From the IMG/VR virus record IMGVR_UViG_2671180405_000008: DNA of 36,457 nucleotides, one strand, 5' to 3'. This document shows, in pieces, positions 1 to 36,457 of the stretch. The notes below the pieces were generated by a model, which did not search any database, was not told where the DNA came from, and saw only the letters and a list, made by a program, of their open reading frames with translations. The stretch is from a virus. Taxonomy: Duplodnaviria; Heunggongvirae; Uroviricota; Caudoviricetes. The position numbers and the translations under genes are program-made. Numbering within the stretch: position 1 is the first letter of the stretch; the number at the start of each line of letters is the position of its first letter.

Positions 1-66
1 GCCAATCAGCACGCTGAATCTCCCGTCCAAAAGCACAAATCATGCCATGCAGGCCAGAAACCGCCA

Positions 67-92
67 TTATCTAAAACCTCGGTTTACGAGAA
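67..92. repeat. Serine-invertase crossover site (gix/cix/hix-like 26-bp site), left end of invertible tail-fibre segment, inverted relative to the site at 2983-3008
   Basis: Sequence ttatctaaaacctcggtttacgagaa; its reverse complement ttctcgtaaaccgaggttttagataa matches the site at 2983-3008 at 22 of 26 positions and resembles the gix consensus from memory; an alternate tail-fibre reading frame opens immediately inside it. Confidence 0.6.
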
Positions 93-851
93 CTCGGCAC
101 AAGCGGGGAGAAAATACCGTTACTCAGTACAGCGAATACCTGGACTAATCGACAAACATTCAGCGGTGGCCTTTCTGGTGAACTATCCGGCAATGCTTCT
201 ACAGCTGCAAAATTAAAAACTGCCAGGAAAATAAGCAATGTGGCTTTTGATGGTTCCTCCGATATCACATTAAAAGCAAGTCATGTTGGTGCGTTTGCCT
301 TAGGGAAAACAGGAAGCACCGTTGCGAATGATAAAGCAGTTGGATGGAACTGGAGTAGCGGAGCCTATAACGCAACTATTAGTGGTGCATCAACGTTAAT
401 TATTCATTTTTATATGGGAGAAGGAAGTTGTCCTGCAGCTCAGTTTCGGATTAATTATAAAAATGGCGGTATTTTTTATCGTTCAGCCCGTGATGGTTAT
501 GGTTTTGAAGCCGACTGGTCCGAATTTTACACCACCAGAAAACCTTCAGCAGGAGATGTTGGTGCACTGCCGTTATCTGGTGGTCAACTGAATGGTGCAC
601 TGGGTATCGGAACATCCAGTGCTCTTGGCGGTAATTCGATTGTATTGGGTGATAATGACACGGGCTTTAAACAAAAAGGCGATGGTAATCTGGATGTTTA
701 TGCTAATAACGTCCATGTTATGCGCTTTGTCTCCGGAAGCATTCAAAGTAATAAAACCATAAATATTACGGGACGTGTTAATCCCTCGGATTACGGTAAC
801 TTTGATTCCCGCTATGTGAGAGATGTCAGACTTGGCACACGAGTTGTTTAG
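75..851 (+). CDS. Alternate tail-fibre C-terminal variable cassette (promoterless, silent orientation); reading frame continues through an in-frame TAG at 849-851 to a TAA at 999-1001
   Basis: Frame-3 translation from 75 reads NLGLRELGTS...NTWTNRQTFSGG...VAFDGSSDITLK...SRYVRDVRLGTRVV; the last 48 codons after the TAG (TMKKGVMYEKSGHVITGL...[17 protein letters not shown]) match the conserved P2 H-type C-terminus; no start codon, begins at the crossover site. Confidence 0.6.
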   Translation, partial: NLGLRELGTSGEKIPLLSTANTWTNRQTFSGGLSGELSGNASTAAKLKTARKISNVAFDGSSDITLKASHVGAFALGKTGSTVANDKAVGWNWSSGAYNATISGASTLIIHFYMGEGSCPAAQFRINYKNGGIFYRSARDGYGFEADWSEFYTTRKPSAGDVGALPLSGGQLNGALGIGTSSALGGNSIVLGDNDTGFKQKGDGNLDVYANNVHVMRFVSGSIQSNKTINITGRVNPSDYGNFDSRYVRDVRLGTRVV

Positions 852-1003
852 ACCATGAAGAAAGGCGTGATGTATGAAAAATCAGGCCATGTAATCACGG
901 GGCTTGGTATTATCGGTGAAGTCGATGGTGATGATCCGGCAGTATTCAGACCAATACAAAAGTTAATTAACGGAACATGGTATAACGTATCGCAGGTATA
1001 ATC

Positions 1004-1537
1004 ATGCAGCATTTAAAAAACATTGTCGCAGGTAATCCAAAAACCGTTGAACAATACCAGCTAACAAAGAATTTTGATGTTATCTGGTTATGGTCCGAAG
1101 ATGGAAAAAATTGGCATGAGGAATTAAAAAACTTTCAGGAGGATACAATAAAACTGGCTTACACAGTTGAGGGAATAATTATTGCTATAGACAAGGATGT
1201 ATCAGCAATTAATCCAGAAGGTTTAAGTGTCGTTGAGTTGCCTGATATTACAGCAAATCGCCGGGCTGATATTTCGGGCAACTGGATGTTCAAAGATGGT
1301 GCGGTGATAAAGCGAACTTATACCGAGGAAGAGCAAAGGCAACAAGCGGAAAATGAAAAGCAGAGCCTGCTGCAGCTCGTCAGGGATAAAACCCAGCTGT
1401 GGGACTCTCAGCTACAGCTGGGCATCATTTCCGATGAGAATAAACAAAAATTAACCGAGTGGATGCTCTATGCGCAGAAGGTTGAATCCACAGACACCTC
1501 CAGCCTGCCAGTAACGTTTCCCGAACAACCAGAATGA
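1004..1537 (+). CDS. Tail fibre assembly protein (Tfa, P2 G / Mu U-like), alternate-cassette copy
   Basis: 177 aa starting [14 protein letters not shown]; paralogous to the minus-strand Tfa at 1566-2093; sits directly after the tail-fibre cassette stop. Confidence 0.75.
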
Positions 1538-1541
1538 GAGA

Positions 1542-1568
1542 AGGCCCGCTATCGGGCCTTAATTTTTA
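1542..1568. terminator. Hairpin between convergent tfa genes, possible bidirectional rho-independent terminator
   Basis: aggcccgctatcgggcct stem-loop followed by taattttta, between the plus tfa stop (1537) and minus tfa stop (1566). Confidence 0.4.
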
Positions 1569-2093
1569 TTCAGGCTTTTGTGGCCATTCAGGATTTGCCG
1601 TATCCACACGGCTGACCAGAACACTGTAGCGTTCCCATGCTTCCAGTCGTGTGCGTTCCTCGTCCGTCGCCATATTCAGCCTGACAGCGCGTTCCAGCGG
1701 CTGGATGACTGATTCAGCTTCGGAAAGCAATGCGGCCTTTTGTGATTCGGCCTGTTGTTGCAGTTCCTGTTCTGTATATTCCCTCTTTACTACTTTACCA
1801 TCCAGAAACATCCATTTTCCGTTATTGTCTGCGTGACGATTTGCCGTAATATCAGGAACTTCAACTATGCTTAGCCCTTCAGGATTAATAGTTGAAACGT
1901 CTTTACTGACAGCAACGATGATGTTGTTCTCATCGTAAGCAATTTTTATGGTGTCTGGCTGAAAATTCTTTTGTTCCTCATACCAGTTTTTGCCATCTTC
2001 GCAAAAGAGCCATACCACGCCCGCTTTTTTAGTTAGCTGGTATTGTTCCGGTGTTTTCGGATTCCCGGCCTTAATATTTTTCAGGTGCATCAT
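1566..2093 (-). CDS. Tail fibre assembly protein (Tfa), expressed-orientation copy; start probably at the MMHLKN/MHLKN methionines (2093 or 2090) rather than 2129
   Basis: ORF translation [22 protein letters not shown]...; immediately downstream of the tail-fibre stop at 2095. Confidence 0.75.
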
Positions 2094-2094
2094 C

Positions 2095-4008
2095 TTAAAC
2101 ACTCCCCACGTTGTACCATATTCCCCCAATCAATTTCTGAATTGGCCTTCTGGCAACAGTGTCGACAATATCATCCGCATTGCTGTTAATTGCGGCTGTT
2201 AAAACATAACCTGACGCATCGCCAAAGCCGTAGTCGCGCCATACGTTTTTATATTCAATGCTGCCAAGACGAATATCCCGAACGACATGATTATGCAGCC
2301 ATGTGCTTAACCAGTTGTTTTCCCACACTGAACCATAAATATCGCCACTAGACGCAACTTGCGCACCACTTCCCAGCGCAAATCCCCCATCTGTTTTAAA
2401 AATGAAATCACCACCACCATCTGAACCGTTATTAATATGAACACCATCACCACCGTTATCTTTCCACAAAAACATACGAATTCTTCCGTCTTCGTTGGCG
2501 AATGTAATGTGGTGGCGGTAATTACTTTTTAATCTAAAATTGCTGCCATTAGATTCAATATCTTTATAAAGATGTAATCCTAACTCATCAATATGTCCGA
2601 TGCGCGAACCATTTGAATAGAAGCTAATAATACCATCTCCATCTTGCCTAAATCCGGTGTCGTTATCTCCCAGAACAATGGAGTTTTCACCCAGTGCGTT
2701 ATCAGTAGCTCCAATAGCTAGACCTCCTTTAATTTTGGCCCCGTGGCTGACAGATATAGCACCTGTTCTCAGATTTATAGCGAATGGCCTTAATGGGCCG
2801 ATATTACCGTTTTCGCCTTGTCCTTCAGCCGTCGGAATGAAATGAAGAAAATCTTCTGAACGACGGAAAATTAGACCGAAGGTATCATTGAAAATTCGCA
2901 GCGCATTCACCGTGCCAATTTTCAGTTCTCCGGTCATTTTATCGCCGGAACGCTGAACGGCGTTACCAGCCTTGTTTACCGTTTCCTGTAAACCGAGGTA
3001 TTCGATAACGGCGGCAACGGTCGATTTCGCAAGAATATCCCGCCCGACTTTTGTCAGGGTTGCCAGGCTGGCGACATCATTCCCCGTAAAATACGGAAAC
3101 CTGTCTGCCGCAGTAGCAAGCCCCGCCAGCGCCGTCAGAGTGGCATCTTTCGGTTGCTTACCCGCAAGCGCGTTAGTCATGGTGGTCGCAAAATTCGGGT
3201 CGTTGCCCAGCGCCGCCGCCAGCTCGTTCAGTGTGTTCAGTGCATCAGGCGAAGAGTCTACAAGTGCGGCAATCGCAGCCATAACGAAAGCCGTGCTTGC
3301 GATTTGGGTATTATTCGTTCCCTGTCGCGCAGTTGGTGTTGTTGGCGTTCCGGTCAGTGCCGGGCTGTTTAATGGGGCTTTCTTGTTCGTTTCATCCATT
3401 ACTGCCTTAACGGCTTTTGGTGTCGCTGCCAGCGTTTCAGACGTGCTGTTGGTGGCGTTGCTGAGCTGGACAAGGCCTTTTGCGGTCAGCGAGGCGTCCG
3501 GGTGACGTCGTGACTGTTCATGCTCTTTCAGTTTGTCATCCACGTAATTCACTGTGGCCATCACCATGGTGTTATCCACGGTAAGCGCCACAGTGGCAGT
3601 GCTGGATACGGTCAGAATGGTGCGAAATGTTTGTGCACGTCCGGATCCTTCGGCAACGGTTGGCTTGTAACTTTCGGCAGTATTGCCTACCGCGATCAAA
3701 TCGCCGTGCTCATCAAACACACCAATTTCCCGGATCCAGAATCCGCCCGTTTCAGGAGGAATAACCAGCTCCGCAATAATGTGGTTCTGATGTGTTGCGT
3801 CCAGGGTGACGCGATTAACGGTATGTCGCCACACCTCATGCACAAGACGGGTCTGCTTACTGTCTGGCGTGGGTAAAGTACCGCCGCCGTCACCCACGGC
3901 CATATGTGTCAGGCGGACAGGTTTCCCATCTGGCGCGGTTGCCTGCGCTAATTTTTTTGCACCCGTATCGGTGATAATGGTTTTAAATTTTCGTGTTGTG
4001 GTACTCAT
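2095..4008 (-). CDS. Tail fibre protein (P2 gpH-like), constant N-terminal part 3009-4008 fused to variable C-terminal cassette 2095-2982
   Basis: 637 aa; N-terminus [26 protein letters not shown]... and [16 protein letters not shown]...[21 protein letters not shown] match P2 H from memory; ends [17 protein letters not shown]. Confidence 0.85.
2983..3008. repeat. Serine-invertase crossover site inside the tail-fibre gene (boundary between constant and variable parts)
   Basis: ttcctgtaaaccgaggtattcgataa, gix-like; encodes VIEYLGLQE at the constant/variable boundary. Confidence 0.6.
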
Positions 4009-4010
4009 GC

Positions 4011-4574
4011 TTAATCGTCCGGATAAATGGTAATGACTTCACCGTCGTAAGTTGCTGCTGCCGCGAAAATATCTCCCTGAATCTCCTGAATGATATTCAG
4101 CCCTGTCATGTGGCGGCTGACCGGGCGGGCATCAGCAATCAACCGCTCCATTTCCAGATACATTTCCTCCGTCACGCCACTGTCCAGCGTGCCAACATCA
4201 ATCTTGAATGTTCCGGGTTCGCCGTTGAACTCCCACCACTCAGACACGCGAATGAGGTATCCCAGCGGCTCAATGGCCCGTCGCAGGGCGCTGATGGTTC
4301 CTTTGTGTCGGTGTATCAGCCATGCATCACGAATCACCTGTCGCTTTGTCTCTTCCGGCCAGTTGCGATCCCAGCGGTCAACGGAAAACGCCCAGGCGAG
4401 ATAAGGCAGCAGATGCACCGGGCAGGTGTCCGGCGACCACAGCGTGTTGAGGTCTGCCGGAATGTCTGTAATGCGTGTTCCGACGGCTTCGGCACAACGC
4501 ATGAAATTGCTGGCTGATGGTGGTAACAGTGAATTACTCATTACGCCCACCTTCGCTGATGGTGAATGACTCAC
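4011..4574 (-). CDS. Baseplate assembly protein I (P2 gpI-like); true start may be the internal MSNSLLPP methionine near 4541
   Basis: Translation with LLPYLAWAFSVDRWDRNWPE motif; position between J and H. Confidence 0.8.
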   Translation of the reverse strand: MSHSPSAKVGVMSNSLLPPSASNFMRCAEAVGTRITDIPADLNTLWSPDTCPVHLLPYLAWAFSVDRWDRNWPEETKRQVIRDAWLIHRHKGTISALRRAIEPLGYLIRVSEWWEFNGEPGTFKIDVGTLDSGVTEEMYLEMERLIADARPVSRHMTGLNIIQEIQGDIFAAAATYDGEVITIYPDD

Positions 4575-5430
4575 AGCGCGCCGCCTGTATGTCGCTGATG
4601 GCCATATTCTGTGTGGGTTCGATTATCTCCACGCGTTGCACACCGTGCACATGCAGTGCGGCAGCAATGGCGGACAACGCCACGTCCTGACCGATAAGCC
4701 CCTGCTCAGCCAGCCACTTCCTGAACGACGATTCAGCCGCAGCCAGAATAGGTTCGGATTCCGGACCGGGGTAAAAGTACAGTTTTGCATTCAGCCGCCA
4801 TGTCACGATTCTGGCACTCTGTACGGTCAGGCGGTCGGCCACCGGGCGGGTATCCTCTGCATTCAGAACGGCGCGAACGGTATTAAGCAACGCCTCCGTT
4901 GCTGTGCCGTCGCCCTCAGTGGACAGGATGGAAACCGTCACATTTGCCGGAGACGGACTGATGGCCCGCGCATCGCGCACCAGACCGCTGGCGCTGCGGG
5001 CAAAATACTCGTATGCGCCTGACGGGCCTGCAACACTCAGGCCGTCATACGCCCGCTGCGCCCGCAGTCTCAGCGAGGTGTCGTTCTCCATCACCACGTC
5101 GGTGGTATCCGTTGCCGGAGTGATAACCAGGCGCTTTGTGTTCATATTGCCCGCGAGGTTGTCCAGGTCTGTTCCGGCGCTGTGGCTCAACATGCAGGCG
5201 CGTGCGGCCTCATTGACCCGCTGGCGTAACAGCATTTCACGAAACGACATGGTTTGAGCGATAACGTTCAGGGGTTCCGATTCCAGTTCCAGTGCGGCGG
5301 AGACGACTTCACGCTGTTCGGCGGGATAAGCTGCAATCATCATGGCCTTTGTGTCAGCCAGAATTGCCTCAAAGTCAGGCTCCGCGATGATGGCGGGTTC
5401 CGGTAACTGGGAAAGGTCAACGGCAGGCAT
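4534..5430 (-). CDS. Baseplate assembly protein J (P2 gpJ-like)
   Basis: 298 aa, position between W and I in conserved P2 order. Confidence 0.8.
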   Translation of the reverse strand: MPAVDLSQLPEPAIIAEPDFEAILADTKAMMIAAYPAEQREVVSAALELESEPLNVIAQTMSFREMLLRQRVNEAARACMLSHSAGTDLDNLAGNMNTKRLVITPATDTTDVVMENDTSLRLRAQRAYDGLSVAGPSGAYEYFARSASGLVRDARAISPSPANVTVSILSTEGDGTATEALLNTVRAVLNAEDTRPVADRLTVQSARIVTWRLNAKLYFYPGPESEPILAAAESSFRKWLAEQGLIGQDVALSAIAAALHVHGVQRVEIIEPTQNMAISDIQAARCESFTISEGGRNE

Positions 5431-5433
5431 GAT

Positions 5434-5784
5434 TTACTCCCTCAGCGTGATGGTTAATTCAACATTCTGCATGGTCTGCATGACAGTGCCCGACAGCGTC
5501 ACCCCGGCGTGGCCTCCTGCCTTCCAGACAACGTCGATGGCGTTCAGGGCAATGCGTGGTTCCCATCGTGTCAGTGCAATCACGGTAGCACTCATGCATT
5601 GCAGACGCGTGGTGTTATTCATGGGTTCGTCAATCAAATCAGGCACAAGGCTGCCATATTCCCGTCGCATAACCCGGCTTGCCAGCGGGGTGGTCAGGAT
5701 GTCCCTGACTGACTGTTTCAGGTGCGCCATATCGTTCAGGTTTCCCGTCCCGTCCGGGTTCATTCCTGTGTAGCGGGTTGTCAC
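5434..5784 (-). CDS. Baseplate wedge protein W (P2 gpW / GPW-gp25 family)
   Basis: 116 aa, conserved position between V and J. Confidence 0.75.
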   Translation of the reverse strand: MTTRYTGMNPDGTGNLNDMAHLKQSVRDILTTPLASRVMRREYGSLVPDLIDEPMNNTTRLQCMSATVIALTRWEPRIALNAIDVVWKAGGHAGVTLSGTVMQTMQNVELTITLRE

Positions 5785-6362
5785 TGCGGGCCTCCTGTCG
5801 AATCGCTGCCACCTTTAACGCCACCGTGCTTATGCGTATGCACTGTGATGCCGTTTGAGGTGAAATCGCCGCCGCTGTGCGTGATATTGCCGCTCATCGT
5901 TCCCCCTTTTGTGACGTCAAGCGTCGCTGTTCTCAGAAGGTCTGTGCATTCCACGACAGGCGTGTTCAGTGTCACGCTGATGGATGCCTGCAAAGTGGCC
6001 GTTTTCATGCCGCTTGCGCTCAGTGCGCCTGCGTCCGCGTCGTAGCGGAACACCGCGCCGTCCGGCGCGCTGACCACGATTTCTTTCAGGCTTTTGCCGG
6101 GTGCCGGAATGGCATCACTCCACAGGCTGCCGATTATCATGGCGGTTTCCGGGTTGCCGCCGATGCAGGCAATTGCCACCTGTTCGCCTGGTGATGGCGG
6201 AAACCACACGTTGAAGTCTCCCGCGCGCGTGGTGTTCCAGCGCAGCCAGCCTGTTTCCAGTTCGCCGCTGCGAACGCGCACGCACCAGGATTCCTCATCA
6301 ACTTCAGAGATGATCCCGGTGCGGATGATATTGCTCAGCAGTCGCATGAGTTCTGCGCTCAT
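5781..6362 (-). CDS. Baseplate spike / assembly protein V (P2 gpV-like)
   Basis: 193 aa, conserved order S-V-W-J-I-H. Confidence 0.75.
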   Translation of the reverse strand: MSAELMRLLSNIIRTGIISEVDEESWCVRVRSGELETGWLRWNTTRAGDFNVWFPPSPGEQVAIACIGGNPETAMIIGSLWSDAIPAPGKSLKEIVVSAPDGAVFRYDADAGALSASGMKTATLQASISVTLNTPVVECTDLLRTATLDVTKGGTMSGNITHSGGDFTSNGITVHTHKHGGVKGGSDSTGGPQ

Positions 6363-6994
6363 CGTACAGCCTCCGCAATCCGGCCCAGCACCGTGTTATA
6401 AATCAGGCGCTCATCTGCCTGGCTGATACCCAGCAGCTCACGTACCGGGTAATCGGTGAAAATGCCCGGCGCAACCTGATCGCGCTCACCGAACTGATGA
6501 ACGCGTGCAATACGTGCGGCCACGCCGCTGTAACCCACCGTCACACCGGAAGCATCTGCACGGGCTTTCAGGTAGCGGGCGGTGCGCAGTTTTACGAACA
6601 TGGAGACGCGCCTGGTGCTGTCCTGGTTGATGCGCCGGGTGCGTATTTCCAGAAAACGGTCGATGTCATCCCGGTAAAACGTGCGGATATTGTTTTTATC
6701 CTCATCCCACCCGGTGATGGTTCGCCCGTATTTCCCCGTGTCGTGATGCCAGTTTTTCAGCGTGCGTGCTTCGTTATTCCAGATAAAGCGAATGCGCTCC
6801 TGTATCCGGGTTACGCGGCGTCTGCGTGGTGTCCATGCGGTCCCGTCCGGCGCTTTCTGTGACCGGATACGCGCCTGCTGGGCGCGGCGTAAATCCTGTG
6901 CCAGCTTTCTGGCGATGTTATTAATGGCCTGCTGATTCAGGCTGTCGCGGATAGCCTCAAAGGTTTCATCCACGCGGGTGAATGCCTTATCCAT
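6359..6994 (-). CDS. Putative tail completion / virion morphogenesis protein (gpS-position gene)
   Basis: 211 aa ORF between R (intact in the second copy) and V; assignment is by position, length differs from P2 S. Confidence 0.5.
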   Translation of the reverse strand: MDKAFTRVDETFEAIRDSLNQQAINNIARKLAQDLRRAQQARIRSQKAPDGTAWTPRRRRVTRIQERIRFIWNNEARTLKNWHHDTGKYGRTITGWDEDKNNIRTFYRDDIDRFLEIRTRRINQDSTRRVSMFVKLRTARYLKARADASGVTVGYSGVAARIARVHQFGERDQVAPGIFTDYPVRELLGISQADERLIYNTVLGRIAEAVR

Positions 6995-7068
6995 CGCTTT
7001 CCCCCCACGTCACATCCTGGAATACATGCGACCAGTCGCCTTCGGAAGAGGGCAGGCGGGGTTTTGGC

Positions 7069-8566
7069 TCAATCTTTATAAAGATGTAATCCTAACTCAT
7101 CAATATGTCCGATGCGCGAACCATTTGAATAGAAGCTAATAATACCATCTCCATCTTGCCTAAATCCGGTGTCGTTATCTCCCAGAACAATGGAGTTTTC
7201 ACCCAGTGCGTTATCAGTAGCTCCAATAGCTAGACCTCCTTTAATTTTGGCCCCGTGGCTGACAGATATAGCACCTGTTCTCAGATTTATAGCGAATGGC
7301 CTTAATGGGCCGATATTACCGTTTTCGCCTTGTCCTTCAGCCGTCGGAATGAAATGAAGAAAATCTTCTGAACGACGGAAAATTAGACCGAAGGTATCAT
7401 TGAAAATTCGCAGCGCATTCACCGTGCCAATTTTCAGTTCTCCGGTCATTTTATCGCCGGAACGCTGAACGGCGTTACCAGCCTTGTTTACCGTTTCCTG
7501 TAAACCGAGGTATTCGATAACGGCAGCAACGGTCGATTTCGCAAGAATATCCCGCCCGACTTTTGTCAGGGTTGCCAGGCTGGCGACATCATTCCCCGTA
7601 AAATACGGAAACCTGTCTGCCGCAGTAGTAAGTCCGGCCAGCGCCGTCAGGGTGGCATCTTTCGGTTGCTTACCCGCAAGCGCGTTAGTCATGGTGGTCG
7701 CAAAATTCGGGTCGTTGCCCAGCGCCGCAGCCAGCTCGTTCAGCGTGTTCAGTGCATCAGGTGACGAATCTACAAGGGCGGCAATCGCAGCCATAACGAA
7801 AGCCGTGCTTGCGATTTGGGTATTATTCGTTCCCTGTCGCGCAGTTGGTGTTGTTGGCGTTCCGGTCAGTGCAGGACTATTTAAGGGCGCTTTCTTGTTC
7901 GTTTCACCCATTACCGCCTTAACCGCTTTTGGCGTTGCCGCCAGTGACTCGGAAGTGCTGTTGGTCGCACTGCTGAGCTGTACTATCCCCTTTTTCGTCG
8001 TGCTCGCATCCTCAAGCGCCACGGCGGATGCAATATCCTCTGCCCGTTTTGCTGCTGTCTCGGCGCGCGTTGCCGCGGATTCAGCAGCAACTTTGCTCTG
8101 AGATGCAGCCGTCGCACTGCCTGCCGCCTCTGATGCTTTCGTTGTTGCTGTCGTGGCACTACCTTTCGCTGCTGACGCTTGTCTGGTCGCCTCATCTTTT
8201 GAAGCAGACGCAGATGATGCCGATGACGCCGCTGAACTGGCTGACGATGCGGCTGCTGCCTTAGAGGAAGCAGCATTGTCTGCTGAAGTCTTTGCATTTG
8301 TTTCAGAGGTTTTTGCTGCAGAAGCAGACCTCGCTGCTGCAGTGGCTTGCTCAGTGGCTTTGCCAGCCTTCGTTGTGGCTGTTGAAGCGGATGATGCGGC
8401 GCTTTCTGCCGATTTTCCGGCGGCGGTGGCACTGGCTGAGGCCTGCCCGGCACTTGTTGACGCGGCACTGGCAGATAATGCAGCCGCTGTTTTTGAACCT
8501 GCCGCAGCTGAGGCGCTCTGTCCCGCTGCTGTTTCAGAAGACTTAGCGTTCGTCTCGGACGTTTTA
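7069..8566 (-). pseudogene. Chimeric tail-fibre fragment: Ala/Ser/Thr-rich Stf-like repeats (8566-7980) fused to a diverged H-like constant region and a variable cassette identical to 2560-2982; N-terminus truncated by the IS, C-terminus truncated at the 7070/7072 junction
   Basis: ORF 7069-8598 translation; first 11 codons (MVVSAIASTPH) lie inside the IS terminal repeat; ends HLYKD exactly where homology to copy 1 stops. Confidence 0.6.
7494..7519. repeat. Third copy of the invertase crossover site, same orientation as 2983-3008
   Basis: Identical 26-mer ttcctgtaaaccgaggtattcgataa. Confidence 0.55.
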
Positions 8567-8609
8567 TGAGGTGTACTGGCAATAGCGGACACTACCATTT
8601 GTTCTTTTT

Positions 8610-9428
8610 TTAAGCAGCCATCTGATGATATTTTTCCCTGAAGGCTGCCGGGGAGATATTCCCCAGACGAGAGTGACGACGCTGACGATTGTAGAAAATC
8701 TCAATGTATTCCCGTATTACTGAGATGGCTTCATCCCGGTTATTAAAACGATAGTGGCTCAGGCTCTCATTTTTCAGCGTTCCCCAGAAGCTTTCCATCG
8801 GAGCGTTGTCGTAACAGTTACCTTTACGCGACATTGATGTTTTCAGACCAGACTGCTCCTGTATGACCCGGTAATCGTATGCGCAGTACTGTGAACCTCG
8901 ATCAGAGTGGTGGATTAGCCCGGCAGGTGGGCGCTGGCTCCTGAGCGCCATAAACAGGGCTTTACCTGTCAGCTCTTTTGTCATGCGCTCTCCCATGGCG
9001 TAGCCGACAATTTCGCACGTATAAACATCTTTGATGCCAGCGAGGTACAACCATCCCTCCTGTGTGGCAACATACGTCAGGTCCGCCACCCAGACCTGAT
9101 TTGGTGCTGTAGGAGCGAACGTCTGGTTCAGCAGATTTGGCGCAACTGGCAGATTGTGGTTCGAGTTCGTAGTCGCTCTGAACTTGCGTTTCTGCTTACA
9201 GCGTAGCCTTAGCTCCTTACGAAGACGTGCCAGTCGGTCACGACCAACGATGATGCCATTCTCTGCCAGCTCCGTCTGGAGCCGCCGGGTTCCATATGTT
9301 TCGCGAGTGCGGATATGTGCCACCTTAATCTCCAGTTTTAGCCGCTCATCACTTTGTTTTCTGTCTGAGGGTTCATGCTGTACCCAGTTGTAATAACCGC
9401 TCCTGGATACACCAAATACCTGACACAT
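8610..9428 (-). CDS. IS3-family transposase OrfB (DDE integrase domain)
   Basis: 272 aa; HSDRGSQY and NCYDNAPMESFWGTLK motifs typical of IS3-family OrfB. Confidence 0.85.
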   Translation of the reverse strand: MCQVFGVSRSGYYNWVQHEPSDRKQSDERLKLEIKVAHIRTRETYGTRRLQTELAENGIIVGRDRLARLRKELRLRCKQKRKFRATTNSNHNLPVAPNLLNQTFAPTAPNQVWVADLTYVATQEGWLYLAGIKDVYTCEIVGYAMGERMTKELTGKALFMALRSQRPPAGLIHHSDRGSQYCAYDYRVIQEQSGLKTSMSRKGNCYDNAPMESFWGTLKNESLSHYRFNNRDEAISVIREYIEIFYNRQRRHSRLGNISPAAFREKYHQMAA

Positions 9429-9463
9429 CGCTTCAATGGGAAATTGTTGTCGCCATTGTTCGA

Positions 9464-9766
9464 TTAACGCGTATTTTTCAGCGACTCCTGTGCAAAATAC
9501 GCTGTTGCTTTTTTTAATATATCTCGCTCAAGGCGAGCTTCATTTAACGCCTTACGCAGTTGCAGAATTTCAGATTCCAGTTCAGCCACCGTGCGGGAAC
9601 CAGGAGTACCGAGCCCTTTTCTGGCGGCGGTAACCCATTGTCCTAAAGTGCCTTCAGGAAGAGATAATCGGGAAGCGCCTTCACTGATCGAAAGTTGATT
9701 TTCAAGAACCGTTCTGACAGCTTCGGCTTTGAACTCTTTAGAGTAACGTTGGGTTTTTCTGCTCAT
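9464..9766 (-). CDS. IS3-family transposase OrfA (HTH, leucine-zipper part)
   Basis: 100 aa MSRKTQRYSKEFKAEAVRTV..., recalled as IS600 OrfA. Confidence 0.85.
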   Translation of the reverse strand: MSRKTQRYSKEFKAEAVRTVLENQLSISEGASRLSLPEGTLGQWVTAARKGLGTPGSRTVAELESEILQLRKALNEARLERDILKKATAYFAQESLKNTR

Positions 9767-9827
9767 TATTAGCTCCTTCTGATGCCATTCTATTTCAGGA
9801 AGGAGTGTCCGTTAAACTCAGGCTACC

Positions 9828-11537
9828 TCACTCTGACCAGTCAGCTTCAAAGCCATAACCATCACGCGCTGAACGATAAAAAATACCGCCGTTCCTGTAA
9901 TTCACGCGGAACTGTACAGCAGGGCAGCTCCCCGTATTCATATTGAAGTGGAGGATTAATGTCGATGCGCCACCAATGTTTGCGTTATAGACCCCGCTAT
10001 TCCAGTTCCAGCCAACAGCTTTATCATTTCCGACAGTGCTTCCTGTTTGCCCTAAAGCAAATGCAGGTTGTTGATTTTTCGTGTTGTAGTCTCGTCGCCA
10101 GCCAGGAGCGTAAGCATCACCATGATTAATATAAGTGAATTGAGCGTTAGTAATTCCGCCACCGCTGGACGTGCTCGGCGTGGTAACGCGTATGGTCATT
10201 GCGCCGCGAGTGCCAATAACTTCCACCACAGCACCTGCAAGACAAATATTTCCGCAACCTGTATCTGTAATGACCTTATTATTTGCATAAGCCCATGAGC
10301 CTTTGCACATCCAGTAAGGATGGTTAAATGCTCCCTGACTCTCCAGCCACGAAATAAATTGCGCGGTTGTCCAGACCTGACTATCGCCACCAATATTCAG
10401 CCATGAGCTATATGCGCGGCAGGCACCAATATTTTTGGTGAAGGTATCTTTCCCCGGAATATCTGCGCCGTTCTGGTTTTTCTGTAATGCGCCAGAAGCC
10501 TGATTTACCGTTTCCTGTAAACCGAGGTATTCGATAACGGCAGCAACGGTCGATTTCGCAAGAATATCCCGCCCGACTTTTGTCAGGGTTGCCAGGCTGG
10601 CGACATCATTCCCCGTAAAATACGGAAACCTGTCTGCCGCAGTAGCAAGCCCCGCCAGCGCCGTCAGAGTGGCATCTTTCGGTTGCTTACCCGCAAGCGC
10701 GTTAGTCATGGTGGTCGCAAAATTCGGGTCGTTGCCCAGCGCCGCCGCCAGCTCGTTCAGTGTGTTCAGTGCATCAGGCGAAGAGTCTACAAGTGCGGCA
10801 ATCGCAGCCATAACGAAAGCCGTGCTTGCGATTTGGGTATTATTCGTTCCCTGTCGCGCAGTTGGTGTTGTTGGCGTTCCGGTCAGTGCCGGGCTGTTTA
10901 ATGGGGCTTTCTTGTTCGTTTCATCCATTACTGCCTTAACGGCTTTTGGTGTCGCTGCCAGCGTTTCAGACGTGCTGTTGGTGGCGTTGCTGAGCTGGAC
11001 AAGGCCTTTTGCGGTCAGCGAGGCGTCCGGGTGACGTCGTGACTGTTCATGCTCTTTCAGTTTGTCATCCACGTAATTCACTGTGGCCATCACCATGGTG
11101 TTATCCACGGTAAGCGCCACAGTGGCAGTGCTGGATACGGTCAGAATGGTGCGAAATGTTTGTGCACGTCCGGATCCTTCGGCAACGGTTGGCTTGTAAC
11201 TTTCGGCAGTATTGCCTACCGCGATCAAATCGCCGTGCTCATCAAACACACCAATTTCCCGGATCCAGAATCCGCCCGTTTCAGGAGGAATAACCAGCTC
11301 CGCAATAATGTGGTTCTGATGTGTTGCGTCCAGGGTGACGCGATTAACGGTATGTCGCCACACCTCATGCACAAGACGGGTCTGCTTACTGTCTGGCGTG
11401 GGTAAAGTACCGCCGCCGTCACCCACGGCCATATGTGTCAGGCGGACAGGTTTCCCATCTGGCGCGGTTGCCTGCGCTAATTTTTTTGCACCCGTATCGG
11501 TGATAATGGTTTTAAATTTTCGTGTTGTGGTACTCAT
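9828..11537 (-). CDS. Tail fibre protein H, second copy, with a different variable C-terminal cassette that is cut by the IS insertion (stop codon formed at the IS boundary)
   Basis: 569 aa; identical to copy 1 up to LGLQETVN then diverges; C-terminal ...GGIFYRSARDGYGFEADWSE matches the silent cassette at 75-851 up to the IS joint. Confidence 0.75.
   Translation of the reverse strand: MSTTTRKFKTIITDTGAKKLAQATAPDGKPVRLTHMAVGDGGGTLPTPDSKQTRLVHEVWRHTVNRVTLDATHQNHIIAELVIPPETGGFWIREIGVFDEHGDLIAVGNTAESYKPTVAEGSGRAQTFRTILTVSSTATVALTVDNTMVMATVNYVDDKLKEHEQSRRHPDASLTAKGLVQLSNATNSTSETLAATPKAVKAVMDETNKKAPLNSPALTGTPTTPTARQGTNNTQIASTAFVMAAIAALVDSSPDALNTLNELAAALGNDPNFATTMTNALAGKQPKDATLTALAGLATAADRFPYFTGNDVASLATLTKVGRDILAKSTVAAVIEYLGLQETVNQASGALQKNQNGADIPGKDTFTKNIGACRAYSSWLNIGGDSQVWTTAQFISWLESQGAFNHPYWMCKGSWAYANNKVITDTGCGNICLAGAVVEVIGTRGAMTIRVTTPSTSSGGGITNAQFTYINHGDAYAPGWRRDYNTKNQQPAFALGQTGSTVGNDKAVGWNWNSGVYNANIGGASTLILHFNMNTGSCPAVQFRVNYRNGGIFYRSARDGYGFEADWSE
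10511..10536. repeat. Fourth copy of the invertase crossover site, same orientation as 2983-3008; coincides with the left edge of the second 4.1 kb repeat
   Basis: Identical 26-mer; homology between the two blocks starts here. Confidence 0.55.
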
Positions 11538-11539
11538 GC

Positions 11540-12103
11540 TTAATCGTCCGGATAAATGGTAATGACTTCACCGTCGTAAGTTGCTGCTGCCGCGAAAATA
11601 TCTCCCTGAATCTCCTGAATGATATTCAGCCCTGTCATGTGGCGGCTGACCGGGCGGGCATCAGCAATCAACCGCTCCATTTCCAGATACATTTCCTCCG
11701 TCACGCCACTGTCCAGCGTGCCAACATCAATCTTGAATGTTCCGGGTTCGCCGTTGAACTCCCACCACTCAGACACGCGAATGAGGTATCCCAGCGGCTC
11801 AATGGCCCGTCGCAGGGCGCTGATGGTTCCTTTGTGTCGGTGTATCAGCCATGCATCACGAATCACCTGTCGCTTTGTCTCTTCCGGCCAGTTGCGATCC
11901 CAGCGGTCAACGGAAAACGCCCAGGCGAGATAAGGCAGCAGATGCACCGGGCAGGTGTCCGGCGACCACAGCGTGTTGAGGTCTGCCGGAATGTCTGTAA
12001 TGCGTGTTCCGACGGCTTCGGCACAACGCATGAAATTGCTGGCTGATGGTGGTAACAGTGAATTACTCATTACGCCCACCTTCGCTGATGGTGAATGACT
12101 CAC
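11540..12103 (-). CDS. Baseplate assembly protein I, second copy
   Basis: Protein identical to 4011-4574. Confidence 0.8.
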   Translation of the reverse strand: MSHSPSAKVGVMSNSLLPPSASNFMRCAEAVGTRITDIPADLNTLWSPDTCPVHLLPYLAWAFSVDRWDRNWPEETKRQVIRDAWLIHRHKGTISALRRAIEPLGYLIRVSEWWEFNGEPGTFKIDVGTLDSGVTEEMYLEMERLIADARPVSRHMTGLNIIQEIQGDIFAAAATYDGEVITIYPDD

Positions 12104-12959
12104 AGCGCGCCGCCTGTATGTCGCTGATGGCCATATTCTGTGTGGGTTCGATTATCTCCACGCGTTGCACACCGTGCACATGCAGTGCGGCAGCAATGGC
12201 GGACAACGCCACGTCCTGACCGATAAGCCCCTGCTCAGCCAGCCACTTCCTGAACGACGATTCAGCCGCAGCCAGAATAGGTTCGGATTCCGGACCGGGG
12301 TAAAAGTACAGTTTTGCATTCAGCCGCCATGTCACGATTCTGGCACTCTGTACGGTCAGGCGGTCGGCCACCGGGCGGGTATCCTCTGCATTCAGAACGG
12401 CGCGAACGGTATTAAGCAACGCCTCCGTTGCTGTGCCGTCGCCCTCAGTGGACAGGATGGAAACCGTCACATTTGCCGGAGACGGACTGATGGCCCGCGC
12501 ATCGCGCACCAGACCGCTGGCGCTGCGGGCAAAATACTCGTATGCGCCTGACGGGCCTGCAACACTCAGGCCGTCATACGCCCGCTGCGCCCGCAGTCTC
12601 AGCGAGGTGTCGTTCTCCATCACCACGTCGGTGGTATCCGTTGCCGGAGTGATAACCAGGCGCTTTGTGTTCATATTGCCCGCGAGGTTGTCCAGGTCTG
12701 TTCCGGCGCTGTGGCTCAACATGCAGGCGCGTGCGGCCTCATTGACCCGCTGGCGTAACAGCATTTCACGAAACGACATGGTTTGAGCGATAACGTTCAG
12801 GGGTTCCGATTCCAGTTCCAGTGCGGCGGAGACGACTTCACGCTGTTCGGCGGGATAAGCTGCAATCATCATGGCCTTTGTGTCAGCCAGAATTGCCTCA
12901 AAGTCAGGCTCCGCGATGATGGCGGGTTCCGGTAACTGGGAAAGGTCAACGGCAGGCAT
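12063..12959 (-). CDS. Baseplate assembly protein J, second copy
   Basis: Protein identical to 4534-5430. Confidence 0.8.
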   Translation of the reverse strand: MPAVDLSQLPEPAIIAEPDFEAILADTKAMMIAAYPAEQREVVSAALELESEPLNVIAQTMSFREMLLRQRVNEAARACMLSHSAGTDLDNLAGNMNTKRLVITPATDTTDVVMENDTSLRLRAQRAYDGLSVAGPSGAYEYFARSASGLVRDARAISPSPANVTVSILSTEGDGTATEALLNTVRAVLNAEDTRPVADRLTVQSARIVTWRLNAKLYFYPGPESEPILAAAESSFRKWLAEQGLIGQDVALSAIAAALHVHGVQRVEIIEPTQNMAISDIQAARCESFTISEGGRNE

Positions 12960-12962
12960 GAT

Positions 12963-13313
12963 TTACTCCCTCAGCGTGATGGTTAATTCAACATTCTGCA
13001 TGGTCTGCATGACAGTGCCCGACAGCGTCACCCCGGCGTGGCCTCCTGCCTTCCAGACAACGTCGATGGCGTTCAGGGCAATGCGTGGTTCCCATCGTGT
13101 CAGTGCAATCACGGTAGCACTCATGCATTGCAGACGCGTGGTGTTATTCATGGGTTCGTCAATCAAATCAGGCACAAGGCTGCCATATTCCCGTCGCATA
13201 ACCCGGCTTGCCAGCGGGGTGGTCAGGATGTCCCTGACTGACTGTTTCAGGTGCGCCATATCGTTCAGGTTTCCCGTCCCGTCCGGGTTCATTCCTGTGT
13301 AGCGGGTTGTCAC
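12963..13313 (-). CDS. Baseplate wedge protein W, second copy
   Basis: Protein identical to 5434-5784. Confidence 0.75.
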   Translation of the reverse strand: MTTRYTGMNPDGTGNLNDMAHLKQSVRDILTTPLASRVMRREYGSLVPDLIDEPMNNTTRLQCMSATVIALTRWEPRIALNAIDVVWKAGGHAGVTLSGTVMQTMQNVELTITLRE

Positions 13314-13891
13314 TGCGGGCCTCCTGTCGAATCGCTGCCACCTTTAACGCCACCGTGCTTATGCGTATGCACTGTGATGCCGTTTGAGGTGAAATCGCCG
13401 CCGCTGTGCGTGATATTGCCGCTCATCGTTCCCCCTTTTGTGACGTCAAGCGTCGCTGTTCTCAGAAGGTCTGTGCATTCCACGACAGGCGTGTTCAGTG
13501 TCACGCTGATGGATGCCTGCAAAGTGGCCGTTTTCATGCCGCTTGCGCTCAGTGCGCCTGCGTCCGCGTCGTAGCGGAACACCGCGCCGTCCGGCGCGCT
13601 GACCACGATTTCTTTCAGGCTTTTGCCGGGTGCCGGAATGGCATCACTCCACAGGCTGCCGATTATCATGGCGGTTTCCGGGTTGCCGCCGATGCAGGCA
13701 ATTGCCACCTGTTCGCCTGGTGATGGCGGAAACCACACGTTGAAGTCTCCCGCGCGCGTGGTGTTCCAGCGCAGCCAGCCTGTTTCCAGTTCGCCGCTGC
13801 GAACGCGCACGCACCAGGATTCCTCATCAACTTCAGAGATGATCCCGGTGCGGATGATATTGCTCAGCAGTCGCATGAGTTCTGCGCTCAT
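13310..13891 (-). CDS. Baseplate spike protein V, second copy
   Basis: Protein identical to 5781-6362. Confidence 0.75.
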   Translation of the reverse strand: MSAELMRLLSNIIRTGIISEVDEESWCVRVRSGELETGWLRWNTTRAGDFNVWFPPSPGEQVAIACIGGNPETAMIIGSLWSDAIPAPGKSLKEIVVSAPDGAVFRYDADAGALSASGMKTATLQASISVTLNTPVVECTDLLRTATLDVTKGGTMSGNITHSGGDFTSNGITVHTHKHGGVKGGSDSTGGPQ

Positions 13892-14523
13892 CGTACAGCC
13901 TCCGCAATCCGGCCCAGCACCGTGTTATAAATCAGGCGCTCATCTGCCTGGCTGATACCCAGCAGCTCACGTACCGGGTAATCGGTGAAAATGCCCGGCG
14001 CAACCTGATCGCGCTCACCGAACTGATGAACGCGTGCAATACGTGCGGCCACGCCGCTGTAACCCACCGTCACACCGGAAGCATCTGCACGGGCTTTCAG
14101 GTAGCGGGCGGTGCGCAGTTTTACGAACATGGAGACGCGCCTGGTGCTGTCCTGGTTGATGCGCCGGGTGCGTATTTCCAGAAAACGGTCGATGTCATCC
14201 CGGTAAAACGTGCGGATATTGTTTTTATCCTCATCCCACCCGGTGATGGTTCGCCCGTATTTCCCCGTGTCGTGATGCCAGTTTTTCAGCGTGCGTGCTT
14301 CGTTATTCCAGATAAAGCGAATGCGCTCCTGTATCCGGGTTACGCGGCGTCTGCGTGGTGTCCATGCGGTCCCGTCCGGCGCTTTCTGTGACCGGATACG
14401 CGCCTGCTGGGCGCGGCGTAAATCCTGTGCCAGCTTTCTGGCGATGTTATTAATGGCCTGCTGATTCAGGCTGTCGCGGATAGCCTCAAAGGTTTCATCC
14501 ACGCGGGTGAATGCCTTATCCAT
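13888..14523 (-). CDS. Putative tail completion / virion morphogenesis protein (gpS-position), second copy
   Basis: Protein identical to 6359-6994. Confidence 0.5.
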   Translation of the reverse strand: MDKAFTRVDETFEAIRDSLNQQAINNIARKLAQDLRRAQQARIRSQKAPDGTAWTPRRRRVTRIQERIRFIWNNEARTLKNWHHDTGKYGRTITGWDEDKNNIRTFYRDDIDRFLEIRTRRINQDSTRRVSMFVKLRTARYLKARADASGVTVGYSGVAARIARVHQFGERDQVAPGIFTDYPVRELLGISQADERLIYNTVLGRIAEAVR

Positions 14524-14983
14524 CGCTTTCCCCCCACGTCACATCCTGGAATACATGCGACCAGTCGCCTTCGGAAGAGGGCAGGCGGGGTTTTGGCTCC
14601 GGCAGGTGTTCTGCCTGCGGTGTGCCCTGACTGCTGCGCGTGATGCGAACGCGTTCCCGCAGGGGGAGCGTAAACAGGAGATCGGCGCTGTCATCGTCAT
14701 TGATAACGGCGGAAAATTTGATGTCCTGATTACGCTCCGGATTGAGCAACAACTGTGGCTGATTTTCGGATAACCACGCCAGCAGCGGCAGCGTGAGGTC
14801 GTCCAGCTCTCCGGCGTAATCCATGACAAACATCACTATCTGATAGCGGTAAACAAACGATGGGGTTTCTCCGGTCGTTTCAATGTTGCCGCTCTCCACG
14901 AAAATGGTGAATTTTTCCGGGTTGGCATGACACCACCGGCATGAACGGGTCATGGCTTCACGCAGGGAATCAGTTTTCAGCAT
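14516..14983 (-). CDS. Tail completion protein R (P2 gpR-like)
   Basis: 155 aa MLKTDSLREAMT...; position between lysis genes and S; only its last ~80 bp are present in the first repeat copy (6987-7070). Confidence 0.65.
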   Translation of the reverse strand: MLKTDSLREAMTRSCRWCHANPEKFTIFVESGNIETTGETPSFVYRYQIVMFVMDYAGELDDLTLPLLAWLSENQPQLLLNPERNQDIKFSAVINDDDSADLLFTLPLRERVRITRSSQGTPQAEHLPEPKPRLPSSEGDWSHVFQDVTWGESDG

Positions 14984-15290
14984 GGTTGTTGTCCTCGTTG
15001 TTCAGTCGTTGCAGCCTGCGCTGTTCCAGTAATTCAATGGCCCGCTTATCGGCGTTACAGGTTTCCAGTGCGTCCATGAGGCTGTCGCTCCATATCCCGA
15101 TGTTTCCCCATGATGGCGTCACCGGAAACGGCGGGGGAAGTACGGGGGCGGTCAGCCCTTCCGGGATGAAACGGAACGACGGCGGCGGCGCGGACGCGTT
15201 CTGCGTGCTGGTGCAACCGCTCAGTAAAGCGAGCGTCAGGAACAGCGCGGGCACATGCATCTGTCGTGATATCGTTGCGTAGCTGTTCAC
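14970..15290 (-). CDS. Outer-membrane spanin lipoprotein (LysC/Rz1-like), starts inside the LysB gene in another frame
   Basis: Lipobox ALFLTLALLSGC followed by Pro-rich region; true start probably the internal MHVPALF methionine. Confidence 0.5.
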   Translation of the reverse strand: MNSYATISRQMHVPALFLTLALLSGCTSTQNASAPPPSFRFIPEGLTAPVLPPPFPVTPSWGNIGIWSDSLMDALETCNADKRAIELLEQRRLQRLNNEDNNHAEN

Positions 15291-15528
15291 GTCGGATTTC
15301 CCCTTCCTGTTGTCGGTTCTGGCGCGCTGTCATGACGTCACGCAGTACACCGGATGCGGTGCTGATGATGGTGCCGGCCTCTTTCAGGGTCCGGCTGTAA
15401 TCGTCCAGTTGCGCCTGTGTATAACGGTTGTGTCCGTCTTCCTGCCCCAGTCTGAATGTCTGCCAGAGTGTTATGGTCAGCAGCGTGAGGACGGTCAGTG
15501 CCATCATCAGGATGTAACGCACTTTCAT
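15055..15528 (-). CDS. Inner-membrane spanin (LysB/Rz-like)
   Basis: N-terminal transmembrane helix MKVRYILMMALTVLTLLTITLW then charged coiled-coil-like region; overlaps the lipoprotein ORF. Confidence 0.55.
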   Translation of the reverse strand: MKVRYILMMALTVLTLLTITLWQTFRLGQEDGHNRYTQAQLDDYSRTLKEAGTIISTASGVLRDVMTARQNRQQEGEIRREQLRNDITTDACARAVPDARFTERLHQHAERVRAAAVVPFHPGRADRPRTSPAVSGDAIMGKHRDMERQPHGRTGNL

Positions 15529-15613
15529 GACTGGCCTCCGGTGTCACGTAAGCACCATGCACGAAAATCAGTACGACGGTTAACCAGTCCCTGTGAGCGT
15601 TCGCCGCCGCTGT

Positions 15614-16069
15614 TCACGAAGTCAGTCTGTTGCACATGTCAGGCCAGTTGTGCGCCTGTGCATGTTTCCAGATAGTGGTGCGGTGGTAGTTACGGTTCTT
15701 ATCCCTGAACCACATAAGATTTCTGCATCCAAGATTAAAGGCGGCATCTGTCATTGCCTCAAACGCGGACTGTGGCATGGCGTTGCCGCTGAAGTTCTGA
15801 TTTATGCAGTTTTCTGCATGTTGCATATCATTAACCCAGCGCCCGGCGACTTCCGTTTCGGTGTACAGACGATTTTCCACATGCCCGGTCGAGCCGCACC
15901 CCACGGTCATTACCCCGGCAATATCCCGGTAAGGCGTTGCGCGACAGTCCTCCCATGTGGCAATGCGGATTTGCGCTTCCGGGCTGGTCCGGAGTTTGTG
16001 AGGGGCAATGGAGAACCCCAGCGCCACAATGGCGGCTACGGCGTAACGTTTAACGGGCAGCTTTATCAT
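15614..16069 (-). CDS. Endolysin, T4-lysozyme-like (GH24), probable signal-arrest-release (SAR) type
   Basis: E-x8-D-x5-T catalytic spacing in ATWEDCRATPYRDIAGVMTVGCGST; weakly hydrophobic Ala/Gly-rich N-terminus AVAAIVALGFSIA. Confidence 0.7.
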   Translation of the reverse strand: MIKLPVKRYAVAAIVALGFSIAPHKLRTSPEAQIRIATWEDCRATPYRDIAGVMTVGCGSTGHVENRLYTETEVAGRWVNDMQHAENCINQNFSGNAMPQSAFEAMTDAAFNLGCRNLMWFRDKNRNYHRTTIWKHAQAHNWPDMCNRLTS

Positions 16070-16352
16070 GTGTATCGTTATCCCGCAGAATGTTCAGAGC
16101 CTGACGCTCACTGTCGTGAAGTGGCCGTGCGTCTGACTGCGCCAGGATACTGGCGATGAGTTCATTGCGACGCTGCATGGCGGTTTCCATCAGGCGGCGA
16201 TGTCGCCAGGCATGTAATGCAGACAGAGAACCGAGTAACAACCCGGCAAGGGCGATTTTTTCACTGATGGTCATCACGCCTATTGTGGTGGCTGTGACTG
16301 ATGCCCAGAAGGTGATCCAGTCACTCACCCGCAGAAAAAAACCTGTTACCAT
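16050..16352 (-). CDS. Holin (two predicted TM helices; possibly pinholin partner of the SAR endolysin); start taken at internal MVTGFF methionine
   Basis: Hydrophobic segments WITFWASVTATTIGVMTI and IALAGLLLGSLSALHAW; position between X and endolysin. Confidence 0.5.
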   Translation of the reverse strand: MVTGFFLRVSDWITFWASVTATTIGVMTISEKIALAGLLLGSLSALHAWRHRRLMETAMQRRNELIASILAQSDARPLHDSERQALNILRDNDTHDKAAR

Positions 16353-16576
16353 AGCTGTATCATCTCTCGTTGTTTTTTCTTCTCCGGCTCCGGCATTTCC
16401 ACCTCCTGTCCGGCTTCCAGAAATACCTGTCGGCAGAGTCCGGGGTTGGCATCCAGCACCTTTTCGGTGACGCCCTGCGTCGTGCCGTAGTACCGGAAAC
16501 AGAGCGAATCCACGGTGTCGCCTTCCAGTGTCTTCACTTTCATCAGCACAACTCCGCAAAGATTCGCGGGCGGCAC
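16346..16576 (-). CDS. Tail protein X (P2 gpX-like, LysM-like)
   Basis: 76 aa with KTLEGDTVDSLCFRYYGTTQGVTEKVLDANPGL resembling P2 X. Confidence 0.7.
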   Translation of the reverse strand: MPPANLCGVVLMKVKTLEGDTVDSLCFRYYGTTQGVTEKVLDANPGLCRQVFLEAGQEVEMPEPEKKKQREMIQLW

Positions 16577-17046
16577 AGAATGTCAGAGATGGCCCAGCTC
16601 ACATCGCGCCACAAATCCGATGTCTGTATATCCAGTGCGTCCGCCCGGCGGTCGCCCTTGTCCGTTGTGTCCGCATCGCGGTAACGCTCCAGAATCAGGG
16701 CGCGTGTGGCGGTATAAACAGCATTGCGCCAGTGCCAGAGATTGACGCTTTCTCCGTTAATTACAGGTGCCGGAACATCGGCCAGCGTCTGATGGCCAGC
16801 CGCCTGCTGTTCCTGCTGCCATGCTTCCAGCTCGCGGGTAACGTGTGCCACGGCCCCGGTGGCGGTATGCAGCAGGCGGGAGGTGGTCACGCGGCCCGGC
16901 AGTCGTACCGCCAGACGCAGCTCGCGCAGCACAATATCCGGCCAGAATGCACCCGCTGAAATACGGGTATCGCCATCTTCGGTGTCGGTGATGTCGTCCT
17001 CTGCGGGTCCGGGTTCAGTTCTGGCAACCATACTCATGGGGTTCAC
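16543..17046 (-). CDS. Head completion/stabilisation protein L (P2 gpL-like)
   Basis: 167 aa, conserved position after M. Confidence 0.7.
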   Translation of the reverse strand: MNPMSMVARTEPGPAEDDITDTEDGDTRISAGAFWPDIVLRELRLAVRLPGRVTTSRLLHTATGAVAHVTRELEAWQQEQQAAGHQTLADVPAPVINGESVNLWHWRNAVYTATRALILERYRDADTTDKGDRRADALDIQTSDLWRDVSWAISDILCRPRIFAELC

Positions 17047-17138
17047 TCCTGAAAAAATCGGGCGGTGGGTGCGCGGTGTAAACGGTCACGGAGCCAAACC
17101 GGAACACCGCGCACGCCGCCCGCTGACGGGGTCAGTCG

Positions 17139-17939
17139 TTAACCGCGCTTCGCCTTCTGCGTCGCGGTGGTTTTTCGTGTTGCAGGCTTCCGCGTTGTCT
17201 TTTTACTTTCGCTGCTTTCGTCCTGCGCCTGCTGTGCGCTGGCGTCTTCTGGTGCGGCTGCGGAATCGGCTTTTTTCAGGGCGCGGGAAAGGGTTGCAAT
17301 CTCGCGTTTCACACCTGCGTTCTGGTTCAGATGCATCGCTTCGCGCAGCAGCTTCAGTGATGAGGCCATGCTGTCCGCATCGCTCAGGCCACGGCGGGCA
17401 AAGGCGCACGCCTTGCATAATTTGGCGCGCACTTCGTCCGGCATATCCTGGTTGGCGACAATTTCCCAAAGTGTGTCCAGTGGTTCGATAAAGACGGACA
17501 AATCCGCGTCGGCATCCGTCCCGGCCTGCGTCAGTACCGGATTGCAGATTTCTTCGGTCAGCACTGTGGCAGCAGTACGGCCAAAGTTATCCGGCATGAT
17601 GAGGTTGTGACGGACCGCATACGCACCAATACGCAGCGCAAGCGGAAGATCGCCGCAGTCAATCGCCCACACCATCAGCGTGGCAATCACTTCGTCCTGT
17701 TGCCCGCCGTCAGCCTCCAGCGTTCCCTCAATCCAGCCGGAAAAGTCCGGCAACAACGCTTTTTTGATGTCGGCTTTCGCGCTTCTGGCCTGTACGCCCT
17801 TAAGCCGGGCCTGTGCCAGACGCAGACGATACAGCACCTCTTCATGCGCGGTACGCGCGGCGTGGTCCACACCTTCATTCGCCCGGCCTGCGCGCTGTGC
17901 CATCACGTTCTGCCAGTGTTGCTGTGCAGGAGTAATCAT
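17139..17939 (-). CDS. Terminase small (endonuclease) subunit M (P2 gpM-like)
   Basis: 266 aa, conserved O-N-M-L order. Confidence 0.8.
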   Translation of the reverse strand: MITPAQQHWQNVMAQRAGRANEGVDHAARTAHEEVLYRLRLAQARLKGVQARSAKADIKKALLPDFSGWIEGTLEADGGQQDEVIATLMVWAIDCGDLPLALRIGAYAVRHNLIMPDNFGRTAATVLTEEICNPVLTQAGTDADADLSVFIEPLDTLWEIVANQDMPDEVRAKLCKACAFARRGLSDADSMASSLKLLREAMHLNQNAGVKREIATLSRALKKADSAAAPEDASAQQAQDESSESKKTTRKPATRKTTATQKAKRG

Positions 17940-17984
17940 TTTTTCTCTCCGTTACAGGCGGGCATGATGCCCGCCGTGAGTTGA

Positions 17985-19037
17985 TTAGCTGTCGGCGAAC
18001 TTCAGGCCAGTGACCATCGCGCACTTGCCATAGTCTTCAACGACATAAGCGTCATTGATGGACTGGTAGGTGGCGATGCGGTTGTATTCCGGTTCGTCTT
18101 TCATCAGACGACGCATTGAACCTTTCTGCCAGTAAATCGACAGGTTGTTGAATGAGGTGATCAGCATCGTTGCATCCGGGAAGAACGGTGCAAGGAACAC
18201 ACCCAGCCCGCCAATGGTGCGCGATGACAGGATGAGCTGCCCGGCAAGTAATTCCGCATTGGGATTCTGGCCGCTGATGCTGTTCAGCACTGGCAGACGC
18301 AGCGAGTTAAACAGGTTGCGCCCCATAATCACCACGAGGTCGTCAGCTTCCTTGTGCCATTCATCCAGCAGAGATGAGCGCGCGTCCTGTACCAGTGCAT
18401 CAGGGTTCGCGTATTTACCCGCGTGCGCCACGGTGTTGTCCATGTTGCGGGAAGTCAGCGTCACGTCATTCATTACGCGCTCGCTGGCATTGGTTCTGAT
18501 GTGCTCCAGCCACCCCACGTTAACGTCCTGAAGCAGCTTGTTGGTGCTGAAGTTGGACTCATCCGCGTGAGATGTGCCGTTGAAACCGATCATGATGCGG
18601 TCAAGTGCCACCTGTCGGGCAATCTGTGCGCTGATGCGGGACTGAAAATCGCTGTGTGCCGACCAGGCATCAAGCTGCGGATACGAAATAAACGTGTCGT
18701 AGTTCACCTGTTCGCACTGGTATTTGCGGTTTTTCAGATCAACCACGTTATTCGGGTTACGGCGTTTTGTTCCGTCATAACTGGTATTTGTGCGTGCAAT
18801 CGGTCCTGTGGTGTCCAGGAGGATTTTTTCGCCTTTCTGGTCGGTCACGCCGATCACGTTAATTTTTTTTGTAAGTTCGGTGCTATCCTTTGAGGCGTTT
18901 TCAAAACGTTGCTGCACCGCAGGTTCCACGGTAAATCGCGATACCAGTGCAGAAACCGGGATATTGTTAAGCGACGCCTGCTGCGCCATATAGCAACCCA
19001 GCTTGTTGCGGGTAATATCTGACATCACCAGATTCAT
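17985..19037 (-). CDS. Major capsid protein N (P2 gpN-like)
   Basis: 350 aa; several blocks align to P2 N from memory (FTVEPAVQQ, YVVEDYGKCA). Confidence 0.85.
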   Translation of the reverse strand: MNLVMSDITRNKLGCYMAQQASLNNIPVSALVSRFTVEPAVQQRFENASKDSTELTKKINVIGVTDQKGEKILLDTTGPIARTNTSYDGTKRRNPNNVVDLKNRKYQCEQVNYDTFISYPQLDAWSAHSDFQSRISAQIARQVALDRIMIGFNGTSHADESNFSTNKLLQDVNVGWLEHIRTNASERVMNDVTLTSRNMDNTVAHAGKYANPDALVQDARSSLLDEWHKEADDLVVIMGRNLFNSLRLPVLNSISGQNPNAELLAGQLILSSRTIGGLGVFLAPFFPDATMLITSFNNLSIYWQKGSMRRLMKDEPEYNRIATYQSINDAYVVEDYGKCAMVTGLKFADS

Positions 19038-19060
19038 AAAAAATTTGCTCCTTTGTCTTA

Positions 19061-19897
19061 TCAGAAGTCAGCCAGCTGGTCGGAGGCTGCGCCCGTTGCG
19101 GTGAACCGGTTCTGCGGATCGCCGTCCTGCGTGCGCAGTTTTTCCTTCAGTGCTGTCAGCTCCGTGGTCAGTAAAGTGATTTTCTGGCTGTCCTGCTGAT
19201 GGCGTGTTTCCAGCGCATTAAAACGGTCGATAATGTCGGCCTGTGACGTTGCGACGCTTTCCACCGCTTCCTGAATACGGGAGAAACTGGCGTCATCCGC
19301 TTTGCGGCCACGACCAATAATCCCCATTACGCGGTTAAACCACTGGGTGCCTTCTTCCTGGCGTTGTTCTGCCATTTCGATGATTTCAGACTCGATGGCT
19401 TCGGAGATAAGCGGTGCTTCACCCTGGATACTGTTGAACGTCATCACCGCCTGACGTTGCTGTGCCGTGAATTTCAGGCGCTCAGTGCCCAGGCTTGCCG
19501 GGGTGTCGGTCATCGCCAGCCCGACCAGATAGGCGCGCCCGTTAACGGAGAACTGCGGGTGCAGTTCGATACTGGAATAGATTTTCTTGCCGTCCGCGAC
19601 AAGCTGCTTCATGCGCTCGGTCGGTTCGATTTCTGCATACAGCGCAGTACGTCCGGCCAGCGGACCTTCCGTAATGTCTTCCGTACTCAGTGCGGTGACA
19701 TCGCCCATTGCGGAAAATTCGCTTGACGGGCATGGCGAGAGATAGTGCTCAACGTTCACGCGGGCAGCGTAAACATCCGGGTTGAAGTTCTCGGCGGCTT
19801 CACGCAGATGCACCGGACTGATTTCACGGCCATCAACAGTTGATCCGGAGACAGCCACGCGAAACTTTTTGCGGGATGTCTTTTTTTCATTAGCCAT
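19061..19897 (-). CDS. Capsid scaffolding protein O (P2 gpO-like); start at MANEKK
   Basis: ORF 19061-19930 translation; YLVGLAMTDTPASLGTE block matches P2 O. Confidence 0.8.
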   Translation of the reverse strand: MANEKKTSRKKFRVAVSGSTVDGREISPVHLREAAENFNPDVYAARVNVEHYLSPCPSSEFSAMGDVTALSTEDITEGPLAGRTALYAEIEPTERMKQLVADGKKIYSSIELHPQFSVNGRAYLVGLAMTDTPASLGTERLKFTAQQRQAVMTFNSIQGEAPLISEAIESEIIEMAEQRQEEGTQWFNRVMGIIGRGRKADDASFSRIQEAVESVATSQADIIDRFNALETRHQQDSQKITLLTTELTALKEKLRTQDGDPQNRFTATGAASDQLADF

Positions 19898-19930
19898 AGT
19901 TTTTGCCCCTCTGACTGGTTCTTCAGTCAT

Positions 19931-20051
19931 GATGGCAAAGCGTAACAGGCTGATACAAAGGGCTTTTGTTGTAAGAAAACGGCCAGAACAGGGGGTTAAG
20001 GAGAACGGTTTCGCGCGCGGGTAATCTTCCTGTAATTACTCAGGGGGAGCA
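19931..20051. promoter_or_regulatory. Divergent late-promoter region between the O and P operons (expected Ogr/activator-dependent promoters)
   Basis: Intergenic position equivalent to P2 PO/PP; individual promoter elements not resolved by eye. Confidence 0.35.
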
Positions 20052-21803
20052 ATGATTCAGGACGCTTTTGTGCGCCAGCGTGCGCGGCAACTTTACTGGC
20101 AGGGTTATCCGCCCGCAGAAATATCACGTCTGATGGGAATAAACCCGAACACGATTTATGCGTGGAAAAAACGCGACCAGTGGGATGAAACGCCACCCGT
20201 GCAGCGTGTCACGCAGTCCATCGATGCGCGCCTCATCCAGCTTACTGAAAAACAGAATAAAACAGGTGGTGACTTTAAGGAAATAGACCTGCTGACCCGG
20301 CAGCTTAAAAAACTGCATGATGGCCAGCCGGATGCGACGGCCACAGGAAAGAAAGGCCGGGCGAAAAAACTCAAAAATCATTTCACGCCGGAACAGATTG
20401 CCGCACTGCGGGAAAAAATCATCAGCAGGCTGGAGTGGCATCAGCGGGGCTGGTTTGACTCCCTGACGCTTTGCAGGGAAGCCGGGATACGTAACAGGAT
20501 GATCCTGAAATCCCGACAGATTGGGGCGACCTGGTATTTTGCACAGGAAGCACTGCTGATGGCGCTGCGTGACGATGTGGCACAACCTTACCAGCGTAAC
20601 CAGATTTTTTTGTCTGCGTCGCGTCGTCAGGCGTTCCAGTTTAAAAGCATTATTCAGAAGGCCGCGGCTGAAGTCGATGTGGAGCTGAAAGGGGGCGATA
20701 AAATCATCCTCTCCAACGGCGCAGAGATGCATTTTCTCGGCACTTCTGCTGCGACGGCGCAATCTTACACGGGCAATTTTTATTTTGATGAATTTTTCTG
20801 GGTCAGTCGCTTTGCTGAACTGCGCAAGGTGGCTGGCGCTATGGCAACCCTCAGCGGACTGCGGCGCACCTGCTTCTCCACGCCATCCACCGAAACGCAC
20901 GAGGCATACGCCTACTGGAACGGCGACCGCTGGAACGAGAAAAAGGCCGCGCATAAACGCCAGCGTTTTTCTGTGGACTGGAAAACGCTGCATAACGGGC
21001 TTATCTGCCCTGACCGGACGTGGCGGCAAATTGTCACGCTGGAAGATGTGGTTAATCACGGCTGGAAACACACCGATATTGATGAAATTCGTGATGAAAA
21101 CACCGAAGACGAGTTCCGCAATCTCTATATGTGTGAGTTTGTCCGCGAAGGGGAATCGGCATTTAACCTGAATATCCTGATTGGCTGCGGTGTTGACGGA
21201 TACGACGACTGGAAAGACTGGAAACCCTTTGCCCCCCGCCCGATGGGGAATCGTCCGGTATGGATTGGGTATGACGCAAACGGCAGCAGTGGTAACGGCG
21301 ACAGCGGCGCTGTGTCCGTGGTGGTTCCTCCGGCTGTTCCTGGTGGTCGTTTCAGAACGGTGGAGACGCGACGCGTTCAGGGGCTGGAATTTGAAGAGCA
21401 GGCCAGAGTTATTGAAGAGTTCACGTATCGCTACAACGTGGAACACATCGGCATTGATGCGACGGGAGGGCACGGGGATGCCGTCTATCAGATAGTGAAA
21501 CGGTTTTTTCCCGCCGCCATCCCTTACACCTTCACGCTGTCATCAAAACGGTCGCTGGTACTGAAAATGCTGCAAATAATGCGTGCCGGGCGGTGGGAAT
21601 ACGATCGCGCCGAACGCGAGCTGGTTGCGGCCTTTAACGCCGTGCGTAAGGTGAAAACACCGGGCGGTTTTATCACTTACGAAACGGACCGCGCGAGGGG
21701 GATCAGCCACGGCGACCTTGCGTGGGCAACCATGCTTGCTGTCATTAACGAACCGATTGGCGGCGAAGGAGAAAACGAGCGTTTCACGGTTATGGAGTTC
21801 TGA
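20052..21803 (+). CDS. Terminase large (ATPase) subunit P (P2 gpP-like)
   Basis: 583 aa, first gene of the rightward late operon. Confidence 0.9.
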   Translation: MIQDAFVRQRARQLYWQGYPPAEISRLMGINPNTIYAWKKRDQWDETPPVQRVTQSIDARLIQLTEKQNKTGGDFKEIDLLTRQLKKLHDGQPDATATGKKGRAKKLKNHFTPEQIAALREKIISRLEWHQRGWFDSLTLCREAGIRNRMILKSRQIGATWYFAQEALLMALRDDVAQPYQRNQIFLSASRRQAFQFKSIIQKAAAEVDVELKGGDKIILSNGAEMHFLGTSAATAQSYTGNFYFDEFFWVSRFAELRKVAGAMATLSGLRRTCFSTPSTETHEAYAYWNGDRWNEKKAAHKRQRFSVDWKTLHNGLICPDRTWRQIVTLEDVVNHGWKHTDIDEIRDENTEDEFRNLYMCEFVREGESAFNLNILIGCGVDGYDDWKDWKPFAPRPMGNRPVWIGYDANGSSGNGDSGAVSVVVPPAVPGGRFRTVETRRVQGLEFEEQARVIEEFTYRYNVEHIGIDATGGHGDAVYQIVKRFFPAAIPYTFTLSSKRSLVLKMLQIMRAGRWEYDRAERELVAAFNAVRKVKTPGGFITYETDRARGISHGDLAWATMLAVINEPIGGEGENERFTVMEF

Positions 21804-22849
21804 TGAGCAGAAAAAATAAAAAAGTGCGCATGAGTTCACGCATTGATCTCGCTGATGCGCTCAGGAAAGAATCGTCGCTCAGTGCATTCACATTTGATGG
21901 TCCTTACCGCCTGACCGGGCATGACCTGCTGGACAATATGTACTGTGCTGATAACGGGCGGTGGTATGAAACCCCGGTGGACTGGTACGGTCTGGCAAGA
22001 GCTGCCCGGCAAACGTCCTGGCATCAGTCTGCGCTTTACTTTAAGCGCAATGTATTGCTCGGCTGCTATATTCCGCACCCGCTGCTTTCCCGGCAGGATT
22101 TCTCGGCGCTGGCGCTGGACTGGTTTGTGTTCGGTAACGCATTCCTTGAGCTTCGGAGCAATATGCTCGGCGAACCGCTTAAATTACGGCACGCCCTGGC
22201 GAAATACATGCGACGCGGAAGCGATCTTGAATCATGGTGGTATGTGCAGGATGGCAAGGATGCGTTTCAGTTTCGTCCTGGCAAAGTGTGCCACCTGATG
22301 AATCCGGATATTAACCAGGAAATCTACGGCATGCCGGAATATCTTGGCGCATTACTCTCGGCCAGCCTTTCTCATTCGGCGGACATGTTCAGAAAACTGT
22401 ACTACGACAACGGATCCCACGCCGGGTGCATCATCTACATCGGTGCAGCGCAGGTAAACCGCGAAAGCATGGACTCCCTGAAAGAAACGCTACAGGGGGC
22501 ACGTGGTGGTGGTGCGTTTAAAAACGTGCTCATTCATGCGCCCAACGGGGGCAAAGAGGGGGTGCAAATTTTGCCGTTCCAGCAGATCACCGCAAAGGAT
22601 GAGTTCATGAATGTTAAGGCGGCATCCCGTGATGATGTGCTGGCTGCGCACCGCGTTCCGCCGCAACTGATGGGGGCGATGCCGGGCGAAAAAAGTGCGT
22701 TTGGTGATGTGGAGAAGGCCGCGCGGGTTTACGCAATTAACGAGCTGATGCCCGTCATGGAGGCCATGAAGCACATCAATGACTGGCTTGGCGAAGAGGT
22801 GATCCGCTTTAACCCTTACGCACTGTTAGACACCCAGCCCACATCCTGA
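21803..22849 (+). CDS. Portal protein Q (P2 gpQ-like)
   Basis: 348 aa, follows P. Confidence 0.9.
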   Translation: MSRKNKKVRMSSRIDLADALRKESSLSAFTFDGPYRLTGHDLLDNMYCADNGRWYETPVDWYGLARAARQTSWHQSALYFKRNVLLGCYIPHPLLSRQDFSALALDWFVFGNAFLELRSNMLGEPLKLRHALAKYMRRGSDLESWWYVQDGKDAFQFRPGKVCHLMNPDINQEIYGMPEYLGALLSASLSHSADMFRKLYYDNGSHAGCIIYIGAAQVNRESMDSLKETLQGARGGGAFKNVLIHAPNGGKEGVQILPFQQITAKDEFMNVKAASRDDVLAAHRVPPQLMGAMPGEKSAFGDVEKAARVYAINELMPVMEAMKHINDWLGEEVIRFNPYALLDTQPTS

Positions 22850-22876
22850 CGCGCTTCGCTTGTCTGCTGCTTCGCC

Positions 22877-22899
22877 GGGGCATAAAAAATTTATGCCCC
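22877..22899. terminator. Perfect palindromic hairpin after the portal gene (possible terminator)
   Basis: ggggcataaa aaa tttatgcccc; no clear U-tract, so termination activity is uncertain. Confidence 0.3.
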
Positions 22900-23340
22900 G
22901 ACTCTCCAGCTCCTGTATCAGTCAGATAATTTCACGACGCTTTCCTGCTGATTGCCATCATCGACAGTCAGACTCTTACGCAATCCCACCTCGTTGACTG
23001 CATATTCTCGCCGTCTCAGTGCGATTTTGACGGCCTTACCTTTCACCCCATCAAATCAAAAGCCCTCACGTCTTTTTCACGCTCAGCGTGAGAAATACAG
23101 CCATTCTGTTGTATCTCTGCGACATCGTTCAGGGAATGCTATTTACCCCCTGAAACGCGGGCTGTTCCCCCGTCACCTGCGCGCAGAAAAAACGCGTTTT
23201 TTTGTGCATGCACGGATCCTTGACGGATCCAGCCGCCACGCGGGCCGGAAGGGCAAAAAGTCGTTCAAAAAAATTGTGCAAATTTGTGCACTATTGTGCA
23301 TTTATAAAATCAACTAAAAAACACCTAGTGTGACTTACCT

Positions 23341-23526
23341 CTACCACTCGATCGGCACGTAGTCATTAAGTTCCGGAGACCAATTGCACTTTTCACATCT
23401 GTGTTTTCCATTCTGGCAGATACATAAACGATAACGGCCACAATGCGGGCACCCATTTTCACCATTATCATAATCACCGAGCGACCATTCCTGCATAAGC
23501 AGCTCTTCTTCATCATCATTTAGCAT
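23341..23526 (-). CDS. Small zinc-ribbon protein (CxxC...CxxC), unknown function
   Basis: 61 aa with CPHCGRYRLCICQNGKHRCEKC; last gene of the parM-led cluster. Confidence 0.4.
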   Translation of the reverse strand: MLNDDEEELLMQEWSLGDYDNGENGCPHCGRYRLCICQNGKHRCEKCNWSPELNDYVPIEW

Positions 23527-23540
23527 TAATCCCCCTTGAG

Positions 23541-23780
23541 CTATTTACTCTTCTCGGCCCTCAAAATCATACGAGAACCATCATCCAGCTCCCAATTAAT
23601 TTCACCGCCTTCTGCCATGACTAGATGCCAAACGAGTTGAGCGGCCTCGTTGGTTACATCGCGACCGCGATCATTTCCTACGCGGCGTTTTGTTCCGTCT
23701 CCTAAGTCACGCATTTTTGCCAATACGATGGTTTTTGATAGCGGTGAAAAACCAAGCTGTAGTCGTGCTGAATTACTCAC
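23541..23780 (-). CDS. Hypothetical protein
   Basis: 79 aa ORF overlapping the upstream gene by 4 bp. Confidence 0.35.
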   Translation of the reverse strand: MSNSARLQLGFSPLSKTIVLAKMRDLGDGTKRRVGNDRGRDVTNEAAQLVWHLVMAEGGEINWELDDGSRMILRAEKSK

Positions 23781-24301
23781 TGGCTGCCCCCTTTGTACTG
23801 TGTTAACTCTTCCTGCTCCTGCATCATGCGATTGACCTGAACGCGTGTGCGTCGAACGGCAAAATTAAATTGAAACATGAGCCGGAACATTTCTGATGCT
23901 TCCGTGTGAGCATCACGGATAGGTGACAGGCGGTACAGTTCTGCCTCCGTAGCTTGTTGAATCAATGACAGATCAAATTGAAGTGCGGGTCTGGTACATT
24001 TTGCACATCTGGCAGCAAGCTCCGGTATTAGTCTCTTAACGAAGGTGTTTTGCACCGCTTTGTTGATTTGTGTCTGCATCCAAATCGCAAATTTCAGCGA
24101 ACGCATAAGTTTGATAGCCTCGGGCAGCGGCAGATAGATCATGCTGGTAGATTTGGGTGGTTGGTGAACCATCTTCACGGATACGCGATTTCGCAGCGTT
24201 CGGAAAATCGTGTTCCCAACAACAGCTTCTACGGATACAGGACAGGGAGCCAGACCAGCCCGCAGTGCTTCTTTCATTAGCATGTATTCGTATTTTTTCA
24301 T
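23777..24301 (-). CDS. Hypothetical protein
   Basis: 174 aa ORF, same strand, tightly packed. Confidence 0.4.
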   Translation of the reverse strand: MKKYEYMLMKEALRAGLAPCPVSVEAVVGNTIFRTLRNRVSVKMVHQPPKSTSMIYLPLPEAIKLMRSLKFAIWMQTQINKAVQNTFVKRLIPELAARCAKCTRPALQFDLSLIQQATEAELYRLSPIRDAHTEASEMFRLMFQFNFAVRRTRVQVNRMMQEQEELTQYKGGSQ

Positions 24302-24361
24302 CGTGTTTTCCTCGTGCGGGGCGACAGTGCACCCCGATAAAATTAAAAGCCGTCAAATTCG

Positions 24362-24673
24362 TCATTCAGGAAATAATGCCCGGATATTCCCTGCTATCTG
24401 ACTGGTTATCTGTGCGGTTGGTACTGGCTGTGGCACGGGGCGTTCTGTCCTGGTTTGTGTCACCGATAACGCCTCATCGTCAGCCCATGCAGCCAGTCGG
24501 TAAGCCTCTGCTGGATTCATTTTCAGAAGTGCCAGCCCGGCCAGAAAAGCCACGCGTTGGCCGCTTTTGCGGGCTTCTGGTGTAAGGCTGCCCAGCCAGG
24601 CGCATGCTTCGCTTTCGTTCTTGACGGCCGCAGGCTTCAGATAGAAACTTATCCGTCTGGTTGGTGTCGTCAT
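24362..24673 (-). CDS. ParR-like centromere-binding adaptor (start at internal MTTPTRR methionine)
   Basis: RRISFYLKP...RVAFLAGLALL...IRALFPE resembles plasmid R1 ParR (RRTIAFKLNP...RAALTAGLALY...LRSLFPK) from memory; directly downstream of the parM-like gene. Confidence 0.5.
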   Translation of the reverse strand: MTTPTRRISFYLKPAAVKNESEACAWLGSLTPEARKSGQRVAFLAGLALLKMNPAEAYRLAAWADDEALSVTQTRTERPVPQPVPTAQITSQIAGNIRALFPE

Positions 24674-24677
24674 TGGT

Positions 24678-25637
24678 TTACTCCTTGTCCATTGCGTACA
24701 GCCCATTAACCAGAGCAAACTGTGGCACCCCGTCCGCGATGAAAGTCGCATTAACTCCGCAGGCTTCGCGGATAGCGGGTGCCACAATCTCCGCCCCTCC
24801 ACCGACAACCATCACCCGCCCGTAACCCGAAAAACCCGCCAGCGCGCGGATCACGCGTTGTTTCAGTGTTTCTTCCTTTTCACGAATAACCGCCATCAGG
24901 CTGGCGTAATGCGCGTCATTGTGGATGTGCTGGCGCAGCCAGGCTTCATCATGGCGATGTTCGATAATGGTATTGGCGATGTGGTGACTGGTGCGCATAC
25001 CGTTAGTGGCCATCACCGACAGTACGGCATCGGCCATCAGAGAAACGCCTACGTGTGGATCGCAAAACACCTGGCTGATACCTGCCAGTTGCCCCTGAAC
25101 CTTTGCCACATCCAGCGTGGTTCCGCCCAAATCCACAATCAGCAGGGATTCAAACGGACTCATGTCAGCCAGTGCCTTAAAGCCAGCCGGAATGGATTCA
25201 GGCATAACCCGCACGTTACGGATAGTGAATGCTTCGCCGTTCTGGTACTCCACCGGGCGCATAACGTTCGCTTTTTTGCGGTTGATGTTGGCCATGTCCG
25301 GCTGTGCGTTTGTGTCGAAATACTCGCTCAGTGGCAGGGTGACAACCACATCCACCTCCTGTGGCGTGATGCCTGATTTGACCAGCGCGTGATGAATGGC
25401 AATGACATTTACATCGCTGTACTGGTATTGCGTGTCGGTTGTCTGGACAAAGCGATCGCTGACCGGATCAAAACCATAGCGCACGCCATCAAGCATGTAG
25501 TTCGCGGGCTGCATGCCACCGAACGGCGCAGACCATTCCGACTTGAAGCTGTTCGGGCTGATGGCGTTGCGGCGTTCGCCGTTCTCAGTCCATGCCAGCT
25601 TGATGTTGGTGGAGCCGTCGTCGATACAAATTTTCAT
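24678..25637 (-). CDS. ParM/StbA-like actin-family segregation ATPase
   Basis: N-terminus MKICIDDGSTNIKLAW, phosphate-2 motif VDLGGTTLDV, adenosine motif VVGGGAEIV; close to R1 ParM. Confidence 0.8.
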   Translation of the reverse strand: MKICIDDGSTNIKLAWTENGERRNAISPNSFKSEWSAPFGGMQPANYMLDGVRYGFDPVSDRFVQTTDTQYQYSDVNVIAIHHALVKSGITPQEVDVVVTLPLSEYFDTNAQPDMANINRKKANVMRPVEYQNGEAFTIRNVRVMPESIPAGFKALADMSPFESLLIVDLGGTTLDVAKVQGQLAGISQVFCDPHVGVSLMADAVLSVMATNGMRTSHHIANTIIEHRHDEAWLRQHIHNDAHYASLMAVIREKEETLKQRVIRALAGFSGYGRVMVVGGGAEIVAPAIREACGVNATFIADGVPQFALVNGLYAMDKE

Positions 25638-25666
25638 GTCGCTTTTCCTTATGTTGATTAATTAAT

Positions 25667-25768
25667 CGTTTACGGGATTCTGAAATCCCGTTTTTGCCTG
25701 TTTTGTGCGCGCTTCATATATCGCTGCGCGTTTTTTGCTCATTTACGGGATTCGTGAGTCCCGTTTCT
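25667..25768. promoter_or_regulatory. Candidate parC-like centromere/promoter: two 20-bp palindromes 73 bp apart upstream of the parM-like gene
   Basis: acgggattctgaaatcccgt (25672-25691) and acgggattcgtgagtcccgt (25745-25764), both preceded by tttacgggattc; second copy lies in the last codons of gene A. Confidence 0.3.
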
Positions 25769-28536
25769 GTCTGTTTTTTGTTTCCACTGGTCAGGCCACC
25801 CCGCAGCAGGTCTGCTTTGCGGCGGGCGCGTTCAGTGGTTTCACTGATTCTCTGTGCGTGCTCTGCGTCGCGGATGGCGCGCAGCATGTCAGAAAGCACG
25901 GTAACGGGTGTTTTCATGGTGTTCTGGTCCTGCTGAAGTGTGGATGCCAGGCGTGCGGCGGCTTCAGGGTCTGATGCCCCCAGCTGTGTCAGATAGCTGG
26001 CGACCGGGTTATGGCGGATCTCCGTGCTGCTTACGCCATGATTACGGCTCAGGCGCTGCCAGAGCTGCGTGATTCGGCTGTCCGGGCGGGTATCCGGTTT
26101 GCGTACAATTTCAAATCCCTGCGGTGCAATGATGCTGCCGTCAACGTACAGACTGCCGCCCCGTAACAGGTGCTGCATCTGTTGTTCACCGATATGCAGG
26201 CCGAGAGATTCAGCAGACTCCCGCCATTCTTTAGCGAGTAATTCGTGGTTATCAGGCAAAGGCCGCTGCTGTTTGCGGCTCTGTGTCCAGCTCTGCATTT
26301 CATCACTGCTGTTTTTTGCCTGTTTGTCACGAAGCGAACGCATCAGCGCCCGGCGTTCGTGCCGTTTCAGTGAGCGCATCCATTCATCCACATCAACGCC
26401 GTCAGGGAGCTGCGGCCACGGTGCTGGCCGTTCTTCCGGCTGTTCTGTCCCGTTGTTGTCCGTTTCCTGTACACGGGGACAGTTATTGCCACGAGTCCAA
26501 GGGGCGGCAGGGCCGCCCTGAAGGTCAAAACCATTTTCGCGGGCGCTGTCTTCCGCTTCCGGTTTGCGTCTTACCAGCTTCCAGTTATCCGGATGCGTGC
26601 ACACACGGGAGGATTCCCCGATGAGTGGTGACCAGATCCCGTAAATCTGTACGCTCTGTTCGCCGTAATCGTTCAGCTCATCGGCGAGGTCGTAGGCGGT
26701 GCGAATCAGGTAGTCTTTGCGTGGAACAAGTACGCCGCCCTGTTTCTCTATGTAGGTGGCAAAACATCCGGCATCAGCGGCGGCAAGAACCGCATCCATT
26801 GCGTCATCCTTCAGCCGTTGCGGGCCTTCCGGGTTGCGTGCCATCTGGCTGGCAAGGCGGCGCAGTTCACGCCATACCTGGCGGGAGGGGATGCCAAAGA
26901 ACTGGAACTGGCGGACCCGGTGAAGGCGCGCCCAGCCGATGGCGCGTTCCACGCTCTCGGCCATTGATTTTCCGGTTTCGTGGTCAACGCGTGGCTTGCC
27001 CGTTTTCGGGTCGATGCCATCCACGGCGCGGCTGTCCAGGTTTTTCCCGATGTAGGTGGCGATGTAGCTGGTTGGCGTGCCTTTTGAGCCGTCTACATAC
27101 TCCGCCTTAAAGCGCGGAGTTATGTCATCGCCCAGCTCGTGACGATCTTCCTGAATGGCAATATCGCGGGTGTGGGACACAATGGTGTCGATTTCTTCCG
27201 GATGAGCAAAGACCATCATATGCCAGTGCACGGTGCCGTCATGGTGAGGCTCCGCCGTGCGGATGCCATACCAGCGCAGGCCGTCGCGGTTCAGTTTTTT
27301 GCGGACCGTCGCAAAAAACGTGTTAACCAGGTAATCGCTGGAGTCGCGCATTGTGGCCCCGTTCCATTTGGGATTCGGATGACCGTTCTCCGTTGTGGCG
27401 TGGTATTTTGACGGGCAGGTGACAGTCAGAAACACCGCTTTGTCGCCACGGGCTTCGGCCAGAAGTTCCAGCCCCTTCATGGTGGCCATCATTTCTGCCT
27501 TACGGTGAACCGGGTTACTTACTCCCGCGTAATACACCGTCTCGAGATCAATCGTGAACCCGTCTTCATTTTCCAGCATGAAACTTTTCAGGAAATCGCG
27601 TGTTTTCTCGCGCTGTGCGCGAAACTCGCTTAACGCGTCCTGGCTCAGATAGGGCGATGTTTTTCTGGAAACCAGACAGGCGGCGCGAAGTTGTTCTTCT
27701 CTCCACTCGCAACGTAACAGCCACAGTTTGCGTTTCCACCATTCCGCACAGGTCAGGCGAAGGATTGCGCCCGGCAGCAGTTCTGTGTCCGGTTCGTGCC
27801 TCCGGTCTTTGTCTGTTGTCAGTGCGTCATAATGCGGAGGCATGGCGTGTAAGTGTAACGCCATGCGGGCCAGCATCTGATACGCCTTCAGCGTTACATC
27901 CATGGTCAGCTCGCCATCAGTCGCGCCAAAACCATCGCAGAGTTTTTCGAAGGTGCTGCTGAACATCGCCGCCGTCATGGTGGCCAGCGTCTGTATCTGG
28001 TGTTTGTTGAGTTGCGGCAGGTAAAGCAAATCGTCCAGGCGTTCACGTCCGGCAAGGGAGCGATAACCCGGTGTCAGCCAGTGTCCGTCAGTGCGATCCA
28101 GACGTTCGAATATTTTGCGCAGGGTTCCGCGTGCATAGCGTTCCGCCTGCCAGCTCTTTTTGCCTTTCCGGCGATCGGCTTCCTGTTTTTTGCGCAGGAA
28201 GGAGAGGTGGCGAATAAGCGGATCGCGCAGATAGGACGGCAGCAGGCGCAGCGAGGCCATGGCTTCATCCACCGCGCCGCGTGCCTGTTTTCTGGCGTCT
28301 CCTGCCAGTGTGATGGTTTTGTCCTGTTTTTCCTGTGCGTCCAGGCTTTTATTAATCAGGTTGCCCAGTGGCGTGGCGGAGAACGCCGCATCAGCCATTT
28401 CCTGGCGGCGCTCGTTCTCTGCCCGGTGGGCATCCAGCCAGGAGGAAAGCGCGGATTCAGGAGCGGGGATCCCCGTTCCTTCACGCCCCACTGCGTGGCG
28501 CGGTTGTTGCCAGTCCCTGATGTACTCTGCCGTCAT
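25714..28536 (-). CDS. Replication initiation endonuclease A (P2 gpA family, rolling-circle)
   Basis: 940 aa; position at the end of the early operon; histidine cluster TVHWHMMVF consistent with an HUH-type nickase. Confidence 0.8.
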   Translation of the reverse strand: MTAEYIRDWQQPRHAVGREGTGIPAPESALSSWLDAHRAENERRQEMADAAFSATPLGNLINKSLDAQEKQDKTITLAGDARKQARGAVDEAMASLRLLPSYLRDPLIRHLSFLRKKQEADRRKGKKSWQAERYARGTLRKIFERLDRTDGHWLTPGYRSLAGRERLDDLLYLPQLNKHQIQTLATMTAAMFSSTFEKLCDGFGATDGELTMDVTLKAYQMLARMALHLHAMPPHYDALTTDKDRRHEPDTELLPGAILRLTCAEWWKRKLWLLRCEWREEQLRAACLVSRKTSPYLSQDALSEFRAQREKTRDFLKSFMLENEDGFTIDLETVYYAGVSNPVHRKAEMMATMKGLELLAEARGDKAVFLTVTCPSKYHATTENGHPNPKWNGATMRDSSDYLVNTFFATVRKKLNRDGLRWYGIRTAEPHHDGTVHWHMMVFAHPEEIDTIVSHTRDIAIQEDRHELGDDITPRFKAEYVDGSKGTPTSYIATYIGKNLDSRAVDGIDPKTGKPRVDHETGKSMAESVERAIGWARLHRVRQFQFFGIPSRQVWRELRRLASQMARNPEGPQRLKDDAMDAVLAAADAGCFATYIEKQGGVLVPRKDYLIRTAYDLADELNDYGEQSVQIYGIWSPLIGESSRVCTHPDNWKLVRRKPEAEDSARENGFDLQGGPAAPWTRGNNCPRVQETDNNGTEQPEERPAPWPQLPDGVDVDEWMRSLKRHERRALMRSLRDKQAKNSSDEMQSWTQSRKQQRPLPDNHELLAKEWRESAESLGLHIGEQQMQHLLRGGSLYVDGSIIAPQGFEIVRKPDTRPDSRITQLWQRLSRNHGVSSTEIRHNPVASYLTQLGASDPEAAARLASTLQQDQNTMKTPVTVLSDMLRAIRDAEHAQRISETTERARRKADLLRGGLTSGNKKQTETGLTNPVNEQKTRSDI

Positions 28537-28542
28537 AGTGAT

Positions 28543-28908
28543 TTACTTCGTCATGCCATTCAGGGTGTCGCGGCAGACTGTAGCCAGCCGCTGAATTTCC
28601 AGCACGGTGTCTTCTGTGTCGGCATGGCGATGTGTGATGCGGATGCTGTCGGCAATCACATCGACGATTGCAGAGGATGGGCGCTGGTAAATGCCAATAA
28701 CGGACGGGGTGCCACCTTCAATGCGGTAAAGCCTGTAATTTCCCTCGTGGCTGTCAATCATGTAGCGACCATCAATAACAATCTTTCCGTCAGCGAGCTG
28801 CGGTACAGGCAGGGATTTCAGGTACATGTCATAACGATCACGCACGCGAGCGGCAAGATCACGCTCTGTGTTGAGCAGGTATTCAAGAAAGTCGTTGGCG
28901 AGAATCAT
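28543..28908 (-). CDS. Hypothetical early-operon protein
   Basis: 121 aa ORF ending 7 bp before the A start. Confidence 0.4.
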   Translation of the reverse strand: MILANDFLEYLLNTERDLAARVRDRYDMYLKSLPVPQLADGKIVIDGRYMIDSHEGNYRLYRIEGGTPSVIGIYQRPSSAIVDVIADSIRITHRHADTEDTVLEIQRLATVCRDTLNGMTK

Positions 28909-29049
28909 TGCGGCAATCCTCTTGTTACAGATGTGCGAAGGCCTCCCGCCGCAAGGTGCAGGAAAGGCCCGGAACAGGAATTAATGGAGTTTGTTTTGCT
29001 GCCGGATGAGCTGCTGAAGCCCGACGTGGTTTCCGGCAGTTGGAGGTGC

Positions 29050-29295
29050 TCATGCTCTGATTTCCCTCAGTAGCTGGTTGAACATCTGGGTTAGTGGGTT
29101 GCTACACCCAAACGGCATCAGGTTTACCTGATAAGAAAAGCGACCGCCTGTTTTGCGCTCTTTTCTTGTGACTAAACCGCTGCGCCAGAGACGGCGTAGC
29201 TCCGCATTAATGGTTGTGGTTGGTGTATTCAGTGCTGCGGCGATTTCTCCACTGCTACAACCCGGATTGGCAGCGATGTAGTCCAGAATGGTCAT
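29050..29295 (-). CDS. Small putative winged-helix DNA-binding protein
   Basis: 81 aa; SSGEIAAALNTPTTTINAELRRLWRSGLV resembles a MarR/ArsR-type recognition helix region. Confidence 0.4.
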   Translation of the reverse strand: MTILDYIAANPGCSSGEIAAALNTPTTTINAELRRLWRSGLVTRKERKTGGRFSYQVNLMPFGCSNPLTQMFNQLLREIRA

Positions 29296-29546
29296 CTGCG
29301 TGACTCCTGTACCTGTCTGATAAGATTCACCTGCACCACGTTGGTGGCGCAGAAGTAAGTGCCGTCAGTGAGATAGATATGATGTGCATCCTTTTCTGAA
29401 CGGTGTTTGTCGATTGTGGTAATCAGGCGTTCGTCAACTTCGTATTCACGTCCTCTGGAGGTGAAACGAACGACAGGAAAATGCTTAATTGCCATTACGC
29501 CTCCTTGGCGTGTGCGAATACCTCCGCGAATGCGGATTGTTTTCAC
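29292..29546 (-). CDS. Hypothetical early-operon protein (start probably the internal MAIKHF methionine)
   Basis: ORF track, same strand, 4-bp overlap with the downstream gene. Confidence 0.35.
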   Translation of the reverse strand: MKTIRIRGGIRTRQGGVMAIKHFPVVRFTSRGREYEVDERLITTIDKHRSEKDAHHIYLTDGTYFCATNVVQVNLIRQVQESRR

Positions 29547-29691
29547 ATTTTCTTATTTAACCTGGGGTCTTATTTGCGCGGTTATTCTTCAGTGAAAAAG
29601 CGTTCAATCTTTTTTACTGAATTAATAATTCGCATAATCCCAATGGCGCAGACCACCGAAATAATCAGAACAAGCCATGAAATAAATATAC

Positions 29692-29937
29692 TCATGCGAT
29701 ATTTCCCAGCTTATACGGTTCAATATGTTCCCCGCATTCTGCGGCACAGATCAGCTCGGAAAGTTCGTTAAGTGCATCCAGATCATCAGCGTAAAAAGCC
29801 ACGTCATACAGACTTCGGATTGCTCTGGTCAATGAGTCACGGGCCGCACGTTCAGCATGAGCGCCTGATGCACTTAAGCGAAAATAAAAACGCTCAAGTG
29901 CTTTGTTAATGAGAGTTTTATATTCTTTGCCCATCAC
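29692..29937 (-). CDS. Hypothetical early-operon protein
   Basis: 81 aa ORF. Confidence 0.4.
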   Translation of the reverse strand: MMGKEYKTLINKALERFYFRLSASGAHAERAARDSLTRAIRSLYDVAFYADDLDALNELSELICAAECGEHIEPYKLGNIA

Positions 29938-29945
29938 AACGCCCT

Positions 29946-30233
29946 TTAATCTGCTTTCTGTATTTCAGCTTCTGAATCCATACAAATAATTTCGATATAG
30001 GGTTCATCGCCATTAACCTGGCGTGCCTTTTCATCTTCGCTGATGATTTCTCGTACGGTCTGGTACGGAAGTTCCACAAGCAGTCGCGTGCCGTTCAGAT
30101 AAACGTAAGTGGCTTCGTCGGCTCCGTTTTTACCCGCCGGAGTCACTCCGTCAATAGCGGATGCACGTAATAACAGTTCACCGCGAAAATCAATAAAACG
30201 GATAAATACACCTTGTGCATTGTCTTTGGTCAT
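29946..30233 (-). CDS. Hypothetical early-operon protein (start at internal MTKDNAQ methionine)
   Basis: ORF 29946-30347 trimmed to avoid overlap with the upstream gene. Confidence 0.4.
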   Translation of the reverse strand: MTKDNAQGVFIRFIDFRGELLLRASAIDGVTPAGKNGADEATYVYLNGTRLLVELPYQTVREIISEDEKARQVNGDEPYIEIICMDSEAEIQKAD

Positions 30234-30243
30234 AAAGCACCTG

Positions 30244-30582
30244 TTATAAATCAGCCTGTTTAATAAAACTTTGCCCGCGAAGCAGACGATCAACCGTGCG
30301 AAGTGCTTCGTATAATGTGAAATCCTGCCCGAACTGATTGTCGCCACAGCTCAGTGCAAAAATGCGGTTTCCGGTAAACGGATTGCGTGGGCATTTGTGG
30401 ATCACGATTCCAGCTTTCTCAATCAGCCAGGCGTGCTCGCCGATTTGTTTTACTGGGTAGCCATCCGGCGTTGCGTGTGTATCACTCAGGCTGTAGCGGA
30501 TGTTGCTGCGTGATGCACTGGTAGTGAAACGGTTAGCGTGGCGTTCTGTTCCGGTACAAAAATTACGGCGTTGCTTCAGCAT
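30244..30582 (-). CDS. Hypothetical early-operon protein
   Basis: 112 aa ORF. Confidence 0.35.
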   Translation of the reverse strand: MLKQRRNFCTGTERHANRFTTSASRSNIRYSLSDTHATPDGYPVKQIGEHAWLIEKAGIVIHKCPRNPFTGNRIFALSCGDNQFGQDFTLYEALRTVDRLLRGQSFIKQADL

Positions 30583-30596
30583 AAAATGACACCTCG

Positions 30597-30875
30597 TTAT
30601 TTTGTCATCTGCACGTATTTCTCTGCGTTTCTGATGGTTTTCAGGAAAATTGCGAAGAGATTTACTTTGCGTTTTGTGTTTCTTCCTTCTTGAGTAACGG
30701 GAATTACCGATCTATCAGCCTGCCTTCTTACAGCGAGAATGCTTTGATTTGTGCGTTTCGCATAATCCTCTAGGCTTTCTTCAAGTACCGGTAGCCCATG
30801 TTCATTACGGTATGGGTAGAACGCCGCCAAACGCTCAAAATCCGCTTGTTCGTATGTGTTAAGGACTTTTGCCAT
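30597..30875 (-). CDS. Putative Cox/Apl-like early regulator (first gene of the early operon, divergent from C)
   Basis: 92 aa; position equals P2 cox; weak similarity only (ILAVRR...IPV). Confidence 0.4.
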   Translation of the reverse strand: MAKVLNTYEQADFERLAAFYPYRNEHGLPVLEESLEDYAKRTNQSILAVRRQADRSVIPVTQEGRNTKRKVNLFAIFLKTIRNAEKYVQMTK

Positions 30876-30970
30876 GGTGTGATAACCTATTCAATCTGGT
30901 GCTATTTGTGGCTCTTTGTAGCGTCAAGTGGTACTCAACTGATAACCAATATAGTATTCAGGTGCACACC
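30876..30970. promoter_or_regulatory. Lysis/lysogeny switch region: divergent promoters and operators between the cox-like gene and C
   Basis: 95-bp AT-rich intergenic region with direct repeats tgataacc (30878 and 30942) and tttgtgg/tttgtag. Confidence 0.4.
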
Positions 30971-31282
30971 ATGTCAATAGAGATATCAAAGAAGCTAAAA
31001 GCAATTCGAGAATCTGAGGGGCTTAGTCAGGCAAAGTTCGCGGATTCAATAGGTATTGCGGTTGGTACGGTTAAGCAATACGAGACTGGTATTCGAGGTG
31101 TGGGAACGGAGGTTTTACTGAAAATCACAATGCACCCGGAATTTAAAAAATACACTACGTGGTTGATGAGTAACGAAACAAATGAGGCTGCTGGGCAGAT
31201 CAGTCCTTCTCTCTCCCCTGATGGGCCAGAAAACACATCGTCTTCTCAAAAATCCCGCAAGACTGGCACACAGCCCGGCTAA
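30971..31282 (+). CDS. Immunity repressor C (P2 C-like); ORF track start at 30869 is probably too far upstream
   Basis: MSIEISKKLKAIRESEGLSQAKFADSIG...MHPEFKKYTTWLMSNETNEAAGQISPSLS resembles P2 C from memory. Confidence 0.75.
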   Translation: MSIEISKKLKAIRESEGLSQAKFADSIGIAVGTVKQYETGIRGVGTEVLLKITMHPEFKKYTTWLMSNETNEAAGQISPSLSPDGPENTSSSQKSRKTGTQPG

Positions 31283-31331
31283 TCATGGAACGCTGGGGGC
31301 ATGGTGGTCTTGTAACGCTGGGGCTTCACGA

Positions 31332-32309
31332 ATGAGCATAAAATCAATTCCGGGAGGGTATCTTCTTGACATGCGTCCTGAGGGGCGTAAAGGCAAACGC
31401 ATTCGCAAAAAATTTAAAACGAAATCGGATGCAGTTTTATATGAGCGGTGGGTGCTGGCGCAACAGCATAACAATGAGTGGAAAGGAAACTCCATTGATC
31501 GCCGTCCGCTGTCAGTGCTTATTGACTTGTGGTGGAAATACCACGGCCAGCTAATGAAGTCAGGGCATAACACGCGCCTTAAATTGCTGCGCTTGAGTGA
31601 GGCAATGGATGACCCGTGCGTGCATAAACTTAATACAACGATGCTCACCGAGCTACGTGTGTCCAGGATAGAGCAGGGGATACAGCCCAGCACCATAAAT
31701 CGAGAGATTGGGGCGTTAAGCGCGATGTTTACCGCACTCATCTCATCCGGCCATTTTCTTAACGATAACCCCGTTCAAGGCCTTAAAGGAATGAAGGTTA
31801 ACGAGCGTGAAATGGGATATCTGAGTAAGTCTGAATGTGTTCAGTTGCTGGATGCACTGGCTGAAAATCCCGATGAACGGCTGGCCGTCGAAATCCTTCT
31901 GTCGACCGGGGCGCGATGGGGCGAGGTAGCGGCACTGGAGCAGCGCCGTGTTCTTCATTGTCGAATCACTTTTTCAAAAACGAAGAACAGCAAAAACCGT
32001 ACCGTTCCTATTTCTGAAAGCCTGTTTGAAAAGATCAAAAAACGGGGCGGGAAACTGGTGTTTCCGACGCTGGATTATTCATTGGTTCGCGATGTCATCA
32101 AAACGGTCGCACCTGATGTTCCTGACGGCCAGGCTGTTCATGCGCTGCGCCACACCTTCGCCAGTCATTTCATGATGAACGGCGGCAATATTCTGACGCT
32201 CCAGAAAATTCTGGGGCACGCAAAGATTCAGACAACGATGATTTATGCCCATCTTGCGCCGGATTACTTGCAGGATGCGGTGAGGTTTAATCCCTTGGGA
32301 GGAATGTAA
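31332..32309 (+). CDS. int: Tyrosine integrase (P2 Int-like); start at MSIKSIPGGY
   Basis: LSTGARWGEVAAL, HALRHTFASHFMMNGGNILTLQKILGH and MIYAHLAPDYLQDAV blocks match P2 Int closely. Confidence 0.9.
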   Translation: MSIKSIPGGYLLDMRPEGRKGKRIRKKFKTKSDAVLYERWVLAQQHNNEWKGNSIDRRPLSVLIDLWWKYHGQLMKSGHNTRLKLLRLSEAMDDPCVHKLNTTMLTELRVSRIEQGIQPSTINREIGALSAMFTALISSGHFLNDNPVQGLKGMKVNEREMGYLSKSECVQLLDALAENPDERLAVEILLSTGARWGEVAALEQRRVLHCRITFSKTKNSKNRTVPISESLFEKIKKRGGKLVFPTLDYSLVRDVIKTVAPDVPDGQAVHALRHTFASHFMMNGGNILTLQKILGHAKIQTTMIYAHLAPDYLQDAVRFNPLGGM

Positions 32310-32311
32310 CT

Positions 32312-32812
32312 ATGGAAATAAAAAAACCTACAAAAAAAGAGTTATATGACTATTTACTATCGAAATATATAGAAGATAAATGCAAAGAAGAAGCTGATGA
32401 AATCAATAAGAAGTCGATGAGTCGTGTCAAAAAACATAAAGAGCGGCTGATGGAGATTACGCCAGAAATCTTCTTCCGTTTCTTGTCTGAGAAGGGGGTC
32501 TCCAGTGTCTGCCCTTCATGTGGATCGTCGCGATTATCTGTTCCAGAAAGTATGGATCTTTGCTGGGATAAAAATAAGAAACCAGAAAATTTTAACAATC
32601 TACCCCTGGAGGAACAGAGTGAGTTAATTAAAGAGAACATAAAGCATTATGTATCTTATGCTTTTTTGGGTGATGTTAAGAGCATACCTGATATGCGCAA
32701 AACTTATTACACGCTGCATTGCCTGAATTGTGGTTACCTGAGCCTTTATCGTACGTCTGCGGTGCTGAAGTGGTTGGAGAAAGACAAAGCGCAGGATGGT
32801 GATAATGGGTAA
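32312..32812 (+). CDS. Cargo gene 1: zinc-ribbon-containing protein of unknown function
   Basis: 166 aa; CPSCG and CLNCG motifs; strongly AT-rich; GGAGGA Shine-Dalgarno 8 bp upstream; start 3 bp after the int stop. Confidence 0.5.
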   Translation: MEIKKPTKKELYDYLLSKYIEDKCKEEADEINKKSMSRVKKHKERLMEITPEIFFRFLSEKGVSSVCPSCGSSRLSVPESMDLCWDKNKKPENFNNLPLEEQSELIKENIKHYVSYAFLGDVKSIPDMRKTYYTLHCLNCGYLSLYRTSAVLKWLEKDKAQDGDNG

Positions 32813-33350
32813 TGTAGCAAGAAATCTTTTCGGTAATTCAGCAGGTAGTGTGTCGCATTCTGAGCGTGATGTGCTTTATCATGGTGGCGATGGCGGCAGT
32901 AGTGGAGGCGGAATGTCAGATAAACTTGAAAGGCGAATTGAGCGGCTCGAAGGTGATTTATCGCTAACAAGAAACGACCTTGCGACGCTTGCTGAACGCA
33001 CTACAAACCTCTCAACTAAAGCCGATGTTGGTGAGGTGAAAGGTGAACTCAAAGCAGACATAGCACATCTGAAAGGTGATCTTGAATGCGATATTGCGAA
33101 TCTGAAAGGTGAGCTTAAATCTGATACAGCTAACCTGAAAGAGCAGCTCAAATCAGACATTAACAGCCTGAAGGGTGAGCTTACCGAAGCGATGGATAAA
33201 CGCTTTGACAAGATTATGGATGAGATGAATCGGCGGTTTGACAAGGTTGATGATAATACGAAGTGGCGTTGGAGTGGCATTATTGTGCCAGTGTGCACAA
33301 CCATTTTCACAGCGGCGGTTGCTGTATTTGTTGCTAAATTTGTTGGCTGA
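32796..33350 (+). CDS. Cargo gene 2: coiled-coil protein with Gly-rich linker, tandem 11-residue repeats and a C-terminal transmembrane anchor
   Basis: 184 aa; repeats LKGDLECDIAN / LKGELKSDTAN / LKEQLKSDINS; C-terminal WSGIIVPVCTTIFTAAVAVFVAKFVG; overlaps gene 1 by 17 bp. Confidence 0.5.
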   Translation: MVIMGNVARNLFGNSAGSVSHSERDVLYHGGDGGSSGGGMSDKLERRIERLEGDLSLTRNDLATLAERTTNLSTKADVGEVKGELKADIAHLKGDLECDIANLKGELKSDTANLKEQLKSDINSLKGELTEAMDKRFDKIMDEMNRRFDKVDDNTKWRWSGIIVPVCTTIFTAAVAVFVAKFVG

Positions 33351-33459
33351 TGATCCACAAATTGACCACATCTCTGTTATTTGTTGTGGTTGGCTGTGTT
33401 TTTGTGTGTCTGTAAGTCTTTGATAATTACCTAACTTATTGATTTTTGTTTGTGTTTAT

Positions 33460-33482
33460 GGCCGCTCTGCGGCCTTTTTTCT
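33460..33482 (+). terminator. Rho-independent terminator
   Basis: ggccgctctgcggcc stem-loop followed by tttttt. Confidence 0.5.
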
Positions 33483-33542
33483 TTTCACTGTCGAAGAGTC
33501 ACCGTAAAATCAACGCCATGACACTTCAGCAGAACGGATACC

Positions 33543-34523
33543 ATGCTGACACTTGCCCGCCAACAACAGCGACAAAATATTCGCTGGTTATTATGCCTGT
33601 CAGTTTTGATGCTGCTGGCGCTTCTCTTAAGCCTTTGCGCCGGTGAACAATGGATTTCGCCAGGTGACTGGTTTACTCCTCGTGGCGAACTGTTCGTCTG
33701 GCAAATTCGCCTGCCACGTACGCTGGCTGTATTGCTGGTTGGTGCGGCGCTGGCTATATCCGGCGCTGTAATGCAGGCGTTGTTTGAAAATCCTCTGGCA
33801 GAACCTGGACTACTTGGCGTCTCTAACGGCGCAGGCGTGGGGCTTATCGCCGCGGTATTGCTTGGGCAAGGGCAACTCCCCAACTGGGCGCTAGGGCTGT
33901 GTGCGATTGCTGGCGCGCTTATCATCACTTTAATACTCTTACGTTTCGCCCGTCGTCATCTTTCGACCAGTCGGTTATTGCTGGCTGGCGTTGCATTAGG
34001 GATTATCTGTAGCGCACTAATGACGTGGGCTATCTACTTTTCCACCTCTGTTGATTTACGTCAGCTGATGTACTGGATGATGGGCGGTTTTGGCGGCGTA
34101 GACTGGCGGCAAAGCTGGCTGATGCTGGCATTGATCCCCGTGTTGTTGTGGATCTGTTGTCAGTCCAGGCCGATGAATATGTTAGCACTTGGCGAGATCT
34201 CGGCGCGGCAACTGGGTTTACCCCTGTGGTTCTGGCGCAATGTGCTGGTGGCAGCGACCGGCTGGATGGTTGGCGTCAGTGTGGCGCTGGCGGGTGCTAT
34301 CGGCTTTATTGGTCTGGTGATCCCACATATTCTTCGGTTGTGTGGTTTAACCGATCATCGCGTATTACTTCCCGGCTGCGCGCTGGCAGGGGCGAGCGCA
34401 GTGCTGCTGGCCGATATTGTAGCGCGCCTGGCATTAGCTGCCGCAGAGCTGCCTATTGGCGTGGTCACCGCAACGTTGGGTGCGCCGGTGTTTATCTGGT
34501 TATTGTTAAAAGCAGGACGTTAG
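33543..34523 (+). CDS. btuC: Vitamin B12 ABC transporter permease BtuC
   Basis: 326 aa, recognised as enterobacterial BtuC. Confidence 0.95.
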
Positions 34524-34585
34524 CCGCAAAAAGACGGTCTATGATTAAAAGCTAAGATTTTTACTGACCACACCCAGGAGAAACG

Positions 34586-35137
34586 ATGCAAGATTCCATT
34601 CTGACGACCGTAGTGAAAGATATCGACGGTGAAGTGACCACGCTGGAGAAGTACGCCGGTAATGTGCTGTTGATTGTCAATGTCGCCTCAAAGTGTGGCT
34701 TAACGCCGCAATATGAGCAGTTGGAGAATATTCAGAAAGCCTGGGCCGATCGAGGTTTTGTGGTGCTGGGATTCCCGTGCAACCAGTTTCTGGAACAAGA
34801 ACCGGGCAGCGATGAAGAGATTAAAACTTACTGTACCACCACATGGGGGGTGACGTTCCCGATGTTCAGTAAGATTGAAGTTAACGGCGAAGGACGCCAT
34901 CCGCTGTATCAAAAATTGATTGCCGCAGCGCCGACCGCAGTCGCGCCGGAAGAGAGCGGATTCTATGCCCGTATGGTCAGCAAAGGTCGTGCACCGCTGT
35001 ACCCTGATGATATTTTATGGAATTTTGAGAAATTTTTAGTTGGCAGGGACGGATTGGTCATCCAGCGTTTTTCCCCGGATATGACGCCGGAAGACCCCAT
35101 TGTGATGGAAAGCATTAAACTGGCGTTGGCAAAATAA
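34586..35137 (+). CDS. btuE: Glutathione peroxidase-family protein BtuE
   Basis: 183 aa; [10 protein letters not shown] and FPCNQF peroxidase motifs. Confidence 0.95.
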
Positions 35138-35886
35138 TGTCTATTGTGATGCAGTTACAGGATGTTGCGGAATCTACCCGCCTGGGGCCACTTTCTGGCG
35201 AGGTTCGGGCTGGGGAGATCCTGCACCTGGTGGGGCCGAATGGCGCGGGTAAGAGTACCTTACTGGCACGAATGGCCGGAATGACCAGCGGTAAGGGAAG
35301 TATTCAGTTCGCGGGGCAACCACTGGAAGCATGGTCCGCAACAAAACTCGCGCTGCATCGCGCCTATCTTTCACAACAGCAGACGCCGCCGTTTGCAATG
35401 CCGGTCTGGCACTATCTGACACTGCATCAGCACGATAAAACGCGTACCGAACTACTGAATGATGTCGCAGGGGCGCTGGCTCTTGATGACAAACTCGGAC
35501 GTAGCACCAATCAACTTTCCGGCGGTGAATGGCAACGCGTACGTCTTGCTGCGGTGGTGCTGCAAATCACACCACAAGCCAATCCCGCAGGCCAATTGCT
35601 GCTTCTTGATGAGCCGATGAACAGTCTTGATGTTGCGCAACAAAGTGCGTTAGACAAAATTCTGAGCGCTCTGTGTCAGCAAGGACTGGCGATTGTGATG
35701 AGCAGTCACGATCTCAACCACACATTGCGTCATGCGCATCGGGCGTGGTTGCTAAAAGGTGGAAAAATGCTGGCCAGTGGACGCAGAGAAGAGGTGCTCA
35801 CGCCGCCAAATCTGGCGCAGGCCTATGGGATGAATTTTCGCCGTCTGGATATCGAAGGTCACAGAATGCTGATTTCGACCATCTGA
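35137..35886 (+). CDS. btuD: Vitamin B12 ABC transporter ATP-binding protein BtuD
   Basis: 249 aa; Walker [10 protein letters not shown], signature LSGGEWQR. Confidence 0.95.
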
Positions 35887-35963
35887 TTTCATTAGTATCT
35901 TGAAAATCGGGTAATTACGACGCTAAATTAATGCAAGAATAAAAAACAGAGGAACCGTACGGA

Positions 35964-36428
35964 ATGCGTTTCTGCCTTATTTTGATCACAGCACTGTTTC
36001 TGGCCGGGTGTAGCCACCATAAAGCACCGCTGCCAAATGCCAGACTTTCTGATTCGATTACCGTTATTGCCGGTTTGAACGACCAGCTACAAAGCTGGCA
36101 TGGCACGCCGTATCGTTATGGTGGCATGACGCGGCGCGGTGTGGACTGTTCGGGATTTGTGGTTGTAACGATGCGCGATCGTTTCGATTTGCAGCTGCCC
36201 CGAGAAACCAAAGAACAAGCCTCTATCGGCACGCAAATTGATAAAGACGAGTTGCTGCCTGGTGACCTGGTCTTTTTCAAAACGGGTTCCGGACAAAATG
36301 GTTTGCATGTAGGTATTTACGATACCAACAACCAATTTATCCACGCCTCTACCAGCAAGGGAGTGATGCGTTCCTCACTTGATAATGTCTATTGGCAGAA
36401 AAATTTCTGGCAGGCGAGACGAATCTAA
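35964..36428 (+). CDS. nlpC: NlpC/P60-family lipoprotein
   Basis: 154 aa; lipobox LFLAGCS; catalytic Cys in VDCSGF. Confidence 0.9.
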   Translation: MRFCLILITALFLAGCSHHKAPLPNARLSDSITVIAGLNDQLQSWHGTPYRYGGMTRRGVDCSGFVVVTMRDRFDLQLPRETKEQASIGTQIDKDELLPGDLVFFKTGSGQNGLHVGIYDTNNQFIHASTSKGVMRSSLDNVYWQKNFWQARRI

Positions 36429-36457
36429 ATAGCTGCGCGGAATAGTAGATCACTTTG

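Follow-up and report, generated by a model that had tools for sequence, protein, structure and literature searches.

A Mu G-type invertible tail-fibre switch, probably from a lambdoid stf locus and inverted in trans

Background

Is the DNA between positions 67 and 3008 of the tailed-phage record IMGVR_UViG_2671180405_000008 a tail-fibre segment that still inverts, and which recombinase would turn it over? In this work we have analyzed the whole stretch of DNA under this record (36,457 nucleotides, hereafter the window), which is an entire draft contig, in fact a scaffold, with the contig end at its edge; most of it (10.5-32 kb) corresponds to a P88-like prophage. The original prediction of a Gin/Hin-type invertible tail-fibre segment has been borne out by the crossover sites, the cassettes and the presence of both orientations among complete genomes. 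We consider, with a probability of about 0.85, that 67-3008 is a Mu G-type (Gin/Din-family) invertible switch, that this copy comes from a lambdoid stf locus and that it is inverted in trans. The switch is a known, ordinary Mu-type phase-variation system and its sequences occur in thousands of public genomes; we found no account of it in the literature searched.

If the switch works as Gin and Hin do, both 26-bp sites would be bound by a serine DNA invertase, acting together with an enhancer that is occupied by Fis and lies at the 5′ end of the gene for the enzyme; the DNA would be cut at the central GA and rotated, and approximately 2.9 kb would be flipped. The constant fibre N-terminus would be fused in frame either to the variable part Hv1 (with the chaperone Tfa) or to Hv2′ (with Tfa′).

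Results

Crossover sites

Four candidate crossover sites are present in the window:
67-92, minus strand: left crossover site, gixR-like, TTCTCGTAAACC-GA-GGTTTTAGATAA; 23/26 identical to Mu gix
2983-3008, plus strand: right crossover site, gixL-like, TTCCTGTAAACC-GA-GGTATTCGATAA; 24/26 identical to Mu gix
7495-7520, plus strand: second right-type site, in a 1.5-kb contig piece (7072-8565), at an Hv1-site-stf constant join
10512-10537, plus strand: third right-type site, native to the H gene of the P88-like prophage

A repeat search of the window showed the arms 61-92 and 2983-3014 to form an inverted repeat of 32 nt with 84% complementarity, and the degenerate 26-mer TTCYYGTAAACCGAGGTWTTMGATAA matched the window four times against 0.00 matches expected (100 shuffles). 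The left and right sites were written in like orientation before alignment with Mu gixL/gixR, TTCCTGTAAACC-GA-GGTTTTGGATAA (taken from NC_000929), and the central GA was identical in the left site, the right site and Mu gix. Two inverted 26-bp sites resembling gix/cix had been predicted, and the identities to Mu gix together with the GA core uphold this. The right site was also placed correctly, exactly at the constant/variable boundary of the fibre, where it codes for ...IEYLGLQE... The sites at 7495-7520 and 10512-10537 are identical to it, and the Hv1-site-stf constant join around the former represents the parental lambdoid arrangement. Among species-representative genomes, one scan gave 0 matches to the full degenerate site; in a second scan the invertase-side half-site with its flank matched only six Poribacteria MAGs, which were dismissed as unrelated coincidences.

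The arms of the repeat are short and imperfect (84%), and one could ask whether the repeat is coincidental or whether inversion proceeds by general homologous recombination with no site-specific invertase involved. Nothing specific speaks for either, and both are extremely improbable in view of the 0 site matches expected by chance, the 23-24/26 identity to Mu gix, an invertase start 54 nt away and an exchange that lies inside the 26-bp sites (see below). RecA acts poorly on arms of 26-32 bp that contain four mismatches.

Cassettes and chaperones

The segment and its adjoining constant part carry the following features:
93-1001, plus strand: silent tail-fibre C-terminal cassette Hv2′, L-413C/P2 H-type; 93-851 matches gp37_C
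1004-1537, plus strand: Tfa′ chaperone for the silent cassette, 177 aa; Caudo_TAP, E = 4.8e-34
1541-1560, plus strand: GC-rich hairpin followed by a T-run, terminator-like, between the convergent chaperone genes
1566-2093, minus strand: Tfa chaperone of the expressed cassette, 175 aa; Caudo_TAP, E = 7.9e-37
2095-2982, minus strand: expressed variable fibre C-terminus Hv1, P2 H-type; gp37_trimer
3009-4008, minus strand: constant N-terminal part, P2/P88-type gene H; Phage_tail_fib and Phage_fiber_2

Pfam matches and gene order agree with the predicted convergent C-terminal cassettes, each with its own Tfa gene, in the architecture of the Mu G segment. The open reading frame 2095-4008 (minus strand) matches Phage_tail_fib, Phage_fiber_2 and gp37_trimer. 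At the nucleotide level Hv2′ is ~85% identical to the H/G genes of L-413C and the Tfa gene 1566-2093 is ~83% identical to P2 gene G, and the exact Tfa′ protein is present in more than 4,700 collection blocks. The reading frame across the left site runs on (...EYLGL-RELGTSGEK); complete genomes of opposite orientation carry fusion fibre genes of 918 aa and 875 aa, the fusion being in frame in both switch states. The silent cassette contains an in-frame TAG at 849-851, carried also by the complete genome L010, that splits off its last 48 codons (855-1001). Because this amber codon lies 49 codons ahead of the conserved C-terminus, the Hv2′ state of the switch probably yields a defective fibre.

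Origin of the copy and its inversion in nature

Positions 1-3012 of the window show 2 mismatches to the complete chromosomes L004 and L009 (99.9% identity), in which the segment is flanked by a pseudo-invertase, and by stf and lom; in contrast, the native P88-type segment shares only about 80-83% identity with positions 1-2967. We infer that this copy belongs to the stf locus of a lambdoid prophage beside trpEDCBA. The IS600/IS1 content points, in part, to Shigella sonnei as the tentative host.

Between the complete genomes L004/L009 and L010 the segment lies in opposite orientations, the half-sites and flanks on the fixed side have changed places exactly and reciprocally, and the exchange maps within the 26-bp sites. 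The segment does invert, because complete genomes carry both orientations with exact half-site exchange; this comparison between genomes also suggests current activity in the source isolate. A single orientation had been named as the mark of a frozen segment, and both orientations were found among the complete genomes. The own segment of the P88-like prophage likewise occurs in both orientations (L015/16/18 versus L019).

The invertase beside the left site

Two features occupy the left edge of the window:
1-12, minus strand: first four codons of a Gin/Pin-type serine DNA invertase, GTG CTG ATT GGC = M/V-L-I-G; the remainder lies beyond the contig end
13-66, minus strand: spacer separating the left site from the invertase start; homologue of the gixR-gin spacer in Mu

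Every base of 12..1 matches the invertase starts annotated in NC_049391 and E. coli DFK.1 and that of Mu gin; P88-like phages and E. coli have annotated invertases in this place. The start lies 54 nt from the left site. The Mu counterpart of the spacer presumably holds the gin promoter. It had been claimed that no serine-recombinase N-terminus is encoded left of position 67; this proved incorrect, since 12..1 (minus strand) encodes MLIG and 13-66 is the homologue of the gixR-gin spacer. The invertase was further expected to be outside the window or absent: its body does lie outside, but its first four codons are inside. In homologous loci the gene product has 195 aa and contains Resolvase and HTH_7 domains; its sequence starts with VLIGYVRVSTNDQ and includes Ser9.

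At three SNPs in 13-66 the window agrees with the lambdoid-prophage copy, whose invertase has become a pseudogene, and differs from the P88-type copy, in which the gene is intact. The pseudo-invertase of the complete chromosomes L004/L009 reads VLIGYVRVS...LVV*KLD*LG, with a stop after codon 60, and its homology ends after about 190 nt. The invertase copy starting at the window edge is probably a decayed pseudogene of this kind. Over its first 100 nt the pseudo-invertase of the 99.9%-identical complete genome differs from Mu gin by 1 nt; the annotated enhancer of P7 corresponds to cin nt 19-86, and the Hin enhancer is located about 100 bp from a site (PMC3798978). Judged by these comparisons, the decayed invertase would keep the enhancer region, outside the window.

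Proposed inversion in trans

An intact Gin orthologue of 195 aa adjoins gpU in P88-like prophages; it shares 85.1% identity with Mu Gin (over 181 aa) and 94-98% with the invertases of P88-like phages. The pseudo-invertase and this intact invertase occur together in scaffolds L012 and L013 of sister isolates, a co-occurrence resting on these draft scaffolds. As the segment's own adjacent invertase appears to have decayed, inversion would be catalysed in trans, probably by the intact Gin orthologue of the co-resident P88-like (P2-related) prophage that occupies most of the window; another Din-family invertase, e.g. the 73%-identical one named from Shigella sonnei, could be responsible instead. 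A fibre switch can apparently outlive its own recombinase and stay invertible via a paralogue in another prophage.

The decay of the invertase can also be read in another way, namely that the anatomy of a Gin switch has been kept while inversion has been lost in the source strain, the invertase being dead and one cassette a pseudogene. Such a loss is unlikely, even though several findings are consistent with it. The pseudo-invertase of the 99.9%-identical complete genomes stops after codon 60, the spacer SNPs of the window match that copy, and Hv2′ contains a TAG; in many complete genomes (L003, L005-L008) IS600 is inserted in Hv1 and the right site is gone, and in L015 IS600 lies inside the left site of the P88-like segment. 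Both sites of the window are, however, intact with matching GA cores, closely related complete genomes carry both orientations with exact half-site exchange, the enhancer region appears to be kept in the 99.9%-identical complete genome, and an intact Gin orthologue shares scaffolds with the pseudogene in sister isolates.

Inversion in trans might have a further consequence. As an orphan switch, with its own invertase lost and its sites and enhancer kept, the segment would be flipped by an enzyme of another resident prophage, the P2/P88-like Gin orthologue, which could occasionally move receptor-binding cassettes between siphovirus-type and myovirus-type prophages and give chimeras such as the 637-aa H protein of the window. 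Occasional transfer of cassettes between prophages by one enzyme is conceivable because both prophages share identical sites where the constant and variable parts of their fibre genes meet; we put this extended scenario forward tentatively, as rather less likely than not.

Scaffold gaps and the gene H fusion

Comparison of the window with the public record uncovered two hidden gaps:
7071: scaffold gap, N in the public record, A in the window
8566: scaffold gap, N in the public record, A in the window; directly adjoins the IS600 end

Gene H had been taken as the constant partner of the switch, and Hv1 is joined to it in the contig; its role is nevertheless doubtful, since in none of the complete genomes examined was the chimeric H fusion found and in all of them Hv1 is joined to stf. 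The chimeric 637-aa H protein occurs in only 4 draft contigs, and the join of Hv1 to the constant part of gene H is probably an assembly mis-join. A 4.1-kb repeat has 100% identity over 3014-7070, and sister assemblies have N runs at odd junctions, with partial duplicates that end at differing points. The third cassette (9828-10511), Mu S′v-like, is joined to the site 10512-10537 and cut by IS600 at 9830/9831. The H fusion, both additional sites (7495, 10512) and the exact 4.1-kb repeat were most likely introduced during assembly, by scaffolding or mis-joining across 38-103-bp stretches common to the fibre genes of both prophages.

If these joins were real, the lambdoid segment would have been linked to the P88-type H by an invertase or by homologous recombination, and three right-type sites and one left site would make up a network resembling a shufflon, in which 2.9, 7.4 and 10.4 kb could be inverted. 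Several observations fit such a recombinant: 1-7070 is one uninterrupted contig joining Hv1 to the P88-type Hc, the P88-type G at 3013 agrees with an exchange within 2975-3012 (site core included), the exact 637-aa chimera is present in 4 assemblies and a reciprocal-type join, stf-site-Hv3, occurs in L023. The gaps at 7071 and 8566, however, put the three right-type sites in different contigs, and in complete genomes two of these three sites belong to two different prophages. The perfect identity of the repeat also speaks against it; in sister assemblies the repeat ends at window-equivalent 4268 and 4522, beside N runs, against 7070 here. The switch point varies, with A at 3013 in L011 and L013, the chimera is absent from the complete genomes examined, and the piece 7072-8565 has the parental Hv1-stf join in the same genome. 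A genuine multi-site recombinant is therefore quite improbable, and mis-assembly is the preferred reading of the fusion. The apparent triple-site system and the 4.1-kb duplication vanish once the hidden N gaps are known, and short recombination sites common to prophages make short-read scaffolds unreliable at such loci.

Two origins of the 7070/7072 junction, a real illegitimate or tandem-duplication junction (CAAT microhomology) and one-site circle integration, were rejected in view of the N at 7071 in the public record. The ORF 7069-8598 ends at a stop made by the A that replaces N, which accounts for the discordant 361-aa gene call. Scans of the window for Rfam families and for tRNAs gave nothing.

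Discussion

The closest counterpart is the Mu G segment with Gin (also in D108 and SfMu), which has the same order of fibre constant part, site, Sv-U, U′-S′v, site and invertase. The sites are 23-24/26 identical with the GA core, the spacer is homologous, the related intact invertase shares 85% identity with Gin, and at the protein level the third cassette of the window (9828-10511) nearly matches the beginning of Mu S′v. Unlike in Mu, the hosts here are a lambdoid prophage (stf) and a P2/P88-like prophage, the fixed-side site halves differ (GGTATTCGATAA versus GGTTTTAGATAA), the adjacent invertase is probably a pseudogene and one cassette has an amber codon. The P88-like P2-related phages (Xuanwuvirus: P88, P88_4B11, phiSM) have the same layout with an annotated invertase, two fibre cassettes and two chaperones, but 1-2967 of the window is about 80-83% identical to their native segment and 99.9% to the lambdoid copy.

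The C segment of P1/P7 with Cin has alternative S/U cassettes and an invertase of the same family (about 75% identity), and the P7 enhancer falls within the 5′ portion of cin. Transcription of P7 cin runs towards the segment, and the 3′ end of the gene overlaps with cixL, whereas here, as in Mu, the invertase starts beside the site and reads away. In p15B Min and the R64 shufflon more than two sites form one contiguous invertible cluster that gives several isomers. The window has four sites, and the three of the right type lie in three contigs of the scaffold, with the N gaps between them.

The e14 P segment with Pin and the Shigella pinB, pinD and pinF loci combine a Din-family invertase with invertible fibre cassettes in defective E. 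coli and Shigella prophages; Din-family invertases reportedly complement each other in trans, and defective copies (pinF) are known. The present locus differs from these in its probable place beside trpEDCBA in a lambdoid prophage.

Crossover sites, cassettes and chaperones

The segment at 67-3008 is a switch of an already known kind, that of the Din-family serine invertases; every testable defining feature was found, i.e. site form and core, cassette/chaperone layout, in-frame alternatives and both orientations.

Features of the invertible segment (sites are compared in one orientation: cassette-side half, core, fixed-side half)
67-92, left site, TTCTCGTAAACC-GA-GGTTTTAGATAA, 23/26 identical to Mu gix
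93-851, + strand, fibre C-terminal cassette (silent), gp37_C
1004-1537, + strand, chaperone, Caudo_TAP
1566-2093, - strand, second chaperone, Caudo_TAP
2095-2982, - strand, variable end of the 637-aa fibre gene (2095-4008: Phage_tail_fib, Phage_fiber_2, gp37_trimer)
2983-3008, right site, TTCCTGTAAACC-GA-GGTATTCGATAA, 24/26 identical to Mu gix

The two inverted gix-like sites of the original prediction were confirmed by these identities, by a repeat search of the window (arms 61-92 and 2983-3014, 32 nt, 84% complementary) and by a degenerate 26-mer fitting both sites, which matches the window 4 times where 100 dinucleotide-preserving shuffles give an expectation of 0.00. Din invertases exchange strands at the central GA, which is common to both window sites and Mu gix. 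Mu gixL and gixR, taken straight from NC_000929, read TTCCTGTAAACC-GA-GGTTTTGGATAA. As predicted, the right site lies at the constant/variable boundary of gene H, where IEYLGLQE is encoded, and translation through the left site (...EYLGL-RELGTSGEK...) runs in frame into the silent cassette. The proposed Mu G layout of two convergent fibre cassettes, each with a Tfa chaperone, agrees with the Pfam families and with the Mu gene order S-U / U'-S' / gin; a terminator-like hairpin (1541-1560) separates the convergent chaperone genes. Among known systems, the window copy most resembles Mu G/Gin and the invertase modules annotated in P88-like phages, and it differs from them in its lambdoid host gene, probably decayed cis invertase and amber-truncated cassette.

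The amber codon is an in-frame TAG at 849-851, 49 codons ahead of the conserved C-terminal end, to which homologues read through. L010, a complete genome, has it too, and its conservation across related complete genomes shows that it does not stem from a sequencing error. With this codon in place, one of the two switch states probably produces a truncated fibre.

The 22-mer AAACCGAGGTTTTNGATAATGG had one exact match in each of six Candidatus Poribacteria MAGs (L025-L030) and in no other species representatives, presumably in a conserved unrelated gene.

Genomic location and orientation of the segment

More than 4,700 collection blocks contain the exact protein of the silent-side chaperone, Tfa'; in about 100 of them the contigs exceed 1 Mb. 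In the complete chromosomes examined (4.8-5.0 Mb) the segment sits in a lambdoid prophage adjoining trpEDCBA, in the order methyltransferase, 60-aa resolvase fragment, segment, side-tail-fibre gene stf (918 aa), lom and J. Against two of them, L004 and L009, window 1-3012 shows only 2 mismatches, and its identity to the segment native to P88-like prophages is only ~80-83%; three SNPs in 13-66 carry the lambdoid-copy bases, not the P88-type ones. The window also holds a P88-like prophage at 10.5-32.3 kb (GPA, capsid and terminase genes, integrase at 31182-32309). Since the integrase is followed, within 31182-36428, by two small genes without a Pfam family and then by host btuC, btuE, btuD and nlpC, this prophage is integrated beside the btuCED operon.

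Both states of the segment are present among complete genomes. In L004 and L009 the expressed cassette Hv1 is joined to stf via ...GA-GGTATTCGATAA-CGGCAG and the silent cassette Hv2' to a pseudo-invertase via GA-GGTTTTAGATAA-TGGCGG. L010 shows an exact exchange of these fixed-side halves and flanks, and an 875-aa stf-Hv2' gene replaces the 918-aa stf-Hv1 gene. This comparative evidence, used in place of the long-read test proposed originally, points to inversion by site-specific exchange at the core. Two states are likewise seen for the segment native to the P88-like prophage (L015, L016 and L018 versus L019).

Many complete genomes (L003, L005-L008) have Hv1 interrupted by IS600 and lack the right site. 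In L015 (CP026836.1, 15498-16790) the P88-type left site has IS600 inserted right next to its GA core, with a 3-bp GTT target duplication; this insertion should freeze the fibre switch of that prophage.

Invertase gene in cis and a candidate in trans

The window is a complete draft contig (CXBQ01000042.1, GCA_001250835.1; 36,457 bp) whose left end falls 12 nt inside an invertase gene. The claim that no recombinase N-terminus lies left of 67 was not upheld: 12..1 (-) reads GTG CTG ATT GGC, aligning exactly with the annotated invertase start of P88-like phages, E. coli prophages and Mu gin, which continue beyond the contig edge as ...TAT GTA AGG GTA TCA (VLIGYVRVS). Homology to the Mu gixR-gin spacer covers 13-66. 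The adjoining invertase of L004 is decayed (VLIGYVRVS...GDALVV*KLD*LG) and loses its homology with the intact version after ~190 nt. Its first 100 nt differ from Mu gin by 1 base and include the region corresponding to the P7 Cin enhancer, annotated at cin nt 19-86; the 65-bp Fis-bound enhancer of Hin is ~100 bp away from a hix site (PMC3798978). The predicted recombinase and enhancer of the window copy lie outside the window, and their support comes from near-identical relatives.

P88-like prophages of related genomes carry, adjoining gpU, an intact 195-aa invertase (Resolvase and HTH_7 domains) that shares 85.1% identity with Mu Gin over 181 aa and 94-98% with P88-like phage invertases. Pseudo-invertase and intact gene occur together in the draft scaffolds of sister isolates L012 and L013. 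Action of Din invertases in trans on foreign sites is established for Gin, Cin, Pin and Hin. The 195-aa protein is the predicted catalyst in trans; further Din-family invertases exist in these bacteria, and one of them could act instead. The segment is of low interest overall save for this possible relationship between an orphan switch and a trans-acting invertase.

Repeats and the chimeric fibre gene

Self-comparison of the window revealed that 2968-7070 equals 10497-14599 (100% identical from 3014 on), a 4.1-kb direct repeat spanning the H constant part, I, J, W, V, S and the 3' end of R, and that 2560-3012 equals 7072-7524; the two repeats thus place right-type sites at 2983, 7495 and 10512. 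At first this suggested a system with three sites or a site-specific integration, a view that has to be set against the public contig record, whose sole differences from the window are N at 7071 and at 8566, given here as A. Three contigs (1-7070, 7072-8565 and 8567-36457) have therefore been scaffolded together in the window, and a substituted A supplies the terminal stop codon of ORF 7069-8598. The piece 7072-8565, which differs from L004 at 4 positions, shows that the ordinary Hv1-site-stf join is present in this genome too, and this also points to an artefact.

Sister assemblies with this 637-aa chimera contain N or NNNNNNNN at odd junctions, and their partial P88 I-H duplicates end elsewhere (window-equivalent 4268 and 4522 versus 7070). 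Because these counterparts end at differing points beside N runs, the 4.1-kb repeat is most likely an assembly duplication. The lambdoid-to-P88 switch falls within 2975-3012 in the window (G at 3013) and within 3014-3116 in the sister drafts L011 and L013 (A at 3013); over exactly those 38- and 103-bp stretches, the two prophages have identical fibre-gene sequences. The chimera was absent from every complete genome examined. On these comparisons the most economical reading would make both the H-Hv1 fusion and the repeat assembly products, and a genuine invertase-mediated recombinant between the prophages seems unlikely.

Within its own contig, the third H gene (9828-11537) is genuine and joins the P88 constant part to a Mu S'v-like cassette. 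It is truncated at ...EADWSE (9830/9831) by a complete IS3-family IS600-like element (8567-9830, 1264 bp; OrfA 9464-9766, OrfB 8610-9428), whose opposite side is a scaffold gap. The lysozyme gene of the P88-like prophage, at 15521-16069 (-), carries a frameshift close to the 3' end and encodes 151 aa, against 182 aa in L015, suggesting that the prophage is decaying or that the consensus contains an error.

Follow-up and report, generated by a model that had tools for sequence, protein, structure and literature searches.

The window analysed here, the whole stretch of 36,457 nucleotides, is the complete draft contig CXBQ01000042.1 of assembly GCA_001250835.1, and the 637-aa fibre protein that it encodes bears the name of Shigella sonnei in the databases. 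In its leftmost 4 kb, the window is organised like an invertible tail-fibre segment of the phage Mu G-segment type (Table 1). Two inverted crossover sites of about 26 bp that follow the gix/cix/pix consensus enclose two opposed sets, each consisting of a variable fibre C-terminus and a tail-fibre assembly (tfa) gene, namely, cassette A with tfaA on the plus strand and tfaB with cassette B on the minus strand. Cassette A, the alternative to the variable end that is joined to the fibre gene in the window, is interrupted by an in-frame amber codon.

Table 1. Features of the invertible tail-fibre segment at the left end of the window.
Feature	Position	Strand	Evidence or remarks
Start of the Gin/Pin-type serine invertase gene (GTG CTG ATT GGC, VLIG); the contig end cuts off the rest	1..12	-	Identical to the start of Mu gin
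gix-type 26-bp crossover site, invertase side: TTATCTAAAACCTCGGTTTACGAGAA	67..92	.	Inverted repeat with 2983-3008; matches Mu gix TTATCCAAAACCTCGGTTTACAGGAA
Cassette A, alternative tail-fibre C-terminal variable region of the L-413C/P2 H type	75..848 (to the amber; 258 codons open from the crossover site); full 75-1001	+	Pfam gp37_C and gp37_trimer; 93% nucleotide identity to L-413C gpH
Amber codon TAG	849..851	+	CAG (Gln) plus one C-to-T transition at 849; nearest homologues and near-isogenic L033 have CAG
Post-amber sense codons (n = 49), conserved fibre C-terminus	852..998, plus TAA 999-1001	+	Aligns to Mu S residues 425-502 of PDB 5YVQ
48-aa ORF from ATG 855	855..1001	+	Inside the post-amber stretch
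tfaA, tail-fibre assembly (chaperone) gene paired with cassette A, intact, 177 aa	1004..1537	+	Pfam Caudo_TAP, E 4.8e-34
tfaB, tail-fibre assembly gene paired with cassette B, intact, 175 aa	1566..2093	-	Pfam Caudo_TAP, E 7.9e-37
Cassette B	2095-2982	-	Variable end of the expressed fibre gene in the window
Expressed fibre gene, 637 aa: P2-type H N-terminus plus cassette B, joined at the crossover site	2095..4008	-	Pfam and ORF list
gix-type 26-bp crossover site inside the fibre gene; reverse complement TTATCGAATACCTCGGTTTACAGGAA	2983..3008	.	Inverted repeat with 67-92; inversion end points in closed genomes fall at both sites

This organisation closely resembles that of the G segment of Mu, the C segment of P1 and the P segment of e14, with their invertases Gin, Cin and Pin. 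As in these systems, the two inverted 26-bp sites are close to Mu gix, one of them lies inside the fibre gene such that a constant N-terminus can acquire one or the other variable C-terminus, both variable ends have their own Tfa gene downstream, with the two sets facing each other, and both orientations are found in nature. As in Mu, some 55 nt separate the distal site from the start of the invertase gene, whose product begins with VLIG like that of gin. Unlike in the known segments, one of the cassettes carries a premature amber codon and the adjoining invertase is reduced, in closed S. sonnei genomes, to a stump of 60 aa. Also, in contrast to the Mu or P2 fibre, the constant part of the fibre in the closed S. 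sonnei genomes is that of a lambdoid side-tail fibre (Stf). Cassette A itself is 93% identical in DNA to the 3′ end of the H gene of Yersinia phage L-413C and shares with both L-413C H and P2 H the stretch ...FDSRYVRDVRLGTRVVQ...GHVITGLGI.GEVDGDD..., with a gpG-type chaperone gene next to it, but the H genes of these two phages are uninterrupted and lie outside any invertible segment.

The orientation of the segment was surveyed at 20 loci that contain cassette A, 19 of which have TAG and one (L033) CAG. In 15 of the 20, cassette A lies beside the invertase flank, that is, in the silent position; this is the arrangement of the amber cassette in the window, L004, L005, L007, L009-L014, L017, L018 and L021-L023. 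In the remaining five (L006, L008, L015, L016 and L019), the amber cassette is joined in frame to the fibre shaft, in the orientation for expression. The description of the cassette as silent in the sequence-only reading thus applies to the window and to most loci but not to these five. L012 and L019 differ by an exact inversion between the crossover sites, and so do L014 and L015, both of which are located on the same 4.96-Mb record, UGZB01000001.1. The two copies of the locus on this record lie about 15 kb and 10 kb from its ends, with flanks that are 99.95–100% identical and segments in opposed orientations, and we read them as the overlapping ends of one circular assembly. If this is the case, both states are present in one culture and inversion is ongoing despite the 60-aa invertase stump.

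A functional serine invertase adjoining the segment was not found: in the closed S. sonnei genomes and in Escherichia coli NCTC86, the adjoining gene encodes the 60-aa stump or is annotated as incomplete. In Mu, the Fis-dependent recombinational enhancer is located in the 5′ part of gin, and the window holds 12 nt of the invertase gene. Given that the adjoining invertase is only a 60-aa stump, flipping is presumably driven by a trans-acting invertase encoded elsewhere, and a candidate is a full-length, 195-aa Gin-like protein that is encoded elsewhere in some S. sonnei draft contigs.

Translation of positions 75-1003 of the window on the plus strand yields a single frame with one internal stop, the TAG that had been noticed from the sequence, around which the frame reads ...DVRLGTRVV*TMKKGVMYEKSGHVITGL..., with the natural TAA at its end. 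The count of 48 codons given for the part beyond the TAG in that reading has to be corrected to 49 (852-998), 48 being the length of the ORF that starts at ATG 855. The claim that these codons retain the conserved C-terminus is borne out by alignments with P2 H, L-413C H, the NCTC86 homologue and Mu S. Alignment to intact homologues, which had been proposed as a check, reveals the CAG-to-TAG change: CAG lies opposite the TAG of the window in all three of the DNA sequences aligned, those of E. coli NCTC86, E. coli OZ040035 and L-413C gpH, with hardly any other differences around the codon, and the 150 nt downstream of the TAG are identical in the window and NCTC86. The closest comparison comes from the IMG/VR contig L033, which is identical to window 75-1540 in 1465 of 1466 positions, the sole difference being C instead of T at 849; L032 has CAG at the amber position as well. 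With CAG in L033, NCTC86, OZ040035 and L-413C, the amber codon is accounted for by a single C-to-T transition in a glutamine codon, as had been proposed, and the cassette shows what is expected of a nonsense pseudogene, a sense codon in near-identical orthologues and a frame that is otherwise kept. The ancestral context of the mutated base, GTTCAGACC, is not CCWGG, so that a Dcm hot spot, at which deamination of 5-methylcytosine would generate the amber codon, was rejected.

The residue at this position is glutamine in 41 of the 77 database homologues that cover the site, and Y, K, N, H, G, T, D, R or a gap in the others; these homologues are mostly fragments of no more than 221 aa, which suffices for a tally at one position but not for a family-wide profile. 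In P2 H (NC_001895), the aligned residue is glutamine (GTRVVQLM), in agreement with the sequence-only reading, but the codon is CAA and not the CAG that had been named. Mu S has threonine at this site. Given 41 of 77 and the threonine of Mu S, the glutamine is conserved within the P2/L-413C subfamily but not across the family. None of the 77 homologues terminates at the amber position, contrary to the possibility, considered in advance, that homologues end there naturally, and all the full-length ones extend to the conserved ...RP.QK.ING.WYNV..V end.

The TAG allele is not confined to a single draft assembly. Fifteen loci from independent assemblies share it, with 100% identity to the window over 1466 bp; several of these loci lie on chromosome records of megabase scale, among them that of S. 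sonnei 53G (HE616528.1). The 48-aa ORF that follows the TAG was found in 2201 assembly blocks, 26 of which include contigs longer than 1 Mb, and both the 203-aa and the 48-aa products bear S. sonnei names in database entries, including Q3Z104 of strain Ss046; the two ORFs resulting from the mutation have thus been public in S. sonnei annotations since that strain. The intact CAG allele, encoding 253 aa, was detected in 47 blocks, in the same lambdoid context, and the sources name this protein S. sonnei as well. Both alleles thus occur in S. sonnei or its closest relatives, and the derived TAG is by far the commoner, being carried by most of the S. sonnei isolates sequenced and sampled. No TAG allele turned up when the GTDB species representatives were scanned for the exact pattern, a result that is uninformative on rarity and is expected if, as we assume, Shigella is merged there into E. 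coli and the representative genome is one without the allele. Among E. coli complete genomes, no match to the cassette exceeded 98.9% identity, so that the window does not stem from that collection; exact matches of its proteins assign it to S. sonnei.

Joining the amber cassette to the fibre gene shortens the product by its last 50 residues, the glutamine and the 49 that follow. Inversion of the window in silico, in the P2-type H context, yields a fibre of 594 aa instead of 644 aa, and in the flipped S. sonnei genomes, with the lambdoid context, the encoded product has 875 aa, ends at the TAG and occurs on 72 contigs, compared to 925 aa for the intact equivalent. The prediction that inversion leads to a truncated fibre is therefore supported at the level of the encoded proteins. 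The lost part includes a C-terminal motif that is common to P2 H, Mu S and S′ and the lambdoid Stf proteins; homology continues through this motif and includes a solved relative, with a match to Mu S (PDB 5YVQ/9KI1) at E 3.6e-17 over the last 75 residues and the C-terminal 78 residues of the solved Mu S fibre aligning to the region. Tfa chaperones of this family are described, in a secondary account (PMC9608196), as binding the distal fibre and driving its trimerisation. Because the 50 lost residues are present in all full-length homologues and Tfa binds the distal fibre, loss of function is likely, and the truncated fibre would be expected to be unable to fold, trimerise or bind its Tfa chaperone.

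The element that carries the segment is not the one suggested by the window. In the window, the cassette is linked to a P2-like prophage, but all the closed or megabase-scale S. sonnei records examined place it in a decayed lambdoid prophage adjoining trpA. In this remnant, J is followed in order by Lom, Stf (918 aa, ending in cassette B), tfaB, tfaA, the ORFs of 48 and 203 aa, the 60-aa resolvase stump and a methyltransferase. A frameshift divides the tail-tip gene J into parts of 547 and 513 aa; it is shared by L041, which has CAG, and L016, which has TAG, and the J regions of the two align without gaps and with 1 mismatch in 2551 bp. J is split in the lambdoid remnant of L012 as well. The 60-aa invertase stump is likewise present in both CAG and TAG strains. 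Because the J and invertase defects are shared with strains that have the CAG codon, they predate the amber mutation, and the prophage was already dead or defective when this mutation arose. Many TAG strains have an additional lesion, an insertion sequence (IS) in cassette B.

The window is identical to the trpA-side locus of 53G from position 1 to 3012, with the first mismatch at 3013, beyond which the window follows the P2-type H gene, whereas 53G continues as the sequence found at 7524-8565 of the window. The resulting 637-aa fusion of P2-type H and cassette B was detected in 4 draft S. sonnei contigs alone, none of the megabase-scale contigs encoding it. The contig contains a 4.1-kb direct repeat (2968-7070 and 10497-14599) in which the N-terminal part of P2-type H and the I, J, W and V genes are duplicated. 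The two copies differ only at 2973, 2974 and 3013, being identical from 3014 to 7070, and copy 1 ends in a non-homologous junction with a cassette-B fragment at 7070/7071. The repeat probably arose as an artefact when the draft was scaffolded or its gaps were closed, and the linkage of the amber cassette to P2-type H in the window is probably a scaffolding product of the shared gix-flank repeat. At 3013, the first position beyond the gix-site flank shared with 53G, H copy 1 has G, whereas H copy 2, the Stf fragment (at 7525) and 53G all have A. The invertase-side flank likewise carries G (C61 on the plus strand), and the G at 3013 may be due to a glitch in the consensus or to past exchange at the H-side gix site, which it adjoins.

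Several other features of the contig bear mention. Midway in the P2-like late operon, window 7072-8566 is a fragment of a lambdoid side-tail-fibre gene that comprises part of cassette B, an Ala/Ser-rich shaft and, near 7499-7524, a gix site; over 1494 bp, this fragment has 3 mismatches to the stf locus of S. sonnei 53G. It abuts, at 8566, an IS3-family element of 1264 bp (8567-9830; orfA 100 aa, orfB 272 aa), which we take to be IS600-like and which splits the variable cassette of the second H copy at 9830/9831. The related draft L039 joins a different sequence to this element, so that adjacency across it is unreliable. The right end of the window (31182-36428) holds a prophage integrase gene (31182-32309) and, beyond it, host genes whose products belong to the FecCD, glutathione peroxidase, ABC ATPase and NlpC/P60 families and which, named by Pfam family and order, appear to be btuC, btuE, btuD and a mepH-like gene; the integrase together with btuC, btuE and btuD at this end indicates that the P2-like prophage sits beside btuC rather than trpA. 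The P2-type lysozyme gene on the minus strand (15614-16069) encodes 151 aa in the window and in L039 but 182 aa in L020 and L022, and the shorter call may be another truncating lesion of the P2-like prophage. The early region of this prophage contains, also on the minus strand, a ParM/StbA-type actin-like segregation gene (24678-25637), an unusual cargo for the P2 type.

Taken at face value, the window would tell a different story on ownership, namely, that in a few strains the P2-like prophage at btuC and the dead lambdoid prophage at trpA were recombined by an invertase at their gix sites, so that the junction is real. We consider this improbable. If it were true, the P2-type H gene would own the lambdoid segment, and a possibly inducible phage would alternate between a working and an amber-truncated fibre; the cassette would then belong to a possibly live phage, the argument from a dead prophage would be weaker for such strains, and only then would a host range dependent on the supE suppressor be a live question.

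In our view, the amber codon is very probably a recent, lineage-specific CAG-to-TAG change in one cassette of the invertible fibre segment of an already non-functional S. sonnei prophage, and reflects neutral decay rather than a conditional switch. In the proposed course of events, the nonsense mutation hit one of two alternative receptor-binding cassettes in the Gin/Pin-type invertible segment of S. sonnei when the prophage was no longer functional, and would then have spread with the clonal expansion of the species; whenever the segment flips so as to join the amber cassette to the fibre gene, a truncated fibre would be made. We infer that the amber codon is neutral; with only one substitution in 1.5 kb, the downstream codons carry no signal on selection.

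The most serious competitor, which we nevertheless regard as unlikely, is that inactivation was selected, the loss of a fibre variant that is, for instance, costly or immunogenic having favoured S. sonnei such that TAG came to dominate by selection, not drift. Because the segment still flips, the cassette would be periodically expressed and thus exposed, and the excess of TAG over CAG (2201 vs 47 blocks) could reflect selection for inactivation. However, S. sonnei is a clonal pathogen of which one expanding lineage has been heavily sampled, so that allele counts track clone size, and the sampling of one such clone explains the excess equally well; moreover, cassette B has been separately destroyed by the IS in many strains, as predicted by unselected decay. 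The conditional cassette envisaged in the sequence-only reading, where the amber codon switches the fibre off in ordinary hosts and host range follows the suppressor genotype, has very little to recommend it. A supE host would indeed restore the ancestral protein, given that the inserted glutamine is the residue encoded by CAG in the homologues, and the 49 downstream codons and the cognate tfaA are intact. Intact downstream codons, however, are expected of a change so recent that it is the only difference in 1466 bp, and because the frameshift in J and the truncation of the invertase predate the amber mutation, there is no phage host range to tune. Furthermore, ARAGORN detected no tRNA genes in the window, the host gene btuC on the same contig uses TAG as its normal stop and, to our knowledge, amber suppressors are not normal among natural enterobacterial isolates.

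The absence of a suppressor tRNA among the ARAGORN predictions for the window speaks also against recoding, that is, the reading of TAG as glutamine (as in genetic code 15) known from some gut phages, a possibility that we deem negligible: the TAG does occupy a glutamine position, but it is the only in-frame TAG in the whole contig, near-isogenic strains have CAG there, and the other called genes are open and end in TAA or TGA, with TAG ending the host btuC. The signature of a recoded phage, many in-frame TAGs in essential genes combined with a phage-encoded suppressor tRNA, is lacking in this contig. Hardly more credible is a sequencing or assembly error at 849, even in a draft contig that has other suspicious features, in view of the 15 independent loci with TAG at 100% identity, several of them megabase-scale, and the 2201 blocks with the 48-aa ORF. 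It is similarly implausible, if slightly less so, that the gene has been split into two working parts, with translation restarting at ATG 855 to produce a 48-aa peptide that complements the truncated fibre in trans. The spacing of 3 nt between the stop and this ATG fits termination-reinitiation, and the 48-aa ORF is intact, but the ATG is an ancestral internal methionine codon (VVQTMKKG in the intact homologues), no convincing Shine-Dalgarno sequence precedes it, none of the homologues has a two-gene organisation and the prophage context is defective.

Neutral decay, the explanation that we favour, makes the amber cassette an ordinary prophage pseudogene. Like other Shigella prophage pseudogenes, it has a single nonsense mutation in a non-essential prophage gene, amid a frameshifted J, a truncated invertase and IS1- and IS3-family insertions, and nothing substantive sets it apart from them, the one twist being that this pseudogene resides in a cassette still flipping between the silent and the expressed position. 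Its biological weight is accordingly small: gene decay is well known in this pathogen, and the amber codon adds a further inactivating point mutation to one of its cryptic prophages. The sharing of gix sites between prophages can give rise to draft contigs that look chimeric, and whenever a silent cassette is ascribed to a particular prophage from draft data, comparison with closed genomes should come before interpretation. The C/T difference at 849 provides a clean marker that separates, among the S. sonnei assemblies, a minority ancestral group with CAG from the majority derived group with TAG.

Follow-up and report, generated by a model that had tools for sequence, protein, structure and literature searches.

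The near-perfect 4.1 kb duplication of the baseplate and tail fiber genes in the 36,457 bp stretch of DNA analyzed here (the window) is, at a probability that we put at about 0.8, a scaffolding and gap-filling artifact of a short-read draft assembly. Copy 2 of the repeat (Table 1) is probably real and present only once in the genome, and the stretch of copy 1 from about position 3013/3117 to 7070 probably arose when one contig (K2) was greedily over-extended into this single real copy. The prophage itself is P88-like (P2-family) and adjoins btuC, its end being followed by the host genes btuC/btuE/btuD. It has the same gene order as Escherichia phage P88 / Xuanwuvirus (P2-like Peduoviridae), with ca. 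95% DNA identity across the structural genes. The tail sheath-to-U genes run opposite to H; a rearrangement was considered here and rejected, since this is the usual order in P88-like prophages.

Extent and content of the repeat

Self-BLAST of the window recovered both copies as an ungapped match of 4103 bp at 99.93% identity with an offset of 7529, confirming the two near-identical direct repeats of about 4.1 kb described in a sequence-only reading of this DNA. A base-by-base comparison found three mismatches, at 2973, 2974 and 3013, and the 4057 bp from 3014 to 7070 are 100% identical to the second copy. The single nucleotide difference reported in that reading (ggcggcaacgg versus ggcagcaacgg) is thus the one at 3013 (G versus A), the sole mismatch from 2975 onward. 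The gene content that it listed (S, V, W, J and I, with the constant region of the tail fiber gene H) agrees with the Pfam hits, and the repeat also takes in a remnant of R. Its two edges held as well: the left one lies about 20 bp from the center of an invertase crossover site (TTCCTGTAAACCGAGGT), and the right one falls inside R, of which only the last 84 bp are left in copy 1. The argument that so perfect a repeat must be recent fails, because such identity can also arise from the same reads having been used twice.

There is in addition a partial third copy, in which 7072-7980 matches 2560-3468. This match is identical through 3012, has one mismatch through 3116 and drops to 93.8% identity past 3116. 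The G found at 3013 in copy 1 is also the allele of the P88-type H of a closed genome (L001). Copy 2 is continuous with the remaining prophage, the translation running without X across 14599/14600, and the region 10497-22000 is 99.88% identical to L001.

Table 1. Coordinates of the scaffold parts, repeats, genes and recombination sites in the window
Feature	Coordinates	Strand	Content or basis
Contig K2	1-7070	.	Three-part scaffold, ends at N; gene content. Order: invertase pseudogene start, inverted crossover site, Hv'_a, two tail fiber assembly genes, Hv_a, crossover site, constant part of H, I, J, W, V, S, last 84 bp of R, N
Inverted crossover site	76-92	-	2 mismatches
gp37_C	240-851		Pfam
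Caudo_TAP (two genes)	1004-1537 and 1566-2129		Pfam
Repeat copy 1	2968-7070	-	Self-BLAST identity; end coincides with N
Gin/Pin-type crossover site core	2983-2999	+	Core of the 26-bp site 2983-3008
Scaffold joint 1	7071	.	'n' in public record, A in window
Contig K3	7072-8565	-	Lambdoid Stf fragment, crossover site, first 453 bp of Hv_a
Identical crossover sites	7495-7511 and 10512-10528	+	Direct orientation with 2983
Scaffold joint 2	8566	.	'n' in public record, A in window, at IS600 terminus
IS600	8567-9830	-	HTH_Tnp_1 and rve domains, ends, annotation in relatives
H of repeat copy 2	9828-11537	-	Constant part, crossover site, Hv_b cassette cut by IS600; 569 aa
Repeat copy 2	10497-14599	-	N-free continuity with prophage; L001 alignment
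H N-terminal ~340 codons	within repeat		Pfam
I	11540-12070		Pfam
J	12063-12959		Pfam
W/gp25	12963-13313		Pfam
Baseplate V	13310-13891		Pfam
Phage_tail_S	13888-14523		Pfam
GpR	14516-14983		Pfam
Remaining P88-like prophage	14600-36457	.	Lysis, head, terminase, portal, ParM-like gene, replication gene A, integrase; then host btuC/btuE/btuD

Joints in the deposited record

By exact-protein match, the window corresponds to the complete draft contig CXBQ01000042.1 of assembly GCA_001250835.1. In the deposited record, two of the bases that the window shows as A are 'n': 7071 (14467 in L003), in the context tataaagatNgagccaaaac, and 8566 (12972 in L003), in the context cacctcaNaaaacg. These give the only two X in the translation of the deposited record over window positions 1-21537. 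The A shown at 7071 fits neither parent sequence (there is a C in R at 14600 and a T in Hv_a at 2559), and the flanks of this joint share no homology. A putative microhomology ('TC' plus a 2-bp slip) was rejected as over-reading, the central base being N. Since both positions are N, the window consists of three contigs placed end to end (1-7070, 7072-8565 and 8567-36457), and the repeat is a property of the scaffold and not of a contiguous sequence. The two copies do not lie in one uninterrupted contig, as both joints separate them, and the sequenced new junction that a genuine tandem duplication requires was not found at 7071, where the junction base is 'n'. The gene call of the collection spans 7071 and gives a 361-aa gene, consistent with an N at this point. 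A 509-aa open reading frame that ends at the joint has no exact protein on record, because that gene call reads through the N to yield the 361-aa product.

The second joint lies at the end of an IS600 element (IS3 family) of 1264 bp, with orfA/orfB and imperfect terminal inverted repeats beginning TGAGGT. The 3-bp target duplication is absent here: the flanking bases are TTA and CTC, and the third base of TTA (8566) is the 'n' of the record. Among closed relatives, IS600 occupies several different places in the same prophage.

Crossover sites and the invertible tail fiber segment

The crossover site, which we take to match the gix/cix half-site, was found four times in the window against 0.03 occurrences expected by chance. 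The two sites in inverted orientation (76-92 and 2983-2999) bracket the gp37_C domain, the two Caudo_TAP genes and the C terminus of H. This is the arrangement of the Mu G segment with Gin, the P1 C segment with Cin, the e14 P segment with Pin and the Min system of plasmid p15B, in which a 26-bp site joins a constant N-terminal part to alternative C-terminal cassettes, each with its own assembly gene in opposite orientation. Unlike in the Gin, Cin and Pin systems, the invertase gene lies beyond position 1 of the window, which ends 12 nt into it. Two sister draft assemblies (L006 and L007) have a truncated remnant at the same place, and relatives carry an intact Resolvase plus HTH_7 invertase beside their own segment. 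The three direct sites give the window the look of a multi-site system such as Min of p15B, but this is a product of the scaffold, the closed relatives having an ordinary segment of two sites and four genes.

Both flip states of the segment are present among closed genomes with the same prophage. Closed genomes show Hv_a to be a genuine cassette of P88-like prophages, and the silent cassette that adjoins the invertase in L001 matches Hv_b at 99.6% identity. The 569-aa H in which Hv_b is cut by IS600 has an exact counterpart in one other draft assembly (CXBK), and four draft assemblies show the join of H through the crossover site to Hv_a (a 637-aa H) with no N in it. Around the crossover site, 142 bp are common to the lambdoid Stf and the prophage H.

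Closed genomes and sister draft assemblies

An identical I protein was found in seven complete chromosomes and one 1.3-Mb contig, one of the matching records (CP026836.1) also having an identical 940-aa A protein. In each of these eight, R-S-V-W-J-I-H occurs as one block and is followed by one invertible segment of four genes, in either flip state (H of 678 or 656 aa). L001, L002 and L009 have one copy of the block each, and no second block was seen among all the inspected closed genomes with this prophage. With one baseplate block in the P88-like closed relatives, the second one in the window is unsupported and does not amount to a real difference. The 7070/7072 joint and both IS600 joints occur in none of 5426 complete E. 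coli genomes, and neither IMG/VR nor the GTDB representative genomes contain an exact copy of the joint as written in the window (A at 7071); the searches for the 7070/7072 joint are less informative than first thought, because the joint base is an N.

The sister drafts of this locus contain N, NN and N8 joints at differing and arbitrary points. L006 has a single N between G_a plus 85 bp and the interior of I, another one after the G_c terminator and NN before the stretch TAP_b-Hv_b-cix'-invertase. In L007, NNNNNNNN precedes a second I'-H, and in L004 a single N directly follows the end of IS600 and a run of N lies inside Stf. The extra piece of the block varies as well, being 4.1 kb here and, as estimated from coordinates, about 1.3 kb in L006 and about 1.6 kb in L007. 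The two alleles of position 3013 are distributed inconsistently across these assemblies. Stf adjoins lom and lambda-J-like genes in L004 and L006. All four combinations of H or Stf with Hv_a or Hv_b are present among the sister drafts.

Origin of the duplicated block

Of the three origins proposed from the sequence alone, namely an assembly artifact, the fusion of two related prophages or a very recent duplication, the N joints, the sister drafts and the single-copy closed genomes favor the first. The genome would contain one P88-like prophage whose H ends at a Gin/Pin-type crossover site, together with an Stf that shares the 142 bp found there, so that short reads would be unable to pair an upstream H or Stf with a downstream Hv_a or Hv_b. 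Across these 142 bp, the Stf contig was probably the true neighbor of the one that ends in Hv_a. This is suggested by the fact that the adjacent pieces can be superimposed, 7072-7628 of K3 overlapping 2560-3116 of K2 with one mismatch and in the same orientation and order. The scaffolder would have joined K2 and K3, and a greedy gap filler, missing the closure, would have extended both edges into the supposed gap. K3 would have grown by 0.45 kb into Hv_a and K2 by 4.1 kb on the H path, past I, J, W, V and S and on into R, rewriting sequence that belongs to the third contig (K1', 8567-36457). Greedy extension would explain why one end of the repeat is the crossover site, where the paths diverge, and the other an arbitrary stop in R.

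A widely used pipeline of this kind runs Velvet, then 16 rounds of SSPACE and then GapFiller for 120 iterations, with only the non-properly-paired reads as input to the latter, and its authors describe these tools as 'greedy algorithms' capable of false joins (PMC5320598). The accession style and the pattern of N suggest that this pipeline may have built GCA_001250835.1; a literature search with the accession numbers returned no paper. As in false joins made by SSPACE and GapFiller, the joints here consist of single or few N at contig ends, IS600 is complete to its last base and then followed by N, the sequence beside the joints duplicates other sequence of the scaffold and the break points fall arbitrarily, at different places in different sisters. 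Unlike in a typical over-extension, the 4.1 kb added are unusually long. The model by itself also leaves unexplained why H was chosen over Stf at the first differing base (3117). Furthermore, given the N-free H-Hv_a joins and the genuine nature of the Hv_a cassette, the culture may in fact contain H-Hv_a molecules, so that a real second copy or recombinant subpopulations are conceivable.

The subpopulations are possible, if rather unlikely. An invertase recombining sites within or between the P88-like and the lambdoid loci would provide a culture with H-Hv_a, H-Hv_b, Stf-Hv_a and possibly Stf-Hv_b molecules, two of these isomers having been written one after the other. The coincidence of the repeat edge with the crossover site, the two flip states of the closed genomes and the four combinations of the sister drafts are consistent with this, and gap filling restricted to non-properly-paired reads (PMC5320598) would enrich minority isomers. 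It would still be an assembly artifact as regards copy number and overlaps in this respect with the preferred explanation, and mis-threading through the shared 142 bp gives the same joins without any recombination. In addition, Gin-family invertases usually recombine inverted sites on one supercoiled molecule near an enhancer. A real but non-tandem second block, that is, an intact prophage and a separate remnant (e.g., bounded by IS600) threaded into one chain, appears improbable. The pieces fit equally well an intact prophage (U1, block, crossover site, Hv_a onward) plus an IS600-bounded piece in the order Stf, crossover site, Hv_a', R'..H, crossover site, Hv_b'; such remnants are plausible given the several locations of IS600 in closed relatives, and the G/A difference at 3013 could mark two real copies. 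However, this still needs a real junction between 2560 in Hv_a and 14599 in R, exactly where the N sits, the second block appears in no closed relative and the inconsistency of the 3013 alleles across sisters is what would be expected if the 142 bp had been filled from mixed reads.

The least credible origin, and to our minds a very improbable one, is a recent tandem duplication of a 7529-bp unit (from the interior of R to 453 bp into Hv_a) by illegitimate recombination, after which the downstream copy would have lost 3017 bp by deletion between two crossover sites in direct orientation. The arithmetic fits (7529 = 4512 + 3017), the identity over 4057 bp is perfect and the order of the parts can be derived in these two steps from an ancestor with H, crossover site, Hv_b', IS600, 'Stf, crossover site and Hv_a. 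This two-step model was nevertheless set aside because both joints that it requires are N. In the case of the defining junction, reads spanning a real one would trivially close a gap of 0-1 base. The other, the IS600/Stf joint of the ancestor, is further disfavored by L004, in which the upstream side of the same Stf leads into lom and J without an IS in between. In the sisters, moreover, duplications would have to have arisen independently, with other end points and every one of them joined by N.

Implications

Altogether, the duplication is probably not a real feature, and most likely one baseplate and tail fiber block has been written twice by the assembly software. Displayed as A, the source N concealed two scaffold joints, and a chain of scaffolded pieces came to resemble a perfect 4.1 kb duplication; long perfect repeats in draft contigs should therefore be checked for N in the deposited record before they are interpreted. 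As for the biology, an ordinary P88-like element with an ordinary invertible tail fiber segment, interrupted by IS600, is what remains, and the repeat matters little. It is conceivable, at long odds, that the hybrid joins are real and that one serine invertase swaps C-terminal receptor-binding cassettes between the co-resident P88-like myovirus and lambdoid prophages. H-Hv_a, H-Hv_b and Stf-Hv_a would then have been present in the culture, and Stf-Hv_b in a sister strain, the assembler having caught several isomers. To date, mosaic sequences have been the main grounds for inferring an exchange of tail fiber cassettes between prophages, and such joins, if true, would represent this exchange between unrelated resident prophages in real time.

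The repeat and the joints of the contig

When the window was compared with itself, the two copies of the baseplate and tail fiber block were 99.93% identical over 4103 bp without gaps, with mismatches at 2973, 2974 and 3013 only and complete identity from 3014 to 7070. By Pfam, the block contains the genes S, V, W, J and I, preceded by the final 84 bp of R and followed by the first ca. 340 codons of the tail fiber gene H. Both results agree with the ca. 4.1 kb direct repeats described in the sequence-only reading, and the window text does contain the repeat as described. There is also a partial third copy, in which 7072-7980 repeats 2560-3468 (offset 4512), identical up to 3012, with one mismatch up to 3116 and with 93.8% identity past this point. 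The Gin/Pin-type crossover core TTCCTGTAAACCGAGGT has four copies in the window, where 0.03 would be expected by chance.

Coordinates of the main features in the window
Feature	Position	Strand or orientation	Remark
Block, copy 1	2968-7070		
Block, copy 2	10497-14599		
Crossover core, direct copies	2983, 7495, 10512	same orientation	match to TTCCTGTAAACCGAGGT
Crossover core, inverted copy	76-92	opposite orientation	two mismatches
IS600, complete	8567-9830		
Cassette Hv_b	9831-10496		
Lysozyme gene	15614-16069	minus	151 aa
ParM/StbA-like actin-type segregation protein	24678-25637	minus	319 aa, early region

Exact-protein look-ups identified the window as the entire 36457-bp contig CXBQ01000042.1 of the draft assembly GCA_001250835.1. 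The deposited contig has an 'n' at the duplication joint (its position 14467, window 7071), where it reads '...ctttataaagatNgagccaaaacccc...', and a second one at its position 12972 (window 8566), which coincides exactly with the outer IS600 end. At 7071 the window shows a plus-strand A that matches neither parent sequence, and the gene call of the collection reads through it as through an N. These two were the only X noticed in the translation of window 1-21537. Therefore, the window is a scaffold of three pieces, K2 (1-7070), K3 (7072-8565) and K1' (8567-36457), each separated from the next by an N, and copy 1 is linked to the rest by no sequenced molecule.

Closed relatives

The element is a P2-family prophage by its Pfam domains, ca. 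95% identical to Escherichia phage P88 (Xuanwuvirus), and adjoins btuC-btuE-btuD. The prophage of the closed genome FDAARGOS_943 is 99.9% identical to the window over 10497-22000; it has a single R-S-V-W-J-I-H block, after which come an invertible segment of four genes and a serine invertase. An identical I protein is encoded by seven complete chromosomes and one 1.3-Mb contig (in one of these genomes, CP026836.1, the 940-aa replication protein is identical too). In all of them the R-S-V-W-J-I-H block and the invertible segment are single; among them the segment occurs in both flip states (H of 678 or 656 aa), and IS600 copies lie at varied places. Among 5426 complete E. coli genomes no match was found to the 7070/7072 joint or to either IS600 joint.

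Some other genes deserve mention. The ParM/StbA-like gene is followed downstream by a Plasmid_stab_B protein gene; this plasmid-style partition pair, here in an integrated P2-family prophage, is conserved in many genomes. The lysozyme is equally short in the sister draft locus L004 vs 181-182 aa in closed relatives, which could reflect truncation, a frameshift or an error in the draft sequence.

The IS600 copy lacks a 3-bp target duplication, its flanks being TTA and CTC (8566, the final base of TTA, is the 'n' of the record), and its terminal repeat provides the first 10 codons of a 509-aa ORF (8598 downward). The junction of H and the truncated Hv_b with IS600 appears also in L004, followed there by an N and 'J-lom-Stf (Stf being the lambdoid side tail fiber gene). 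The closed loci of CP026836.1, CP032523.1 and CP044191.1 have one or two IS600 in or beside the invertible tail fiber segment (at ca. 12.5-17 kb of each locus), at positions different from that of the window, for example between Hv_b and the invertase or within an assembly gene. These insertions probably lock the segment in one orientation.

Origin of the second copy

A recent duplication, a prophage fusion and an assembly artifact had all been proposed for the repeat. Reads would cross the junction of a genuine tandem duplication and would have closed any gap of zero to one base. We consider it quite probable (roughly 0.8) that the 4.1 kb duplication is not real, and that one baseplate and tail fiber block was written twice in the scaffold, its joints masked by the change of N to A.

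Sister drafts contain comparable breaks. In L006 one N separates 'G_a + 85 bp' from the interior of gene I, another directly follows the G_c terminator, and NN precedes TAP_b (a tail fiber assembly gene), Hv_b, a crossover site and the invertase. L007 has eight Ns ahead of a second I'-H, and L004 has one N directly after the IS600 end, before its different partner, and an N run within Stf. The piece of the H-I block written again beside an N measures 4.1 kb in the window and, estimated from coordinates, ca. 1.3 kb in L006 and ca. 1.6 kb in L007. All these drafts break at arbitrary points. The G/A difference at 3013 falls within 142 bp common to H and Stf and is assigned inconsistently among the sister assemblies.

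The left 557 bp of K3 (453 bp of the cassette Hv_a, crossover site and flank) equal K2 2560-3116 in the same orientation. Superimposing K3 on K2 yields an ordinary lambdoid tail fiber gene in the order Stf, crossover site, Hv_a and assembly gene. The original contigs, one ending near 3000 and the other starting near 7600, were therefore probably real neighbors, with nothing between them but the 142-bp sequence that H has too. In joining them a scaffolder would have left a small gap, and a greedy gap filler that missed the closure would have kept extending both edges. The Stf edge would have grown into Hv_a, to 7072, while the Hv_a edge, once past the shared 142 bp, would have taken the route of H and run across I, J, W, V and S until it stopped in R at 7070. 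One repeat end would then be the crossover site because the alternatives diverge there, extension by the gap filler would explain the arbitrary end in R, and reuse of the same reads would account for the identity of the copies. An IS600 complete to its last base and followed by N is likewise typical of read walking, which halts once the many IS copies lead into differing flanks. One pipeline in wide use works in this manner, combining Velvet with 16 SSPACE rounds and 120 GapFiller iterations, the latter on non-properly-paired reads only; its authors caution that the greedy steps of the pipeline 'can lead to false joins' (PMC5320598). We infer that GCA_001250835.1 was built by such a Velvet/SSPACE/GapFiller-type pipeline; a literature search for the assembly accession gave no match.

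Tail fiber cassettes

Hv_b, the cassette joined to H in copy 2 and interrupted by IS600, shares 99.6% identity with the silent cassette beside the invertase of FDAARGOS_943. A different cassette, Hv_a, is joined to H in copy 1, and P88-like prophages in closed genomes have it as well. In its N-terminal part, the product of the ORF at 7069-8598 is rich in Ala and Ser, as is typical for lambdoid side tail fibers, and in sister loci the same gene comes after lom and a lambda-J-like gene. Past the inverted crossover site, where L006 and L007 (13900-14440) continue beyond the left end of the window, these contigs hold no intact invertase but a truncated remnant interrupted by in-frame stops, which suggests that the Hv_a module came from another element, perhaps the lambdoid prophage.

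Since the H-crossover-Hv_a join is N-free in four drafts and Hv_a is a genuine cassette of the P88 type, molecules with this join may exist. Possible sources are an invertase rearranging the sites, a second, remnant copy, or Hv_a being the true partner of H with the join of H and the truncated Hv_b to IS600 mis-threaded. None of the three makes the tandem arrangement of the window real. The masking of n as A, which produced a false stop codon on the minus strand (7069-7071) and concealed the scaffold joints, may likewise affect other windows from draft assemblies.

Follow-up and report, generated by a model that had tools for sequence, protein, structure and literature searches.

Invertible tail-fibre cassettes are known from several systems. 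In the PinB/B segment of Shigella, as in the Gin/G segment of phage Mu and the Cin/C segment of phage P1, alternative C-terminal cassettes are inverted together with tfa, and it is textbook knowledge that Din-type crossover sites are placed in frame where the constant part of the fibre passes into the variable part. Din invertases normally act in cis on inverted sites at a scale of a few kilobases, as Gin and Hin do, and they are interchangeable. The PinB/B-segment system was described by Tominaga et al. (1991), and its sites are listed in PMC3241671, where Table 3 gives bixL as TTCCTGTAAACC GA GGTATTCGATAA. The tail-fibre protein gpH of phage P2 was described by Haggard-Ljungquist, Halling and Calendar (1992), as referred to in PMC9594776 and PMC3945230. 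That tail fibres of different phages have a module in common is a classical observation, which the same two articles trace to Haggard-Ljungquist et al. (1992) and Sandmeier et al. (1992), and by their account Sandmeier (1994) credited this sharing to invertase-associated exchange. Module exchange among unrelated phages around invertase sites was thus already published in 1992-94 (PMC3945230), and the mosaic build of stf with its in-frame invertase site has been known for three decades.

The DNA analysed here (36,457 nt; "the window") is the entire contig CXBQ01000042.1 of the Shigella sonnei draft assembly GCA_001250835.1 and holds a P2-like prophage beside btuC, the genes of which (Q/P, O, N, M, L, the lysis genes, and R, S, V, W, J, I and H) are all on the minus strand. 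The ORF listing of the window includes a reading frame of 509 codons at 7069-8598 (minus strand), which the earlier note took to be a chimeric tail-fibre fragment in which Stf-like repeats had been fused to a P2 H-like domain. Our analysis shows that 7072-8565 is an internal piece of the ordinary, already annotated lambdoid stf gene of S. sonnei. The features of this locus are as follows.

7072-8565, minus strand: codons 267-764 (of 918) of stf, a separate contig of 1494 bp (99.8% identity at the nucleotide level; 496 of 498 amino acids)
8005-8565, minus strand: Ala/Ser/Thr-rich Stf shaft of 187 residues (72% A+S+T), recognised by composition and recurring motifs
7521-8004, minus strand: conserved central module, including a Phage_fiber_2 repeat (7882-8004), common to Stf, P2 H and the S-type fibres of Mu and P1
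7495-7520, plus strand: 26-bp Din-family crossover site, identical to bixL, in frame, with ..IEYLGLQE.. encoded on the minus strand
7072-7494, minus strand: start of the variable C-terminal cassette HvB (141 codons), identical to 2560-2982 with 0 mismatches
7071: unclosed scaffold gap, N as deposited and A in the window, first base of the stop of the 509-codon ORF
8566: unclosed scaffold gap, N as deposited and A in the window, between the end of IS600 and the stf piece
8567-9830, minus strand: IS600, 1264 bp, IS3 family, with orfA at 9464-9766 and orfB at 8610-9428, outside the tail-fibre gene
1-3116, minus strand: in finished genomes, the continuation of the stf piece (remainder of HvB, tfa, tfa', inverted cassette, bixR-like site)
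1566-2129, minus strand: tfa
1004-1537, plus strand: tfa' (inverted)
240-851, plus strand: inverted alternative cassette
67-92, inverted: bixR-like site, TTCTCGTAAACCGAGGTTTTAGATAA in reverse complement, matching bixR at 24 of 26 positions

Comparison of the window with CXBQ01000042.1 as deposited revealed exactly two differences, at 7071 and 8566. The scaffold is made of three contigs (1-7070, 7072-8565 and 8567-36457), of which the stf piece is the middle one. The 509-codon ORF begins at 8598, within the terminal 32 bases of IS600, so that the insertion sequence contributes the ATG and the first 11 codons, and its TGA stop (7071-7069) includes the masked N. Both ends of the ORF, and with them both apparent truncations, are therefore located at scaffold gaps; no sequence supports either truncation, and the notion of one continuous, truncated gene is not confirmed. 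Sister scaffolds from the same project likewise carry single Ns where blocks join. An exact look-up of the 509-residue product found no identical gene product on record, as would be expected of an ORF that owes its existence to reading the Ns as A.

The parent gene is intact, with no Ns, in three finished S. sonnei chromosomes (53G, HE616528.1; CP044191.1; UGZB01000001.1), where it belongs to a trp-linked lambdoid prophage with the order tape measure, M, L, K, I, J, lom, stf, tfa, inverted tfa' and inverted cassette, leading towards trpA. In all three, window positions 8565-7072 correspond to 10799-12292 of the locus and window positions 3471-1 to 11381-14851, the two matches being collinear and overlapping; the 99.8% nucleotide identity of the stf piece to 10799-12292 is also that to positions 7712-9205 of a sister assembly. 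In these chromosomes stf continues unbroken into DNA equivalent to window 3116-1, and HvB into the equivalent of window 2559-1. The frame is open along the whole stf piece (no stop in 498 codons), which makes up the middle 54% of the 918-codon gene, and the shared 496 residues are aligned with residues 267-764 of the 918-aa Stf, a protein that in 53G and other strains has the same Ala-rich region, central module, bixL and cassette. The source collections list this protein as 'prophage tail fiber N-terminal domain-containing protein [Shigella sonnei]', and it is found on 277 contigs, finished chromosomes being included among the records that carry it; WP_347176641.1 is a member of the same length in its 90% cluster. 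The 918-aa parent has a PF08400 domain (phage_tail_N) and no PF12571; PF08400 is absent from the stf piece, which begins at codon 267 at the assembly gap. An NCBIfam scan of the stf piece, the 918-aa Stf and H gave no family match. The finished E. coli genomes AR_0069 and EC958 contain 7163-8565 as one piece, 96% identical, within a J-lom-stf-tfa context. Placement after J-lom with tfa next is therefore true of the parent gene in finished S. sonnei and of its E. coli relatives, and the position after J-lom is common to the stf of phage lambda as well; the window does not display this context, the stf piece being an isolated contig.

With regard to the Ala/Ser/Thr-rich part, the low-complexity repeats had rightly been described as resembling those of Stf. 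The shaft, with 38% Ala, 22% Ser and 12% Thr, contains KTSETNAK twice and recurrent ASSAS and SASAA motifs; at the DNA level almost no true tandem repeats were detected in it, only two marginal arrays. Intact stf holds no exact repeat of at least 20 nt, and repeats within the gene thus do not account for the end of the contig at 8565. A homologue search with the Ala-rich part alone returned only 37 matches, low complexity saturating the word index. The region is collinear with annotated lambdoid stf genes, and among its relatives that keep an N-terminus PF08400 (the lambda-Stf type) is present and PF12571 (the P2-H type) occurs in none. The gpH of P2 has a PF12571 tail-collar N-terminus and no Ala-rich shaft, and P2 H as a whole offers no counterpart of this region; neither the stf piece nor its parent, on the other hand, has PF12571 or a baseplate-gene context, whereas both P2-like H genes in the window have PF12571. 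The Ala-rich region is Stf-derived and stands outside the H family, so that the refuting condition named in the earlier note does not apply.

The resemblance to the H constant region, which had been placed from about 7980 onwards, is also real. Positions 7480-7980 are 93.8% identical to 10497-10997, the stretch 7980-7521 is about 92% identical to the constant region of the P2-like H, and 7629-7980 has 91.8% nucleotide identity to the local copy of that gene. Compared with the other H-type stretch, 7072-7980 is 96.7% identical to 2560-3468, with all 30 mismatches confined to 7525-7970, and 7072-7524 is 100% identical to 2560-3012. At the protein level, PF03406 (Phage_fiber_2) matches residues 199-239 of the ORF (E 4e-18), and the central module, with its KG(I/L)VQLS... 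sequence, is nearly identical to residues 235-391 of P2 H, similarity in the variable part being scattered. Because this module is shared by Stf and P2 H, its presence does not tell the two families apart. In phage lambda, residues 220-434 of Stf are 80% identical to residues 154-368 of the ORF, an alignment that takes in the last part of the shaft and all of the "H-like" module to ..EYLG, and residues 183-260 align weakly with the Ala-rich part (56% over 78 aa). Judged from these alignments, Stf has the "H-like" module as a part of its own, and this holds for phage lambda too. Unlike the stf piece, lambda has neither a crossover site nor an invertible cassette, and its receptor-binding C-terminus is unrelated. 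The proposal of an Stf/P2 H chimera made locally does not hold, as the 1494 bp lie uninterrupted in a single intact stf and the module belongs to lambda Stf too. No fusion took place at this locus; the mosaic is of ancient date and a property of the gene family. Nor does the window provide the direct evidence of shuffling at the invertase site that the earlier note had seen in it: the piece matches intact stf, and its ends are gaps.

The crossover site itself is present, one base away from the 7494-7519 first given for it. Its sequence, TTCCTGTAAACCGAGGTATTCGATAA, occurs at 7495-7520, 2983-3008 and 10512-10537 in one orientation, with 0 copies expected by chance, and the stf of the finished genomes holds the identical 26-bp site. 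With its central GA dinucleotide, the site lies inside the fibre gene. In the finished genomes the bixR-like site is found 2.9 kb downstream of the bixL of stf, and the DNA between them gives, within window 1-3116, Pfam matches to Caudo_TAP and gp37_C. The organization thus follows that of the Mu, P1 and B-segment systems, in that alternative cassettes and tfa genes face each other between the sites, but the PinB-like system here has its invertase gene in the P2-like prophage and not beside stf. No invertase gene was detected in the window, no invertase-sized gene is called within 10 kb downstream of stf at the trp locus of the finished genomes, and the E. coli relatives have only a recombinase remnant at the stf segment. 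In sister and finished genomes, on the other hand, the P2-like prophage encodes a 195-aa serine recombinase that matches Gin (PDB 3UJ3 and 4M6F, E ~1e-100). Since the stf segment adjoins no intact invertase, its inversion would need the P2-like PinB-type enzyme, and we infer from the interchangeability of Din invertases that it could take place in trans. In the three finished chromosomes examined, the stf locus has one and the same orientation; the P2-like B segment was found in both states, and IS600, with a GTT target duplication, interrupts the P2-like bixR of one finished genome.

Together, these data lead us to favour, with a probability of roughly 0.82, the reading that the stf piece is a stand-alone contig of an ordinary stf and that its truncated and fused appearance is a scaffold-gap artefact. 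The piece would be a short-read contig from the middle of stf in the trp-adjacent lambdoid prophage, which scaffolding set between the contig ending in IS600 and the contig starting inside the P2-like R, with a single N on each side; reading through these Ns as A then creates a false ORF of 509 codons and a gene seemingly cut at both ends. In its intact form the gene leads from the PF08400 N-terminal attachment domain through the Ala/Ser/Thr shaft and the central module to the in-frame bixL and an exchangeable receptor-binding cassette, served by a tfa chaperone gene, with a second cassette and a second tfa placed in inverted orientation downstream, ahead of the bixR-like site. By analogy with Gin, Cin, Pin and PinB, a Din-family invertase may flip this segment and so switch receptor specificity.

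The same reading bears on the cassette, which had been called identical to the expressed one. The identity stands, without a mismatch, but the two copies are most simply the same DNA: 2560-3116 duplicates 7072-7628 over 557 bp, and these stretches most probably represent one genomic locus written twice, which would have been reached a second time by contig extension through the crossover-site repeat. Not everything fits easily. Three site contexts were assembled (stf-type with HvB, H-type with HvB, and H-type with HvA), which runs counter to our preferred reading. In addition, the stf piece differs from intact stf at three nucleotides (8014, 7616 and 7613), two of which are H-type bases; these H-type bases, at -96 and -93 from the site, lie 13 bp from an stf-type base at -109. 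Such a mix could not be invented by read k-mers alone and is therefore probably a real strain difference, so that the isolate probably departs slightly from the finished genomes, for example by a short gene-conversion tract. The H of contig 8567-36457, for its part, has an stf-type base at -5 from the site. The patchwork of alleles and the varied positions of the breaks point to contig ends driven by repeats and to ambiguous threading at the crossover region.

The neighbouring contigs are relevant to the alternatives. The H gene at 9828-11537 runs into IS600, which was identified by Pfam matches to HTH_Tnp_1 and rve and by 99.9% identity to the IS600 of the finished genome CP026836.1, an IS600-family transposase being annotated in a further public record. 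A block of 4.1 kb (2968-7070) repeats 10497-14599 with one internal SNP and leads to a second H (2095-4008), encoding 637 aa, and then to tfa. Positions 2957-7070 are 100% identical to the R-to-H stretch of CP026836.1. The R-S-V-W-J-I-H block is single in stretches of 20.9 kb from CP026836.1, CP065611.1, UGBG01000002.1 and UFYX01000005.1, four chromosomal records in which H is joined to other cassettes. The 637-aa H, which combines a P2-like constant part with the stf cassette, is limited to four draft contigs of 20-50 kb.

The strongest alternative, which we nevertheless regard as unlikely, is that a real exchange took place in this strain, the P2-like H and stf having swapped their variable cassettes at bixL or within about 130 bp of it, by a PinB-type invertase or by RecA. 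On the P2 side such an exchange would yield the 637-aa H at 2095-4008, a fibre of P2 type equipped with a lambdoid cassette and chaperone, and on the other side a reciprocal stf product. In agreement with this, within contig 1-7070 a P2-like constant region that is 100% identical to the H of a finished genome passes, with no N in between, into the stf cassette of the trp locus, the identical 637-aa product appears in four draft assemblies, and a reciprocal join is seen at the end of a sister contig, where the stf constant part is followed by HvA and then IS600. The sites are identical, the flanking patches of alleles resemble conversion tracts, and published opinion credits stf exchanges to invertases (PMC3945230). 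However, no contig above 50 kb carries the 637-aa product, and the H of finished genomes has HvC, a third cassette, or HvA. When stf and H of finished genomes are compared over the 230 bp around the site, there are seven differences on the constant side, and 87 bp and about 39 bp next to the site are free of differences; because of these difference-free stretches, short-read assemblers can swap partners there. In the P2-like contig 8567-36457, the stf-type base at 5 bp from the site is a sign of such mis-threading, and an exchange between two prophages would be out of keeping with the usual action of Din invertases in cis on inverted sites a few kilobases apart.

It is of note that the 4.1-kb stretch is present twice, which is unusual for an assembler that collapses repeats and could reflect a genuine duplication, although we consider a real duplication in this isolate quite improbable.

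A further alternative, for which we would give long odds, is that the scaffold is correct and stf a remnant, truly cut at codon 266 by IS600 and cut again 141 codons into the cassette by the junction of a duplication of about 4.5 kb (R'-S-V-W-J-I-H). The gene would then be a dead pseudogene whose bixL could still be used, and a rearrangement or adjacent deletion by the insertion sequence would also have joined stf to the P2-like prophage. As a true junction between IS600 and stf predicts, the IS600 contig stops exactly at the last base of the element (8567), with the stf piece about 0 bp away, and in a sister assembly that has the identical P2-like/IS600 contig, lambdoid J'-lom-stf again follows the same IS600 end. 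Shigella genomes are rich in IS-driven rearrangements, and the IS600 copy inside bixR in a finished genome speaks for activity in this region. But both junctions are Ns with no bridging sequence, and because IS600 is multi-copy (it matches one related E. coli genome at 17 places), read-pair links through it are ambiguous. Furthermore, the lambdoid contigs of sister drafts have three different starts in J, all arbitrary, and in one of these cases IS600 is missing altogether; one sister draft mixes in an stf paralogue that is 87% identical; the 5' end of the stf piece likewise lies near the break of another draft (10691 versus 10799 in the coordinates of the finished stf locus), and in finished S. 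sonnei stf is intact and the P2-like tail block single. Neither the IS600-stf nor the stf-R' arrangement occurs in the complete genomes of E. coli, a collection that excludes Shigella and hence gives weak evidence on this point. Two more specific histories, a tandem duplication of 12 kb, joined illegitimately at 7070/7071 and followed by deletion between direct bixL sites, which had rested on self-alignment and on 2-5 bp of microhomology at that junction, and an adjacent-deletion model for IS600, were dropped once the "odd base" at 7071 proved to be N in the record.

These findings carry a caution, as single-N contig joins read as bases yield convincing but false "chimeric" or "truncated" genes. 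Tail-fibre genes are especially prone to this, their shared modules and crossover sites being repeats that short reads cannot resolve. Only a real hybrid of H with the stf cassette would be modestly new; were the exchange real, it would be a cross-lineage cassette exchange caught in the act, as Sandmeier proposed in 1994. From the point of view of the prophages themselves, two unrelated elements of S. sonnei carry an identical bixL, and a single PinB-type invertase could therefore act on both.

Positions 7071 and 8566 are A in the window and N in the deposited contig, and these are the only two mismatches between the two across 1-21537; open reading frames or junctions spanning 7071 or 8566 are unreliable. 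The features bearing on the reading of this region are the following:

2968-7070 and 10497-14599: two copies of a 4.1-kb repeat, containing R' (84 nt), S, V, W, J, I, and the constant part of the P2-like tail fibre gene H
8567-9830: IS600, adjoining HvA, the second variable cassette of H, at 9830/9831
67-92: degenerate crossover site, inverted, TTATCTAAAACCTCGGTTTACGAGAA

The two copies of the 4.1-kb repeat differ internally by a single nucleotide (3013 G versus 10542 A), and the boundary of the copy at 2968-7070 falls exactly at the 7071 gap. Because the R'-S-V-W-J-I-H block occurs once per chromosome in the stretches of finished Shigella sonnei chromosomes that were read, the repeat is probably scaffold redundancy, a genuine duplication being a possible alternative.

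The 637-amino acid "expressed" H (2095-4008, considered together with 1-3012) has a P2-like constant half followed by a variable half that finished genomes place, along with the chaperone genes tfa and tfa' and the inverted cassette, within the lambdoid side-tail-fibre (stf) locus at trp. The 637-amino acid product was found in four draft contigs only. Either assembly produced it as a chimera spanning the crossover region, or it is a real recombinant. The three copies of the crossover site bixL have a patchwork of alleles within 131 bp of them (7390-7650, 2880-3140, and 10410-10670): the stf piece (7072-8565, minus strand) carries H-type bases at -96 and -93 relative to bixL, and the H gene of the large contig carries an stf-type base at -5. 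Such a pattern would fit short gene-conversion tracts or mixed reads from both loci.

In a sister draft scaffold (L006), a piece inserted at 15208-16175 shares just 87% identity with the N-terminal region of stf, so that S. sonnei must have at least one paralogous stf, able to confuse assembly and scaffolding. Most database relatives of the Ala-rich stf region (P0002-P0036) are entries named "tail fiber protein, partial" on contigs of 400-900 bp, and this stretch evidently breaks short-read assemblies throughout E. coli and Shigella. A few of these entries are plainly misnamed, e.g. "short-chain fatty acid transporter."

At 24678-25637 and 25714-28536, comparison with the annotated prophage that occupies the btuC-ihfA site in O26 assigned to the P2-like prophage ParM-like segregation and partition genes next to its replication endonuclease gene, an unusual cargo for P2-type phages.

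With respect to the inversion system, the reverse complement of the site at 67-92 matches the crossover site bixR at 24 of 26 positions, with the central GA/TC kept, and leftward of it lie the opening few bases of DNA that in E. coli relatives is a recombinase remnant. No intact invertase was found in the window. IS600 at 9830/9831 reduces H to 569 codons in the window; in the finished chromosome CP026836.1, a copy of IS600 (L021, 15516-16779) lies inside bixR of the same P2-like prophage, with a GTT target duplication, and this insertion within bixR should lock the B segment in that prophage.

Follow-up and report, generated by a model that had tools for sequence, protein, structure and literature searches.

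The 36,457-nt DNA examined here (the window, meaning the whole stretch that was analyzed) is a P88-like (Xuanwuvirus) prophage, a relative of phage P2, that is integrated beside btuC. Directly after its replication gene A, this prophage carries genes for a ParM-type actin ATPase and a ParR adaptor, and a pair of palindromes that could serve as a centromere is present 5′ of parM. On balance, we think it probable that these components form a working type II (ParMRC-type) segrosome, which would belong to the core genome of P88-like and related P2-like phages and would move extrachromosomal phage circles. Family, structure-database, phylogenetic, and comparative tests agree with the initial annotation of this DNA, which had proposed a ParM/ParR module with a parC-like site inside an integrating P2-like prophage.

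The integrated state of the element is evident from its gene content and its surroundings. The prophage encodes an integrase (Int, 31182-32309) with Int_N and Phage_integrase domains, which is followed by the bacterial genes btuC, btuE, and btuD and then by an NlpC/P60 gene. The btuC part of this flank was found in all 5426 complete Escherichia coli genomes. Thus, the element is an integrating P2-like prophage with int, as first described.

The module itself is already annotated, as ParM or partition protein in RefSeq and PHROGs, and it has studied analogs in other integrating elements. The partition label is years old, and the module is found in 1308 of 5426 complete E. coli genomes (24%). 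Given this annotation and abundance, and the precedents of SrpMRC and AlpACS, the earlier view that such a module is unexpected in a prophage was overstated. A search of the literature on P2-like phages, including P88, Xuanwuvirus, and CP-933T, found no functional study of parMR; in the phiSM paper, the gene appears only in a list, under "fitness" factors.

The parM and parR genes

The parM gene (24678 to 25637, minus strand) encodes a 319-aa protein that is identified as an actin-fold partition ATPase by profile matches in Pfam, PHROGs, and PDB. Its start is the ATG at 25637, with the sequence AAGGA located just 5′ of this codon. The protein matches StbA_N (E 2.7e-82) and the ParM C-terminal domain (E 1.3e-68) in Pfam, phrog_691 "partition protein" (E 3.4e-90) in PHROGs, and R1 ParM in PDB (1mwk; E 8.5e-93), the last with residues 2 to 316 covered. 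Profile searches assign the ATPase to the ParM/StbA family. Over its full length, the protein is ~47 to 53% identical to ParM proteins of R1/NR1 and related enterobacterial plasmids (~50% to R1 ParM).

The ATPase motifs IDDGSTNIK, MPESIPAG, DLGGTTLD, and GGGAE are intact, and the residues D6-T10, E147, D169-D176, and G279-A282 are invariant among phage ParM proteins. The phosphate-1, phosphate-2, and adenosine motifs that mark the ParM/StbA family of type II partition systems are all present. The Pfam matches, the 1mwk match, and the invariance of these motifs bear out the original identification of a ParM/StbA-type actin ATPase directly after gene A. Comparisons of parM with its relatives give dN/dS values of 0.03 to 0.14, which indicate that the gene is under strong purifying selection.

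The parR gene (24362 to 24673, minus strand) encodes an adaptor of 103 aa, counted from an internal ATG, that is identified through Pfam and PHROGs. This ATG is located 4 nt past the parM stop codon, and a GGAG sequence overlaps the end of parM. The assignment of a ParR-like adaptor to this position holds, with matches to Plasmid_stab_B (E 2e-23) and to phrog_2515 "partition protein" (E 2.3e-56). At the level of sequence, the protein is a member of the ParR/StbB family with an N-terminal DNA-binding domain.

A search of PDB with the single ParR sequence gave no match, and a profile of 21 ParR alleles gave pB171 ParR (2jd3) as its top match, with an E value of 0.002. The AF2 model of the ParR monomer (pLDDT 62) includes helices, one of them predicted at residues 86 to 100, and no strand; a Foldseek search with this low-confidence model returned no meaningful matches. 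The strand of a ribbon-helix-helix fold forms in the dimer only.

Across the 21 alleles, residues 1 to 65 and a C-terminal NI(R/Q)xxFP(E) motif are retained, and the linker is hypervariable. The tip motif is present in every allele (21 of 21) and reads NIRALFPE in the ParR of the window. Its conserved Asn aligns with the C terminus in R1 ParR as well as in other ParR proteins from plasmids. The predicted DNA-reading strand, TRR(I/V)SFYL, is common to the ParR proteins of E. coli, Hafnia, and Plesiomonas phages, and the Serratia/Enterobacter clade has the strand NRKISFYL together with different upstream repeats. E. coli phage ParR is short, with 103 aa compared with 116 to 147 aa. A point against a functional segrosome is that it lacks a segment of ~30 aa that is present in other ParR proteins.

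E. coli carriers of the module include O157:H7, O104:H4, O26, and ST131 strains. Divergent lineages were located by a protein search followed by contig look-ups, which yielded phage ParM proteins at 54 to 63% identity from Plesiomonas, Hafnia, Serratia, and Enterobacter. Synteny is conserved among them, in that every divergent parM falls in the interval bounded by gene A and the portal gene in a P2-like phage and has an adjoining parR. A scan of genome contigs with the single ParM protein recovered only relatives with at least 98% identity, one of them labeled Vagococcus, and a scan of viral contigs with a ParM alignment recovered 80 loci that are all 99 to 100% identical. When compared with plasmid ParM proteins by phylogeny, as the initial annotation had suggested, the phage sequences form two clades of their own, each with 100% bootstrap support.

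Paired palindromes upstream of parM

Two 20-bp palindromes, 73 bp apart from start to start, had been noted 5′ of parM, and their coordinates are confirmed by our analysis. The proximal palindrome (ACGGGATT-ctga-AATCCCGT, 25672 to 25691) has perfect arms and is located at −52 from the parM ATG. The distal palindrome (ACGGGATT-cgtg-AGTCCCGT, 25745 to 25764) forms seven of eight arm pairs, is located at −125, and falls in the last codons of gene A. Both share the core GGG-N10-CCC and are candidate ParR sites. Each palindrome is embedded in a 42-nt direct repeat that also includes a tract rich in A and C on the coding strand. Copy 2 of this repeat (25739 to 25780), which contains the distal palindrome, is 81% identical to the reference copy 1 (25666 to 25707), which contains the proximal palindrome, at a spacing of 73. 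The pattern CGGGA-N9-CCCG occurs at only two sites in the 36.5-kb window, where 0.25 are expected, and these are the two palindromes.

A pair of GGG-N10-CCC elements 72 to 73 bp apart is likewise present in the phages of E. coli, Hafnia (two lineages), and Plesiomonas, with the proximal element at −51 to −59 and the distal element at −124 to −131 from the parM ATG. The pair is maintained even though its flanks are not conserved, and it is also found in a Hafnia locus (L016) that has a different upstream gene. The fact that these elements occur at a constant offset across all lineages of the E. coli clade supports the interpretation, drawn from sequence comparison, that they constitute a parC-like centromere with candidate ParR sites. 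Among 56 distinct upstream sequences from E. coli, variation in the palindrome arms is not clearly below that of the flanks, and the proximal palindrome of a frequent O157-type variant has CCTG in place of CCCG. R1 parC has ten iterons. The presence of only two palindromes in the phage site, when compared with these iterons, is a further point against the segrosome interpretation; given this and the missing ParR segment, a ParR scaffold that caps filaments may not form.

The initial annotation had paired the parC-like site with an autoregulated promoter. The element pair is supported, but the promoter is not, since a sigma-70 consensus scan of both strands from 24200 to 26100 found no promoter, including at or between the palindromes. 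Weak, non-consensus −10-like hexamers can be seen by eye, namely TATATG between the sites and a conserved ATTAAT on the downstream side of the proximal site, and these could belong to a weak promoter.

Genomic context and possible functions

Gene A (25714 to 28536, minus strand) encodes a rolling-circle replication endonuclease of 940 aa (Phage_GPA in Pfam, E 6.6e-131) that is 30% identical to P2 gpA. The parM gene is on the same strand, 76 bp 3′ of gene A. The sequence surrounding the ori nick site annotated in the P2 record aligns with the window at ~26498. The origin nick region predicted inside gene A (26480 to 26515, minus strand), by homology to the P2 ori only, would be ~0.75 kb from the distal palindrome.

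According to the P2 record, orf91 comes next after A and shares its strand, in contrast with tin and old, which are encoded on the other strand and have a promoter of their own. The parMR genes occupy the orf91 position of the P2 early operon, on the A strand, and the tin/old-like cargo comes after parR, such that the module had been placed incorrectly at the position of tin and old. This variable cargo (23341 to 24301, minus strand) corresponds to the tin/old hotspot, is outside the par module, and differs in content among relatives. In the window, the slot holds a 174-aa ORF without a family, a DUF7446 protein, and a 61-aa zinc-ribbon-like protein.

The terminator-like matches on the sense strand all fall outside the gap between A and parM. 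Because parMR follows A on the same strand and no recognizable promoter or terminator separates them, these are most likely distal genes of the early operon. We consider cotranscription with gene A no less likely than transcription from a promoter of their own. Judging from the gene order and the empty consensus scan, parMR would most likely be silent in the lysogen and be switched on with replication. The literature that we searched contained no transcript, proteome, or imaging data on parMR, and the supplementary tables of a study of EHEC treated with ciprofloxacin hold no data on them.

A working segrosome could operate as follows. ParR dimers would bind both GGGATT-N4-AATCCC palindromes, which are seven helical turns apart and ~0.75 kb from the predicted origin. 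Filaments of ATP-bound ParM would be captured by the conserved C-terminal tip of ParR, and their growth would drive the phage DNA copies away from each other. The substrate would be the extrachromosomal phage circle generated by gene A-dependent rolling-circle replication after infection or induction, and not the integrated prophage. By analogy with AlpACS and SrpMRC, the phage may benefit through spatial dispersal of its circles and through their efficient replication or inheritance before packaging or integration.

Other explanations can be considered for the same genes. The possibility that P88-like phages persist over many generations as low-copy circular episomes besides integrating, with ParMRC as the stability system of that state, appears doubtful. 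It derives from the fact that the module is, by its sequence, a plasmid stability system, from the finding that SrpMRC lowers the loss of excised, replicating R391 (PMC4489591), and from a 34,461-bp circular "plasmid" (NZ_CP148288.1) that comprises an entire P88-like genome, including int, cox, and the repressor. However, all but two of the 1456 module copies in complete E. coli genomes, where there are up to three copies per genome, are chromosomal (1454 copies), and the remaining "plasmid" matches are either large records with an integrated prophage or fragments. Moreover, pENTAS02, a P2-like circle without par genes, was likewise deposited as a plasmid, which suggests that circular records can be captured replicative circles and makes the 34.5-kb record weak evidence for a plasmid lifestyle. 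The carrier replicon is an integrated prophage rather than a low-copy autonomous plasmid, with an encoded integrase and a usual residence in the chromosome, and only one episomal record is present among the matches. The annotation of the complete P88 genome includes no plasmid replication initiator, whereas RepA and a ParA-like ATPase are both encoded by a true P2-like plasmid from Arsenophonus. Among the options that the initial annotation had offered, a plasmid-like state is for these reasons the least supported. We similarly regard it as possible, if unlikely, that an R1-type actin spindle combined with gpA rolling-circle replication sustains a heritable extrachromosomal phase (carrier or plasmid-like) or an organized replication compartment.

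It seems improbable that the module is an accessory function expressed in the lysogen, where it would act in trans, either by destabilizing incoming plasmids or phages with related centromeres (incompatibility or exclusion) or, via the integrated parC, on the chromosome of the host. Although the location between gene A and cos (the lysogenic-conversion region of P2), the multiple copies in some genomes, and the many ParR alleles are consistent with such a role, the position of the module is fixed across genera, and the truly variable cargo comes after parR. The module is also co-oriented with A, unlike tin and old with their own convergent promoter, PADLOC gave no matches, and the closest plasmid ParM proteins are 52% identical at most. 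Variation in ParR is confined to the linker rather than affecting the predicted DNA-binding and ParM-binding ends, and thus there is no sign of specificity diversification. A classification of parMR as tin/old-like anti-phage or lysogenic-conversion cargo was rejected because of the fixed position, the A-strand orientation, and the zero PADLOC matches. Very improbable, in our judgment, is that the palindromes are terminators, RNA hairpins, or sites for another regulator, next to par genes that are a decaying relic of plasmid-phage recombination. On the plus strand (the antisense strand of parM), each palindrome is scored as a terminator-like hairpin with a T-rich tail, and the two E. coli hairpins would be stable in RNA form (−10.7 and −8.7 kcal/mol). 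However, hairpin energies range over the lineages from −10.7 down to −3.3 kcal/mol, and neither hairpin stability nor the T-tails are conserved in Plesiomonas and Hafnia, whereas the GGG-N10-CCC core, its spacing, and its offset are. This pattern favors protein recognition of duplex DNA. The sense strand also lacks a U-run after the hairpins, and the sites accompany parM also at loci with an upstream gene other than A. Decay of the par genes is excluded by the low dN/dS values, the intact motifs, and the deep phage-specific clades.

If the favored segrosome works as proposed, then the positioning of phage DNA by a cytoskeleton would no longer be limited to jumbo phages and one actinobacterial prophage but would include ordinary, small temperate phages of enterobacteria. 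These phages would also become a third class of integrating elements, after ICEs and CGP3, that keep a centromere for a transient extrachromosomal phase. Should a heritable extrachromosomal phase exist, a small integrating P2-type phage would gain a second mode of inheritance, by means of a minimal two-palindrome centromere that partly overlaps a replication gene. The system is tractable, given that its ParM is ~50% identical to the best-studied bacterial actin and that the candidate centromere is a fragment of ~120 bp. P88 is inducible and genetically manipulable (PMC5285337). In addition, the label "Plasmid segregation protein ParM" on a contig does not prove that the contig is a plasmid.

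Comparison with known partition systems

The phage module has the same protein families as the R1/NR1 ParMRC system (StbA/StbB) and the same order of (candidate) site, parM, and parR. At the level of sequence, the N-terminal domain and the C-terminal tip of R1 ParR are likewise common to phage ParR, repeated elements precede parM in both systems, and the upstream repeats of an IncL/M relative are also spaced by 72 to 73 bp. The phage version differs in residing in an integrating phage that has no annotated plasmid replicon and in forming ParM clades of its own. Its two palindromes contrast with the two clusters of direct iterons in R1 parC and with the A/C-rich repeats of an R1-like locus (L011), which are 94 bp apart. 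In further contrast with R1, the distal phage site is inside the coding sequence of gene A, and there is no consensus promoter between the phage sites.

Plasmid prophages can also have partition systems. Among the other phages in the collection, a ParM homolog (48% identity) was found in the P1-like phage D6 alone. The Arsenophonus plasmid paPv10 is a P2-like genome that is kept as a plasmid with a partition ATPase. In paPv10, however, RepA and the ParA-like ATPase replace int, whereas P88-like phages keep int and have no annotated plasmid replicon.

A characterized actin-type partition system, SrpMRC, is present in the SXT/R391 ICEs, where its stabilizing function was shown experimentally (PMC4489591). 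As with the prophage, its carrier is usually chromosomal and has an integrase, and the excised circle undergoes rolling-circle replication initiated by a nicking enzyme, which is TraI at oriT in the ICE and gpA at ori in the phage. Partition in the ICE acts on the transient plasmid-like form, and we propose the same for the phage module. The ICE is conjugative and is not a virus, and the function that has been established by experiment there is one we infer for the phage. SrpM and SrpR are distantly related to R1 ParMR (PMC4489591), whereas the phage proteins are close to R1 ParMR.

The AlpACS system of prophage CGP3 in Corynebacterium glutamicum consists of AlpC, an actin-like filament former, and a cotranscribed adaptor, AlpA, which binds sites upstream of its own operon and links circular phage DNA to the filaments (PMC4446434, PMC5539076). 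The alp genes are induced early and are needed for efficient replication of the phage DNA (PMC4446434, PMC5539076). This system differs from the module described here in its Gram-positive host, its unrelated phage, and the placement of the adaptor gene first, and its function has been demonstrated, whereas that of parMR is deduced. AlpC is presented as similar in principle to ParM rather than as a close homolog (PMC4446434, PMC5539076). In both cases, an integrated prophage encodes an actin-like protein together with its adaptor.

The par genes and their phage lineage

Gene A, parM and parR all lie on the minus strand. The product of gene A (25714 to 28536; 940 amino acids) matches Phage_GPA (6.6e-131), shares 30% identity with P2 gpA, and is a P2-type replication endonuclease. 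After a gap of 76 bp, parM (24678 to 25637) encodes 319 amino acids with matches to Pfam StbA_N (2.7e-82) and to the ParM C-terminal domain (1.3e-68), and its product aligns over residues 2 to 316 with R1 ParM (PDB 1mwk; E 8.5e-93). The nucleotide-binding motifs (IDDGSTNIK, the catalytic Glu in MPESIPAG, DLGGTTLD and GGGAE) are intact and are invariant among the phage homologues. The parR gene (24362 to 24673; 103 amino acids) begins four bases past the parM stop, with a GGAG that overlaps the parM end, and its product matches Pfam Plasmid_stab_B (2e-23) and phrog_2515, "partition protein". The initial annotation had described a ParM/StbA-type ATPase with intact motifs after gene A, a ParR-like adaptor downstream, and two 20-bp palindromes 73 bp apart upstream of parM, and this observation is right in all particulars. 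The par genes are already annotated as ParM or partition genes in RefSeq, PHROGs and several phage records; literature searches found no functional work on the par system of P2-like phages.

The closest plasmid ParMs are at most 52% identical to the phage protein, and the range from 52 to 95% is empty in the plasmid collection. A protein search recovered intermediates at 54 to 63% identity. Those whose context was inspected (Plesiomonas, two Hafnia lineages, Serratia and Enterobacter) are all encoded in P2-like phages, between gene A and the portal/terminase genes and adjoining a Plasmid_stab_B gene, and the first match in a true plasmid context (Rep3, ParA) is a Pantoea protein at 52%. In a bootstrapped neighbor-joining tree of 108 full-length ParMs, the comparison with plasmid ParMs proposed at the outset, the phage proteins form two clades of their own with 100% support each, one from E. 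coli, Hafnia and Plesiomonas and the other from Serratia and Enterobacter; the two are united in 61% of replicates. A 226-kb contig labeled as the Gram-positive Vagococcus sp. WN89Y (NZ_JBQPOM010000071.1) encodes a ParM that shares 98% identity with that of the E. coli phages, likely through assembly contamination or mislabeling.

ParR alleles are numerous (40 to 93% identity), and their variation is restricted to a linker (residues 66 to 92), with residues 1 to 65 and the C-terminal tip NI(R/Q)xxFP(E) conserved. Alignment pairs this tip and its invariant Asn with the C terminus of R1 ParR, the part of R1 ParR that contacts ParM, and with the C termini of other plasmid ParRs. The best PDB match of a profile built from the alleles is pB171 ParR (2jd3; E 0.002). 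This arrangement, in which the DNA-binding and motor-binding ends are conserved and the linker between them is free to vary, is what would be expected of a working adaptor. Values of dN/dS are 0.07 to 0.44 for parR and 0.03 to 0.14 for parM, the latter indicating strong purifying selection.

A candidate centromere upstream of parM

The proximal palindrome (25672 to 25691) is perfect over its 20 bp, and the distal one (25745 to 25764), also of 20 bp, pairs at seven of eight arm positions and falls within the last codons of gene A. Each lies within a 42-nt direct repeat, and CGGGA-N9-CCCG occurs in the 36.5-kb window only at these two sites (0.25 expected). Within 200 nt upstream of parM, every lineage of the E. 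coli/Hafnia/Plesiomonas clade has two GGG-N10-CCC elements and no more; simple arithmetic predicts about 0.05 occurrences of each per 200 nt. Their distal and proximal positions relative to parM are −125 and −52 in two E. coli lineages, −124 and −51 in a Hafnia metagenome lineage, −128 and −55 in a second Hafnia locus (L016), and −131 and −59 in Plesiomonas, always 72 to 73 bp, or about seven helical turns, apart. The flanking sequence is not conserved between these lineages. Moreover, the gene upstream of parM in L016 is a 167-amino-acid ORF rather than A, and the sites therefore travel with parM.

The palindrome core is GGGATT-N4-AATCCC, with four variable central bases. The corresponding RNA hairpins have predicted stabilities of −10.7 and −8.7 kcal/mol in E. 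coli and −4.9 to −3.3 kcal/mol in Plesiomonas and L016. Because neither this stability nor the T-rich tails that give the E. coli sites the look of plus-strand terminators is conserved, we favor recognition by a protein as duplex DNA. Within the same clade, ParR has a common predicted DNA-reading strand, TRR(I/V)SFYL; in the Serratia/Enterobacter clade the strand is NRKISFYL and the repeats are different (19- to 20-nt inverted repeats, 26 nt apart). Related plasmids also have repeats upstream of parM, spaced by 94 bp in an R1-like locus and by 72 to 73 bp in an IncL/M plasmid. Lower variation in the palindrome arms was not clearly seen among 56 distinct E. coli upstream sequences. Together, the two palindromes are a candidate ParR-binding centromere.

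An autoregulated promoter had also been suggested as possible at the palindromes, but this found no support: a consensus scan of 24200 to 26100 returned no sigma-70 promoter, and no sense-strand terminator-like hit between A and parM. A further motif, ATTAATCAA (25657 to 25667), lies between the proximal palindrome and the parM Shine–Dalgarno sequence, within the 12-bp palindrome GATTAATTAATC in E. coli. It is conserved in E. coli, Plesiomonas and L016 and is replaced by ATTAATAAA at the equivalent place in another compared locus (L106); Serratia and Enterobacter lack it. Possible roles are a weak −10 element and a further binding site.

Probable position in the replication operon, and the host prophage

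In P2, the early operon runs on one strand from Pe through cox, B and A to orf91, and tin and old lie on the opposite strand with their own promoter near cos. The parMR genes occupy the orf91 position on the A strand. The genes after parR differ among relatives (HicAB, a KAP NTPase, a DUF3800 protein, or the three small ORFs of the window). Given this fixed position and variation that starts only after parR, the par module is not the tin/old equivalent that had been suggested; it appears to be a conserved extension of the replication operon, with the hotspot beginning beyond parR. In alignment, the P2 ori nick-site sequence falls at about 26498, inside gene A, so that about 0.75 kb separates the predicted origin from the candidate centromere. 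The three co-oriented ORFs in the slot at 23341 to 24301 encode a 174-amino-acid protein of no family, a DUF7446 protein and a 61-amino-acid zinc-ribbon-like protein; PADLOC found no match among them, and they may be uncharacterized accessory or defense genes.

Escherichia phage P88 and other members of Xuanwuvirus (Peduoviridae) are 95 to 98% identical to the region, and their records include existing annotations of ParM and of a partition protein. The integrase gene (31182 to 32309) is followed by two small ORFs, btuC, btuE, btuD and an NlpC/P60 gene. Since the btuC part is found in every one of the 5426 complete E. coli genomes, the prophage is integrated. The par module is present in 1308 of these genomes, at up to three copies each (1454 chromosomal, two on plasmids). 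P88-like ParM occurs in only 14 of 384 phage records with a gpA-type gene, all 14 P88-like.

Several other features of these prophages were recorded. The integrase–btuC interval (32312 to 33350) encodes a 166-amino-acid protein of no family and a 184-amino-acid coiled-coil or DUF1640-like protein with weak LmuB/ZorA coiled-coil matches; the interval is shared with only 23 of the 5426 genomes, those listed including O26, O103 and O145 STEC, and possibly represents cargo at the end of this prophage nearest int. A 4.1-kb tail-fiber/baseplate block (H', I, J, W, V) is directly duplicated at 2968 to 7070 and 10497 to 14599 with 99.93% identity. Between the copies (7072 to 10496) are a third partial tail-fiber copy (7072 to 7980, 96.7% identical to 2560 to 3468) and an IS3-family element (ORFs 9464 to 9766 and 8610 to 9428, HTH_Tnp_1 and rve domains). 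The arrangement may reflect a tandem duplication associated with the IS, recombination between two prophages or an assembly artifact. In O157:H7 Rafaela_II, the prophage that contains the module is degraded: its tape-measure gene is frameshifted, and an IS3 fragment adjoins parR. Both par genes nonetheless retain annotations as intact genes there, and in the proximal palindrome CCCG is changed to CCTG, a common variant.

Alternative readings and a proposed mechanism

A stable plasmid-like lifestyle served by the par module would account for one 34.5-kb circular "plasmid" record that comprises an entire P88-like genome with int. We consider it unlikely, given that 1454 of 1456 par copies are chromosomal, that a P2-like circle without par genes has also been deposited as a plasmid, that P88 has no annotated plasmid replication initiator, and that a P2-like element of Arsenophonus that is a true plasmid encodes RepA and a ParA-like ATPase but no int. 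The latter, A. nasoniae paPv10 (NZ_CP123514.1, 33.8 kb), is a complete P2-like genome kept as a circular plasmid, with a RepA initiator and a ParA-like AAA ATPase where int would be, and shows a different route of P2-like phages to a plasmid lifestyle. Separately, the plasmid-labeled Salmonella record pS2122_1 (NZ_CP110658.1, IncHI2A, 272 kb) carries a P88-like prophage with sopE that adjoins IS26 and the core chromosomal genes pheA, tyrA, aroF, rplS, trmD and ffh, reflecting either plasmid capture of a chromosomal segment or misassembly.

Interference by a lysogen-expressed module is considerably less plausible still: its position is fixed, its orientation also speaks against such a role, PADLOC returned no defense-family match for it, and ParR variation avoids the specificity-determining ends. 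Least credible is that the par genes are a relic or the palindromes terminators; the E. coli palindromes do resemble plus-strand terminators, but the selection data for parM and parR and the cross-lineage comparison contradict both ideas.

On balance, we lean toward the par module being a genuine type II segrosome that acts on phage circles. ParM and ParR are identified by homology, syntenic, under selection and accompanied by a conserved cis pair. We infer that ParR would bind the two palindromes and that its C-terminal tip would capture polymerizing ParM filaments, which would push circular phage genomes apart. The substrates would be products of gpA-driven rolling-circle replication after infection or induction, the presumed time of expression, and the phage would presumably benefit.

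Partition by integrating elements has two experimental precedents, and these supply the logic of the proposed mechanism. The par system of P2-like phages is uncharacterized and is distinctive in its two-palindrome site partly overlapping gene A and its shortened ParR. SXT/R391 ICEs are integrated, and their excised form replicates by a relaxase-driven rolling circle; they are stabilized by SrpMRC, in which srpC is the site bound by the adaptor (PMC4489591). In prophage CGP3, AlpC forms the filaments and AlpA serves as adaptor, binding sites upstream of the operon; the alp genes are induced early, and AlpC and AlpA are both required for efficient phage DNA replication (PMC4446434, PMC5539076).

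Follow-up and report, generated by a model that had tools for sequence, protein, structure and literature searches.

Human MCUR1 and CCDC90B, yeast Put6 and Put7, and a number of prokaryotic proteins make up the DUF1640/CCDC90-like family (PF07798). The mitochondrial members MCUR1, CCDC90B and Put6/7 are membrane scaffolds, and debate over their roles continues. The second protein of the locus described here is similar to this family in having a stalk with [aliphatic]-(A/S)-T-K-x-[DE] at its start and a single C-terminal transmembrane (TM) helix. Among phage proteins, gp26 of Liberibacter phage SC1 and P47 of Hamiltonella phage APSE-1 resemble it in an ATKAD motif, tandem 11-residue repeats (VRTELKQDIAN in four copies; VRKDLSAEIAD in six) and a C-terminal TM helix.

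Accessory genes within a repressor/integrase transcription unit, as proposed for this locus, are represented by lambda rexA-rexB, carried with cI, and by glo of Vibrio phage K139. Exclusion genes of the rexAB type also share with it the combination of a membrane component and a soluble component; RexB is polytopic. The lambda holin-antiholin S105/S107 is a dual-start membrane protein with a 2-residue extension. In the same phage group, the P2 old/tin hotspot between Q and A (Rousset et al., 2022) is another fixed slot whose cargo differs between strains, and a variable cI-int hotspot was reported for P2-related (K139-like) Vibrio phages (Rousset et al.; PMC9122126). No description of the pair analysed below was found in the literature searched on DUF1640/CCDC90 proteins in phages or prophages and on zinc-ribbon/coiled-coil defence pairs, or in the DefensePredictor supplements.

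Locus, boundaries and slot content

The window, that is the whole stretch of 36,457 nucleotides that was analysed, contains a P2-like prophage of E. coli with a two-gene module between int and the attachment site. The features of this end of the prophage are as follows.

30977-30948, - strand: strong promoter-like site, divergent, probably Pe (promoter scan)
30971-31282, + strand: C-type immunity repressor (HTH_3), first gene of the presumed lysogenic operon (Pfam HTH_3 E 1.1e-9)
31332-32309, + strand: P2-type tyrosine integrase, int (Pfam Int_N E 1.5e-28, Phage_integrase E 1e-19)
32298-32303, + strand: GGAGGA ribosome-binding site of gene 1, within the last int codons (read from the sequence)
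32312-32812, + strand: gene 1, 166-aa soluble Cys4 (zinc-ribbon-like) protein of the PHROG 4293 family (E 8e-23)
32805-33350, + strand: gene 2 long form, 181-aa tail-anchored DUF1640/CCDC90-like coiled-coil protein (homologues; PHROG 9415 E 6.5e-15)
33351-33459, + strand: phage attP arm, from gene 2 to the att core (110-bp stretch, 94-98% identity in ∼264 further E. coli genomes)
33460-33484, + strand: attR core, the ihfA terminator hairpin with T-run (25/25 identical copy at attL; terminator scan)

The RefSeq annotation labels the C repressor gene as a helix-turn-helix regulator and int as a phage integrase with identical boundaries. A preliminary description of this DNA had placed two overlapping genes directly after int, and both open reading frames exist at the coordinates listed, preceded by the strong GGAGGA site that it had named; the gap of 3 bp that it gave was corrected to 2 nt, the int stop codon (TAA) occupying 32307-32309 and the gene 1 ATG beginning at 32312. 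A second copy of the 25-bp att core GGCCGCTCTGCGGCCTTTTTTCTTT (33460-33484) stands at attL, adjoining ihfA, in NZ_CP028116. The module therefore lies inside the prophage, with the attR core downstream of it, as the earlier placement between int and the host junction had it. The module was also confirmed as AT-rich: its GC content is 42.1% (38.5% in gene 1), whereas the prophage has 53.2% and the host DNA 52%, and among prophage windows of the same length only 1.8% reach so low a value. An Rfam search over the region returned a sub-threshold match to STnc540, covering the att core, as its sole match.

C, int, gene 1 and gene 2 are on the same strand. Scanning for terminators from C through gene 2 identified no terminator-like site in the gaps between the genes. 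Weak stems of 3 GC pairs were flagged within int (32055-32073) and at the TM-coding end of gene 2 (33309-33325), and the next strong, GC-rich terminator past the gene 2 stop was the att-core hairpin. Pc was not identified by the promoter scan. Since genes 1 and 2 are in line with C and int and the gaps hold no terminator-like site, the sequence is compatible with their expression in the lysogen.

The genes had been described as having no counterpart in the P2 backbone, and tblastn with both proteins agreed, giving no match in P2 or any close phage isolate; the 50,697 phage records searched likewise held no match to the module by megablast or to gene 1 by tblastn. In the ∼264 further E. coli genomes the attP arm alone is shared, and the slot content differs. 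Among the ∼301 E. coli genomes with the attP arm, the pair was present as type A in 23, type B in 14 and type C in 17, and an unrelated 131-aa ORF occupied the slot in 158. Judged from these comparisons, the pair is accessory cargo and not P2 backbone, and the int-to-attP slot is variable between strains.

Architecture and family assignment of the two proteins

Gene 1 encodes 166 aa with two CxxC pairs, as first described. The knuckles are CPSC at residues 67-70 (nt 32510-32521) and CLNC at residues 137-140 (nt 32720-32731). The PHROG 4293 match covers residues 39-163 (E 8.1e-23), and C67, C70, C137, C140, G141 and W154 are invariant across 44 family members. The family comprised 90 representative clusters among 1.84 billion proteins. 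An AF2 model was obtained with a mean pLDDT of 82.8, and the predicted fold had no match in PDB or BFVD. Because the pI of gene 1 proteins is mostly acidic (4.6-6.3), they probably bind proteins and not DNA.

The most likely start of gene 2 is the ATG at 32805, giving 181 aa and an 8-nt overlap with gene 1, because homologues and the Salmonella and Providencia loci begin likewise; the 181-aa homologues begin MGN, and the 8-nt overlap is also present in Salmonella, Providencia and L034. These homologue starts disfavour the 184-aa product from position 32796 of the preliminary description. The RefSeq gene model holds the short 145-aa form only and probably misses a functional N-terminal extension. 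The parts of gene 2 are as follows.

32805-32882, + strand: variable N-terminal tail, residues 1-26, predicted disordered, putative gene 1 docking peptide (AF2, co-variation)
32883-32912, + strand: Gly-run GGDGGSSGGG, flexible linker, encoding an SD-like GGAGG at 32904-32908 (synonymous Gly-codon changes between types)
32913-32915, + strand: internal ATG (Met37), start of the RefSeq 145-aa form and possible second translation start (RefSeq, homologue comparison)
33009-33026, + strand: beta-layer motif LSTKAD, residues 69-74 (fits [aliphatic]-A-T-K-[polar]-[DE])
33036-33266, + strand: seven 11-residue (hendecad) repeats, residues 78-154 (TRF period 33, repeat register)
33270-33335, + strand: C-terminal TM anchor, residues 156-177, followed by 4 residues (hydropathy, AF2)

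In the AF2 model of the gene 2 monomer, pLDDT was below 50 over residues 1-31. Within the tail, the short motifs RDV..Y..HGGDGG and GIT.L are kept in distant homologues. Nei-Gojobori pN/pS on the short tail was uninformative for want of sites, so that the coding status of the tail is not proven by that test. The Gly/Asp-run, described earlier as a Gly-rich linker, was present in 11 of the 12 compiled homologous pairs and absent from type C. The codon just past it is ATG in nine loci (eight distinct pairs) and GTG in L038 and L039, and type B' (L043) likewise has Met at this position.

A motif of the form [aliphatic]-A-T-K-[polar]-[DE] has been described at the stalk start of DUF1640 membrane proteins (PMC4786415). 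In gene 2, T71, K72 and D74 are invariant in 16 sequences, LATKAD is found in the relatives P0042 and P0046, and the AF2 helix breaks at residues 70-71. The three or more 11-residue repeats noted at first hold at the DNA level, where TRF located a 33-bp tandem repeat of 3.2 copies (33037-33141), but the protein contains seven. Homologue lengths fall in 11-aa steps (112/123/134/145/156 and 148/159/170/181/192), and by this register hendecad copy number differs between strains. The single C-terminal TM anchor was borne out as one hydrophobic helix, with a Kyte-Doolittle maximum of 2.43 at residues 159-177 and an AF2 helix at residues 150-180; all 12 compiled homologues have the TM helix with 1-8 trailing residues.

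Against Pfam PF07798 the 184-aa form of gene 2 scored 24.1 bits and the 145-aa form 25.1 bits (E 1.8e-5 to 3.7e-5), below the gathering cutoff of 33.5. Near-identical database clusters (P0019) carry precomputed PF07798 matches, and the RefSeq name for the protein is 'DUF1640 domain-containing / CCDC90 family protein'. Classing it as a divergent relative of the DUF1640/CCDC90-like family suits these results best. The earlier statement that neither protein could be matched to a named family was accordingly revised, gene 2 being named DUF1640/CCDC90-like by RefSeq and gene 1 matching PHROG 4293. Otherwise Pfam, NCBIfam and PADLOC gave only zinc-ribbon or coiled-coil noise for both proteins. In PADLOC-DB v2, gene 1 matched DUF3800_VII only (E 0.005) and the matches of gene 2 were confined to coiled-coil parts of LmuB, LeoBC and ZorA (E 4e-5 to 1e-3), the best of these, LmuB and ZorA (E 4e-5 to 1e-4), being coiled-coil noise; types B and C gave no better matches. 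No nuclease, NTPase or other enzymatic domain was found in either protein, RexA and RexB gave no Pfam, PHROG or PADLOC match, and PDB sequence searches returned nothing. Weak PHROG matches were to a holin family (phrog_689, E 0.004) and an XhlA-type 'hemolysin' family (phrog_1193, E 0.023). A holin- or XhlA-like lysis protein was considered and set aside, the matches being weak and the gene lying after int, outside the late lysis genes.

Pairing, cassette exchange and alternative readings

In all 13 distinct loci inspected, the ORF after the gene 1 homologue encodes a tail-anchored coiled-coil protein; the thirteenth (L040), which is outside the twelve compiled pairs, has gene 2 split by a frameshift. 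The two genes are joined by an 8-nt overlap, by a 1-nt ATGA-type overlap, or by a stop followed by a start directly or within 1-2 nt. By sequence comparison, genes 1 and 2 are a genuine, translationally coupled pair.

Recurrence beside integrases had been proposed as a check. The pair was found after int in E. coli, Salmonella, Klebsiella and 186-like prophages, and at other sites too. In HP1-like elements it lies ∼100 nt from the opposite prophage end, with its own flanking terminators, at two different host sites; in Providencia it lies beside ogr, and in L038 it sits within the tail/baseplate cluster, as a moron. Further, different cargo follows the pair in two loci (L036 and L037). No example came to light in a defence island outside prophages. 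Because the pair also occurs far from int, within a tail cluster and at the other end of the prophage, a part in integration or excision was rejected.

Sliding identity against L034 delimited one exchanged segment.

32291-32890, + strand: swap cassette, gene 1 plus the first ∼28 gene 2 codons (sliding identity vs L034)

The cassette is 53-85% identical to L034, whereas the flanks are 95-100% identical (int 97-100%, gene 2 stalk 95-100%). pS reached 0.61 in gene 1 but was 0.05 in both int and the stalk of gene 2. A three-way alignment with types B gave an identical right-hand breakpoint at ∼32890, and the gene 2 tail co-varies with the gene 1 type. Since gene 1 and the tail swap and co-vary as a unit, we infer that the tail docks onto gene 1. 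Evolution and recombination as a unit further suggest that gene 1 and the tail are the specificity part and that the stalk and anchor are the constant part.

Co-variation of this kind is also expected for a cognate inhibitor pair. A toxin-antitoxin or addiction function was weighed, in which gene 2 would be a membrane-damaging toxin and gene 1 its coupled antitoxin; the pair would stabilise the prophage, with defence at most a secondary effect. The gene order would fit, antitoxin before toxin, as would the small size of both genes and their overlapping or abutting junction; a small single-TM protein is a potential toxin, and addiction genes do occur in such phages, a hok/gef gene being present at the other end of this prophage. 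Set against this is a 1-nt deletion at 32462 that cuts gene 1 at residue 50, before the zinc ribbon, in at least 14 assemblies of one lineage, in all of which gene 2 is 100% intact. An unneutralised toxin should not persist, and the frameshift with an intact gene 2 argues against a simple toxin-antitoxin pair, although loss of coupling may also lower gene 2 expression. Neither protein matched a toxin or antitoxin family in Pfam, NCBIfam or PADLOC, and DUF1640 proteins occur solo, without a partner, in phages. An addiction function was on balance considered quite unlikely.

The persisting frameshift also indicates that the pair is not under strong selection everywhere, and would suit decaying or neutral hitch-hiking ORFs with no current function. 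So would the lack of known domains and the rarity of the pair, the window-type gene 2 stalk (types A + B) being present in 37 of 5426 E. coli genomes and any pair type in ∼55. The pair is nonetheless kept across Escherichia, Salmonella, Klebsiella, Providencia and Morganella phages at identities from 97% down to ∼25%, with its four invariant cysteines. Gene 1 pN/pS was ∼0.4, pN/pS values of 0.4-0.5 were obtained at saturated pS, and the gene 2 architecture and the coupling are kept in every locus. Hitch-hiking was thus judged highly improbable.

By analogy with the scaffold proteins MCUR1, CCDC90B and Put6/7, the stalk might instead tether gene 1 and its partner to the inner membrane and so modulate a host process, induction or lysis timing, as a scaffold for lysogenic conversion or the phage life cycle. 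Its variable stalk length, flexible Gly linker and putative docking peptide are tether-like in design, and the acidic gene 1 proteins, as probable protein binders, would suit such a role, as would the weak holin and XhlA-type matches (E 0.004-0.02). Solo DUF1640 genes adjoin replication genes in SC1 and APSE-1, and their presence in lytic-cycle regions (SC1 gp26, APSE P47) implies that the stalk can serve some other phage function. Cassette swapping and alternative slot cargo, however, typify conflict genes more than phage housekeeping. The pair lies outside the lysis cassette and is missing from most P2-like phages including P2, so that it is dispensable for the life cycle. A scaffold function of this kind was regarded as unlikely.

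Proposed anti-phage role and comparison with described systems

An anti-phage role of the pair, in defence or exclusion, is plausible and is offered tentatively as the best explanation. The pair would be an accessory ('moron') cassette of P2/HP1/186-like temperate phages, placed in this prophage for expression from the C-int lysogenic transcript. Gene 2 would form a coiled-coil stalk that is anchored in the membrane and faces the cytoplasm; like other DUF1640 proteins it would probably be trimeric, and its variable number of 11-residue repeats would set its length. The cytoplasmic topology is suggested because gene 2 has no signal peptide and, in yeast, proteins of this family are oriented towards the mitochondrial matrix (PMC7519068). 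At the tip of the stalk, the flexible Gly-run would carry the short peptide tail, to which the Cys4 zinc-ribbon protein would bind, and the resulting gene 1-tail-stalk complex would exclude other phages. Gene 1 may recognise a product of the infecting phage near the inner membrane; altered binding between gene 1 and the tail would then cause the anchored stalks to reorganise and disturb the membrane, leading to aborted infection or blocked genome entry. The internal start past the Gly-run may give a tail-less isoform that tunes the switch. Weighing against this explanation are the PADLOC result, with nothing above coiled-coil noise, the lack of enzymatic domains, the negative result for defence islands outside prophages, the persisting gene 1 frameshift and the solo DUF1640 proteins of lytic-cycle regions.

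A fully specified form of this anti-phage proposal is a membrane-tethered phage-sensing device, in which a trimeric, tail-anchored beta-layer coiled coil of hendecad-tuned length would carry three swappable zinc-ribbon recognition subunits on Gly tethers close below the inner membrane. Isoforms from the two starts would set the ratio of capped to uncapped stalks, and binding of an incoming phage product by gene 1 would switch the stalks to membrane disruption or to a block of genome entry. Taken as a whole, the device is speculative and doubtful. If true, this would be the first function assigned to any DUF1640 protein from bacteria or phages.

If the pair does exclude phages, it would be a system without an enzymatic domain, with a tail-anchored coiled coil as effector and its specificity held in a swappable zinc-ribbon and peptide cassette. 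The likeness to lambda rexAB pointed out in the preliminary description stands for position only: neither rexAB nor K139 glo has sequence or fold similarity to the pair, and gene 2, with one TM helix, is single-pass and tail-anchored and does not share the polytopic layout of RexB. In the K139-like Vibrio phages the variable hotspot is between cI and int, whereas the slot here is int-to-attP. The P2 old/tin hotspot is also a different slot, and the Q-A slot of the window holds a ParM/StbB-like pair; no validated PADLOC system matches the pair. An excluding function would make the int-to-attP interval a further P2-like cargo slot besides the old/tin hotspot.

As in lambda S105/S107, two in-frame starts could give a long and a short form of gene 2 that differ in activity, with the SD-like GGAGG preceding the internal start. 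The gene 2 extension, however, is 36 residues long with putative partner binding, and the gene is outside the lysis cassette. SC1 gp26 and APSE-1 P47 differ from gene 2 in having no Gly-run, N-terminal docking tail or gene 1 neighbour, and their genes are located in replication/early regions and not beside int and attP. Whatever its function, the pair would for the first time open the prokaryotic and phage branch of DUF1640/CCDC90 to experiment. Compared with that family, gene 2 has no folded head domain and carries in its place a disordered tail and a Gly-run with an internal start; it is prophage-encoded and has an obligatory zinc-ribbon partner gene.

The prophage and its cargo module

The P2-like E. 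coli prophage in the window is inserted between ihfA and btuC, and the host genes btuC, btuE, btuD and nlpC lie downstream of the module. ihfA lies at the opposite prophage end in a nearly identical locus from E. coli O26 RM8426. The module and its surroundings comprise:

31332-32309: int, stop codon 32307-32309
32298-32303: GGAGGA, upstream of the gene 1 ATG at 32312
32312-32812 (+): gene 1, Cys4 (zinc-ribbon-like) protein
32805-33350 (+): gene 2, tail-anchored coiled-coil protein
33351-33459: attP arm, 110 bp, between gene 2 and the att core
33460-33484: att core GGCCGCTCTGCGGCCTTTTTTCTTT, 25 bp

The 25-bp sequence is repeated exactly beside ihfA and is therefore the att core; it doubles as the ihfA terminator hairpin. 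Its position places both ORFs inside the prophage, between int and the attP arm. The preliminary description of the module was accurate in substance, including the GGAGGA ribosome-binding site, although the gap between int and gene 1 is 2 nt rather than the 3 bp given. The reported AT-richness was borne out, with a GC content of 42.1% (gene 1 38.5%) against 53.2% in the remaining prophage; only 1.8% of prophage windows of equal length are as low.

A consensus scan returned no terminator-like sites between consecutive genes from C through int and gene 1 to gene 2. Weak stems of 3 GC pairs were flagged inside int (32055-32073) and near the end of gene 2, in its TM-coding part (33309-33325), and the att-core hairpin was the next strong, GC-rich terminator. 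A sub-threshold Rfam match to the enterobacterial sRNA STnc540 (33419-33542; 22 bits vs a gathering score of 38, E 0.087) covers the att core and btuC leader and is probably due to chance.

Further accessory cargo is present at the opposite prophage end: the attL side of a related prophage in E. coli O26 RM8426 (locus L004, 7822-10159) encodes a PIN-domain protein of 500 aa and also has ogr and a hok/gef toxin gene. Within the window, a ~7.5 kb stretch of baseplate/tail-fibre genes is present twice (2095-14523), with repeats 7529 nt apart (3782/11311, 4409/11938), 300-nt repeats at 2953, 7465 and 10482, and three tail-fibre-like ORFs of 637, 509 and 569 aa. Either a true duplication with alternative fibres or an error of assembly could explain this doubling.

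The gene 1 and gene 2 proteins

Gene 1 encodes a 166-aa protein with two CxxC pairs (CPSC 67-70, CLNC 137-140), as first described. It was assigned to PHROG 4293 (unknown function, E 8e-23) and gave no match above noise in Pfam, NCBIfam or PADLOC. The family is small: 1.84 billion representative proteins, searched exhaustively by profile, yielded only 90 clusters. Named hosts are Escherichia, Shigella, Salmonella, Providencia and Morganella, and another member is in a Klebsiella element. C67, C70, C137, C140, G141 and W154 are invariant in an alignment of 44 members, and the cysteines fit a putative Cys4 zinc site. Most proteins of the family are acidic (pI 4.6-6.3; window protein 8.1) and none has a hydrophobic segment. 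The gene 1 proteins of types B and C, variants of the pair in E. coli, are homologous to the family (hhalign probability 98.6-98.9%).

A 1-nt deletion at 32462 (compare locus L044, 3001-3315) was found in at least 14 assemblies. It shifts the gene 1 frame after residue 50, before the zinc ribbon, and gene 2 is identical and intact downstream. The coexistence of truncated gene 1 with intact gene 2 argues against a plain toxin-antitoxin pair, which we consider improbable, with the caveat that gene 2 expression may drop once translational coupling is lost.

Gene 2 is related to the DUF1640/CCDC90 family but has diverged from it. RefSeq models it as 145 aa from an internal ATG at 32913, under the names 'DUF1640 domain-containing' or 'CCDC90 family' protein, and it scored 24-25 bits against PF07798, under the cutoff of 33.5. 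The family hallmark is a beta-layer motif, [aliphatic]-A-T-K-[polar]-[DE], at the stalk start (Hartmann et al., PMC4786415). Gene 2 has LSTKAD at residues 69-74, with T71, K72 and D74 invariant, and the previously noted single C-terminal TM anchor is also a DUF1640 hallmark. The AlphaFold monomer has a disordered segment (1-36), helices at 37-69 and 72-146 with a break at 70-71, and a TM helix at 150-180. At least three tandem 11-residue repeats had been proposed; the 33-bp DNA repeat was recovered (TRF, 3.2 copies), and at the protein level there are seven repeats (residues 78-154). Homologue lengths rise in 11-residue steps (short forms 112/123/134/145/156, long forms 148/159/170/181/192), so repeat copy number differs between strains.

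The long form of gene 2, with its N-terminal extension, is probably real, as judged from sequence comparison. The long ORF had been given as 184 aa; its homologues are called by the gene callers of other collections as 181-aa proteins starting MGN. The overlap with gene 1 and the Gly-rich linker reported earlier were both found, and gene models from Salmonella, Providencia and a further E. coli locus have the 8-nt overlap too. Types B and Klebsiella have a GTG immediately after the gene 1 stop, preceded by GGGAGGG or GGGG. Gly codons within the Gly-run differ synonymously between types, and the tails (the variable N-terminal residues) of distant homologues have short motifs in common (RDV..Y...HGGDGG; GIT.L).

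Directly 3' of the Gly-run, every pair having one carries a start-capable codon (ATG in eight distinct pairs, GTG in loci L038 and L039), and Met is also present at this position in the type B' protein. An SD-like GGAGG-type string precedes this codon. Two isoforms from two starts are possible, with the caveat that the Gly-run by itself yields G-rich strings. RefSeq/PGAP starts the DUF1640 gene at 32913 (locus L001, 6664-7101) and leaves type B gene 1 unannotated in some genomes (as in locus L002), so that neither the N-terminal extension nor the pairing is visible in the annotation.

Recurrence and exchange of the pair

A survey of the pair found it after int in other elements and also at sites away from int. 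In every locus examined, a gene 1 homologue was followed by an overlapping or abutting tail-anchored coiled-coil ORF. A tail and Gly-run were present in each except type C and locus L040, where gene 2 is split by a frameshift.

Occurrences of the pair
Salmonella: same ihfA/btuC site
E. coli type A2
E. coli types B and B'
E. coli type C: 127 + 99 aa, without Gly-run
Klebsiella P2-like element
186-like prophage: different host site
An IMG/VR contig
Providencia: adjoins ogr
HP1/P2-like prophages: ~100 nt from the prophage end, own hairpin terminators on the flanks, two different host sites
Pam3/E217-like myophage: moron between tail and baseplate genes

With the pair found in such different positions, its function cannot be tied to integration. 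The genes are highly unlikely to be junk, as the pair is conserved down to ~25% identity. In the 186-like prophage, extra cargo between the pair and the host junction differs by strain: a 594-aa protein in one, and a 160-aa membrane-like and a 210-aa protein in another (loci L036, 6056-7840, and L037, 5886-7075).

Against the compared E. coli locus L034, identity was 92-100% in C and int, 53-85% across gene 1 and the gene 2 tail (32291-32890), and 95-100% in the stalk and anchor. Synonymous divergence was 0.61 in gene 1 vs 0.05 in int and stalk, with pN/pS ~0.4. This divergence is, on these comparisons, allelic replacement from a diverged pool and not fast point mutation. Types B have an identical right-hand breakpoint in the Gly-run. 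Since the tail moves together with gene 1 rather than with the stalk to which it is fused, the simplest reading is that it would serve as a docking site for gene 1.

This attP arm was found in ~301 of 5426 complete E. coli genomes.

Content of the int-to-attP interval
Pair type A (as in the window): 23 genomes
Pair type B: 14 genomes
Pair type C: 17 genomes
Unrelated 131-aa ORF: 158 genomes

The 131-aa ORF (WP_000416308.1; e.g. locus L041, 3109-3504, E. coli O104:H4 2011C-3493) had no match in Pfam or PADLOC. The differing contents, together with the extra cargo in L036 and L037, mark the interval as a slot for variable cargo, separate from the old/tin defence hotspot in the P2 Q-to-A interval (Rousset et al., PMC9122126). 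The Q-to-A interval of the window (24362-25637 (-)) encodes a 318-aa ParM/StbA actin-like ATPase (StbA_N E 2e-81) and a Plasmid_stab_B protein (E 5e-23), by their profile matches a plasmid-partition-like pair; neither matched PADLOC.

Proposed function and known systems

No tool result gave a function for the pair. The pair has a prophage-only distribution, behaves as a moron, lies in the presumed lysogenic transcription unit, combines a constant membrane portion with a swappable soluble one, and occupies a slot for which other cargo competes; these features fit a conflict-type accessory cassette. The stalk is predicted to lie on the cytoplasmic side, given the lack of a signal peptide, the anchor at the extreme C-terminus, the need of a Cys4 partner for a reducing compartment and the matrix-facing yeast DUF1640 proteins (PMC7519068).

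We tentatively propose, at somewhat less than an even chance, that the pair is a phage-exclusion device. Gene 1 would dock on flexible tails at the stalk tip and recognise an incoming phage through one of its products; recognition would shift the state of the anchored stalks, and infection would be aborted or genome entry blocked. A scaffolding role at the membrane, in some process of host or phage, is rather unlikely, although solo DUF1640 proteins encoded near replication genes in the phages SC1 and APSE-1 favour it and suggest that the stalk itself is a more general phage building block. The remaining probability falls to functions other than those considered.

The solo proteins of SC1 and APSE-1 have the motif and repeats of gene 2 but neither tail nor partner. 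The proposed likeness to the lysogen-expressed exclusion genes rexAB of lambda holds in position alone, and no homology test supported it. The pair is absent from PADLOC, and no description was found in the literature searched. Contrary to the initial view that neither protein matched a named family, both were placed, gene 2 beside DUF1640/CCDC90 and gene 1 in PHROG 4293. The pair is accessory cargo of a prophage and may be an exclusion system, for which it is a clean, testable candidate of unusual architecture, with a probably mis-annotated start.
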